Source of the DNA: Delftia acidovorans NBRC 14950
Lineage (GTDB): Bacteria > Pseudomonadota > Gammaproteobacteria > Burkholderiales > Burkholderiaceae_C
NCBI RefSeq assembly: GCF_001598795.1
Contig: NZ_BCZP01000010.1
Coordinates: 207,082 to 239,081, forward strand
Length of the DNA: 32,000 nucleotides
Direction: 5' to 3'
Shown: positions 1 to 32,000 of the stretch, in pieces
Layout of the letters: every line of letters starts with the position of its first letter
Numbering within the stretch: the stretch's first letter is position 1
Made by a program: the position numbers and the translations under genes
The notes under the pieces: generated by a model
Told to the model about the DNA's origin: nothing
Database searches by the model: none
Seen by the model: only the letters and a program-made list of their open reading frames with translations

Positions 1-1
1 C

Positions 2-1480
2 ATCTACTCGCACAGCCATGTGGACCATTTCGGCGGCGTGCGCGGCGTGGTGCGCCAGGAAGAGGTGGATGCAGGCCGCGTGCAGGTCATCGCGCCGGCT
101 GGCTTCATGGCCGAGGCCGTGGGCGAGAACGTGATCGCCGGCCACGCCATGGGCCGGCGCGCGCTCTACCAGTTCGGCATGCTGCTGCCGCGCAATGCCA
201 GGGGACAGGTGGACGCAGGGCTGGGCAAGGCGGGTGCGCCCGGCACCATGGGGCTGATCGCGCCCACGCGCGTGATCGACAAGCCGCGCGAGACCCTGCG
301 CATCGACGGCGTGGACATCGAGTTCGCGCTCACGCCCGGGGCCGAGGCGCCGGCCGAGATGATCATGTACTACCCCCAGCTCAAGGTGCTGAACATGGCC
401 GAGATCGCCGTGCACACACAGCACAACCTGCTGCCGCTGCGCGGCGCCCAGGTGCGCGATGCGCTGGGCTGGTCGCGCCACCTGAACGACGCCCTGCACA
501 CCTATGGCGGCAAGGCCGAGATCCTGATTGCCCAGCACCACTGGCCGGTCTGGGGCCAGCCCCGGCTGCAGCACCTGCTGGCCGGCCAGCGCGACACCTA
601 CAAATACCTGCACGACCAGACCGTGCGCCTCATGAACCACGGCTACGTGGGCTCGGAGATCGCCGAGATGCTGAAGATGCCCGAATCCCTGGCCCGCGAC
701 GGCGCAACGCATGCCTTCTACGGCCACCTGCGCCACAACATCCGCGCCATCTACCAGCACTACCTGGGTTACTACGAAGGCAATCCGGCGCAATTGGAGG
801 CGCTGCCGCCCGTGCCCGCCGCACGCAAGACCGTGGAATACATGGGGGGCGCCGACGCCGTGCTGCGCCGTGCGCAGGCCGACTACGAACGCGGCGAATA
901 CCGCTGGGTGGCGCAGATCGCCTCGCAGCTGGTCTTTGCCGACCCGGCCAACCAGGCCGCGCGCCGCCTGGCCGCCAATGCCTATGAACAGCTGGGCTAC
1001 CAGATGGAGTCGGCCACGGCCCGCAACGCCTTCCTGCAGGGCGCGGCGGAACTGCGCCAGGGCGTGCCCCAGCTGCCCAGGCCCGGCAGCACCGCACGCG
1101 ACCTGGTGCGCAGCCTGCCGCTGGAGATGTTCTTCGACTACCTGGGCGTGCGGCTGGACGCCGGCAAGGCCGCAGGCCAGCGCATCGTGCTCAACTGGAC
1201 CTTCACCGACACCGGCGAGCAGCGCAGCCTGAACCTGGAGAACAGCGCCCTCACCCAGAGCCCGGGCCTTGCGCCCGCCGCCCATGCCAGCCTGCGCCTG
1301 ACGCGCGCCACGCTGGACGCCATTGCAGGCCAGGAGACCACGATGGCCGAGGCCATCAAGAGCGGCCAGCTGCGCATCGAGGGCGACGCCTCCAAGGTAG
1401 CGGCGCTCATGTCCATGCTGGACCGCTTCGACAGCGTGTTCCCCATGGTGGAGCCACGCCCCGAACGAGCCGCTCAGTAA
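2..1480 (+). CDS. Alkyl/aryl-sulfatase-like metallo-beta-lactamase-fold hydrolase (SdsA1/YjcS type), 5' end cut by window edge
   Basis: Frame is open from nt 2. The first codons read IYSHSHVDHFGG, which is the HxHxDH zinc motif of MBL-fold enzymes. A long helical middle region and an SCP2-like C-terminal tail fit alkylsulfatases. TAA stop at 1478-1480. Confidence 0.8.
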   Translation: MYSHSHVDHFGGVRGVVRQEEVDAGRVQVIAPAGFMAEAVGENVIAGHAMGRRALYQFGMLLPRNARGQVDAGLGKAGAPGTMGLIAPTRVIDKPRETLRIDGVDIEFALTPGAEAPAEMIMYYPQLKVLNMAEIAVHTQHNLLPLRGAQVRDALGWSRHLNDALHTYGGKAEILIAQHHWPVWGQPRLQHLLAGQRDTYKYLHDQTVRLMNHGYVGSEIAEMLKMPESLARDGATHAFYGHLRHNIRAIYQHYLGYYEGNPAQLEALPPVPAARKTVEYMGGADAVLRRAQADYERGEYRWVAQIASQLVFADPANQAARRLAANAYEQLGYQMESATARNAFLQGAAELRQGVPQLPRPGSTARDLVRSLPLEMFFDYLGVRLDAGKAAGQRIVLNWTFTDTGEQRSLNLENSALTQSPGLAPAAHASLRLTRATLDAIAGQETTMAEAIKSGQLRIEGDASKVAALMSMLDRFDSVFPMVEPRPERAAQ

Positions 1481-2205
1481 CCGTGCTGGGCGCGGAAGTC
1501 GCGCGCCTTGCCGAAGTGCCCGTTGCCGATGAAGGGCACGGGCGGGCGCAGCGCCGACAGAGGCGAGGGATGGTTGCTGGTCAGCACCAGATGGCCCCGG
1601 TCGGCCGGAATGAAGGCGCGCTTGGACTGCGCATGGCTGCCCCAGAGCATGAAGACCACGGGGCGCGCGCCCTGGGCGATGTGTCGGATCACCGCATCGG
1701 TCAGCAGCTCCCAGCCCTTGCCCGAGTGGCTGGCCGCCTGGCCTTCCTCCACCGTGAGACAGGTGTTGAGCAGCAGCACGCCGTTCTTCGCCCACTTGAC
1801 CAGGCTGCCGCCCGGGTTGGGAAACGGCGGGAAGGGCACGCCCAGGTCACGCTGCATCTCCTTGAAGATGTTCTGCAGCGAGGGCGGCATGCGCACGCCC
1901 GGCGCCACCGAGAACGACAGGCCTTCGGCCTGCCCCCGGCCGTGGTAAGGGTCCTGCCCCAGGATGACCACGCGCACTTCCTCGGGCGGGGTCAGCTCCA
2001 GCGCGCGCAGCGGCTGGGGCGGGAAGATCACCGCGCCAGCTTCCAGGCGCTGGTGCAGAAAGGTCAGCAGCTGCTGGCCCGTGGCACCCGCGAAGAAGTC
2101 CTCGACCAAGGGCTGCCAGTCGGGCGCAACGGGCCAGTCGGAGGGATCGGCGGATTGGAGTTGGTCGGCTTGCGCCGGGGCGATTGCGTCGTCTTGAAGG
2201 GCCAT
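1474..2205 (-). CDS. ung: Uracil-DNA glycosylase (family 1)
   Basis: Motifs VVILGQDPYHGRGQAEGLSFSV, GVLLLNTCLTV and HPSPLSA are present. I moved the start to the internal ATG (MALQDD...) at 2205 because the 78-codon N-terminal extension of the tracked ORF has no UDG similarity. This gives 243 aa. The 3' end overlaps the convergent sulfatase gene by 7 nt. Confidence 0.9.
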   Translation of the reverse strand: MALQDDAIAPAQADQLQSADPSDWPVAPDWQPLVEDFFAGATGQQLLTFLHQRLEAGAVIFPPQPLRALELTPPEEVRVVILGQDPYHGRGQAEGLSFSVAPGVRMPPSLQNIFKEMQRDLGVPFPPFPNPGGSLVKWAKNGVLLLNTCLTVEEGQAASHSGKGWELLTDAVIRHIAQGARPVVFMLWGSHAQSKRAFIPADRGHLVLTSNHPSPLSALRPPVPFIGNGHFGKARDFRAQHGY

Positions 2206-2362
2206 GGCGGATGGGGCACCAGCGCACGCATGGCGCGCGATGGTGGTTCCTCGAAGGTACGAAAGAAACGGGAATGCACCGGCGCGCGGCCGGTGCATTG
2301 ATGTCCTGAGGATACCCGCAGTCGCACAGCCGCCCGGCGTGTGCGACATGCACGTCAGCGCA

Positions 2363-3856
2363 TCAGCGCGTCCGGCGGCGCCGGCGCATTGCCGCCATGG
2401 CCAGCAGCACCGAGGCCGATGTGGCCGCCAGACCCGCAAGGTTCCACACGGGAATGGCTGCAGCAGACGTCGCCGCCATCACCATGATGCCGCCCGGATC
2501 GACCACCACGCCATTGGCCTGCAGGTCATCGTCGCCCAGGCCACCGTCCTGGACTTCCAGGGTGTAGGTATTGGCCGAGATCACCTTGAAGCCGTCGTTG
2601 AAGGCATACCAGTGCGGTGCCGGGTTGGCCGCCGTGGGACCGTATTTCCAGTACTGGGCACCCGCGGGCAGGGCCTGCGGCATGGTGACGCTGAGCTTCA
2701 GCGTCGCGCCTGAGTTGCAGCCCGACGAGCGCAGGTTCAGCACGCCCAGCGGATAGGCCGCTGCACCCTGGGGCGGCGCCGTGGGCAGGCTTTGCGCACG
2801 CACCAGCGATGCCGATTGCAGGCTGCAGCCGCTGGCCGGATTGCTGACGGTCAGCGTCGCGCTGCCGCCTTGCAGGGTCGAGATGGTGGTGGCGCCAGCG
2901 ACAGGGGCGTTGACCGTCAGGGGCTGCGAGGCTGGCCCCGCGCCGCTGCTGGACTGTGCCGCCACGCTGCAGTTGTAGGCCACGCCGGGCGTCAGGCCGT
3001 TGACCGCCACCGTCGGAGTGCTGGACGTGCCCGTCAGCACCGCGCCGCCGCCTTGCGGGACGCATTGCGCCACATAGCCCGTGACCGTCTGGCCGGGGAT
3101 GGAGGCGACCGGATCGAAGGTCAGCTGCATGGCCGTGCCCTGCGCGAAAAAGCCCGTATCGGCAGGTGGCTGAAGTGCGCCCGGAACGCTGCCGGACCAG
3201 ACACTCATCGCATCCACGCCGAAGAACAGGCTTTGCCGGTTGTCCACCTCGGCAATGCGCAGCCGCACGGTCTGGCCCGCGTAGGCCGACAGGTCGAACT
3301 GCAGCGACTGGTAGCCGCTGCCGCTGGCCGAAGGGCCGGGCACCGTGGCCGGCGGCCACTGGAAGACATTGGCCAGCACACCGGCGCCCAGGCTGTCGGG
3401 CGCGGCTGCAGGGTTCATGACGTCGATGCGCACCTGCTGGTTGGGCGCAGCCACCGTGTAGTCAAGCGTGGCCGGCGCCGCAGCGACCTTGGCCGCATTC
3501 TGGACATGGACGCGGGCGCTCAGCGTGGCCGGGCTGCCCGCCGGAATGGCGACGTCCTGGTAGAGCACATGGCTGCCGGGGCCGGGCTGGTCGCTCATGA
3601 GGGCAAACGCCCCGTCGGGAGGTGCAGGCACGGCCACGGGCGTGATGGCGCCCCTGGTGCCTTGCTGGGCGGCGAAGCCGCCCTTGGAGCCGGCCTGGGA
3701 CACGGATTGCCAGCCCGTGAAAACCAGGGAACCCGGACCGGAGTTCTGCTCGAAACTGCCGTTGGCCAGCAGTTCGGCGGCTTGCGCCGGGCCCAGGGCC
3801 GCAAACACCGCAAGCCCCAGACAGGACTTGCGGGCAACGCCTTTTACGCTGTGCAT
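2363..3856 (-). CDS. Secreted multidomain protein: signal peptide, galactose-binding/CBM-like N-domain, FN3-like domain, C-terminal IPTL-CTERM-like sorting tail
   Basis: Signal peptide LGLAVFAALGPAQA-AE is followed by ELLANGSFE...GW, a typical CBM-like opening. An FN3-like segment reads GLTPGVAYNCSVAAQSSSGAGPAS. The C-terminus is GLGDDDLQANGVVVDPGG...IPVWNLAGLAATSASVLLAMAAMRRRRRTR: a short motif, a hydrophobic helix and an Arg cluster. Confidence 0.6.
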   Translation of the reverse strand: MHSVKGVARKSCLGLAVFAALGPAQAAELLANGSFEQNSGPGSLVFTGWQSVSQAGSKGGFAAQQGTRGAITPVAVPAPPDGAFALMSDQPGPGSHVLYQDVAIPAGSPATLSARVHVQNAAKVAAAPATLDYTVAAPNQQVRIDVMNPAAAPDSLGAGVLANVFQWPPATVPGPSASGSGYQSLQFDLSAYAGQTVRLRIAEVDNRQSLFFGVDAMSVWSGSVPGALQPPADTGFFAQGTAMQLTFDPVASIPGQTVTGYVAQCVPQGGGAVLTGTSSTPTVAVNGLTPGVAYNCSVAAQSSSGAGPASQPLTVNAPVAGATTISTLQGGSATLTVSNPASGCSLQSASLVRAQSLPTAPPQGAAAYPLGVLNLRSSGCNSGATLKLSVTMPQALPAGAQYWKYGPTAANPAPHWYAFNDGFKVISANTYTLEVQDGGLGDDDLQANGVVVDPGGIMVMAATSAAAIPVWNLAGLAATSASVLLAMAAMRRRRRTR

Positions 3857-3874
3857 GATGCTGCCTTGCGCCGA

Positions 3875-4618
3875 TCAGCGTTCGTAGACGGTGTCGGTGG
3901 GCGCGCTGTCCTGGGTGTTGCCCATGACCCGGTTGTTGTTGAACGAGGTGATCTTCCCGCCAGCCACAGCGTTGAACGCCTTGTCATTGCCGAACACCGT
4001 GGTGTTGGACAGGTAGACCTGGGCGGCCGTGCTCTGGACACTGATGGCGGCGCGTTCCGGCTCGCCCTGTGCTGGCACTACATTGCCCAGCAATTGCGAG
4101 CGTTGCACCAGAACAGACACAGAAGTAGCGCCCGTATCGACCTTCACCGCCGCCTGCGTGAAGCCCTGGATCCTGACGTTGTCCAGCACCACTTTGCCTG
4201 CCTGGACGATTCTGACGCCGAACGTTCCTGTGCCGTTGCCGACGATGTCCAGATCCCGCAGCACCACGGTGTCAGAAACACCCGCGTTGATGGTGATGCC
4301 CGCGGTACCGGAGACCAGCACGCCGGCAAGCACGCCTGTGCCGTCCACCTGCATGGACTTGGTGATAGTGAGTCCACCGACGCCCGCAGGATCCAGCACG
4401 TTGATCTCGCCATTGGCGGCCGTCTTGGAGATGGCCCCCGCAAACGTCTTGCAGGGAGCCGTGCGGCTGCAGGGGTTGACGTCATCGCCCACGCCCGAGA
4501 CCCAGGTGCGCGTGGCCTGTGCCCAGGCGCCGGAGGATGCCAGCGTGGCCGATGCGCAAACGATGAGGGCAGCCCAGCCGCGGCTGGACAGGAAAGGGGC
4601 ACGGGGAATGAACGACAT
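3875..4618 (-). CDS. Secreted right-handed parallel beta-helix repeat protein
   Basis: Start moved to the ATG at 4618 (MSFIPRAPF...), which has GGAG 8 nt upstream. Signal peptide ends ...ASSGAWAQ. TWVSGVGDDVNPCSRTAPCKTFAGAI and repeated short G/N/V-rich beta rungs (VLRDLDIVGNG, VVLDNVRIQG) indicate a beta-helix. 247 aa. Confidence 0.6.
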   Translation of the reverse strand: MSFIPRAPFLSSRGWAALIVCASATLASSGAWAQATRTWVSGVGDDVNPCSRTAPCKTFAGAISKTAANGEINVLDPAGVGGLTITKSMQVDGTGVLAGVLVSGTAGITINAGVSDTVVLRDLDIVGNGTGTFGVRIVQAGKVVLDNVRIQGFTQAAVKVDTGATSVSVLVQRSQLLGNVVPAQGEPERAAISVQSTAAQVYLSNTTVFGNDKAFNAVAGGKITSFNNNRVMGNTQDSAPTDTVYER

Positions 4619-4727
4619 CGGAATCTCCGTAGGCGATGGGCTGCGGCCATGTTGCCGGATCGGCATTTCATGCGCATTGTCAATAATTATCATGCGAACG
4701 AAAAACTTTCAGAAACACTATTTGCAC

Positions 4728-4761
4728 AAAAAAAAGCCCGCACGCATGGCTGCGGCGGGCT
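4728..4761 (-). terminator. Rho-independent terminator downstream of trpC
   Basis: Minus strand reads AGCCCGC-CGCA-GCCA-TGCG-(T)-GCGGGC followed by T8. This is a GC-rich stem of about 10 bp with one bulge, a tetraloop and a long U tract, 43 nt after the trpC stop. Confidence 0.8.
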
Positions 4762-4803
4762 GCTTCGGTGGCGCTCCACCGAGGGACCGATCCGGTCTCG
4801 GCT

Positions 4804-5607
4804 TCAGGCAAACAGCTTGGCCAGCGCCTCTCCCGGCTCCTTGGCGCGCATGAAGGCCTCGCCCACCAGGAAGCTGTGGATGCCGGCATCGCGCATGGCC
4901 TTGACGTCCTCGCGGCTGCCGATGCCCGACTCGGTGACCAGCAGGCGGTCGGCGGGCACGTTCTTTTGCAGGTCCAGCGTGGTCTGGATGCTGACCTCGA
5001 AGCTGCGCAGGTTGCGGTTGTTGATGCCCACCAGCGGCGTCTTGAGCCGGAGGGCGCGGTCCAGTTCGGCGCCGTCGTGGACCTCGACCAGCACGGCCAT
5101 GTCCAGGCTGTGGGCGATCTGTTCCATCTCGGCCATCTGCGCGTCGTCCAGGCAGGCGGCGATCAGCAGCACGCAGTCGGCGCCCATGGCCCGCGATTCG
5201 TAGATCTGGTAGGGATCGACCATGAAATCCTTGCGCAGCACGGGCAGGTGGCAGCTGGCGCGCGCCTGCTTGAGATAGTCCACGCTGCCCTGGAAGAACT
5301 GCTTGTCGGTCAGCACCGAGAGGCAGGCGGCGCTGACACCCTTGCCGTCGCCATCGGCATAGCTTTGCGCGATGTCGGCGGGGATGAAGTCCTCGCGGAT
5401 CACGCCCTTGCTGGGGCTGGCCTTCTTGATCTCGGCGATCACGCCGGCCTGGCCGGCGGCGATCTTGGCGCGCAGCGCGCCCACGAAGTCGCGCGTGAGC
5501 ACGCGGCTTTCGGCGTCGCGGCGCATGTCCGCGAAGGGCATGCGCTTCTGGGCGGCGGCCACTTCCTGCACTTTCACGTCGCAGATTTGCTTGAGGATGT
5601 CGGACAC
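4804..5607 (-). CDS. trpC: Indole-3-glycerol-phosphate synthase
   Basis: 267 aa. N-terminus (M)[40 protein letters not shown] and [12 protein letters not shown] are hallmark TrpC segments. GTG start with AAGGAAAG upstream. Confidence 0.92.
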
Positions 5608-5657
5608 GTTGCTTTCCTTGGTTTCTTGTATTCGGTGGTCGATGGGGGCTGCGCGGC

Positions 5658-6692
5658 TCAGGCCGTCAGCCGGGCCGTGTAGGCCACGAGTTCGTTGAGC
5701 TTGGCCAGGGCAGCGCCGCTGTCCAGCGCCGCCTGGGCGCGGGCCATGCCGTCCTCAATGCTGGAGGCCACGTTGGCCGCATACAGGGCGGCACCCGCGT
5801 TCAGGCAGACGATGTCGCGCGCGGCACTCTTTTCGCCATGGAGCACGCCCAGCAGCATGGCCTTGGATTCCTCGGGATTGTCCACCTTGAAGGCGCGCGT
5901 GCCCACCATGCGCAGGCCGAAGTCCTCGGGATGGATCTCGTACTCGCGCACCACGCCGTCCTTGAGCTCGCCCACCAGGGTGCCCGCGCCCAGGCTGATC
6001 TCGTCCAGGCCGTCGCGGCCATAGACCACGATGGCGTGCTCGGCGCCCAGGCGCTGCAGCGCGCGCACCTGGATGCCGACCAGGTCCTCGTGGAACACGC
6101 CCATGAGGATGTTGGGCGCGCTGGCCGGATTGGTCAGCGGGCCCAGGATGTTGAAGATGGTGCGCACGCCCAGCTCCTTGCGCACGGGCGCCACGTTCTT
6201 CATGGCCGGGTGGTGGTTGGGCGCGAACATGAAGCCGATGCCCACGTCGGCGATGCTGCGCGCGATCTGCTCGGGGCTGAGCTGGATGTTGACGCCCAGC
6301 GCCTCCATGGCGTCGGCGCTGCCGCTCTTGCTGCTGACGCTGCGCCCGCCGTGCTTGCTGACCTTGCCGCCCGCCGCCGCGATCACGAAGATGGAGCAGG
6401 TGGAGATGTTGAAGGTGTTGGCGCCGTCGCCGCCCGTGCCCACGATGTCCACCAGGTGGCGCTTGTCCTCCACATGGACCTTGTTGGAGAACTCGCGCAT
6501 GACCTCGGCCGCGGCCGTGATCTCGCCGATGGTCTCCTTCTTCACGCGCAGGCCGGTGACGATGGCGGCCGTCATCACGGGCGACAGCTCGCCGCGCATG
6601 ATCAGGCGCATCAGGTGCAGCATCTCGTCGTGGAAGATTTCGCGGTGCTCGATGGTGCGCTGCAGCGCTTCCTGGGGGGTGATCTGGGTCAT
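5658..6692 (-). CDS. trpD: Anthranilate phosphoribosyltransferase
   Basis: Start moved to the internal ATG at 6692 ([11 protein letters not shown]...). [34 protein letters not shown] and [12 protein letters not shown] are TrpD signatures. 344 aa. The tracked 466-aa ORF has a spurious Arg/Pro/His-rich extension that overlaps trpG. Confidence 0.92.
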
Positions 6693-6721
6693 TGCGGTGT
6701 CTCGGTTGGGTGCCGGCCTGC

Positions 6722-7309
6722 TCAGGCCTTCTGTTCCAGGAAATTCTTCAGCATGGCGTGGCCATGCTCGGTGAGGATGCTCTCGGGGTGGAATTGCACG
6801 CCCTCGATGGCCAGGCTGGTGTGGCGCACGCCCTGGATCTCGCCGTCCTCGCTGGTGGCCGTGATCTCCAGGCATTCGGGCAGGCTGGAGCGCGCAATGG
6901 CCAGCGAGTGGTAGCGGTTGACCGTGAACTGCTCGGGCAGGTCGGCGAACACGCCCTTGCGGTCGGTGGTGATGACGCTGGTCTTGCCATGCATCTGCTG
7001 GCCCGCGCGCACGATGTCGCCGCCGAAGGCCGCGCCAATGCTCTGGTGGCCCAGGCACACGCCCAGGATGGGCAGGCGGCCTGCAAAGTGCTGGATGGCC
7101 GCCACGGAAATGCCCGCCTCGGCCGGCGAGCAGGGGCCGGGCGAGATCACCAGGCGGTCGATCTTCTCGCGCTCGACCAGGGCGATCACCTCGTCCAGCG
7201 TGGCCTCGTCATTGCGCACCACGGTGACATCGGCACCCAGCTCGCCGAAGTACTGGACGATGTTGTAGGTGAAGCTGTCGTAGTTGTCGATCATCAGCAG
7301 TCTGGTCAT
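6722..7309 (-). CDS. trpG: Anthranilate synthase component II (glutamine amidotransferase)
   Basis: 195 aa. [21 protein letters not shown] (catalytic Cys) and GVQFHPES (His/Glu) form the class-I GATase triad. AGGAG lies 5 nt before the ATG. The gene sits directly upstream of trpD-trpC. Confidence 0.9.
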
Positions 7310-7707
7310 ACCGGCTCCTGGGTCTCAAAGGGAAAAACGGGTGGCGCGGGCATGCCGCAGCGAAGGCTGGCGCGGGAATGCGCGCAATGCTGCCTGGGTC
7401 TGGAAGGGGGAATCTGAGGGCATCTGGGCAATCTCCTGGGTTCTGGGAGCCGCCGTGCCGGGGAGCCATCTGCTGGGTGAGCCTTGCTGCCGTCACGGCG
7501 GCAAGGCGCGGTACGCAACCGCAACGACGTGCCGCTTCCTTATTGGAAGCGCCACCACTGTGCAACGATGATCGAAACGGGCGTACCGTTCATGGCTGTC
7601 TTGGATCGAGAGTTCAAGTGTCTGGAAGACGGGAATGCAGCAGGCTGCATGGCGGAGCATGCTAACACAGGGTCCGCGCAGCGTGGCGGGACGACCCTGC
7701 GGGCGCC

Positions 7708-8331
7708 TCACTTCAGGAAATCCGGCTGGTCGAACTTCTGCTTCAAAAAGCGCCCGTTGGCCAGCAGCGCCTGCGCATCGCTGGCCGCCACATGGGCCAC
7801 CACCTGCTGCATCTGCCCGGCCAGCAGCGCCAGCTGCTCGGTCAACAGTTGCCTGGGCGTCTTGCCGTCCTGCACGGGCTGGGTGACACGGAACAGCGGC
7901 GGCAGCGCCGCATAGTGCGACAGCGTGGCGGGCAGGTACTCCAGCACCGTCTCGCGCACGGTGAACAGGCCGTCGTTGAAGACCGGGCCGGCCTCGGCCA
8001 GCGAGGGCAGCACCTCGTGCACCGAGCCGCGCACGCTGTCCAGGTGCTTTTGCATCTCGGGCGTGAGCATCGGGCGGGCCTTTTGCACCAGTTCGTCGAT
8101 GCGTTCGCGGATGTCCTCGGCGCTCCAGTGCTGCTGCAGCGCCCGCTCGAAGCTGGCGCCCGCGGGCTGCAGGGCCCAGCCCAGCAGCAGGCCCGCGACG
8201 TACAGGCCCAGGGTGATCCAGCCCCAGCCGGCACCGATCACGCCGGCAAACAGCAGCACCGGCCCCAGCAGGGCCAGCGCCAGGCCGGCGAGGTTGCCGT
8301 TGCCGTAGAAGAAAAGCTGCAGGCGGCGCAT
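7708..8331 (-). CDS. XpaC-like (5-bromo-4-chloroindolyl phosphate hydrolysis family-like) membrane protein, TelA-associated
   Basis: Start moved to the ATG at 8331 (MRRLQLFFYGNG...), giving 207 aa. It has two N-terminal TM helices (LAGLALALLGPVLLFAGVIG, WITLGLYVAGLLLGWAL) and then a helical cytoplasmic domain. Size, topology and position next to a TelA gene match XpaC. Family assignment is by architecture only. Confidence 0.5.
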   Translation of the reverse strand: MRRLQLFFYGNGNLAGLALALLGPVLLFAGVIGAGWGWITLGLYVAGLLLGWALQPAGASFERALQQHWSAEDIRERIDELVQKARPMLTPEMQKHLDSVRGSVHEVLPSLAEAGPVFNDGLFTVRETVLEYLPATLSHYAALPPLFRVTQPVQDGKTPRQLLTEQLALLAGQMQQVVAHVAASDAQALLANGRFLKQKFDQPDFLK

Positions 8332-8359
8332 CAGGCGGGTCCGATCGGTGGCGGCGCTG

Positions 8360-9970
8360 TCACTGGTAGCCCCGGATTTCCTTGAACACCAGCGGCAGTC
8401 CGCTCTTGCCGGTGTTGCGCGCATCGAAGGCGCGCCCGCCCGTCAGCGCGGCCAGGGCCTGCATTTCGCCGGACTGCGCCTCGCCAAAGATGATGGGAAA
8501 GACGCGCACCAGCGGCGCGCCGCCGTCGCGCGCCATGCGCTGCTCGCGCTCGAACGCGGCCCAGTCGCGGCCGGCCGTGTTGGCGCCATCGGTCAGCAGC
8601 ACGATGCTGACGAAGCGCTCGGGATCGGCCCGCAGCTCCTGGCGTGCCTGCTGCTGGGCCAGCGTGAGCGCGTCATAGATGGCCGTGCCGCCGTCGGCCA
8701 CCAGGCTGTCGGCATAGGCCAGCACCTGGGCGCTTGCGGCCTGCAGGTCGCCCGCCGCGAACTGCACGCGCGCGGGCTGGCCGACCAGGCCCGAGAAAGG
8801 AATCAGCAGCACGCGCTCGCGCGCCTGGAAGGCGGCATAGCGCTGGCTGGCGGCCGAGGCCTCGGCGCCGGACAGCAGCTTGAGCGCCTCCTTCATCTGC
8901 GCCAGCCGCGCACCCTTCATGGAGCCGCTCACGTCCAGCACGAAGATGCTGGTGGCCGGGCGGCGCAGATCGCTCTGGTAGGCCGAGAGCACGGCATCGA
9001 TCACCTCCAGCCGGTTCGGAAAGCTCAACTCCACCACGGGCGCCGTGGGCAGCGCCGGGCTGGCCTGTGCCTCGGGGCTGGCGGGGCGCAACTGGGCCTG
9101 GCGCAGCGGCTGGCCCTGGAAGGCGGGGGCCTTGAACTGGGCGACCAGCTTGTCATAGTCGGCGCGCCGCGCAGCGTTGATCAGCATCAGCGGATAGTCG
9201 GCCGAGATCACGCCGTCGCGCGGGTAGACCAGGGTTAGCCGGTCGGCGGCGGGCAGCTTCTCGTTCAGGCGCAGGATCACGGCCTCGTAGTTGACCAGCG
9301 CATCGACGGCGCCGGGCTCACGCTCGAAGGCCTCGGCCAGCCAGCCGGAGCTGCCTGCCGTGAGCTTCTGACCCGACAGAAAGTCCTTGAGCACCTTGGC
9401 ATTGACCTCCCTGGCGTCCAGGTCCTCGGTCTTGCCGGCCACGGCCGAGGCCACGGCGAACAGCGCGCTCATGCCGGTGTTGGAGCTGGCCGGATTGGTC
9501 ATGCCGTAGCGCAGCCGGCCCTGGGCGGCAGCGCGTGCGATGTCGGCCCAGGTGGGCGGGGCCTTGTCCCAGCCCAGCTTTTGCAGCACCGGTGTCTTCA
9601 CGCCCAGGGCCACACGCGAGTAGAAAAGCTTTTCGCGCGCCAGCGGCTTGTTCGCCAGCGCCAGCGCGGGATAGGCGCCATTGGGCGGCAGGATGGCGTC
9701 GTACTGCTCGCCCGCATTGATGTGTTCGACCATCTCCAGCGTGCCCGCATAGCTGAGCTTGAGCGGCACGCCCGCCGCCGTGGCGGCCTGCTCCAGCGCG
9801 GGCGCCACGTCCTTGAGTTCGGAGCCGGCCAGCACGGTGAATGCACCCTGGGGACCAGCAGGCGCATCGGCCTTTGCCGCGGCCTGCGTCGCGGGTTCGG
9901 GCGACTTGCCGCAGCCGGCCAGGGCCAGCGCCAGACCCAGCAGCCACCAGGCCGCCAGGCGCCGGAACAT
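8360..9970 (-). CDS. Lipoprotein with N-terminal periplasmic solute-binding (PBP-like) domain fused to C-terminal von Willebrand factor A domain
   Basis: Start moved to the ATG at 9970 (MFRRLAAWWLLGLALALAGC, a lipobox), 2 nt after the TelA stop. The PBP-like half includes MTNPASSNTGMSALFAV. The vWA half has a MIDAS motif, IFVLDVSGSMKG, plus GGTAIYDAL and LLTDGANT. 536 aa. Confidence 0.8.
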   Translation of the reverse strand: MFRRLAAWWLLGLALALAGCGKSPEPATQAAAKADAPAGPQGAFTVLAGSELKDVAPALEQAATAAGVPLKLSYAGTLEMVEHINAGEQYDAILPPNGAYPALALANKPLAREKLFYSRVALGVKTPVLQKLGWDKAPPTWADIARAAAQGRLRYGMTNPASSNTGMSALFAVASAVAGKTEDLDAREVNAKVLKDFLSGQKLTAGSSGWLAEAFEREPGAVDALVNYEAVILRLNEKLPAADRLTLVYPRDGVISADYPLMLINAARRADYDKLVAQFKAPAFQGQPLRQAQLRPASPEAQASPALPTAPVVELSFPNRLEVIDAVLSAYQSDLRRPATSIFVLDVSGSMKGARLAQMKEALKLLSGAEASAASQRYAAFQARERVLLIPFSGLVGQPARVQFAAGDLQAASAQVLAYADSLVADGGTAIYDALTLAQQQARQELRADPERFVSIVLLTDGANTAGRDWAAFEREQRMARDGGAPLVRVFPIIFGEAQSGEMQALAALTGGRAFDARNTGKSGLPLVFKEIRGYQ

Positions 9971-9972
9971 GC

Positions 9973-11217
9973 TCACAGCACCACCTCGCCGGCGGGCGCC
10001 TGCAGCGCCTCGCGCACGTCCTCGCGGCGGCTCTTTTCCAGATAGGCGCGGGACTTGTCCACCTCCTGCGACAGCGTGTCCACCGTGGTCTGCATGGAGG
10101 CCAGGGCCTTGACCTTGAAGTCGGCCATGGCGTCCATGGTCTGGTAGATGTTGCCGAAGGCCTGCTGCAGCTTGGCGATGTCGATGGTGCTGCTGGCCGC
10201 CTGCTCGTGGATCTTGCCGCTTTGCTCGCGCAGCAGCTCGCTGGTGCCGGCGATCAGGTTGCCCGTGGTGGTGTTCAGCGCCGTGATCTGGTCCAGCACC
10301 AGCTTCTGGTTGGCCAGCGCCTGCGCCACGATGACGGCCGTGCGCAGGGCAGAGACCGTGGTGGTGGTCGCGCGGTCCACGCCCTTGGCCAGTTCGAGGT
10401 TGTTCTTGCGCACCAGGTCCAGCGCCAGGTAGCCCTGCACGTTCACCGCCATCTGGGTGAGCAGGTCGGTGACCTTCTGGCGTGCGTAGAACAGCATGTC
10501 CTCGCGCACCACGCGGGCCTTTTCGGGGTCGCTGGCGTCCAGCTGTGCGGCCTTGGCATCCAGCGCCGCGTCCAGCTTCTTGCCGATGTGGATGTATTTT
10601 TCCAGCCGCTCCATCAGGCCCCACAGGTTGGCCTTTTCCTGCTCGATGGCGGCGTTGTCGCGCAGCAGCTCGTCCTTGCCGCGCTTGAGGCTGTCGATGA
10701 TGGCGTTCAGGTGGCTCTGGCTGGACTGGAATTTGTCGAAGTAGTCCACCAGCCTGTTGCCCATGGGGATCAGGCCCAGCAGCTTGCGCGGCTTGAACAG
10801 GTCGTCCTGGCGCGAGGGGTCCAGCGCCTCCACCTGGCGGCGCAGCTCGATCAGGCCCTGGCCGATCTGGCTGCCCTGGTCGAACAGGCCGTTGTTCAGC
10901 GTCTTGACGGGGCGCTCCAGCATGCGGTTGGAGACGGCGGCAGCGGCCTGCACCTCCTTGTTGCCCATGCCGTGGATGCGCTCGACCGCGCCCTTGAAGG
11001 CGGGCGACTGGCTGTCGTTGGCGGTGATGTCGTCGATGAACTGCGCCACCTGTGCGTCCAGCTGCTGCACTTCCTCGGCCTTGAGGCGGACCTTGCCGCT
11101 GGCCGACTCGATGGGCACGGGCAGGGCGGGCGCAGGCGGCTCCAGCACGAAATCCTGCTCCTGTGCAGGCACGGCCACGGCGGCGCTGGCAGTGGTGGTC
11201 TGGGGGGTGTTGCTCAT
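9973..11217 (-). CDS. telA: TelA/KlaA-family toxic anion resistance protein
   Basis: 414 aa, all-helical, with no signal peptide. The opening matches the TelA family layout (peptide-rich N-terminus, then FIDDI..., KGAVERIHGMGNKE, LIELRRQVEALDP, LLRDNAAIEQEKANLW). AGGAG lies upstream of the ATG. Confidence 0.8.
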   Translation of the reverse strand: MSNTPQTTTASAAVAVPAQEQDFVLEPPAPALPVPIESASGKVRLKAEEVQQLDAQVAQFIDDITANDSQSPAFKGAVERIHGMGNKEVQAAAAVSNRMLERPVKTLNNGLFDQGSQIGQGLIELRRQVEALDPSRQDDLFKPRKLLGLIPMGNRLVDYFDKFQSSQSHLNAIIDSLKRGKDELLRDNAAIEQEKANLWGLMERLEKYIHIGKKLDAALDAKAAQLDASDPEKARVVREDMLFYARQKVTDLLTQMAVNVQGYLALDLVRKNNLELAKGVDRATTTTVSALRTAVIVAQALANQKLVLDQITALNTTTGNLIAGTSELLREQSGKIHEQAASSTIDIAKLQQAFGNIYQTMDAMADFKVKALASMQTTVDTLSQEVDKSRAYLEKSRREDVREALQAPAGEVVL

Positions 11218-11239
11218 CGGTTGCTCCTGGAACGTTCGG

Positions 11240-12352
11240 TCATTTGAAGCGCTGCTCCATGTCCACGATCATTCGCTCCAGCCACTCCTGGCTGGGCGGA
11301 TCGATCACATCCACCAGCTGCGCGGGCGCCTGCACGCCCTGCCCGGCCCAGCGCTCGGGCCCGTGCGTGTCGCCGCCGGTGCGAAAGCCGTATTCCTGCG
11401 CCAATGCGCGCAGTTGCGGATCGGATTCGAGCAGCTGGCCCACGCGATCGCCCGCAGGCGTGTAGGGCACGAGCACATGCTTGGAATACAGCGTGGGCTG
11501 CGGGTAGAGCATCACCATCTCGCCGCTTCTGCGCTGCGGGTGGCGCAGCAGGAACTCCACCAGCTGCGATTCATAGGCCACCAGCAGCGGCGCCTTGCCC
11601 ATGCCCAGGGCCAGGTAGTCCTCGAACGGCCCGGCCGACGAGCTTTCCTGGAAGCCCTGGCGCAAAAACAGCGGCGCCACCTGGGGCATCACGCGCTCCA
11701 GGTCGGCCGGGCTTTGCACCACCTGCTGGCCGTTGAGCACATAGCTGGCCAGCGCCAGGTACATGGCCGCGCTGTTGGAGCTGCGCACATCGGTGCTGGC
11801 GGGCAGCACGGCCTTGCCGGTGGCAAAGGCGCCGGAGGCCTTCAGGTCACGCCAGCGCGTGCCCTTGCCGGCCATGGCCAGCAGGGAGGGAAGATCGGTC
11901 ACGTAAAAGAAGTCGCCCTGCTTTTGCGCAACGCCGTTGGCGATCAGGATCTCGGCAATGGGCCGCCAGCTGGCGAACACGATGGGCGTGTAGAACGGCG
12001 TATAGACGGTAGCGGCCCTGGCCGCCGCCTTGAGCTGGGCTGCAGCCGGCGCACCCGAGGGAAAGCCGAAGTCGTACTGCTTGGGGTCGTAGCTGTTGGC
12101 AATGCTGCGCGAGCCGGCCTTTTGCACCGTCACCGTCACGCCGTGGCGCGCCAGCACGTCGCGCACGCGCTCGTCCTGGAAGAAGGCTTCCTTCTCGGAG
12201 CCGATCAGGCCGCGTGCCGTCACGGACGGCTGCTGCGTCAGCTGCGCCTGGCGGTCCTGCACCAGGGCCGTGCGCGAGTACCAGACGCCGCCGCCCACGG
12301 CCGCCAGCAGCAGCGCCGCCAGCCCCGCCGCCAAAGCACGGCGCGCGTTCAT
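11240..12352 (-). CDS. Membrane-anchored PBP-like (solute-binding-fold) protein, paralogue of the N-domain of the vWA lipoprotein
   Basis: 370 aa. N-terminal anchor is AAGLAALLLAAVGGGVWY. By eye it aligns with the vWA protein N-half (SSNSAAMYLALASYV versus SSNTGMSALFAVASAV, with similar spacing of flanking blocks). Only 22 nt separate it from telA. Confidence 0.55.
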   Translation of the reverse strand: MNARRALAAGLAALLLAAVGGGVWYSRTALVQDRQAQLTQQPSVTARGLIGSEKEAFFQDERVRDVLARHGVTVTVQKAGSRSIANSYDPKQYDFGFPSGAPAAAQLKAAARAATVYTPFYTPIVFASWRPIAEILIANGVAQKQGDFFYVTDLPSLLAMAGKGTRWRDLKASGAFATGKAVLPASTDVRSSNSAAMYLALASYVLNGQQVVQSPADLERVMPQVAPLFLRQGFQESSSAGPFEDYLALGMGKAPLLVAYESQLVEFLLRHPQRRSGEMVMLYPQPTLYSKHVLVPYTPAGDRVGQLLESDPQLRALAQEYGFRTGGDTHGPERWAGQGVQAPAQLVDVIDPPSQEWLERMIVDMEQRFK

Positions 12353-12426
12353 TGAGAGGCTCCGCCCTGGATGACGGCAAGATGAAATTCGGTCATGAAC
12401 GCGCGGGCCGTTGTCATGTTTTGTTC

Positions 12427-12452
12427 AAAAAAACTTCTTATACGGAAGTTTT
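12427..12452 (-). terminator. AT-rich hairpin plus U tract: weak terminator or operator between the orphan gene and the PBP/TelA operon
   Basis: Perfect 8-bp inverted repeat AAAACTTC-N7-GAAGTTTT. On the minus strand it is followed by further T residues. It lies 68 nt downstream of the 12520 stop, in a local AT-rich patch. Confidence 0.35.
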
Positions 12453-12486
12453 GTGACACAACGACGACACGCGGCCCGGCCCGCGC

Positions 12487-12534
12487 CGCGACTACCTCAA
12501 CGCGACTATCTCAGCGCGACTACCTCAGCGCGAG
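12487..12534. repeat. Three and a half tandem copies of a 14-nt unit CGCGACTAYCTCAR
   Basis: cgcgactacctcaa / cgcgactatctcag / cgcgactacctcag / cgcgag are read directly. The array overlaps the last codons and TAG stop of the 12520..14016 gene. It lies 135-180 nt upstream of the PBP-like gene start. Confidence 0.8.
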
Positions 12535-14016
12535 TTGCTCAGTGAAGCTGCGCCCACCGGGCGTTTCGCGGTGCTGCTGGGTGCGGTGCTCCACCAGCTG
12601 GTCCCACGTCTGCATCTGGCGCTCTTGCGTCTTGCGCAGCGCGCCGGTGACCTGCTTGCCGGCTGTCTCGATCAGCGTGGTGATGGTGCGGCTGTCCTGC
12701 ACCTTGGTCAGGTCATAGTTGCCCGACTGCAAATCCAGCATGCTGCGGTTGCGCGCCTTTTTGGACTCGGCGTTCAGGGACTCGGTCACCACCTGGGCGA
12801 TCGACTCGCCCTCCCTGCCGCGGGACTGCCGGGTGGTCTTCTGGCCCACCTGGTACTCGGCGCGGCCGATTTCGGTCACGGCGCCGAATTCGTTGGTGTT
12901 CTCGAAATCACCGCTGAAGCTGGCCTGGAAATCGGCCAGACCGCTTTGCAGGGACTGCACGGAACGCTCCAGCCCGGAGAGCGCGACGATGGCGCCCGGC
13001 GCGGCCGGCGCCTGCGCGTTGTGCAGCTGACTGAAGGCACTCTTGAACATGTCCACCAGCGCCGCATCCGCACGGCCGCGCTGCGCGGCGGCATCAAAGC
13101 GCTTCAGATGCTGGTCCAGCGCGGACTGGCGCTGTGAAGCGCTGGCGCCCACGGGGGCATCGGACTCCAGGTTGACGGCCAGCTCGCCAGCCGCGCCCTT
13201 CATCGCCACCGATCGGCCATCGGCGCCCACATGCAGGCTGAACGAGGACAGGGACTGCGAAGGCTTGGGGTTCTTGATGTCCAGGTCCAGGCCGGACAGC
13301 ACGCTGCGGTCGAAGTCCATCAGCTTGCCCAGTTCCAGCTGGGGCTTGCCCGGCTTTCCCAGGCCTTCCAGCGCTTCGTCCAGCCCGTCGGCCAGCTGGG
13401 CAATGGCCGCGCTCTCGGCCTGGCTCAAGGTGCCGGAACTCTTGACCTCGACCCGCAGCCCGCTGCTGCTGCCCGCTTCGCTGCCGTCGTTCGTGGCAAT
13501 CCGCAGCTCCACGGTCTGGCCCGATTGCGTGCGGATCTTCAGGCTCACGGTGGCAGCGCCCACGGACACATCGCTCAGTGCGGACTTGTCCAGGGCCTGC
13601 GCATCCGCGCTGCCTGCGACGGAGTCGGCCGCCGTGGGCGCCTGGTACTCCGCAACCGTCTGTTGGTAGTCCGACGGCGTGGCCGCAAAGCGCGACAGCA
13701 GGGCGCCGCCCAGGCCGCGCCAGCGGTCGGCCAGGCTGGCCGACGGGCCCAGGCCCAGGTTGCGCGCCATCAGGGTGCTGATGTCGTCCCTGTCTTGCGA
13801 GGCCCAGGCCCGGGTCAGCCTGAACTGGCCCAGTTCCACGGGCTGCGGTTTGGCATAGATGACGCTGGACCCTGTGGACTGGCCCAGCGTGACCTGCGTG
13901 CCCGGTTCGGCGGGTGCAGCAGCTGCCGTGGTCGCTGACGACCTCACGGACACCGTGGGCCGCATGCCCGCTGCGCTGGCGGCAAAGCTGGCGCCGGTGG
14001 ATGAAATGCTGGTCAT
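12520..14016 (-). CDS. Hypothetical Ser/Ala/Gly/Gln-rich protein, no recognisable domain
   Basis: 498-aa ORF with GGAAG upstream of the ATG and GC3-rich codon usage like its neighbours. There is no signal peptide or TM segment, and the N-terminal 60 aa are low-complexity. I recognise no family. Confidence 0.6.
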   Translation of the reverse strand: MTSISSTGASFAASAAGMRPTVSVRSSATTAAAAPAEPGTQVTLGQSTGSSVIYAKPQPVELGQFRLTRAWASQDRDDISTLMARNLGLGPSASLADRWRGLGGALLSRFAATPSDYQQTVAEYQAPTAADSVAGSADAQALDKSALSDVSVGAATVSLKIRTQSGQTVELRIATNDGSEAGSSSGLRVEVKSSGTLSQAESAAIAQLADGLDEALEGLGKPGKPQLELGKLMDFDRSVLSGLDLDIKNPKPSQSLSSFSLHVGADGRSVAMKGAAGELAVNLESDAPVGASASQRQSALDQHLKRFDAAAQRGRADAALVDMFKSAFSQLHNAQAPAAPGAIVALSGLERSVQSLQSGLADFQASFSGDFENTNEFGAVTEIGRAEYQVGQKTTRQSRGREGESIAQVVTESLNAESKKARNRSMLDLQSGNYDLTKVQDSRTITTLIETAGKQVTGALRKTQERQMQTWDQLVEHRTQQHRETPGGRSFTEQLALR

Positions 14017-14281
14017 GGATTGATCGTCTTCCTTCGGTCTTGTCCTGACTGAATGTGGCGGCCCAGGCCTTTGCAGGCAGGGGATTTTCTCTGTTCATGG
14101 ACCATCGGCAGATTTCCGATTTTCTTTACCCCCCGTGCACCAATATGGTGTGAAAACCTTGTATTCATTGAAATCCGGCCAATACAGGGAATGTTTGGCT
14201 GTTGGCGCAGAAAAGACGCCATTGCTCTACTGGACGCAGCGACCGGCGGCAAGCGACATTCTCTCAGTGACGCCGCCCTCT

Positions 14282-14324
14282 TTGACCTGAGTCAAGACTA
14301 TGGAGTGAACTGCATCGATATAAC
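14282..14324 (+). promoter_or_regulatory. FNR/FixK/Anr-type box (TTGAC-N4-GTCAA) with a -10-like TATAAC at class II spacing
   Basis: Perfect inverted arms TTGAC ctga GTCAA at 14282-14295 fit TTGA-N6-TCAA. TATAAC lies at 14319-14324. A start site about 7 nt after the -10 would put the box centre near -42, as in class II FNR promoters. The implied 5' UTR before fabI is about 250 nt. Confidence 0.4.
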
Positions 14325-14396
14325 GAAACGGCATCGCCAAAATCGGTCGCTGCAGTGCAACATAGATAGAATGAAAAAGACCAGGAGACGATATTG

Positions 14397-14426
14397 GCAT
14401 GCAAACCTTTGATTTGCATGCATCAA
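14397..14426. promoter_or_regulatory. Overlapping palindromes in the putative 5' UTR or control region
   Basis: GCATGCAAA-N7-TTTGCATGC (9-bp arms, 14397-14421) overlaps TTGAT-N8-ATCAA (14409-14426). Read directly from the sequence. Confidence 0.4.
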
Positions 14427-14524
14427 AACAAGCTATCAAAAGCTTCGTAGTCACAGGAAATACAAACATTCGCCGTGGCGCATATGTCGGCAATGCCGCG
14501 CCATGCCCCGTGATTCCTGACGAA

Positions 14525-14540
14525 GCCGCCCCAAGGCGGC
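14525..14540 (+). promoter_or_regulatory. Small GC hairpin in the fabI leader
   Basis: GCCGCC-ccaa-GGCGGC is followed by ctgttt, 39 nt before the fabI ATG. Function unknown. Confidence 0.25.
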
Positions 14541-14578
14541 CTGTTTCCCGGCAGACCTTCTGATCTGGAGCATTCGAG

Positions 14579-15346
14579 ATGACGCTATTGGCTGGCAAAA
14601 AGGGCCTGATCGTCGGCATCGCCAACCGCGACAGCATTGCCTGGGCCTGTGCCCGGGCCATGCATGCGGCGGGCGCCGAGATCGGCGCGACCTGGCAGAA
14701 CGACAAGGCCCGTGTGCATGTGGAGCCCCTGCTCGACGAGATCGGTGCCGAGCTGCGCATGCCGCTGGACGTGGGCGACGACGAGCAGATGCGCGCACTG
14801 TTCGATGCCGCCGCCGTGCGCTGGGGCCGGCTGGACTTCGTGCTGCACGCCGTGGCCTACGCCCCGCGCAAGGACCTGCAGGGCCGCGTGGTGGACAGCT
14901 CCCGCGAGGGCTTTGCGCTGGCCATGGACATCTCCTGCCACTCCTTCATCCGCATGGCGCACCTGGCCGAGCCGCTGATGGCCGCCAGCGGCGGCAGCCT
15001 CATGACGCTGAGCTACCTGGGCGCCAGCGAGGTCATGCCGCACTACGGAATCATGGGCCCGGTCAAGGCCGCGCTGGAGTCCACCACGCGCTACCTGGCG
15101 GCCGAACTGGGCCCCTCGCGCATCCGCGTCAATGCCGTCTCGCCCGGGCCCATCGCCACGCGCGCGGCCTCGGGCATTGCCGCGTTCGATGAACTCGTGG
15201 CCGACAGCGTGCGCCGCTCGCCCATTGCCGGCGAATTGCAGCCCGACGACGTGGGGCCGCTGTGCGCCTTCCTGGCCTCGGACGGGGCGCGCGCCATCAC
15301 GGGCTGCACGCTGTATGTCGATGGCGGCCACCACATCCTCAACTAG
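14579..15346 (+). CDS. fabI: FabI-family NADH-dependent enoyl-ACP (or enoyl-CoA) reductase
   Basis: 255 aa. GKKGLIVGIANRDSIAWACARAMHAAGAE matches the FabI N-terminal Rossmann segment. The Y-x6-K catalytic motif reads YGIMGPVKAALE. NAVSPGPIAT is also present. GGAG lies 8 nt before the ATG. Confidence 0.85.
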   Translation: MTLLAGKKGLIVGIANRDSIAWACARAMHAAGAEIGATWQNDKARVHVEPLLDEIGAELRMPLDVGDDEQMRALFDAAAVRWGRLDFVLHAVAYAPRKDLQGRVVDSSREGFALAMDISCHSFIRMAHLAEPLMAASGGSLMTLSYLGASEVMPHYGIMGPVKAALESTTRYLAAELGPSRIRVNAVSPGPIATRAASGIAAFDELVADSVRRSPIAGELQPDDVGPLCAFLASDGARAITGCTLYVDGGHHILN

Positions 15347-15379
15347 CGGCTGCCGCACCGGCGCCCCGCAGCACTGCAG

Positions 15380-16855
15380 ATGACCCTCCCATTCCCCCGA
15401 ACCGCCGCCGCCGCGCTGGCAGCCGCACTGGCCGCAGCCCTGGCAGGATGTGCCTCCCTGGCGCCGCCGCACGAGCCGCCGCCCCTGCCCACGCCCGAGG
15501 CCTGGCCTGCCCATCTGCAGGCGGGCGCCCAGGGTGTCGCCGCCGCCGGCCTGCCCTGGCGCGAGTACTTCACCGACCCCGTGCTGCGCCAGCTCATCGC
15601 CACCGCGCTGGAGCACAACCGCGACCTGCGCGTGGCCGCGCTGCGCGCCGAAGAGGCGCGCGCGGCCTTCCAGATCCAGCGCTCCGAGCTGTTCCCGGCC
15701 ATTGGCGTGGGCGGCCAGGCCGCACGGGCTCGCGTGCCTGGCGACCTCAACCTCTCGGGCCGCTCCGTGGTCAGCGGCGAGTACCGCGCCGAGGTCGGCT
15801 TCAGCAGCTGGGAGCTGGACCTGTGGGGCCGCGTGCGCAGCCTCAAGGACGCGGCCCTGCAGACCTGGCTGGCCAGCGATGCGGGCCGCCACGCCGTGCA
15901 GACCGCGCTGATCGCCCAGGTGGCCGACGGCTACCTGGGCCTGCGCGAGCTGGACGAGCGCGTGGCCATTGCGCGCGAGACGCTGGCCACGCGCCAGGAA
16001 TCCTTTCGCATCTTCACGCGCCGCGAGGCCGTGGGCGCCAGCTCGCGCCTGCAGCTGGCCCAGGTCCAGACCCTGCTGACCCAGGCGCAGGCCCTGCTGG
16101 CCCAGCTGGAGCTGGCACGCGCGCAGCAGCTGCATGCCCTGGCCCAGCTGGTCGGCGCCCACCCGGGCCCGCTGCCCGCCGCCGCACCCTTTGACGACGC
16201 CCTGGTGCTGGCCGAGCTGCGGCCGGGCCTGCCCTCGGAACTGCTCACGGCGCGGCCCGACATTGCCGCGGCCGAGCACCAGCTGCGCGCGGCCCGGGCC
16301 CAGATCGGCGCGGCGCGCGCCGCCTTCTTCCCGCGCATTGCGCTCACGGCCCGCTGGGGCACGGCCAGCGCCGAACTCGACGGCCTGTTCGACGGCGGCA
16401 GCCGCGCCTGGGCCTTCGTGCCCACGGTGTCCCTGCCCATCTTCGACGGCGGCCGGCGCCGCGCCAACCTGGAGCTGGGCGAGATCCGCAGCGACATGGC
16501 CGTGGCCCAGTACGAGAAAGCCATCCAGACCGCCTTCCGCGAGGTGGCCGATGGCCTGGCCGCACGCCGCTGGCTGTCCGAGCAGATCACCGTGCAGCGC
16601 ACCGCCGTGCAGGCCCAGGCCGAGCGCGCGCGGCTGGCGCAGCTGCGCTACGACAACGGCTCGGCCGCCTACCTGGAGGTGCTGGACGCCCAGCGCGACC
16701 TGCTGGCCGCACGCCAGCAACTGGTGCAGGCGCGGCGCGCCCTGCTGTCCAGCCAGGTGGGCCTGTATGCCGCCCTGGGCGGCGGCAGCGGCGCGGAACC
16801 TGCCGCGCTGCCCGCCACCCTGCCGGCCACGCCTGCCGATCCCCCGAATTCCTGA
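15380..16855 (+). CDS. Outer-membrane efflux lipoprotein, NodT/OMF family
   Basis: 491 aa. Lipobox is AALAGCASL. Duplicated TolC-like halves carry LRVAALRAEEARA, LDLWGRVRS, ARAQIGAARAAFFPRIALT and YDNGSAAYLEVLDAQR. Confidence 0.88.
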   Translation: MTLPFPRTAAAALAAALAAALAGCASLAPPHEPPPLPTPEAWPAHLQAGAQGVAAAGLPWREYFTDPVLRQLIATALEHNRDLRVAALRAEEARAAFQIQRSELFPAIGVGGQAARARVPGDLNLSGRSVVSGEYRAEVGFSSWELDLWGRVRSLKDAALQTWLASDAGRHAVQTALIAQVADGYLGLRELDERVAIARETLATRQESFRIFTRREAVGASSRLQLAQVQTLLTQAQALLAQLELARAQQLHALAQLVGAHPGPLPAAAPFDDALVLAELRPGLPSELLTARPDIAAAEHQLRAARAQIGAARAAFFPRIALTARWGTASAELDGLFDGGSRAWAFVPTVSLPIFDGGRRRANLELGEIRSDMAVAQYEKAIQTAFREVADGLAARRWLSEQITVQRTAVQAQAERARLAQLRYDNGSAAYLEVLDAQRDLLAARQQLVQARRALLSSQVGLYAALGGGSGAEPAALPATLPATPADPPNS

Positions 16856-16872
16856 AGCCTCCGGACCCGCCC

Positions 16873-17964
16873 ATGGACAAGAACACCTCTCTGAAGAACA
16901 AGATCGTGCCGATCGCCGCCGTGGCGGTCCTGGCCCTCGTGGCCTGGTGGGCCTGGAAGACCTTCACGCCCAAGGGCCCGGGCGAGGGCTTCGTCGGCAG
17001 CAACGGCCGTGTCGAGGCCACCGAGATCGACATCTCCACCAAGCTGCCCGGCCGCGTGGAGGAAATCCTGGTGCGCGAGGGCGACTTCGTGCAGGCCGGC
17101 CAGCCCGTGGCGCGCATGCAGATCGACACCCTGCGCGCCCAGCGCCAGGAAGCCGACGCCATGCGCCAGCAGGCCGAGCACAGCGTGGCCGCGGCCGAGG
17201 CCCAGGTCACCCTGCGCCGCAGCGACCTGGCCGCCGCCCAGGCCCTGATCGTGCAGCGCGAGACCGAGGTGGATGCCGCGCAGCGCCGCTTCAAGCGCTC
17301 GGAAACGCTGGCGCGCGAGGGCGCCTCTTCGGTGCAGGAGCTCGATGACGACCGCGCCCGCGTGCGCGGCAGCGAGGCGGCGCTGGCCGCCACGCGCGCC
17401 CAGGCCGCCGCCGCCCAGGCCGCCGTGAAGGCGGCCGAGGCCCAGGTGGTGGGCGTGCGCTCCCAGGTGCAGGCGGCCACGGCCACGGTGGCGCGCGTGC
17501 AGGCCGACATCGACGACGGCGTGCTCAAGGCCCCGCGCGACGGCCGCGTACAGCTGCGCGTGGCCCAGCCCGGCGAAGTGCTGGGCGCAGGCGGGCGCGT
17601 GCTCAACCTGCTGGACCTGTCCGATGTCTACATGACCTTCTTCGTGCCGGAAACTGCAGCCGGGCGCATTGCACTGGGCAGCGAGGTGCGCCTGGTGCTG
17701 GACGCCGCGCCCGAGTACGTGATTCCGGCCCGCGTCTCCTTCGTCGCCAGCCAGGCCCAGTTCACGCCCAAGACCGTGGAGACCGCCAGCGAGCGCCAGA
17801 AGCTGATGTTCCGCGTGCGCGCCCAGATCCCGCCGGAGCTGCTGCGCCGCCATCTGGAACAGGTCAAGACCGGCGTACCCGGCATGGCCTGGCTGCGCAC
17901 CGATGCCAGCCATGAGTGGCCCGCCAACCTGGCCATCAAGCTGCCAGCCCAGCCTGCGCAATGA
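16873..17964 (+). CDS. HlyD-family membrane fusion protein (YhiI/YbhG-like)
   Basis: 363 aa. It has an N-terminal anchor helix, a lipoyl-like segment ([36 protein letters not shown]), a long Ala/Gln coiled coil, and a beta-barrel end (GVPGMAWL). The stop overlaps the next ATG (ATGA). Confidence 0.85.
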
Positions 17965-20717
17965 GCGAGAGCACGACGCCCCACGCCAGCGGCTGGGTCG
18001 TGCGCCTGAAGGGCGTGCACCAGCGCTATGGCCAGGTCGAGGCCCTGGCGGGCATCGACCTGGACATTCCCGAAGGCCGCATGGTCGGCCTGATCGGGCC
18101 GGACGGCGTGGGCAAGTCCAGCCTCATGGCGCTGATCTCCGGGGCGCGCAAGATCCAGGAAGGCAGCGTCGAGGTGCTGGGCGGCGACATGGCCCAGCGC
18201 CGGCACCGCGAGGCCGTCTGCCCGCGCGTGGCCTACATGCCGCAGGGCCTGGGGCGCAACCTCTATCCCACGCTGTCGGTGGAGGAGAACCTGCAGTTCT
18301 TCGCGCGCCTGTTCGGCCATGACGCGGCCGAACGGCGCCGGCGCATCGACGATCTCACCCAGGCCACGGGCCTGCGCAAATTCCTGGAGCGGCCGGCCGG
18401 CAAGCTGTCGGGCGGCATGAAGCAGAAGCTGGGCCTGTGCTGCGCGCTGATCCACGACCCCGACCTGCTGATCCTGGACGAGCCCACCACGGGCGTGGAC
18501 CCGCTGGCGCGCGCCCAGTTCTGGGACCTGATCGCGCGCATCCGCCGCCAGCGCCCCGGCATGAGCGTGCTGGTGGCCACGGCCTACATGGACGAGGCCC
18601 AGCGCTTCGACTGGCTGGTGGCCATGGACGAGGGCCGCGTGCTGGCCACGGGCACGCCGGCCGAGCTGCTGCAGCGCACGGGCAGCCGCTCGCTGGAAGA
18701 GGCCTTCATCGCCCTGCTGCCCGAAGAGAAAAAGCGCGGCCATGCGCCCGTGACCATCGCTCCCCTGCCCGAGGGCGGCGAGGACGACATCGCCATCGAG
18801 GCCAGGGACCTGACCATGCGCTTTGGCGACTTCGTCGCCGTGGACCATGTGTCCTTCCGCATCCGCCGCGGCGAGATCTTCGGCTTCCTGGGCTCCAACG
18901 GCTGCGGCAAGAGCACCACCATGAAGATGCTGACCGGCCTGCTGCCGGCCAGCGAGGGCCAGGCCTGGCTGTTCGGCCAGCCCGTGGACCCGCGCGACAT
19001 CGACACGCGCCGCCGCGTGGGCTACATGACCCAGGCGTTCTCGCTGTACGGCGAGCTGACCGTGCACCAGAACCTGGTGCTGCACGCGCGCCTGTTCGGC
19101 GTGCCCGAGGCGGACATTCCCGCGCGCGTGGCCGAGATGCTGCAGCGCTTCGACCTGCAGGCCGCGCAGCACAGCCTGCCGGCCGCCCTGCCGCTGGGCA
19201 TGCGCCAGCGCCTGTCGCTGGCCGTGGCCATGGTGCACAAGCCCGAGCTGCTCATCCTGGACGAGCCCACCTCGGGCGTGGACCCCGTGGCGCGCGACGG
19301 CTTCTGGCGCCTGCTGGTGGAGCTGTCGCGGCGCGACCGCGTGACCATCTTCATCTCCACCCACTTCATGAACGAGGCCGAGCGCTGCGACCGCATGTCC
19401 ATGATGCATGCGGGCAAGGTGCTGGACAGCGACACGCCCGCGCGCCTGGTGGCCAAGCGCGGCGCGGCCACGCTGGAGGAAGCCTTCATCGGCTACCTGG
19501 TCGAGGCCGGTGGCGGCGAGGCCCCAGCCGTCGAGGAACCGGCCGCGCCTGCCGCCACCGCTGCCGTGGAAACGCACACCGCGCGCCGCCGCCATTTCAG
19601 CGCCCAGCGCATGCTCAGCTATGTCTGGCGCGAAGCGCTGGAGCTGCAGCGCGACCCGGTGCGCGCCACGCTGGCCCTGGTGGGCTCGCTGATCCTGATG
19701 TTCGTGATGGGCTACGGCATCAGCCTGGACGTGGAGGACCTGCGCTTTGCCGTGCTGGACCGCGACCAGACCACCATCAGCCGCAGCTATGCGATGAGCC
19801 TGTCGGGCTCGCGCTACTTCATCGAGCAGCCGCCGCTGACCGACTACGACGCACTGGACCGCCGCATGCGCAGCGGCGAGCTGACCCTGGCCATCGAGAT
19901 CCCCCCGGGCTTTGCGCGCGACGTGCTGCGCGGCGGCTCCGTGCAGGTGGGCGCCTGGTTCGACGGCGCCATGCCCACGCGCGCCGAGACCGTGCGCGGC
20001 TACCTGCAGGGCATCCACCAGCACTGGCTGACCGAGCAGGCGCGCGAGCGCCTGGGCGTGGCGCCGGCCGGCCTGATCGACATCCAGACGCGCTTTCGCT
20101 ACAACCCCGACGTGCGCAGCCTGCCGGCCATGGTGCCGGCCGTCATGCCCCTGCTGCTGCTGCTTTTGCCCGCCATGCTGACGGCGCTGGCCGTGGTGCG
20201 CGAGAAGGAAAGCGGCTCCATCACCAACCTCTACGTCACGCCGGTCACGCGCACCGAATTCTTGCTGGGCAAGCAACTGCCCTATGTGGTGCTGGCCATG
20301 CTGAACTTCCTGCTGATGTGCCTGATGGCCGTCACCCTGTTCGGCGTTCCCGTGACGGGCAGCTTTGCCACGCTGGCCCTGGCGGCGCTGATCTTCAGTG
20401 GCGCCTCCACGGGCTTCGGCCTGCTGGCCTCCACGCTGACGCGCAGCCAGATCGCCTCGATGTTCCTGGTGCTGATCGGCACGCTGATCCCCACCACGCA
20501 GTTCGCGGGCCTGGTCGATCCCGTGTCCTCGCTGGAGGGGGCGGGCCGCGTCATCGGCGAGGTCTATCCGGCCAGCCACATGATCGCCATCAGCCGCGGC
20601 GTGTTCAGCAAGGCGCTGGGATTTAGGGAGCTGGCCGGCTCGTTCGGGCCGCTGCTGCTGTCCGTGCCGGTGATCCTGGGCCTGGCCATTGCACTGACCA
20701 GAAAGCAGGAGAGCTGA
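17961..20717 (+). CDS. rbbA: RbbA/YhiH-type fused ABC transporter: two ATPase domains plus a C-terminal ABC-2 permease domain
   Basis: Start set at the ATG at 17961 (ATGA overlap with the MFP stop), giving 918 aa. Walker A motifs are GPDGVGKSS and [12 protein letters not shown] signatures are LSGGMKQK and LPLGMRQR. Six TM helices follow after about residue 560. Confidence 0.85.
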
Positions 20718-20718
20718 C

Positions 20719-21849
20719 ATGCGCACCCGCCTTTTCTCCAACATCTACCGGCTGGGCGTCAAGGAGCTGTGGAGCCTGTGGCGCGACCCCGTGCTGCTGG
20801 TGCTCATCGCCTATGTGTTCACGGTCTCCATCTACACGGCGGCCACGGCCATGCCCGAGAGCCTGCACAACGCGCCCATCGCCATCGTGGACGAGGACGG
20901 CTCGCCGCTGTCGCAACGCATCGCGGGCGCCTTCTATCCGCCGCAGTTCGCGCCGCCGGCCATGATCGATCGCACGCAGATGGACCCGGGCATGGACTCG
21001 GGCACCTACACCTTCGTGCTCAACATCCCGCCCAACTTCCAGCGCGACGTGCTGGCGGGCCGCGCCCCCGAGCTGCAGCTGAACGTGGACGCCACGCGCA
21101 TGAGCCAGGCCTTCACGGGCAACAGCTATGTGCAGCAGATCGTCTCGGCCGAGGTCAGCGAGTTCGTGCGGCGCTTTCGGGGCGCCACCGCCCTGCCCGT
21201 GGACCTGGTGGTGCGCGCGCGCTTCAATCCGGCGCTGGACAAGGTCTGGTTCGGCGGGCTGATGCAGATCATCAACAACGTGACCATGCTGTCCATCATC
21301 CTCACGGGCGCGGCCCTGATCCGCGAGCGCGAGCACGGCACGGTGGAGCACCTGCTGGTCATGCCGGTGACACCGACCGAGATCATGCTGGCCAAGATAT
21401 GGTCCATGGGACTGGTCGTGCTGGTCACCGCCTTTGCCTCGCTCAACCTCGTGGTGCGCGGCGCCCTGGGCGTTCCCATCGAAGGCTCGCTGCCGCTGTT
21501 CCTGGCGGGGGCCGCGCTGTGCCTGTTCGCCACAACGTCGCTGGGGATCTTCCTTGCCACGCTGGCGCGCAACATGCCACAGTTCGGCATGCTGCTGGTG
21601 CTCGTGCTGCTGCCGCTGCAGCTGCTGTCGGGCGCCATGACGCCGCGCGAAAGCATGCCCGAGCTGGTGCAGAACATCATGCTGGCCGCGCCGACCACCC
21701 ACTTTGTCGAGCTGTCGCAGGCCATCCTCTACCGCGGAGCGGGGCTGGACGTGGTCTGGAAGCCCTTCCTCGCGCTGGCCGCGATCGGCTCCGTGCTGTT
21801 CGCCCTCACGCTCACCCGTTTTCGCAAGACCATCAGCCAGATGGCCTGA
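20719..21849 (+). CDS. yhhJ: ABC-2 type permease (YhhJ-like partner of RbbA)
   Basis: 376 aa. It has an N-terminal TM helix, a large periplasmic loop, and then five TM helices (ALIREREHGTVEHLLVMPVTPTEIMLAK is the typical ABC-2 segment). It starts 1 nt after the preceding stop. Confidence 0.85.
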   Translation: MRTRLFSNIYRLGVKELWSLWRDPVLLVLIAYVFTVSIYTAATAMPESLHNAPIAIVDEDGSPLSQRIAGAFYPPQFAPPAMIDRTQMDPGMDSGTYTFVLNIPPNFQRDVLAGRAPELQLNVDATRMSQAFTGNSYVQQIVSAEVSEFVRRFRGATALPVDLVVRARFNPALDKVWFGGLMQIINNVTMLSIILTGAALIREREHGTVEHLLVMPVTPTEIMLAKIWSMGLVVLVTAFASLNLVVRGALGVPIEGSLPLFLAGAALCLFATTSLGIFLATLARNMPQFGMLLVLVLLPLQLLSGAMTPRESMPELVQNIMLAAPTTHFVELSQAILYRGAGLDVVWKPFLALAAIGSVLFALTLTRFRKTISQMA

Positions 21850-21902
21850 TTTCGTTCCCGCCGCCAAGGCATCTTTCCATCTCAACCAGCAAGGAGTTTC
21901 AT

Positions 21903-22412
21903 ATGAGCGCACAGACCATTCCCCTCCATCTGCTCAAGGCACAGCTTGAACTGCAGCTGCACCTGAGCCGGCTGCTGCAGGAAAGCGGCCAACAGTGGCT
22001 GGAGCATGCCGCACGCAACGGCCCCGAGCGCATCGCCGAGACCGGCAGCGAGATCGAGGGCGTGCAGCAGACCAGCAGCTGGCAGGAGCTGGCCACCCTG
22101 CCCGCCCAGGCCTTCTGGCGCCACGCCCACCTGCGCATGGGCCATGCCCAGGCCCTGGCCCAGACCGCCATGGCCAGCCAGATGACCCTGGCCCAGGGCG
22201 TGCAGCAGGCCGTGCACGACTGGCAGCAACAGGTGGCAGCCACGCTGGGCAACAGCACCCAGGGCGCAGCCGACACCGCCGTGCCGTGGAGCGACCTGCT
22301 CGCCCGCTGGACCTCGGCCGTGCAGTCCGTGGCCCAGCCCGCCCATGCGGCGCAGCAGCCCATTGCGGCAGCCGCCGCCGAAACGGCCCGCGACACCACA
22401 GCCCAGGGCTGA
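21903..22412 (+). CDS. Small helical phasin-like protein (tentative)
   Basis: 169-aa ORF embedded in the tracked frame 20769..22412. ATG at 21903 with AAGGAG upstream. It is Gln/Ala-rich and all-helical, and the central SWQELATLPAQ turn resembles the phasin_2 layout. Assigned by resemblance and by context next to a PhaC-like gene. Confidence 0.45.
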   Translation: MSAQTIPLHLLKAQLELQLHLSRLLQESGQQWLEHAARNGPERIAETGSEIEGVQQTSSWQELATLPAQAFWRHAHLRMGHAQALAQTAMASQMTLAQGVQQAVHDWQQQVAATLGNSTQGAADTAVPWSDLLARWTSAVQSVAQPAHAAQQPIAAAAAETARDTTAQG

Positions 22413-22549
22413 CGGCCCCCAAGGAAGCCGCCACGCGGTCCCGCAGGTTCGGGGCCGCATGGGCGCGGGGCGGCCATCCGCACCCAGCCACAAGCAATCA
22501 CACGCAATCTAAGAGCAGGGCATGACATGCCGGTAAAGGAGTGGGCCAG

Positions 22550-24961
22550 ATGAACGAGAACCTGCAGAGCCACGGCACCGTGGACGTGGGAGGGATGTGG
22601 GGCGATCCGATGAAGCTGTCGCAGGCAGCCGCGCAATACGCCACCGATGCCTGGCAGCGCTCGCTGCTGTATGCCGACATCCGGCGCCAGCGTGGCAACC
22701 AGTACCGCGAGCATCTGGCCGAGGAAGTGCCCAATGTGCTGAGCTTCCGGGCCGAGATCGTGATGTCGGGCCTGGACCTGCCGCGCCCCGTCAACTACGG
22801 CCTGGCACGCATCGCGCCCATGGAGGGCACGGTCATCGACCCGGCCAAGCGCCCCTTCATCGTCGTCGATCCGCGCGCGGGCCACGGCCCCGGCATCGGC
22901 GGCTTCAAGCCCGACAGCGAGATCGGCGCCGCGCTCAAGGCCGGCCACCCCTGCTACTTCGTGGGCTTCCTGCCCGACCCCGTGCCCGGCCAGACCGTCG
23001 AGGACGTGATGCGCGCCGAGGCCCAATTCGTGCGCAAGGTCGCCGAGCTGCACCCCGAGAGCCGGGGCAAGCCCGCCGTCATCGGCAACTGCCAGGCCGG
23101 CTGGCAGATCCTCATGACGGCCGCCGTCTGGCCCGAGCTGTTCGGCCCCATCATCGTGGCCGGTGCGCCGCTGTCGTACTGGGCCGGCGACAACCCCATG
23201 CGCTACGGCGGCGGCCTCATGGGCGGCAGCTGGATGACGGCGCTGACCAGCGACCTGGGCGCGGGCCGCTTCGACGGCGCATGGCTGGTGCAGAACTTCG
23301 AGAACCTCAACCCGGCCAACACGCTGTGGGAAAAGCAGTACCAGGTCTATGCCGACGTGGACACCGAGGGGCCGCGCTACCTGGGCTTCGAGAAGTACTG
23401 GGGCGGCTATGTCTTCCTGGAAGGCCGCGAGATGCAGTACATCGTGGACAACCTGTTCATCGGCAACCGGCTGGCCACGGCCGAGCTGACGACCTCGGAC
23501 GGCGTGCGCATCGACCTGCGCAACATCCGCTCGCCCATCGTGGTGTTCTGCTCGCATGGCGACAACATCACGCCGCCGGGCCAGGCCCTGGGCTGGATCA
23601 CCGACCTGTACCGCGACGACGAGGACATCGCCGCCCACGACCAGACCATCGTCTTCGCCACGCATGACAGCATCGGCCACCTGGGCATCTTTGTCTCGGG
23701 CGCCGTGGGCCGCAAGGAGCACCGCGAGTTCGCGGCGCACATCGACATCATCGACCTGCTGCCCGCCGGCATCTACCGCGCCGAGATCGCCGACCGCCCG
23801 GCCGGTGTGCCGGCACAGGATCTGACCGACGACGCCTACCTGATGAAGATCCGCCGCAGCGACCTGGCCGAGGTGCGCTCCATCGTCCGGCCCGACCCCG
23901 AAAGCGAGCGCCACTTCGCCGCTGCCGCGCGCGTCTCCGAAATCAACCTGGCCCTGTACCGCAACACCGTGCAGCCCTGGGTGCAGGCGCTGTCCACGCC
24001 GCTGTCTGCGCGCTGGCTGCAGGCCATGCACCCGCTGCGCGTGGGCTATGAATGCTGGTCGGACTCGCACCCGCTGGCGCCCGTCGTGGCCCAGGTCGCC
24101 GAGCATGCGCGCGAGGACCGCCACCCCGTCGAGCCCGACAACCCCTTCCTGAAGGCGCAGCAGGCCATGTCGCAGGCCGTGGTGCATCTGCTCGACACCT
24201 ACCGCGACCAGCGCGATGCCATGCAGGCGCGGCTGTTCCACGCCATCTATGGCTCGCCCCTGGTCCAGGCCCTGGCCGGCCAAAGCCGGCAGGACGACGG
24301 CCCGCCGCGCCCGCACCCCGGCGAATCGCCCGAGCACTGCCAGTACATGCGCCAGGAGCTGGCACGGCTGCACGAAAGCGTGGCCCAGGGCGGGCTGTAC
24401 GAGGCTGTCATCCGCGCCCTGTTCCACGTGCTGCGCGCACGCGGCGAGGCCGATGAGCGCCACTTCCGCCACGCCTGGCGGCTGCTGCAGGACCACCTGG
24501 GCGGCGTGCCGCCCGACATGGCGCAGTTCCGCCGCATCGTGCGCCGCCAGGCCCTGCTGATGCAGCGCGAGCCCGACGCCGCCATGGCCGCCATCCCCCG
24601 GTTGCTGGCCGCCTCGCCCGCCGCCGACATCCGCTGGGGCATGACCACGGTGGACGAGCTGGCCAACCAGGGCGGCAACCTCAGCGATGCCGAGCACCAG
24701 CGCCTGCTGCAGGCCATGGGGCATTTCGTGCAGGCGCTGGAGGCCGCCGAGTCCAGGCAGGCGAAAGAGCAGGCCGAGCGGCACCCAGCCATCGCGCCAG
24801 CCTCGGTGGCCGAGCCTGAACCCGCACCTGTGACGGCACCTGTGACGGCACCTTCGGCAGCGTCTCTGACCGCACCTGTTCCCGACTCCGCGCCTGCCGC
24901 CAAGCGCCCCGCACGCGCCCAGGCCAGCCGTGCACACCCCAGCCCCCGGAAAAAGCGATGA
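22550..24961 (+). CDS. DUF3141-type alpha/beta hydrolase, PHA-synthase-like (Cys nucleophile)
   Basis: The ATG at 22550 is preferred because AAGGAG lies 8 nt upstream; the GTG at 22541 abuts that AAGGAG. 803 aa. Lipase-box-like VIGNCQAGW has Cys encoded at 23090-23092. Downstream candidates for the triad are CSHGDNITPP (Asp) and THDSIGHLGIF (His). The C-terminal half is long and helical and ends in a low-complexity APVT-repeat tail. Confidence 0.7.
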   Translation: MNENLQSHGTVDVGGMWGDPMKLSQAAAQYATDAWQRSLLYADIRRQRGNQYREHLAEEVPNVLSFRAEIVMSGLDLPRPVNYGLARIAPMEGTVIDPAKRPFIVVDPRAGHGPGIGGFKPDSEIGAALKAGHPCYFVGFLPDPVPGQTVEDVMRAEAQFVRKVAELHPESRGKPAVIGNCQAGWQILMTAAVWPELFGPIIVAGAPLSYWAGDNPMRYGGGLMGGSWMTALTSDLGAGRFDGAWLVQNFENLNPANTLWEKQYQVYADVDTEGPRYLGFEKYWGGYVFLEGREMQYIVDNLFIGNRLATAELTTSDGVRIDLRNIRSPIVVFCSHGDNITPPGQALGWITDLYRDDEDIAAHDQTIVFATHDSIGHLGIFVSGAVGRKEHREFAAHIDIIDLLPAGIYRAEIADRPAGVPAQDLTDDAYLMKIRRSDLAEVRSIVRPDPESERHFAAAARVSEINLALYRNTVQPWVQALSTPLSARWLQAMHPLRVGYECWSDSHPLAPVVAQVAEHAREDRHPVEPDNPFLKAQQAMSQAVVHLLDTYRDQRDAMQARLFHAIYGSPLVQALAGQSRQDDGPPRPHPGESPEHCQYMRQELARLHESVAQGGLYEAVIRALFHVLRARGEADERHFRHAWRLLQDHLGGVPPDMAQFRRIVRRQALLMQREPDAAMAAIPRLLAASPAADIRWGMTTVDELANQGGNLSDAEHQRLLQAMGHFVQALEAAESRQAKEQAERHPAIAPASVAEPEPAPVTAPVTAPSAASLTAPVPDSAPAAKRPARAQASRAHPSPRKKR
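24824..24853 (+). repeat. Tandem 12-nt repeat GCACCTGTGACG, about 2.5 copies, encoding APVTAPVTAP
   Basis: Read directly from the sequence. Lies in the 3' tail of the DUF3141 gene. Confidence 0.8.
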
Positions 24962-26418
24962 ACCTCTCCCCCGATTCCGATGCGGCCCTGCCGCCCGAAG
25001 ACCTGGCCCTGCTGCGCAACCACAGCTTTGACGAACTGGACGTGGGCGACAGCGCCAGCCTGGAACGCACGTTGAGCACCCAGGACCTGCGCCTGTTTGC
25101 CGCCCTGTCGGGCGCGGCCGTGGCCGACGGCACTGGTGCCGGTGCCGGTGCCGGCACGGTTGCCGGCGCCGACGATGACGACACGGCCCTGATCGCCCAC
25201 GGCATGTGGGGCGGCATGCTGCTGGCCTCGGTGCTGGGCACGCGCCTGCCCGGCCCCGGCACCACCCTGGTCGGCCAGACGCTGCGCTTTCTGGCGCCGC
25301 TGGCCGCAGGCGACCGGCTGACCGTGCGCGTGGAGGTGCTGGCCAAGCAGGCCGAGCAGCGCCAGGTCACGCTGGCCGTGGCCTGCAACAACCAGCATGG
25401 CGCCGCCGTGATCGAGGGCCAGGCCACCGTGCATGCGCCTGCGCGCCACATCGAGCGCCAGCGCACCAGCCTGCCCGAGATCCGCCTGGAAGCCGGTGGA
25501 CGCGACGGCCTGCAGCGCCTGCTGGCCCATGTGGCCGGCCTGCCGCCCATCCGCGTGGCCGTGGTCCATCCCTGCGACGAGCCCAGCCTCTCGGCCGCGC
25601 TGGACGCGCGCCGCGAAGGCCTGATCGACCCCGTGCTGGTGGCCCCGCGCGCGCGGCTGGAGGCCGTGGCAGCCGAGCACGGGCTGGACCTGGGCGGCCT
25701 GCGCATCGAGGACGTCCCGCACAGCCACGCCGCCGCCACGCGCGGCGCCGAGCTGGCCGCCTGCGGCGAGGTCGAGGCCATCATGAAAGGCAGCCTGCAC
25801 ACGGACGAACTCATGGCCGAGGTCGTGGCCGCCGCCGCCGGCCTGCGCACCAAGCGCCGCGTCAGCCACTGCTTCGTGCTGCAGACGCCGCACTACCCGC
25901 GCCCGTTCATCGTCACCGATGCGGCCATCAACCTCGCGCCCGACCTGCAGCAAAAGGCCGACATCGTGCGCAACGCCATCGCCCTGGCACATGCCATCGG
26001 CGTGCCCGAGCCCAAGGTCGCCATCCTGGCCGCCGTGGAGACCGTGAGCCCGCACATGCCGGCCACGCTGGACGCCGCCGCGCTGTGCAAGATGGCCGAC
26101 CGGGGCCAGATCGAAGGCGGCGTGCTCGACGGGCCGCTGGCCTTCGACAACGCCGTGTCCATGGCCGCCGCGCGCACCAAGGGCATCGATTCGCCCGTGG
26201 CGGGCCAGGCCGACATCCTGGTCGTGCCCGACCTGGAAAGCGGCAACATGCTGGCCAAGCAGCTCATGTACATGGGCGAGGCGGCCAGCGCCGGCATCGT
26301 CATGGGAGCCAAGGTGCCCGTGATCCTGACCAGCCGCGCCGACAGCCGCGCCTCGCGCATTGCCTCCTGCGCCATCGCCCTGCTGCTGGCCCACCGCTAC
26401 CGGAACTCCCCGCCATGA
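24958..26418 (+). CDS. Fusion of a MaoC-like hotdog domain and a phosphate acetyl/butyryl-transferase (PTA_PTB) domain
   Basis: 486 aa. ATGA overlap with the upstream stop. The N-terminal 150 aa are hotdog-like (IAHGMWGGMLLASVLGTRLPGPGTTLVGQTLRFLAPLAAGDRLTVRVEV). The C-terminal domain has PTB/PTA blocks (MKGSLHTDELM, FIVTDAAINLAPD, PKVAILAAVE, DILVVPDLESGNMLAK). Confidence 0.85.
   Translation: MNLSPDSDAALPPEDLALLRNHSFDELDVGDSASLERTLSTQDLRLFAALSGAAVADGTGAGAGAGTVAGADDDDTALIAHGMWGGMLLASVLGTRLPGPGTTLVGQTLRFLAPLAAGDRLTVRVEVLAKQAEQRQVTLAVACNNQHGAAVIEGQATVHAPARHIERQRTSLPEIRLEAGGRDGLQRLLAHVAGLPPIRVAVVHPCDEPSLSAALDARREGLIDPVLVAPRARLEAVAAEHGLDLGGLRIEDVPHSHAAATRGAELAACGEVEAIMKGSLHTDELMAEVVAAAAGLRTKRRVSHCFVLQTPHYPRPFIVTDAAINLAPDLQQKADIVRNAIALAHAIGVPEPKVAILAAVETVSPHMPATLDAAALCKMADRGQIEGGVLDGPLAFDNAVSMAAARTKGIDSPVAGQADILVVPDLESGNMLAKQLMYMGEAASAGIVMGAKVPVILTSRADSRASRIASCAIALLLAHRYRNSPP
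25135..25152 (+). repeat. (GGTGCC)x3 hexanucleotide repeat encoding GAGAGA inside the hotdog domain
   Basis: Read directly from the sequence. It is part of the low-complexity insert GTGAGAGAGTVAGADDDD. Confidence 0.8.
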
Positions 26419-27662
26419 TCTCCGCCCACACCGCATCCTCCCCCGCCCGCGAACTGGTCGTGGTGCTCAACTGCGGCTCGTCCAGCATCAAGTTCGCCGT
26501 CTTCGACGGTGCCCAGCGCCCGCTGCCGCGCAAGCCGCTGTGGAACGGCAAGGTCCAGGGCATCGGCGGGCCCGCGCCCGACTTCGGCGAGAGCGGCGTG
26601 CCGCCCTTTGCCATTGCCCTGGATGCCGCTCACCCCTACCGCGCCGCGCTGCAGCTGATCCGCGAGCGCATCACCGCGCGGCTGGCGCAGCTGGACGGCG
26701 CCCGCGTGGCCGCCGTCGCCCACCGCGTGGTGCACGGCGGCAGCCGCTACTTCGAGCCCGTGCGCGTCGATGCCGGCGTGCTGGCCGACCTCAAGGCCTT
26801 CATCCCGCTGGCGCCGCTGCACCAGCCCTTTGCGCTGGAGGCCATGGACATCCTGCTGCGCGAGCGGCCCGAACTGGTGCAGGTGGCCTGCTTCGACACC
26901 GCCTTCCACCACACGCTGCCCAAGGTCGAGCAACTGCTGCCCCTGCCGCACGCGGCCTGGGAGCGCGGGCTGCGCCGCTACGGCTTCCACGGCCTGTCCT
27001 ACGAATACATGGCCACCGCCCTGCCCGAGCGCCATGGCGACCTGGCACGCGGGCGCACCCTGGTGGCCCACCTGGGCAGCGGCGCCAGCCTGTGCGCCAT
27101 GCAGGGCCTGCAAAGCGTGGCCACGACCATGGGCTTCTCTGCGCTGGATGGCCTGATGATGGGCACGCGCACCGGCGCGCTGGACCCCGGCGCCGTGATC
27201 TACCTGATGGAAATCGAAAAGCTCAGCCTGCAGGAAGTGGGCCGCATCCTGTACCACGAGTCCGGCCTGCTGGGCGTCTCGGGCACCTCGTCCGAGCCGC
27301 GCGTGCTGCTGCCGCTGGAGTCAGGCGGCGATGCCCAGGCCGAGCGCGCGCGCGATGCGCTGGCCCTGTACGTGCGGCGCATCGTGCGCGAGATCGGCGC
27401 CCTGGTCGCCGTGCTGGGCGGCCTGGACCTGCTGGTGTTCACCGCAGGCGTGGGCGAGCACAGCGCCGAGATACGGCGGCGCGTGTGCGAGGGCCTGGGC
27501 TTTCTGGGCCTGCGGCTGGACGCCGAGGCCAATGCGCGCGATGCGGCCGTGATCTCGGCCACCGGCAGCGCCGTCACCGTGGGCGTGGAGCCCACCAACG
27601 AGGAATGGGTGGCAGCGCGCCATGCGCTGCGCTGGCTGCCGGGCAACGCGATCCCCGCATGA
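26415..27662 (+). CDS. ackA: Acetate/propionate/butyrate-family kinase
   Basis: 415 aa, embedded in the tracked frame 25206..27662. ATGA overlap with the upstream stop. VLNCGSSSIKF, HRVVHGG, FDTAFHHTLP, RRYGFHGLSYEY and FTAGVGEHS are ASKHA acetate-kinase signatures. Confidence 0.9.
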   Translation: MISAHTASSPARELVVVLNCGSSSIKFAVFDGAQRPLPRKPLWNGKVQGIGGPAPDFGESGVPPFAIALDAAHPYRAALQLIRERITARLAQLDGARVAAVAHRVVHGGSRYFEPVRVDAGVLADLKAFIPLAPLHQPFALEAMDILLRERPELVQVACFDTAFHHTLPKVEQLLPLPHAAWERGLRRYGFHGLSYEYMATALPERHGDLARGRTLVAHLGSGASLCAMQGLQSVATTMGFSALDGLMMGTRTGALDPGAVIYLMEIEKLSLQEVGRILYHESGLLGVSGTSSEPRVLLPLESGGDAQAERARDALALYVRRIVREIGALVAVLGGLDLLVFTAGVGEHSAEIRRRVCEGLGFLGLRLDAEANARDAAVISATGSAVTVGVEPTNEEWVAARHALRWLPGNAIPA

Positions 27663-27675
27663 GTGTGAACAGGCC

Positions 27676-28026
27676 CTAGGAACGATCGTCCTGCGCACCG
27701 CCTTCGCGCAGCCGCGCGAACTCGCGGTGCTCGTAGGCAATGCATTCCTCCATGAGGTGGCGGTACACCGCCTCCATCATGTCGGGCTGGCCGCCCTCGG
27801 CGGCCGTGCGCTCGCGCACGCGGCGCACGATGGCCTCGATGCGGCCCTCGTCGCGCACCTGGGCCGCATCGGCCTTGATGCGCGCGGCCTGCTGCATGTA
27901 GCCCATGCGCGTGACCAGCAGCGGCACCAGCACATCGTCCAGCGCATCCACATTGCGGCGCACATCCAGCATGTCGGTGCAGTGCTGCACCAGGTCGATG
28001 GCCTGCTTGGCGCGGTCCGTGCTCAT
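27676..28026 (-). CDS. AroQ-class chorismate mutase-like protein (possibly PchB-type), translationally coupled to trpE
   Basis: 116 aa, MSTDRAKQAIDLVQHCTDMLDVRRNVDALDDVLVPLLVTRMGYMQQAARIK.... The R-x(10)-D/L-LL-R helix pattern matches AroQ helix 1, and the protein is all-helical. The ATG at 28026 overlaps the trpE TGA (ATGA). Confidence 0.7.
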   Translation of the reverse strand: MSTDRAKQAIDLVQHCTDMLDVRRNVDALDDVLVPLLVTRMGYMQQAARIKADAAQVRDEGRIEAIVRRVRERTAAEGGQPDMMEAVYRHLMEECIAYEHREFARLREGGAQDDRS

Positions 28027-29522
28027 TCCAGTCCTTCCTCCACCAGCTCGGCCGCGCGCATCAATGCGCGCGCCTTGTGCTCGGTCTCTTTCCATTCCAT
28101 CTCGGGCACGGAATCGGCCACCACGCCGGCGGCGGCCTGCACGTAGAGCGTGCCGTCCTTGATCACGCCGGTGCGGATGGCAATGGCCAGGTCCATGTCG
28201 CCCGCAAAGCTCAGGTAGCCGCAGGCGCCGCCGTAGATGCCGCGCTTGGTGGGCTCCAGCTGGTCGATGACCTCCATGGCATGCACCTTGGGCGCGCCCG
28301 TCAGCGTGCCGGCCGGGAAGGTGGCCTTGAACACGTCCATGTTGTCCATGCCGTCGCGCAGAATGCCCTCCACGTTGCTGACGATGTGCATCACGTGGCT
28401 GTAGCGCTCCACGGCAAAGGCCTCGGTCACCTTCACGCTGCCCGTCTTGGCGATGCGGCCGATGTCGTTGCGCGCCAGGTCGATCAGCATCACGTGCTCG
28501 GCGCGTTCCTTGGGGTCGGCCACCAGCTCCTTTTCGGTGGCCTTGTCGGCCTCGGGCGTGGCGCCGCGCGGGCGCGTGCCGGCCAGCGGGCGGATGGTGA
28601 CCTTCTGGCCCTCGTCCGTGTTCTCCTGGCGCACCAGGATCTCGGGGCTTGCGCCCACCACATGGAAATCGCCCAGGTGGTAGTAGTACATGTAGGGGCT
28701 GGGATTGAGCGAACGCAGCGCGCGGTACAGGCTCAAGGGGCTGGCCGTGAAGCGCTTGTGGATGCGCTGGCCCACCTGCACCTGCATGAAGTCGCCCGCG
28801 GCGATCAGCTCCTTGGCCTTCTCCACGGCCGCCAGGTAGTCTTCCTTGGCAAAGCTGCGCTGGGCCGGATGGCTCTCGCCGGCCTTGATCTGCGGCGCGC
28901 TGACCGAGTAGCGCAGCAGATCCTTCAACTGCCGCAGCCGCTTCTTGGCGCGCGTATAGGCCTCGCTCTCGCCGGGGTTGGCATAGACGATCAGGTACAG
29001 CTTGCCCGACAGGTTGTCGATCACCGCCACTTCCTCGCACTGCAGCAGCAGGATGTCGGGGCAGTTGAGCGTATCGGGCGGGCAGGAATCTTCCAGCTTC
29101 TTCTCGATATAGCGCACGGCGTCGTAGCCGAAGTAGCCGGCCAGCCCGCCGCAAAAACGCGGCAGCCCCGGGCGCAGCGCCACCTTGAAGCGCTTTTGGT
29201 AGGCAGCGATGAAATCCAGCGGATTGCCCTTGGCCGTCTCCACCACCTGGCCATCGGTCACCACCTCGGTGCATGCCGCATCGCCGAAGCCGCTGGCGCG
29301 CAGCAGCGTGCGTGCAGGCAGGCCGATGAAGCTGTAGCGCCCGAAGCGCTCGCCGCCCACCACGGACTCCAGCAAAAAGCTGTGCTTGCCGTCACCGCCC
29401 GCATGGGCCAGCTTGAGGTAGAGGGACAGGGGGGTTTCGAGATCCGCAAACGCCTCGACCATCAGAGGGATGCGGTTGTAGCCCTGCGCAGCAAGGCTCT
29501 TGAATTCGAGTTCGGTGATCAC
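28023..29522 (-). CDS. trpE: Anthranilate synthase component I
   Basis: 499 aa. LLESV..GERFGRYSFIG, PYMYYY, GTLTGAPK and GIYGGACGYLSFAGDMDLAIAIRT are hallmark TrpE blocks. GTG start with GGAG 9 nt upstream. Confidence 0.93.
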   Translation of the reverse strand: MITELEFKSLAAQGYNRIPLMVEAFADLETPLSLYLKLAHAGGDGKHSFLLESVVGGERFGRYSFIGLPARTLLRASGFGDAACTEVVTDGQVVETAKGNPLDFIAAYQKRFKVALRPGLPRFCGGLAGYFGYDAVRYIEKKLEDSCPPDTLNCPDILLLQCEEVAVIDNLSGKLYLIVYANPGESEAYTRAKKRLRQLKDLLRYSVSAPQIKAGESHPAQRSFAKEDYLAAVEKAKELIAAGDFMQVQVGQRIHKRFTASPLSLYRALRSLNPSPYMYYYHLGDFHVVGASPEILVRQENTDEGQKVTIRPLAGTRPRGATPEADKATEKELVADPKERAEHVMLIDLARNDIGRIAKTGSVKVTEAFAVERYSHVMHIVSNVEGILRDGMDNMDVFKATFPAGTLTGAPKVHAMEVIDQLEPTKRGIYGGACGYLSFAGDMDLAIAIRTGVIKDGTLYVQAAAGVVADSVPEMEWKETEHKARALMRAAELVEEGLE

Positions 29523-29649
29523 GGGGAAAGACTCCGGATTGCGTGGCGCTGGCAGACCTGGTGTGGGTGCGGGCTGCGTATGGATTGCGCCGATTCATTC
29601 GATTGGCCCGTGGGGCCTCGGGTGCACGCCGGGTCGCGCCCCGGGTGCT

Positions 29650-29733
29650 TCAGCTGTTCAGTTGGACAGGCTTGCGCCAGGGCCAGGCTCCCCGGTCTCC
29701 ACAACCTGCAATGAACATGCGATGAATGAACAT
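29650..29733 (-). promoter_or_regulatory. Candidate trp leader peptide ORF (27 codons, Trp-Pro-Trp)
   Basis: The minus strand reads ATG TTC ATT CAT CGC ATG TTC ATT GCA GGT TGT GGA GAC CGG GGA GCC TGG CCC TGG CGC AAG CCT GTC CAA CTG AAC AGC TGA, 127 nt upstream of trpE. Two UGG codons fall within three positions. GC-rich hairpins follow (for example GGCCC-CAC-GGGCC). I see no clear SD and no U-tract terminator. Confidence 0.35.
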
Positions 29734-29741
29734 AGCGGGCA

Positions 29742-29769
29742 AGTGTAGCGCAGACGCGGCTGGGTACAA
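29742..29769 (-). promoter_or_regulatory. Possible sigma70-like promoter for the trpE leader
   Basis: Minus strand has TTGTAC, a 16-nt spacer, then TACACT, immediately upstream of the leader ORF. Weak matches only. Confidence 0.2.
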
Positions 29770-29820
29770 GTGCGGACCGGCGCCTTGCGGGGGCGCCGCA
29801 GGGGCCTGCCATGGCCACAA

Positions 29821-29849
29821 TTGACACCCTGGTCAGCCTGACCAACAAT
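29821..29849 (+). promoter_or_regulatory. Candidate sigma70 promoter for the Phd-like/PIN-like/patatin operon
   Basis: TTGACA (29821-29826), a 17-nt spacer, then AACAAT (29844-29849). The ATG at 29880 is preceded by GAAAGG. Confidence 0.4.
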
Positions 29850-29879
29850 GGCAGCACAACCTGACCAGAAAGGTCGACC

Positions 29880-30275
29880 ATGCCGTCCCATTTCTCCGCC
29901 CGCACCGACGCTGCCTTGCCCGAGGGCGAGCGCGACCCGCTGAACCGCGCCCTGCGGGACCTGAGCCATCAGGTCGGATCGGCCATGCCGCGCAACACCA
30001 CGCCCATGCCGATCTCGGTCTTCAAGGCGCAGTACGGCTCGGTGCTCAAACAGGCCGATCACGACGGGGTGGCCCTCATCTCCCAGGGCCGCAAGCGCTA
30101 CGTGATCGTCAGCGAGGAGCACATGGTGGCCCTGTCCGCCAACGAGCGCGCCCCCCGCACGGTGGCCGACATCTGCCGGTCCCTGCCGCTGCCGCGCCAG
30201 GCCGTGGATCTGTCCGCTGCGCAGATGTCCGGGGCGCGCGGCGATATCGACGTACCCGCCCGGCGCGCGCCATGA
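29880..30275 (+). CDS. Phd/YefM-like antitoxin-domain protein with N- and C-terminal extensions
   Basis: 131 aa. The core MPISVFKAQYGSVLKQADHDGVALISQGRKRYVIVSEEHMVAL matches the Phd/YefM fold pattern (compare YefM ISYSEARQNL...[20 protein letters not shown]). The stop overlaps the next ATG (ATGA). An alternative internal start at 29985 has a poorer RBS. Confidence 0.6.
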   Translation: MPSHFSARTDAALPEGERDPLNRALRDLSHQVGSAMPRNTTPMPISVFKAQYGSVLKQADHDGVALISQGRKRYVIVSEEHMVALSANERAPRTVADICRSLPLPRQAVDLSAAQMSGARGDIDVPARRAP

Positions 30276-30721
30276 GCCGCTACCTGCTGGGCCCCCGCTG
30301 CCTGCTGTGGATGGCGAACCAGGAACCCGCAACCCTGCAGTGGTTCTCCACCATCCGGCCGCTGGACTGCATCGTCAGCGACCTGTCCATGGCCATCGCC
30401 AAGGCCGCCGTGGCCGAGGCATTCCACGACCTGCGCGACCGCAACGAGTGGTTCTCCCTGCTCGACGCGCTGTATGCCAACCTGCGGGCCGAAGGCGCCT
30501 CCATGCTGACCAGCGTGGACAACAAGGTGCTGGAGCGCTTCATCGAATGGCGCAACTTCGCGCCGCTGGACAGCCAGGGCCCGCAGGGCACGGCGCCCCT
30601 GGCGCAGGACCTGCGGCTGCTCATCGCCACGGCCGACCTGCTCAAGGTCTGCTACACCGAACCCGCCAACCTCTACCTGACGCAGGCCGCCGCCCGGGGC
30701 GTCACCGTGCACGCGCTGTGA
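30272..30721 (+). CDS. PIN/VapC(FitB)-like domain protein with degenerate active site
   Basis: 149 aa. It is colinear by eye with FitB/VapC: RYLLGPRCLLWM versus ILLDTNVI, and AQDLRLLIATADLLKVCYTEP versus AADGYIAATAKQHSMTVATRD. The first catalytic Asp is Gly7 (codon 30290-30292). The Glu of helix 2 and the last Asp also appear substituted. Confidence 0.5.
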   Translation: MSRYLLGPRCLLWMANQEPATLQWFSTIRPLDCIVSDLSMAIAKAAVAEAFHDLRDRNEWFSLLDALYANLRAEGASMLTSVDNKVLERFIEWRNFAPLDSQGPQGTAPLAQDLRLLIATADLLKVCYTEPANLYLTQAAARGVTVHAL

Positions 30722-31701
30722 TGGACTTCGACGTACCGCCCCTGTCCAGCGCGGTGCGCCAGGGCCTGCGCAGGCGCCGGGTCGTCCTGAGCCTGTCGGG
30801 CGGCGGCTATCGCGGCCTGTTCAGCGCACATGTGCTGGAGCGCATCCACCGCGAATTCGGCAACGGCGACCTGCTGGAGAAAGTGGACCTGTTCGCCGGC
30901 ACCTCCATCGGCGCAATCATCGCCACCGCCCTGGCCAGCGGCTGCCAGCCCGCGCGCATCAAGCAGCTGCTGCTGGACCACGGCCCCGCCATCTTTCCCT
31001 CCAAATGGCTGCCCGGCCTGCGCCAGGCCATGGGCAAGGCGCTCTATGACAGCGCCCCGCTGCGCGCAGCGATCAAGGAGGCCATGCCGCAAGCGGAGCA
31101 GTCCGCCCTGGGGCAACTGCAGGTGCCGCTGCTGCTGCCCGCCGTGAACTGGAATTCATCGCAGCTGCACGTGCTGGCCAGCGGCGCCCTGCCCGACAGG
31201 GACCGGCTGGGCCTGACGCTGATGGACGCCATGCTGGCCTCATCGGCCGCCCCCACCTACTTTCCCGCGCACGCCGCAGCAGGCCATGTCTTCGTGGACG
31301 GCGGACTCGCCGCCAACGCGCCCGACCTGCTGGCCCTGCAGGCCGCCCGCCAGCTCTGGGGGCCGGCCGCCGACATCGTGATGATCAGCATAGGCACCGC
31401 CAACCCCCAGCAGGGCCAGGACCCCGTGGCCATGCCCCGGCGCGGGCTGACCCTGGTCAAGCCCCTGCTGGACCTGGTCATGGCCGCCCAGGAGGTCCAG
31501 GCCGTCAAGGCGGCCCGCCAGGAACTGGGCACCAGCAGCTACCTGCGCCTGAACTTCACGCAGCCCGCAGCCCAGCAAAAGCGCCTGGGCCTGGACATCG
31601 CCAACGCCGACAGCACCCGTCTGCTGCAGGCCCTGGGCGACGAATGCATCGCCGCCCTCACGGACCAGGAAAAGACGCTGCTGAAGAACGTCCTGGGCTG
31701 A
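30721..31701 (+). CDS. Patatin-like phospholipase (cytosolic, catalytic motifs intact)
   Basis: 326 aa, embedded in the tracked frame 30307..31701. The ATG overlaps the upstream TGA (TGATG). Oxyanion hole is SGGGYRG. Nucleophile elbow is GTSIG, with Ser62 at 30904-30906. Catalytic Asp is in VDGGLAANAP (Asp193). No signal peptide. Confidence 0.85.
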   Translation: MDFDVPPLSSAVRQGLRRRRVVLSLSGGGYRGLFSAHVLERIHREFGNGDLLEKVDLFAGTSIGAIIATALASGCQPARIKQLLLDHGPAIFPSKWLPGLRQAMGKALYDSAPLRAAIKEAMPQAEQSALGQLQVPLLLPAVNWNSSQLHVLASGALPDRDRLGLTLMDAMLASSAAPTYFPAHAAAGHVFVDGGLAANAPDLLALQAARQLWGPAADIVMISIGTANPQQGQDPVAMPRRGLTLVKPLLDLVMAAQEVQAVKAARQELGTSSYLRLNFTQPAAQQKRLGLDIANADSTRLLQALGDECIAALTDQEKTLLKNVLG

Positions 31702-31739
31702 AGCCCCAGGCCAAGCGAAGCGAAGGCCCTACAGGGCTT
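31701..31739. terminator. Imperfect hairpin between convergent genes
   Basis: AAGCCC...GGGCTT outer arms enclose inner GGCC-aagcgaagcgaa-GGCC. There is no U tract. It lies between the patatin stop (31701) and the convergent stop (31750). Confidence 0.3.
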
Positions 31740-31749
31740 GCAAAGAGAA

Positions 31750-32000
31750 TCAGCGCTCAAACGCCGCCGAAGCCGCAGCCATCCGCCGCAGATACGCCGG
31801 ATCCTCCTGCAGGCAATGCACGTAGCTCACCTCGTCCTCCACCAGCTCCTCCATCCGCTGCGCAGCCCCGCAAATGGCCTGCAGCGCATTGGCCACCACC
31901 TCCAGATTGCGATGGCCCTCGGGCCGCTCCAGCCAGGCCAGCGCCAGCTGGCCCAGCGAATACACCTCGCTGCTGCCTTGCAGCGTCAGCCGGCCGATCT
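31750..32000 (-). CDS. Hypothetical protein, C-terminal fragment (frame open to window edge)
   Basis: The frame is open from nt 32000 down to the TGA at 31750 (...IGRLTLQGSSEVYSLGQLALAWLERPEGHRNLEVV...AAFER). I recognise no domain. The tracked GTG at 31965 is probably internal. Confidence 0.45.
   Translation of the reverse strand, partial: IGRLTLQGSSEVYSLGQLALAWLERPEGHRNLEVVANALQAICGAAQRMEELVEDEVSYVHCLQEDPAYLRRMAAASAAFER

Follow-up and report, generated by a model that had tools for sequence, protein, structure and literature searches.

A nine-gene FabI, efflux pump, DUF3141 and acyl kinase operon of Delftia acidovorans is a trimmed copy of a widely occurring gene set

Why would a FabI-type enoyl reductase, a complete tripartite ABC pump, a phasin-like protein, a DUF3141 protein and a phosphotransacylase–kinase pair be encoded in a single row? 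Such a row occupies positions 14579-27662 on the plus strand of the 32,000-nt stretch of Delftia acidovorans NBRC 14950 DNA analyzed here (the window). Nine ORFs are present exactly where the first-pass annotation had placed nine co-directional genes, with the strand and the spacers (33, 17, −4, 1, 53, 137, −4 and −4 nt) as it had given them, and the gene identities that it had proposed were upheld by family profile matches. The features, including two sites upstream, are as follows.

14282..14295, no strand: perfect FNR/Anr/FixK-type palindrome TTGACCTGAGTCAA (TTGA-N6-TCAA), in the AT-rich 562-nt divergent promoter region
14409..14422, no strand: degenerate FNR-like site TTGATTTGCATGCA, 157 nt 5′ of fabI
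14579..15346, +: FabI-type NADH enoyl reductase, 255 aa (NF005717, 409.7 bits, cut-off 337; adh_short_C2, E = 1e-84)
15380..16855, +: NodT-family outer-membrane factor (OMF), 491 aa (TIGR01845, 397 bits; two OEP stretches)
16873..17964, +: HlyD-type periplasmic adaptor (MFP), 363 aa (HlyD_3, HlyD_D23; TIGR01730)
17961..20717, +: RbbA-type fused ABC protein, 918 aa (NF033858, 1578.6 bits, cut-off 1050)
20719..21849, +: YhhJ-like ABC-2 permease, 376 aa (ABC2_membrane_3, E = 7.6e-38)
21903..22412, +: divergent Phasin_2-type protein, 169 aa (own score sub-threshold, orthologues pass; GC3 0.89)
22550..24961, +: DUF3141 protein, 803 aa (PF11339, E = 5.8e-295)
24958..26418, +: fusion of a hotdog (MaoC-like) domain and a short Ptb/Pta-type phosphotransacylase, 486 aa (NF006045 (PRK08190), 711.7 bits; PTA_PTB, E = 2.6e-45)
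26415..27662, +: AckA-family acyl kinase, 415 aa (PF00871, E = 6.8e-100; TIGR00016, 332.7 bits, cut-off 293.4)

All nine ORFs (9/9) displayed the codon-position GC pattern of real genes, with GC3 values of 0.89-0.94 at a genome GC of 69%, and a scan for terminator-like sites found none on the plus strand within the cluster. The window order was also found in D. tsuruhatensis (L001), Comamonas composti (L003) and Pseudomonas (L083), and because of this recurrence the arrangement is regarded as non-random. FabI carries SYLGASEVMPHYGIMGPVK, which retains the Tyr/Tyr/Lys spacing of E. coli FabI, and the RbbA-type protein contains two ATP-binding ABC_tran stretches together with ABC2_membrane_3. 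A profile search with the 169-aa protein itself gave no significant family match (Phasin_2, 11.3 bits, E = 0.41, profile positions 7-98), while its positional orthologues and homologues of 48-53% identity scored 28.5-40.2 bits against a Pfam cut-off of 24.9; it is through these relatives that its designation as phasin-like stands.

Flanks of 8 kb or more on each side were available for 56 DUF3141 loci; of these, 34 have pta near DUF3141, 29 have ackA, 22 fabI and 33 the MFP-RbbA-YhhJ pump. The co-occurrence of DUF3141, pta, ackA and fabI in Burkholderiales, which the first-pass annotation had put forward, is real in Ralstonia, Burkholderia, Paraburkholderia and Cupriavidus, and was also observed in Bradyrhizobium. 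A full Pseudomonas version runs phaC-fabI-OMF-MFP-rbbA-yhhJ-phasin-phaB-phaA-DUF3141-maoC/pta-ackA...phaR, with the window genes in the same order; in Comamonas composti, fabI is preceded by phaC, and phaB stands between the phasin gene and DUF3141, a position at which a PhaB-like SDR occurs in 17 loci. The same modules are present on a Burkholderia conjugative plasmid and a Ralstonia megaplasmid. The Delftia nine-gene operon is therefore a trimmed copy of a widely occurring gene set, which is already known, is uncharacterized biochemically, and gains another member with this locus.

Class I phaC islands of P. aeruginosa and other Pseudomonas carry phaP, DUF3141, eutD/pta, ackA, fabI and a pump, emrA-rbbA-yadH, and were described from gene context alone, with no function proposed for DUF3141 or the pump (bioRxiv 10.1101/2025.03.12.642780). 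These islands and contigs L083-L085 hold the Delftia gene set, in the window order for L083; beyond it, the Pseudomonas versions contain phaC, phaB, phaA and phaR, as well as a hotdog domain that does match Pfam MaoC_dehydratas. A DUF3141-pta-ackA-fabI operon occurs in Ralstonia, Paraburkholderia, Burkholderia, Cupriavidus and Bradyrhizobium; it has four of the nine genes in common with Delftia, with pta right after DUF3141 and FNR/FixK-type boxes upstream, whereas its fabI is last instead of first, its pta has no hotdog domain, and the RbbA pump is absent, being replaced in some loci by an RND pump or a DUF3302/HlyD-like pair. In B. diazoefficiens, blr3456-3459 (hypothetical, pta, ackA2 and fabI) and the adjacent nodN were 3.9- to 9-fold up in a phaR mutant, together with FixK2 targets (PMC10888616); we liken these genes to DUF3141-pta-ackA-fabI by description, blr3456 being annotated as hypothetical.

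A complete efflux system between fabI and the remaining genes had been considered unusual, a view that the synteny contradicts: the pump is near DUF3141 in 33/56 loci and directly upstream of it in 28/56, stands in the same order in Comamonas and Pseudomonas, and is drawn for the P. aeruginosa islands, so that embedding is common though not universal. In Delftia sp. PS-11, which is devoid of the pump, a remnant of ~55 nt of the yhhJ 3′ end persists, and the pump was therefore lost there by deletion; judged from these sequences, the embedded pump is ancestral within Delftia. It resembles E. coli YhiI-RbbA-YhhJ in its HlyD adaptor, fused RbbA ATPase/ABC-2 protein and ABC-2 permease, while the E. 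coli operon, for which no substrate was found in the literature searched, has neither a dedicated OMF nor PHB genes.

The TTGACCTGAGTCAA box stands between two divergent units, 266 nt away from the gene starting at 14016 and as much as 297 nt 5′ of fabI; its position fits either unit, and both the divergent setting and the long distance to fabI weigh against the low-oxygen reading given below. At the position homologous to the degenerate TTGATTTGCATGCA, Delftia sp. PS-11 has a perfect TTGATTTGCATCAA. Across the related loci, exact boxes were found in 23/91 upstream regions of cluster genes compared with 34/499 other upstream regions (odds ratio 4.6, p = 1e-6), and the gene set is probably under FNR/Anr-type control. 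A described counterpart is the low-oxygen-activated lxa locus of B. cenocepacia J2315 (BCAM0275a-0323), for which two reports give a TGA-N6-TCA Anr/FNR-like motif and a reduced anoxic survival upon deletion (PMC3721108, PMC4981469); ackA, phaB, phaC, pta/ptb, a Zn-ADH and an ABC/ABC/MFP/OM transporter of this locus were 3.8- to 242-fold up at low oxygen (PMC3721108). Compared by description, lxa and the Delftia cluster share an acetate kinase, a phosphate acetyl/butyryl transferase and a tripartite ABC transporter, the lxa one consisting of ABC, ABC ATP-binding-membrane, adaptor and outer-membrane proteins and being likened to RbbA/YhhJ by description only; unlike the Delftia cluster, lxa comprises ~50 genes, including PhaB, class I PhaC, Zn-ADH, many universal stress proteins and a ribonucleotide reductase. 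Neither DUF3141 nor fabI is given in the lxa tables consulted, where BCAM0295 and BCAM0301 are ‘hypothetical’ (PMC3721108, PMC4981469). The link to anoxia drawn in the first-pass annotation is thus plausible from the FNR-type boxes and the lxa locus, and the Delftia cluster would likewise respond to oxygen.

DUF3141, on which no biochemical data for any member were found in the literature searched, has an alpha/beta-hydrolase core, a helical C-terminal region and a basic, disordered Pro/Ala-rich tail, with no signal peptide or membrane segment. Its invariant residues include Cys181 (GNCQAGW), Asp338 (GDNITP) and His372/His377, a candidate triad. While a sequence search of solved structures gave no significant match, a Foldseek search of the PDB with the AlphaFold2 model (pLDDT 77.9, pTM 0.79) ranked PhaC catalytic domains best (6k3c, 5t6o, 5hz2 and 5xav; E = 4e-6 to 5e-5), ahead of generic esterases by a small margin, and hhalign put Cys181 and Asp338 on the catalytic Cys and Asp of PhaC in a weak profile-profile match (probability 5.9%). 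The proposed PhaC likeness is borne out by these matches, and in a classification from the literature DUF3141 and PhaC fall into the same alpha/beta-hydrolase cluster, characterized by a C-D-H triad (PMC11878206). PhaC, PhaZa1 (by description only) and DUF3141 have in common the hydrolase core and a nucleophilic Cys in a G-x-C-x-G-type elbow with Asp and His; unlike PhaC, DUF3141 has an extra ~350-residue helical region with the basic tail, and a profile search found no PhaC_N domain in it.

Tentatively, we favor the reading that the cluster is a shortened version of a set that has spread horizontally, is probably FNR/Anr-controlled, and would link the PHB granule with both substrate-level phosphorylation and the disposal of NADH when oxygen is lacking. 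DUF3141, a PhaC-fold enzyme with a putative Cys-Asp-His triad, would act at the granule beside its own phasin and interconvert polyester and (R)-3-hydroxybutyryl-CoA, the mobilizing direction being thiolysis; the intracellular depolymerase PhaZa1 is known to release 3HB-CoA from PHB by this reaction, as reported by Uchino and colleagues in 2007. The Ptb-like phosphotransacylase would then convert acetyl-, butyryl- or 3-hydroxybutyryl-CoA to acyl-phosphate, from which the AckA-like kinase would yield ATP and the free acid, and FabI would reduce an enoyl thioester and thereby re-oxidize NADH, with the RbbA/YhhJ/MFP/OMF pump as a conserved partner of DUF3141. Where the set is complete, an intact MaoC domain together with PhaA and PhaB could close a redox-balanced split, in which two 3HB units yield two acetate, one butyrate and roughly three ATP. 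For Delftia, we infer the direction of flux, all substrates, granule localization, co-transcription and oxygen control. If true, the module would tie stored PHB to ATP supply and redox balance at low oxygen. A comparable logic is reported for anoxic survival of P. aeruginosa (as cited in PMC3759415), an aerobe in which an acetate-family kinase and a phosphotransacylase, controlled by Anr, supply maintenance ATP while the cells do not grow; this pathway differs in its pyruvate substrate and long Pta, and neither PHB nor FabI nor a pump is tied to it.

The route drawn in the first-pass annotation stood in part. Against it counts the MaoC-like hotdog domain, which scored 19.3 bits for MaoC (cut-off 27) and, compared with 21 orthologues, reads SGAAVADG where SGDxNPxH is expected, without the catalytic Asp and His of D-x-N-P-x-H, and therefore the step from 3HB-CoA to crotonyl-CoA is not assignable to the fusion protein, which also has a (Gly-Ala)n insert at about 25129-25155. 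Given this loss, the absence of the domain in 19 loci and the absence of phaA, phaB and phaC from the window, the crotonyl-CoA branch needs enzymes encoded elsewhere. As the transacylase scores below the equivalog cut-off for Ptb (306.6 vs 410.5 bits) and the kinase is non-Buk (TIGR02707, 41.6 bits, cut-off 289.1; a butyrate kinase identity was rejected), acetyl-CoA may be the sole substrate of both. Because 12 loci pair DUF3141 with the pump without pta, ackA or fabI, ATP generation may not be the core role of DUF3141. Export of the acid product by the pump is disfavored, since stoichiometric ATP-driven export would, on bioenergetic grounds, use approximately the ATP gained.

One alternative, which we regard as unlikely, is an electron sink, in which, at limiting oxygen, the kinase and transacylase activate acetate or maintain the acetyl-CoA/acetyl-P pool, carbon flows to PHB through PhaA, PhaB and PhaC, DUF3141 acts as a PHA synthase, either alternative or accessory, and FabI serves as an additional NADH sink, so that reductant is disposed of and no ATP is drawn from PHB. 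The lxa authors themselves proposed PHA synthesis as an electron sink with acetate feeding into PHA (PMC3721108). Consistently, phaC and phaB lie inside many cluster versions, some database records label DUF3141 proteins ‘3-hydroxyalkanoate synthetase’, DUF3141 is present in Competibacter, Contendobacter and Dechloromonas, genera that accumulate glycogen and phosphate, and PPK2 adjoins it in 7 loci. Nevertheless, DUF3141 would be redundant wherever PhaC also occurs, the missing PhaC_N and the lack of pha genes in the window argue against synthesis, and acetate activation spends ATP when ATP is scarce.

It is likewise improbable that the genes form a co-regulated island of independent functions, with Pta-AckA serving acetate overflow or pyruvate fermentation as in P. 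aeruginosa, FabI as a spare fatty-acid synthesis enzyme, the pump as a TetR-controlled drug or toxin exporter, and phasin and DUF3141 in ordinary PHB turnover, linked through shared regulation and joint horizontal transfer. The modules do combine variably (pump only in 12 loci, pta-ackA-fabI only in 11, all together in 9). Moreover, Delftia sp. PS-11 kept the remaining genes intact despite losing the pump, TetR genes are divergently upstream in 9 loci, the cluster occurs in genomic islands and, on the conjugative plasmid, adjoins IS elements, and the genes adjoining the alphaproteobacterial loci serve other low-oxygen functions and likewise carry FNR boxes. Against this, alpha-, beta- and gammaproteobacteria alike keep pta directly downstream of DUF3141 (often with a 4-nt overlap) and the pump directly upstream, despite rearrangements and at identities as low as 52%, and a FabI paralogue accompanies the set in three different positions.

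Very unlikely, finally, is a production–export pair. Short oligomers of 3-hydroxybutyrate, or a different ester-linked lipid, would be made or trimmed by DUF3141 and taken over both membranes by the tripartite ABC-2-type pump, with pta-ackA-fabI as an optional addition. Against such a pair, DUF3141 lacks a signal peptide and membrane segment, occurs without the pump in Delftia sp. PS-11, and never has an RbbA pump nearby in the Ralstonia and Paraburkholderia loci. ABC-2 exporters typically carry polymers and glycolipids. Methyl-esterified 3HB oligomers from bacterial PHB are reported to shield endosymbiont and host cells from oxidative stress (PMC10883064). In support of such a pair, the pump is also the commonest immediate neighbor of DUF3141, with yhhJ as the adjoining gene, and where the ABC pump is missing, the module is followed by other efflux systems of non-orthologous type (HlyD+AcrB, DUF3302+HlyD-like).

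Nine plus-strand open reading frames were confirmed at the coordinates of the first-pass annotation, with spacers of 33, 17, −4, 1, 53, 137, −4 and −4 nt, and all nine have a GC3 of 0.89–0.94, the signature of true genes, in a window with a GC content of 69%. The same genes were found on the Delftia tsuruhatensis contig (L001) with 96–100% amino-acid identity to those of the window. A pattern scan found no terminator-like sites on the plus strand within the cluster, and a search for RNA elements gave no Rfam match. The following features were assigned:

14579–15346, plus strand: FabI (NF005717, 409.7 bits against a cut-off of 337)
15380–16855, plus strand: outer-membrane factor (OMF) of the NodT family (TIGR01845)
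16873–17964, plus strand: HlyD-type adaptor (MFP; HlyD_3)
17961–20717, plus strand: RbbA (NF033858, 1578.6 bits against a cut-off of 1050)
20719–21849, plus strand: ABC-2 permease (YhhJ; ABC2_membrane_3)
21903–22412, plus strand: phasin-like protein of 169 aa
22550–24961, plus strand: DUF3141 protein (PF11339, E = 5.8e-295)
24958–26418, plus strand: PRK08190-type hotdog-phosphotransacylase fusion (curated models)
26415–27662, plus strand: AckA-family kinase (curated models)

The Tyr/Tyr/Lys active-site pattern of FabI could be read from its sequence. Family models matched an RbbA equivalog, an ABC-2 permease, a HlyD adaptor and an outer-membrane factor each, and the pump is a complete RbbA/YhhJ tripartite ABC-2 exporter. 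The DUF3141, phosphotransacylase and acetate-family kinase genes follow one another with successive 4-nt overlaps, and this succession recurs in 29–34 of the 56 related loci counted below.

The top match of the 169-aa protein was Phasin_2 (PF09361), whose whole profile was spanned at 11.3 bits; this is below the Pfam gathering threshold of 24.9 bits, and no significant family match was obtained. Orthologues at the same position in other loci scored 28.5–40.2 bits and homologues with 48–53% identity scored 29.8–30.9 bits, all above the threshold, and the protein was therefore treated as a divergent phasin. Judged by sequence comparison, it is a divergent Phasin_2 relative, phasin-like by position and outside the formal family, so the phasin-like identity proposed earlier holds through the homologues without formal membership.

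The DUF3141 family comprises 3424 clusters at 50% identity (E ≤ 0.001) and is highly conserved, with invariant Cys181 (GNCQAGW), Asp338 (GDNITP), and His372 and His377 (THDSIGHLG). Only PF11339 was matched by sequence, while PhaC_N, Abhydrolase_1 and the NCBIfam synthase model were not; the C-terminal 200–360 residues matched no Pfam family, no solved structure was matched by sequence, and a PDB profile search returned spurious helical matches only. An AlphaFold2 model (pLDDT 77.9, pTM 0.79) predicted an alpha/beta core together with an extended helical region and a basic tail that is disordered. In a Foldseek comparison with the PDB, PhaC catalytic domains ranked at the top (6k3c, 5t6o, 5hz2 and 5xav; E = 4e-6 to 5e-5, target TM-score about 0.5), with generic esterases close behind. 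Alignment of DUF3141 with PhaC by hhalign placed Cys181 and Asp338 on the catalytic Cys and Asp at a probability of only 5.9%, and the third triad residue would be His372 or His377, both being invariant. A published classification of alpha/beta-hydrolases groups DUF3141 with PhaC in a single cluster that has a Cys-Asp-His triad (PMC11878206). These comparisons support DUF3141 as a probable PhaC-like Cys enzyme, as read in the first pass; it lies outside the PhaC sequence families, and polymerising, thiolytic and hydrolytic activities are indistinguishable from sequence.

The window protein (residues ~750–803, window 24800–24961) and the homologues in A1, the alignment of DUF3141 homologues, end in a disordered tail rich in Pro/Ala/Lys/Arg and variable in length, with pLDDT < 50 in the AlphaFold2 model. 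This basic tail resembles those of the granule-nucleoid tethering proteins PhaM and PhaF. In the 2015 granule proteomics of R. eutropha by Sznajder and co-workers, A0671 and B1632, which bear a synthase/depolymerase signature, were reportedly located on granules, and deletion of A0671/B1632 is said to have slightly slowed PHB mobilisation; our assumption is that B1632 may be the DUF3141 protein beside pta2 and ackA2.

A hydratase role of the hotdog domain was not borne out, as the motif D-x-N-P-x-H is absent from the window domain, which reaches 19.3 bits with Pfam MaoC against a cut-off of 27. A SG-AAVADG-type sequence with a Gly-Ala insert takes its place in the window, L001, Delftia sp. PS-11 (L002) and Comamonas composti (L003). 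SGDxNPxH is kept in Janthinobacterium, Pusillimonas, Rubrivivax and Microvirga, the motif His is lost in the Lysobacter/Stutzerimonas group, and the domain is missing altogether from 19 loci. Because the motif is degenerate, conversion of 3HB-CoA to crotonyl-CoA is not assignable to the window fusion protein. The Gly-Ala repeat, at about 25129–25155 (residues 58–66 of the fusion protein), lies where the hydratase active-site motif is expected; since it is six residues longer in L001, it is read as a length-variable coding repeat in a degenerate domain. The transacylase, a short Ptb/Pta-type enzyme, falls below the cut-off of the clostridial Ptb equivalog (TIGR02706, 306.6 against 410.5 bits), and the kinase is AckA-type, not Buk-type, lying far below that of the butyrate kinase equivalog (TIGR02707, 41.6 against 289.1 bits). 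Longer acyl substrates for the two enzymes are possible, though not indicated by these scores.

To place the cluster among its relatives, 80 genomic loci (one genome per species, 52–96% identity to the query) were gathered through a DUF3141 protein alignment, and the nine window proteins were scored against them by tblastn; being the best 80 DUF3141 matches, the sample is biased toward close relatives. Neighbouring genes were called by a simple GC3-based caller made for the analysis, the locus counts rest on tblastn, and synteny was counted in the 56 loci whose flanks reach 8 kb or more on either side of DUF3141. MFP, RbbA and YhhJ were found together in 33 of these 56 loci, which refutes the first-pass view that an embedded pump is unusual, and in 28/56 yhhJ was the immediate upstream neighbour of DUF3141, in the same orientation. 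The genes pta, ackA and fabI were present in 34/56, 29/56 and 22/56, respectively; all modules co-occurred in 9 loci, 12 had the pump only, and 11 had pta-ackA-fabI without the pump. In the window, MFP-RbbA-YhhJ, here with OMF, lies directly upstream of phasin/DUF3141, with a FabI paralogue ahead of the pump, and the window order of fabI, pump and phasin/DUF3141 is matched exactly by L001, L003, L025, L032–L037, L072 and the Pseudomonas locus L083. Pump-linked clusters were found in Comamonadaceae, Oxalobacteraceae, Alcaligenaceae, Pandoraea, the Lysobacter/Dyella/Dokdonella group and Stutzerimonas, and, divergently oriented, in the alphaproteobacteria Microvirga, Xanthobacter and one Hyphomicrobiaceae genome.

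In Delftia sp. PS-11, the order is fabI-phasin-DUF3141-pta-ackA and the pump is absent. The fabI-phasin spacer of this strain (L002 9242–9350) aligns with window 21795–21902, which comprises the 3′-terminal ~55 nt of yhhJ plus the spacer behind it. Because this 3′ remnant of yhhJ persists, the pump is ancestral in Delftia and the PS-11 lineage lost it by deletion; insertion of a pump into an originally pump-less Delftia operon was rejected, as the remnant shows the reverse. PS-11 thus carries a clean deletion scar of the ~6.5-kb four-gene pump and constitutes a natural pump knockout.

In loci that lack the RbbA pump, fabI is followed by other efflux systems, each preceded by an FNR-type box: a HlyD and AcrB RND pair in Bradyrhizobium-type loci (L076 15382–19653, L080 14520–18834), and DUF3302 with a HlyD-like protein in other alphaproteobacteria (L068 15315–17064, L069 and L079). 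Such non-orthologous efflux systems behind the same module count against a purely accidental link, and, from these gene neighbourhoods, some export function seems to belong to the DUF3141 system. A literature search on RbbA/YhhJ function yielded nothing specific. Export of the acid product, proposed earlier as the task of the pump, is counted against on bioenergetic grounds: the route discussed below would yield about one ATP per acyl-CoA and an ABC exporter spends at least that per molecule moved, so a pump for bulk acid would cancel the gain. This objection would weigh less if the purpose were redox disposal under micro-oxia.

Neighbouring genes were clustered and then annotated with Pfam, and fuller versions of the cluster with PHB genes were found. 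A class I PhaC lies upstream of fabI or adjoins DUF3141 in 7 loci, a PhaB-like SDR stands between phasin and DUF3141 in 17, and a divergent TetR regulator is present in 9. A Pseudomonas contig carries, co-directionally, phaC-fabI-OMF-MFP-rbbA-yhhJ-phasin-phaB-phaA-DUF3141-maoC/pta-ackA, followed by two transporters, phaR and a second phasin; compared with the window, the order is the same with four PHB genes extra. A conjugative Burkholderia plasmid bears phbB, ackA, HlyD-rbbA-permease-TolC, DUF3141, pta, ackA and fabI adjoining IS elements, and the Ralstonia solanacearum megaplasmid bears DUF3141-pta-ackA-fabI, with DUF3141 annotated as ‘3-hydroxyalkanoate synthetase’, a name for which a literature search yielded nothing specific. 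The recurrence of DUF3141, pta, ackA and fabI together, mentioned in the first-pass annotation for Burkholderiales, is real, as these versions show. The genes phaC, phaB, phaA and phaR, present in L003, L013 and L083, are absent from the 32-kb window, where no remnants were found, including those of phaB/phaA in the 137-nt spacer; the window is therefore regarded as a reduced version.

Related gene sets are on record. The low-oxygen-activated (lxa) locus of B. cenocepacia encodes an acetate kinase, a phosphate acetyl/butyryl transferase, PhaB, PhaC, a Zn-ADH and an ABC/ABC/adaptor/outer-membrane transporter; its genes are 3.8- to 242-fold up at low oxygen with a common TGA-N6-TCA motif, and its deletion lowers anoxic survival (PMC3721108, PMC4981469). 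The likeness of lxa BCAM0293–0305 to the window genes is one of product names only. In a phaR mutant of B. diazoefficiens, blr3456 (hypothetical)-pta-ackA2-fabI goes up along with FixK2 targets, as does the neighbouring nodN (PMC10888616), and this cluster is a putative counterpart of the window genes. A 2025 preprint draws phaC, phaR, phaP, DUF3141, eutD, ackA, fabI, phbB and paaJ with a pump emrA-rbbA-yadH in P. aeruginosa genomic islands and proposes no function (bioRxiv 10.1101/2025.03.12.642780). The cluster family is thus already described, in the lxa locus and the Pseudomonas islands; the window holds an additional, reduced member.

Upstream of fabI, an AT-rich stretch of 562 nt holds a perfect TTGA-N6-TCAA palindrome, TTGACCTGAGTCAA (14282–14295), which fits the lxa-type Anr/FNR motif TGA-N6-TCA. 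The box lies between divergent genes, 297 nt from fabI, and may serve either fabI or the gene that diverges from it. Across the loci, exact boxes were intergenic in 55 of 70 cases, with intergenic DNA making up only 18.5% of the sequence, and a box was found upstream in 23/91 cluster-gene regions versus 34/499 other regions (odds ratio 4.6, p = 1e-6). The box stands ahead of whichever gene leads, namely fabI, OMF, phasin or DUF3141. A degenerate site was also seen at 14409 in the window, its counterpart in PS-11 being the perfect TTGATTTGCATCAA; its origin by a 4-bp insertion into an FNR box was rejected, the PS-11 site being equally long and differing by substitutions only. Separately, a polyphosphate kinase 2 (PPK2) gene was observed close upstream of DUF3141 in seven loci of alphaproteobacteria, Bradyrhizobium and a Contendobacter genome, five of which have an FNR-type box in the DUF3141 promoter region; there are hints that polyphosphate is linked to the DUF3141 module. 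The neighbour calls are:

L068, L069, L075, L076, L079 and L080, ~8480–9470, minus strand: PPK2 gene
L074, 616–1437: PPK2 gene

The first-pass observation is thus confirmed, and its interpretation is borne out in part. We tentatively favour, at slightly less than an even chance, a low-oxygen module in which the PHB granule is linked with substrate-level phosphorylation and with the re-oxidation of NADH. DUF3141 and its phasin would act at the polymer/3HB-CoA interface, the transacylase and kinase would form ATP, and FabI would serve as the NADH sink, with ACP or CoA as the thioester; full cluster versions carry all enzymes for a balanced split, in which two 3HB units would give two acetate, one butyrate and about three ATP. 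Drawn purely from gene context, this candidate explanation is concrete and testable, and a literature search found no specific prior description of a PHB-to-ATP fermentation route. An electron sink running in the other direction, with flow into PHB, was suggested by the lxa authors and is in our judgement unlikely. Equally improbable to us is a co-regulated island of independent functions. The least credible option, kept alive by the 12 loci in which DUF3141 is accompanied by the pump alone, is that the two make or trim PHB-derived oligomers or another ester-linked lipid and export it across both membranes at low oxygen; if true, the pair would secrete a product derived from the storage polymer and be more than a valve for excreting acid.

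Persistence in anoxia of obligate or nearly obligate aerobes, such as Delftia, Burkholderia, Ralstonia, Pandoraea, Achromobacter relatives and rhizobia, is poorly understood in soil, biofilms, activated sludge and the cystic-fibrosis lung. The favoured granule-to-ATP route would conserve the PHB ester bond through thioester and acyl-phosphate to ATP, with a built-in NADH sink. A function assigned to DUF3141 would close a gap in the biochemistry of PHB mobilisation and account for some of the lxa phenotype.

With respect to the genomic neighbourhood, trpC, trpD and trpG (4804–7309, minus strand) and chorismate mutase with trpE (27676–29522, minus strand) flank a gap of ~20.7 kb that holds the cluster and a TelA/VWA operon. 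Likewise, trp genes flank the pump-DUF3141 block in five Pandoraea species (L026–L028, L031 and L038); in the four with trpG called, trpE and trpG enclose the block on one strand, and for the fifth the calls comprise just trpE and trpD. The cluster abuts chorismate mutase-trpE in C. composti and Delftia PS-11 too, and this location represents a hot spot or else a site of old insertion. The operon divergent from fabI (7708–14016, minus strand) has its promoter region with the FNR-type box in common with fabI, and includes:

9973–11217, minus strand: TelA (toxic anion resistance)
inside 8360–10624, minus strand: VWA and solute-binding-domain protein

Its proteins of 238, 370 and 498 aa gave no Pfam, NCBIfam or PADLOC match. 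ARAGORN called an 80-nt tRNA-Val(GAC) at 10869–10948 (plus strand) inside the TelA coding region, which is probably a false positive because Rfam finds no tRNA there. Three overlapping open reading frames at 29880–31701 (plus strand), also present at L001 17247–19068, end in a patatin phospholipase that matched the NCBIfam model ‘CBASS cGAMP-activated phospholipase’ (210 bits against a cut-off of 200) and PADLOC phospholipase effectors; one of the two small proteins upstream has a faint Phd/YefM match. No cyclase gene was recognised within ~3 kb downstream of the phospholipase in D. tsuruhatensis, and these open reading frames may represent an orphan or atypical defence effector.

Follow-up and report, generated by a model that had tools for sequence, protein, structure and literature searches.

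We describe a three-gene operon in which a catalytically intact patatin lipase is encoded directly behind a Phd/YefM-like protein and a PIN-fold protein with a degenerate active site. The genes, which we call g1, g2 and g3, lie in a 32,000-nt stretch of Delftia acidovorans NBRC 14950 DNA (hereafter, the window). Our main reading is that they form an autoregulated tripartite module resembling a toxin-antitoxin system (abortive infection or addiction), where g3 would be the lipase effector, g2 its adaptor and g1 a labile autorepressor in competition with g3 for a single site; we put its probability at about 0.55. The initial annotation of this DNA had likewise proposed a toxin-antitoxin-derived module with the lipase as the toxin, a view supported by the co-occurrence of the trio elsewhere, the loss of at least two PIN acids, natural gene fusions, operator-like sites and the loss of cyclic GMP-AMP (cGAMP) contacts in the lipase. 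The arrangement looks like an undescribed mode of control for a suicide enzyme. The trio has no description in Pfam, NCBIfam, PADLOC or PHROGs, and literature on patatins combined with toxin-antitoxin, PIN, VapC or Phd, or on orphan CapV, does not describe it.

Operon architecture and promoter

The three genes lie on the forward strand at 29880-30275 (g1), 30272-30721 (g2) and 30721-31701 (g3), and encode proteins of 131, 149 and 326 aa. Adjacent genes overlap by their stop and start codons, as ATGA at 30272-30275 (g1/g2) and as TGATG at 30719-30723 (g2/g3), as the initial annotation had noted in proposing translational coupling. Its promoter also holds up: a sigma-70-like site at 29821-29849 on the forward strand, consisting of a TTGACA -35 box (29821-29826), a 17-nt spacer and an AACAAT -10 box (29844-29849), matches 10 of 12 positions and is the only such site in 29500-32000, where shuffled sequences predict 0.1. 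A -35 box (TTGACA, TTGACT or TTGCAT) occupies the same position at related loci L007, L009, L010, L015, L017, L027, L030 and L032. An Rfam scan of 27000-32000 returned nothing credible. Upstream and divergent is trpE, encoding anthranilate synthase component I (Chorismate_bind; 28023-29522, reverse strand), which we treat as context only.

The promoter spacer contains a perfect, operator-like palindrome, TGGTCAG-c-CTGACCA (29830-29844; 7-nt arms, 100% match). Half-sites of the form CTGGTCAG/CTGACCAG overlap the promoter across many lineages, recurring around the -35 and -10 boxes in Ramlibacter, Alicycliphilus, Stenotrophomonas and metagenome loci. Repeat analysis places a third half-site, CCTGACCAG, downstream of the -10 box and ahead of the ribosome-binding site (29860-29868). 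It reads CCTGACCAG in L007, L009, L010 and L015 and CTGACCAG in L027, L030 and L032, and L017 carries the palindrome ATGACCA-ccc-TGGTCAT where the others have this third half-site. Together these repeats form a putative operator that g1 would bind.

A CapV-clade lipase with altered ligand contacts

By sequence, g3 belongs to the CapV clade of CBASS phospholipases. It clears the 27.7-bit threshold of Pfam Patatin (PF01734) with 93.7 bits (E 2.2e-26), exceeds the cut-off of the NCBIfam CBASS_lipase model NF041079 (210 versus 200 bits) and hits the PADLOC CBASS phospholipase effector model PDLC00758 at 6.7e-65. The g3 family profile retrieves PDB 9wn1 as a full-length homologue (E 1.5e-53), and PGAP names the protein “cGAMP-activated phospholipase”. 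The initial annotation had reported the GGGxRG, GTSIG and DGG motifs as intact, and this extends to the whole family: the oxyanion/phosphate-binding loop G27-G-G-Y-R-G32 (30799-30816, forward strand), GTS62IG with the catalytic Ser62 codon at 30904-30906 (forward strand) and D193GG with the catalytic Asp193 codon at 31297-31299 (forward strand) show no variation among 18 members and align with R21, S58 and D192 of AbCapV. The trio lipases also have a specific N-terminal extension of 20-45 residues that is missing from the solved CBASS CapVs.

The cyclase expected of a CBASS operon is missing. No CD-NTase was found in the 32,000-nt window, nor within 3-10 kb of g3 in ~15 independent related loci, and PADLOC detected the CBASS effector alone at the locus, with no other component. 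The initial annotation had noted the absence of a cyclase, which holds for the window and for 8-10 kb around related loci.

Residues that contact the cyclic nucleotide have changed too. The AbCapV study (PMC12480259) lists F147, K149, D159, E207 and R279 as contacts and K149 and E207 as essential; the same study describes apo-CapV as inactive and activated by oligomerisation. Two solved CapVs both keep K149 (within KTPHNP) and E207 (the E of IREV/LHEA). When the trio lipases are aligned with these two structures, on which our comparison of the cGAMP site is based, the K149 column holds A or G in all of them and the E207 column A, C, Y or W. In addition, the F147 column is V or L. The D159 equivalent is ambiguous, as D161 stands one column off and may be retained, and R279 differs even between the solved CapVs. 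On this alignment, the conserved cGAMP contacts K149 and E207 have been lost from the trio lipases.

A PIN fold with a degenerate active site

Sequence searches with g2 yield little: in Pfam only a chance-level match to C2_TCB1 (E 0.051, 13.7 bits, cut-off 27), and in NCBIfam, PADLOC and PHROGs no match. Its structure is more telling. The AlphaFold2 (AF2) model has a pLDDT of 93 and resembles VapC and FitB structures, with a Foldseek match to the PIN-fold entry 5ed0 in the PDB at E 2e-5 and TM 0.68; the top 19 PDB matches are all VapC, FitB or other PIN-domain proteins. This agrees with the colinearity with FitB/VapC toxins suggested by the initial annotation, which had also pointed to Gly in place of the first catalytic Asp and to the loss of at least one more acidic residue.

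Both substitutions are confirmed when S. flexneri VapC (D7, E42, D98, E119) is used as the reference. Across 21 aligned family members, the D7 column is always Gly (Gly7 in g2), and the E42 column, Ala41 in g2, is always occupied by Ala or a small residue. The counterpart of E119 is probably Tyr135. At least two of the four acids are therefore gone (an alignment that kept all four had been named as evidence against the initial reading), and D113 (~VapC D98) is the sole one kept. In addition to D113, g2 has an acidic residue at position 130, and some residual metal binding may persist. With a PIN centre this degraded (G7, A41, probably Y135), g2 is unlikely to act as the toxin, and we propose it as an adaptor.

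A candidate antitoxin with a disordered tail

In the product of g1, an N-terminal helix is conserved, the core (~residues 44-87) is Phd-like, and the C-terminal region is disordered; this last region carries a terminal motif as well as the conserved element TVADxLxSLPxP. The initial annotation had seen a Phd/YefM core in g1. PF02604 (PhdYeFM) matches g1 with 19.4 bits (E 8.9e-4), under the 29.8-bit gathering score, and matches the same region in 9 of 12 family members (best E 3.2e-5). An hhalign comparison with Phd gives E 0.0017; against PDB sequences the g1 profile retrieves bromodomain noise at the top (E ~0.05-0.2) and Phd at E 0.92. A Phd/YefM-like antitoxin and autorepressor is thus a plausible, below-threshold assignment for g1.

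A short motif common to the first and third proteins

The C-terminal tail of g1 and the N-terminal extension of g3 resemble each other. In the window, the tail of g1 reads D122-I-D-V-P126 (30243-30257, forward strand) and g3 begins, after its start codon, with D2-F-D-V-P6 (30724-30738, forward strand), a segment not present in the solved CBASS CapVs. Across the family, the motif approximates [DE]-x-[YF]-x-[LV]-P, and its two copies tend to covary by lineage in the alignments. Beside the DIDVP/DFDVP of the window (g1/g3), the pairs are NDIALPAL/SDIALPAL in Ramlibacter, DPYSLP/DPYVLP in L017, DPFTLP/EPFTLP in Alicycliphilus, DQYRL/DQYRL in L022 and REMYSIVPRG/RE-YLRLPPG in Stenotrophomonas. The combined shuffle test of motif similarity gives p = 2.8e-5, and comparison of cognate with permuted pairings gives p = 0.0012, for a likeness that was first noticed post hoc and involves short, proline-rich segments. 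An individually significant match is missing in 4 of 10 lineages (L021, L025, L026, L032); in L032, for which the test had been set in advance, the likeness is at the level of residue class only (HEQFSMA versus YDPYRLP). We rejected a constraint at the DNA level as the cause, given that the coding segments are 470 nt apart and are not comparably overlapped by other genes.

The second and third genes are also joined in nature. Two g2-g3 fusion proteins were found, P0044 (a cluster of 5 sequences) and P0203, with 37% mutual identity, and the linkers of both retain a motif-like stretch. AF2 modelling of P0044, with g2 and g3 homologues aligned but unpaired as input, was uninformative on docking of the linker (the PIN half was all-helical, with pLDDT 40-60). 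A further candidate of 274 aa, P0043, was rejected as a frameshifted Delftia sequence.

Conservation and genomic neighbourhoods

Whether the trio co-occurs in other genomes had been named as a test by the initial annotation, and the outcome favours a functional unit. Wherever a relative comes with sufficient flanking DNA, the order g1-g2-g3 is kept and the g2-g3 junction overlaps or abuts, and the trio stays intact even where g2 identity falls to ~25%. These loci come from Comamonadaceae, Stenotrophomonas and metagenomes, in genomic contexts unrelated to each other. Several are integrase or defence islands, where the trio adjoins TIR, McrBC, a methyltransferase, MobA, DpnII R-M, OLD/UvrD and GAAD/GASH/DO-GTPase2, and integrase, KfrA, ParB/KorB and IS elements lie beside it at some loci. 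No g2 relatives were found on plasmids, phages or IMG/VR viral contigs. The relatives retrieved with the narrow g2 alignment come from only 4 species-representative genomes, and the distribution given here is under-sampled. The lipase clade has at least 1,263 homologues at E<1e-30.

The Delftia trio sits beside trpE in housekeeping surroundings and is conserved in D. acidovorans and D. tsuruhatensis. The initial annotation had called it an insertion, for which we find no compositional support: its GC content is ~0.70, equal to that of the flanks, and a compositionally foreign insertion was rejected.

Proposed mechanism and alternative explanations

In VapBC systems, VapB tails bind the active-site groove of VapC, so that the C-terminus of the antitoxin sits in the PIN groove. 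The mechanism that we favour builds on this geometry. The killing effector would be g3, a catalytically intact patatin descended from the CBASS effector CapV that has lost its cyclase partner and conserved cGAMP-contact residues and gained an N-terminal extension. A VapC-type PIN domain without a nuclease centre, g2 would now serve the lipase as a protein adaptor or as a regulatory subunit. The product of g1 would repress the operon at the CTGGTCAG/CTGACCAG operators and hold g2 through its disordered C-terminus. The short motif found at both the end of g1 and the start of g3 leads us to propose competition between the two for a single site, with the groove of g2’s former active site as the most likely candidate. 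A stronger, bivalent binding by g1 would fit its second conserved C-terminal element, TVADxLxSLPxP, which has no counterpart in g3. Plentiful g1 would then occupy g2 and leave the lipase inactive, much like the resting state of apo-CapV. Once a labile g1 disappeared, whether because a phage had caused shut-off or because the element had been lost, g2 could engage the N-terminus of the lipase and turn it on, and might bridge lipase dimers into higher-order assemblies, which is the task of cGAMP in CBASS. Partner binding, the direction of the switch, the lability of g1, toxicity and the trigger are all parts that we infer. More tentative than the general module is its most specific form, in which a CapV-type lipase that once answered to a nucleotide has come to be activated by a protein, with a dead PIN domain replacing cGAMP, the antitoxin tail mimicking (and covarying with) the docking peptide of the lipase, and the VapBC module serving as the sensor by a motif-based partner switch.

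The same motif could be read differently. Were g1 to neutralise the lipase directly, the g3 arm would dock onto a neighbouring g3 to build an active oligomer, and the g1 tail would mimic the arm and cap that site; g2 would then do no more than stabilise g1 or act as its co-repressor, in the manner of conditional cooperativity. A covarying motif suits a site on either g3 or g2 equally well, and TVADxLxSLPxP could be a separate part of g1 that binds g2. CapV activation, according to PMC12480259, requires oligomer or filament contacts. We nonetheless consider this arrangement unlikely: it leaves unexplained both the g2-g3 fusions of two lineages, whose linkers carry the motif, and why no overlap is conserved more tightly than the g2-g3 junction. 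It also sits poorly with the established binding of VapBC antitoxin C-termini to the PIN groove, as g2 retains the PIN fold. Far less probable is an ordinary VapBC-type pair that happens to lie beside an orphan CBASS lipase, still activated by cGAMP from a cyclase elsewhere in the genome. The equivalog-level NCBIfam score and the PGAP name of g3 agree with it, and the cyclase searches covered the window and 3-10 kb around related loci. Against it stand the missing equivalents of the essential D7 and E42 in g2, the overlapping trio kept in unrelated contexts and diverse taxa, the fusion proteins, the clade-wide substitution of K149 and E207, and a trio-specific extension of g3 whose motif is common to g1.

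A further question is what the module is for. It might be mainly an addiction/stabilisation cassette or a stress switch of genomic islands rather than an anti-phage system, or the lipase might perform non-lethal membrane remodelling under g1/g2. The compositionally native trio beside trpE, conserved in both Delftia species, points this way, as do the integrase, KfrA, ParB/KorB and IS elements adjoining other loci. So does a preprint that reports a membrane-acting CBASS effector limiting phage production while cells remain viable (PMC13160051). However, R-M, OLD/UvrD, McrBC, TIR and GAAD/GASH genes often adjoin the trio, and among characterised proteins those closest to g3 are effectors of abortive infection. 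We consider such roles doubtful, more so than a direct g1-lipase antitoxin.

Relation to known systems

For g3, the closest known systems are CBASS types I and II with CapV (V. cholerae DncV-CapV; A. baumannii AbCapV, PDB 8zr9; PDB 9kh6/9wn1). The catalytic Ser-Asp dyad and the GGGxRG loop are the same, and the output is probably also hydrolysis of membrane phospholipids. Unlike in CBASS, there is no CD-NTase, Cap2 or Cap3 in the trio operon or nearby; K149 and E207 are replaced, the N-terminal extension bears a g1-type motif, and g3 is always preceded by a Phd-like gene and a pseudo-PIN gene.

With type II VapBC/FitAB systems (including Phd/YefM-PIN pairs), the operon has in common the order antitoxin-PIN with overlapping stop and start codons, the PIN fold of g2, and a g1 with a folded core and a disordered C-terminal tail. 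The palindrome and third half-site that overlap the promoter -35/-10 region and are kept across lineages would be a further likeness to type II systems if g1 bound them. These systems are bicistronic with a PIN nuclease, whereas here the PIN centre is degenerate and a third, translationally coupled gene encodes the likely toxin enzyme.

Three-gene toxin-antitoxin operons are known from TAC (HigBA-SecB), HipBST and PaaR-PaaA-ParE, where a third protein tunes how toxin and antitoxin interact and, in TAC, recognises the C-terminal tail of the antitoxin. The trio has no homology to SecB, HipS or PaaR. Instead of a SecB-like protein it contains a PIN fold (g2) and a patatin (g3): a dead toxin fold in the middle position and a lipase as the proposed effector, on which the tail motif occurs a second time. 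The proposed logic, in which two ligands vie for one binder and thereby set effector activity, may be likened to RsbV/RsbW/SigB-type partner switching, an analogy of the inferred mechanism only, as the trio lacks homology to these proteins and phosphorylation components.

Implications

If our main reading is true, the PGAP label “CBASS cGAMP-activated phospholipase”, carried by hundreds of these proteins, would need correction: no cyclase adjoins the gene in the examined loci, and key ligand contacts have been lost. CBASS effectors would be portable to a protein-based trigger, and a toxin fold would be recyclable as an adaptor once its catalysis is gone. Searches for defence and toxin-antitoxin systems could then reach beyond ‘known sensor plus known effector’. 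The trio would also offer a compact three-protein system in which to study the off/on control of CapV-type lipases, with predicted peptide motifs that could be directly mutated or swapped.

Operon layout and its control region

Three closely packed genes are read from the plus strand: g1 (29880-30275, 131 aa) for a Phd/YefM-like antitoxin, g2 (30272-30721, 149 aa) for a degenerate PIN/VapC-fold protein, and g3 (30721-31701, 326 aa) for a patatin. We refer to them together as the trio. Neighbouring genes overlap, as ATGA (g1/g2) and as TGATG (g2/g3), and D. acidovorans entries match the products of g2 and g3 with 98-99% identity. A sigma-70-like promoter, TTGACA-17-AACAAT (29821-29849, plus), lies downstream of the divergent trpE (28023-29522, minus); no other such site occurs in 2.5 kb, where 0.1 would be expected. 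The coordinates and motifs that the initial annotation gave for the operon were all correct; its word ‘insertion’ is unsupported, because GC content is the same in the trio and its flanks.

The promoter spacer is filled by a perfect palindrome (TGGTCAG-c-CTGACCA, 29830-29844), with a third half-site, CCTGACCAG, at 29860-29868, just 5' of the ribosome-binding site. A palindrome over the promoter is the classic layout of antitoxin-repressed promoters, and we infer that g1 binds this operator. CTGGTCAG/CTGACCAG half-sites surround the -35/-10 elements in Ramlibacter, Alicycliphilus and Stenotrophomonas, and in the related loci L009, L015, L017 and L032. In a more distant clade TGTACA repeats take their place (two in L022, ~3225-3355; three in L024, ~430-562), a replacement which suggests that operator sequence and g1 DNA-binding specificity co-diverged.

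Several neighbouring features were also recorded. Upstream of trpE, a short minus-strand ORF (29650-29733) encodes MFIHRMFIAGCGDRGAWPWRKPVQLNS, with two Trp codons (W-P-W); Rfam gave no match there, and a trp leader peptide/attenuator, back-to-back with the g1 promoter, is plausible. Between the g3 stop and a convergent 104-aa ORF, an imperfect hairpin, AAGGCCCTACAGGGCTT (within 31701-31770), and a minus-strand terminator-like site 3' of g3 (31766-31751) may form a shared bidirectional terminator. The convergent ORF (31750 onward, cut by the window end) has no Pfam or PHROG match, and outside Delftia it is not conserved beside the trio. Further away, a minus-strand gene for TelA (toxic anion resistance; 9973-11217) is followed by two large high-GC3 minus-strand ORFs (11240-12352, 370 aa; 12520-14016, 498 aa) with no Pfam match at E<=1e-5; 9973-14016 may be an uncharacterised TelA-associated cluster.

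The antitoxin-like and PIN-like proteins

The Phd/YefM core proposed for g1 is plausible but below threshold. Against PF02604 (PhdYeFM) g1 itself scores 19.4 bits, under the 29.8 required; 9 of 12 orthologues match this model over the same stretch, and hhalign returns E 0.0017 for Phd. Aligned across its family, g1 has four parts: an additional N-terminal helix, which is conserved; the core resembling Phd; the element TVADxLxSLPxP, also conserved; and a tail that varies.

The g2 family is small (34 clusters at 50% identity among 1.8 billion representatives). In Pfam, g2 has only a chance-level match to C2_TCB1 (E 0.051, 13.7 bits, cut-off 27), and NCBIfam, PADLOC and PHROGs returned none. Its AF2 model, built from 16 homologues, has a pLDDT of 93, and Foldseek against the PDB ranks VapC, FitB or other proteins with a PIN domain in its first 19 places (TM up to 0.68). 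As PIN reference we used the S. flexneri VapC sequence, 100% identical to 3tnd_A. The family alignment and the profile alignment to this VapC are collinear, and both place Gly7 at D7, Ala41 at E42 and Tyr135 at E119, and D113 alone falls close to a VapC acid (D98). Of the four acids g2 lacks at least two, and probably a third, which bears out the earlier proposal of a degenerate PIN protein and puts g2 outside the definition of VapC. By the names of the Foldseek matches, D7-substituted VapCs are inactivated mutants that were crystallised; since Gly7 replaces D7 in g2, action as a nuclease is unlikely. Two distant relatives (P0050, LLPVDTLL; P0051, LLSGDVLL) carry an Asp two positions after the canonical PIN D, perhaps left over from the active site of an ancestor.

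A CapV-clade lipase with two conserved cGAMP contacts replaced

By sequence, g3 belongs to the clade of CapV, the patatin effector of the cyclic-oligonucleotide-based anti-phage signalling system (CBASS). The patatin is intact, as initially annotated (Pfam E 2e-26), and GGGYRG, GTS62IG and D193GG are invariant across the family alignment. It scores 210 bits against NCBIfam CBASS_lipase (NF041079; cut-off 200) and matches the PADLOC CBASS phospholipase effector at 6.7e-65, and its best PDB sequence matches are solved CapV structures.

The CapV of A. baumannii holds cGAMP via F147, K149, D159, E207 and R279, and mutation of any one of these five contacts abolishes filament formation and activity (PMC12480259). 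We aligned eight trio lipases with two solved CapVs, which have KTPHNP in common plus E at the 207 position. None of the eight trio lipases keeps either residue: A or G stands in the K149 column, and A, C, Y or W in the E207 column. Which residue corresponds to D159 is uncertain by one column. These lipases also carry 20-45 additional residues at the N-terminus; in the solved CapVs, 4-10 residues precede strand 1. At the level of the alignment, the apparent loss of two conserved contacts speaks for a lipase released from control by cGAMP.

NCBI/PGAP names the Delftia g3 ‘CBASS cGAMP-activated phospholipase’, as it does clusters P0056, P0095, P0118, P0131, P0169 and others, because these lipases just pass NF041079. 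The whole clade has probably been over-annotated systematically in this way, since K149 and E207 are replaced and the CBASS cyclase (CD-NTase) is absent from every trio locus examined. Without a cyclase and with its ligand contacts non-conserved, the trio falls outside the definition of CBASS.

Conservation, genomic context and fusions

The same three genes occur in the same order in every relative with enough flanking DNA, which answers the question of co-occurrence left by the initial annotation. They are found in Delftia (L001-6, L013, L014), Ramlibacter (L007, L016), Alicycliphilus (L027-29), Stenotrophomonas (L030) and metagenomic lineages whose g2 is 22-39% identical (L017, L021, L022, L024-26, L032). 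One further locus, L015 (NZ_CACSJA010000039.1), is labelled ‘Pantoea sp. 18069’. Its g2 is 84% identical to that of Delftia, with a Delftia-type promoter/operator and high GC; it looks like Comamonadaceae sequence, so the label may stem from contamination or from the assembly of a co-culture.

Flanking genes are wholly different from lineage to lineage: trpE in Delftia, the homogentisate pathway in L010, nrdDG and Uma2 in Alicycliphilus, and IS1595 and ParB/KorB in L031. The surroundings are defence or mobile islands in L030 (3301-13154; integrases, TIR, McrBC, methyltransferase, MobA), L009 (15439-20387; DpnII R-M and an OLD-TOPRIM/UvrD, Gabija-like, pair) and L032 (1-5225; integrase, KfrA and a GAAD/GASH/DO-GTPase2 conflict system). 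No g2 relatives turned up in plasmid, phage or viral collections.

At the g2-g3 junction the genes overlap by 4 nt or abut directly in all loci. In Alicycliphilus L027 (7442-7546) a 103-nt spacer parts g1 from g2 while g2 and g3 overlap by 4 nt; the g2-g3 coupling is the more conserved. In two proteins g2 and g3 are fused into one chain: P0044, of 480 aa, stands for a cluster of five sequences, and P0203 has 476 aa. They share 37% identity with each other across both halves, and their existence is an argument for g2 and g3 acting as a single unit. The AF2 model of P0044 was uninformative for the PIN half.

A motif shared by the g1 tail and the g3 N-terminus

When the trios were extracted, the end of g1 was seen to resemble the start of g3, and both change together between lineages. 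The consensus is roughly [DE]-x-[YF]-x-[LV]-P. The g1 tail and g3 N-terminus read, respectively, GDIDVPARRAP and MDFDVPPLS in the window, NDIALPALRG and SSDIALPALS in Ramlibacter, HDPYSLPKLDV and VDPYVLPDN in L017, HDPFTLPRA and DEPFTLPAG in Alicycliphilus, LDQYRLGARA and HDQYRLPPG in L022 (these five tails run to the stop codon), and REMYSIVPRG and PREYLRLPPG in Stenotrophomonas. Local alignment against composition-preserving shuffles in ten lineages gave a combined Fisher p = 2.8e-5, and cognate scores summed higher than permuted pairings (p = 0.0012), for a motif that was noticed post hoc and whose segments are short and proline-rich. Four of the ten (L021, L025, L026, L032) had no individually significant match. 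A prediction set beforehand and tried on L032 gave a class-level match only (HEQFSMA versus YDPYRLP). The fusion linkers retain a motif-like stretch (SPYTARIP in P0044, EDPDALRAP in P0203).

Proposed mechanism and alternatives

We read the trio as a tripartite toxin-antitoxin/abortive-infection module in which the lipase is the effector and is controlled by proteins, through g1 and g2, and give this a probability of roughly 0.55. The initial annotation had proposed a toxin-antitoxin-derived module with the lipase as toxin, and every computational test available supports it; to it we add the operator, the g2-g3 fusions, the replaced cGAMP contacts and the mimicry between g1 tail and g3 N-terminus, together with a mechanism that we infer. 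Less likely than not is the specific partner switch, in which the g1 tail and the lipase N-terminus would compete for g2. In this scheme g1 would be a labile antitoxin that binds DNA and grips g2 by its C-terminus, in the way VapB/Phd tails hold PIN toxins, and the lipase N-terminus would compete for the same site. The extra conserved element of g1, missing from g3, would make g1 the stronger, bivalent competitor. Once g1 is gone, g2 would engage the lipase and activate it. Apo CapV has no activity until its ligand makes it oligomerise (PMC12480259); a dimeric PIN adaptor bridging lipase dimers could be a protein substitute for cGAMP.

The shared motif might instead bind a site on g3 itself, with g1 capping g3 directly. 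This we think doubtful, the fusions pointing to g2 and g3 as the working unit. The same module might serve as an addiction cassette or stress switch instead of in defence, which we rate as less probable still. Least credible is an ordinary VapBC pair beside an orphan CapV still responsive to cGAMP: the PGAP name would fit it, but g2 lacks the D7 and E42 equivalents and K149 and E207 are replaced in the lipase.

Relation to known systems

In its proposed working the trio resembles a type II toxin-antitoxin system with a CBASS effector attached, but it belongs to neither class. The third components of TAC, HipBST and PaaR-PaaA-ParE are unrelated to it. PADLOC 2023, NCBIfam 2026, Pfam and PHROGs contain no models for g1 or g2, and no description of the trio was found in the literature searched. 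Its components and general toxin-antitoxin/abortive-infection logic are already familiar; what is plausibly new is how they are combined, and the proposal that a protein ligand controls a CapV lipase. The finding is experimentally tractable.
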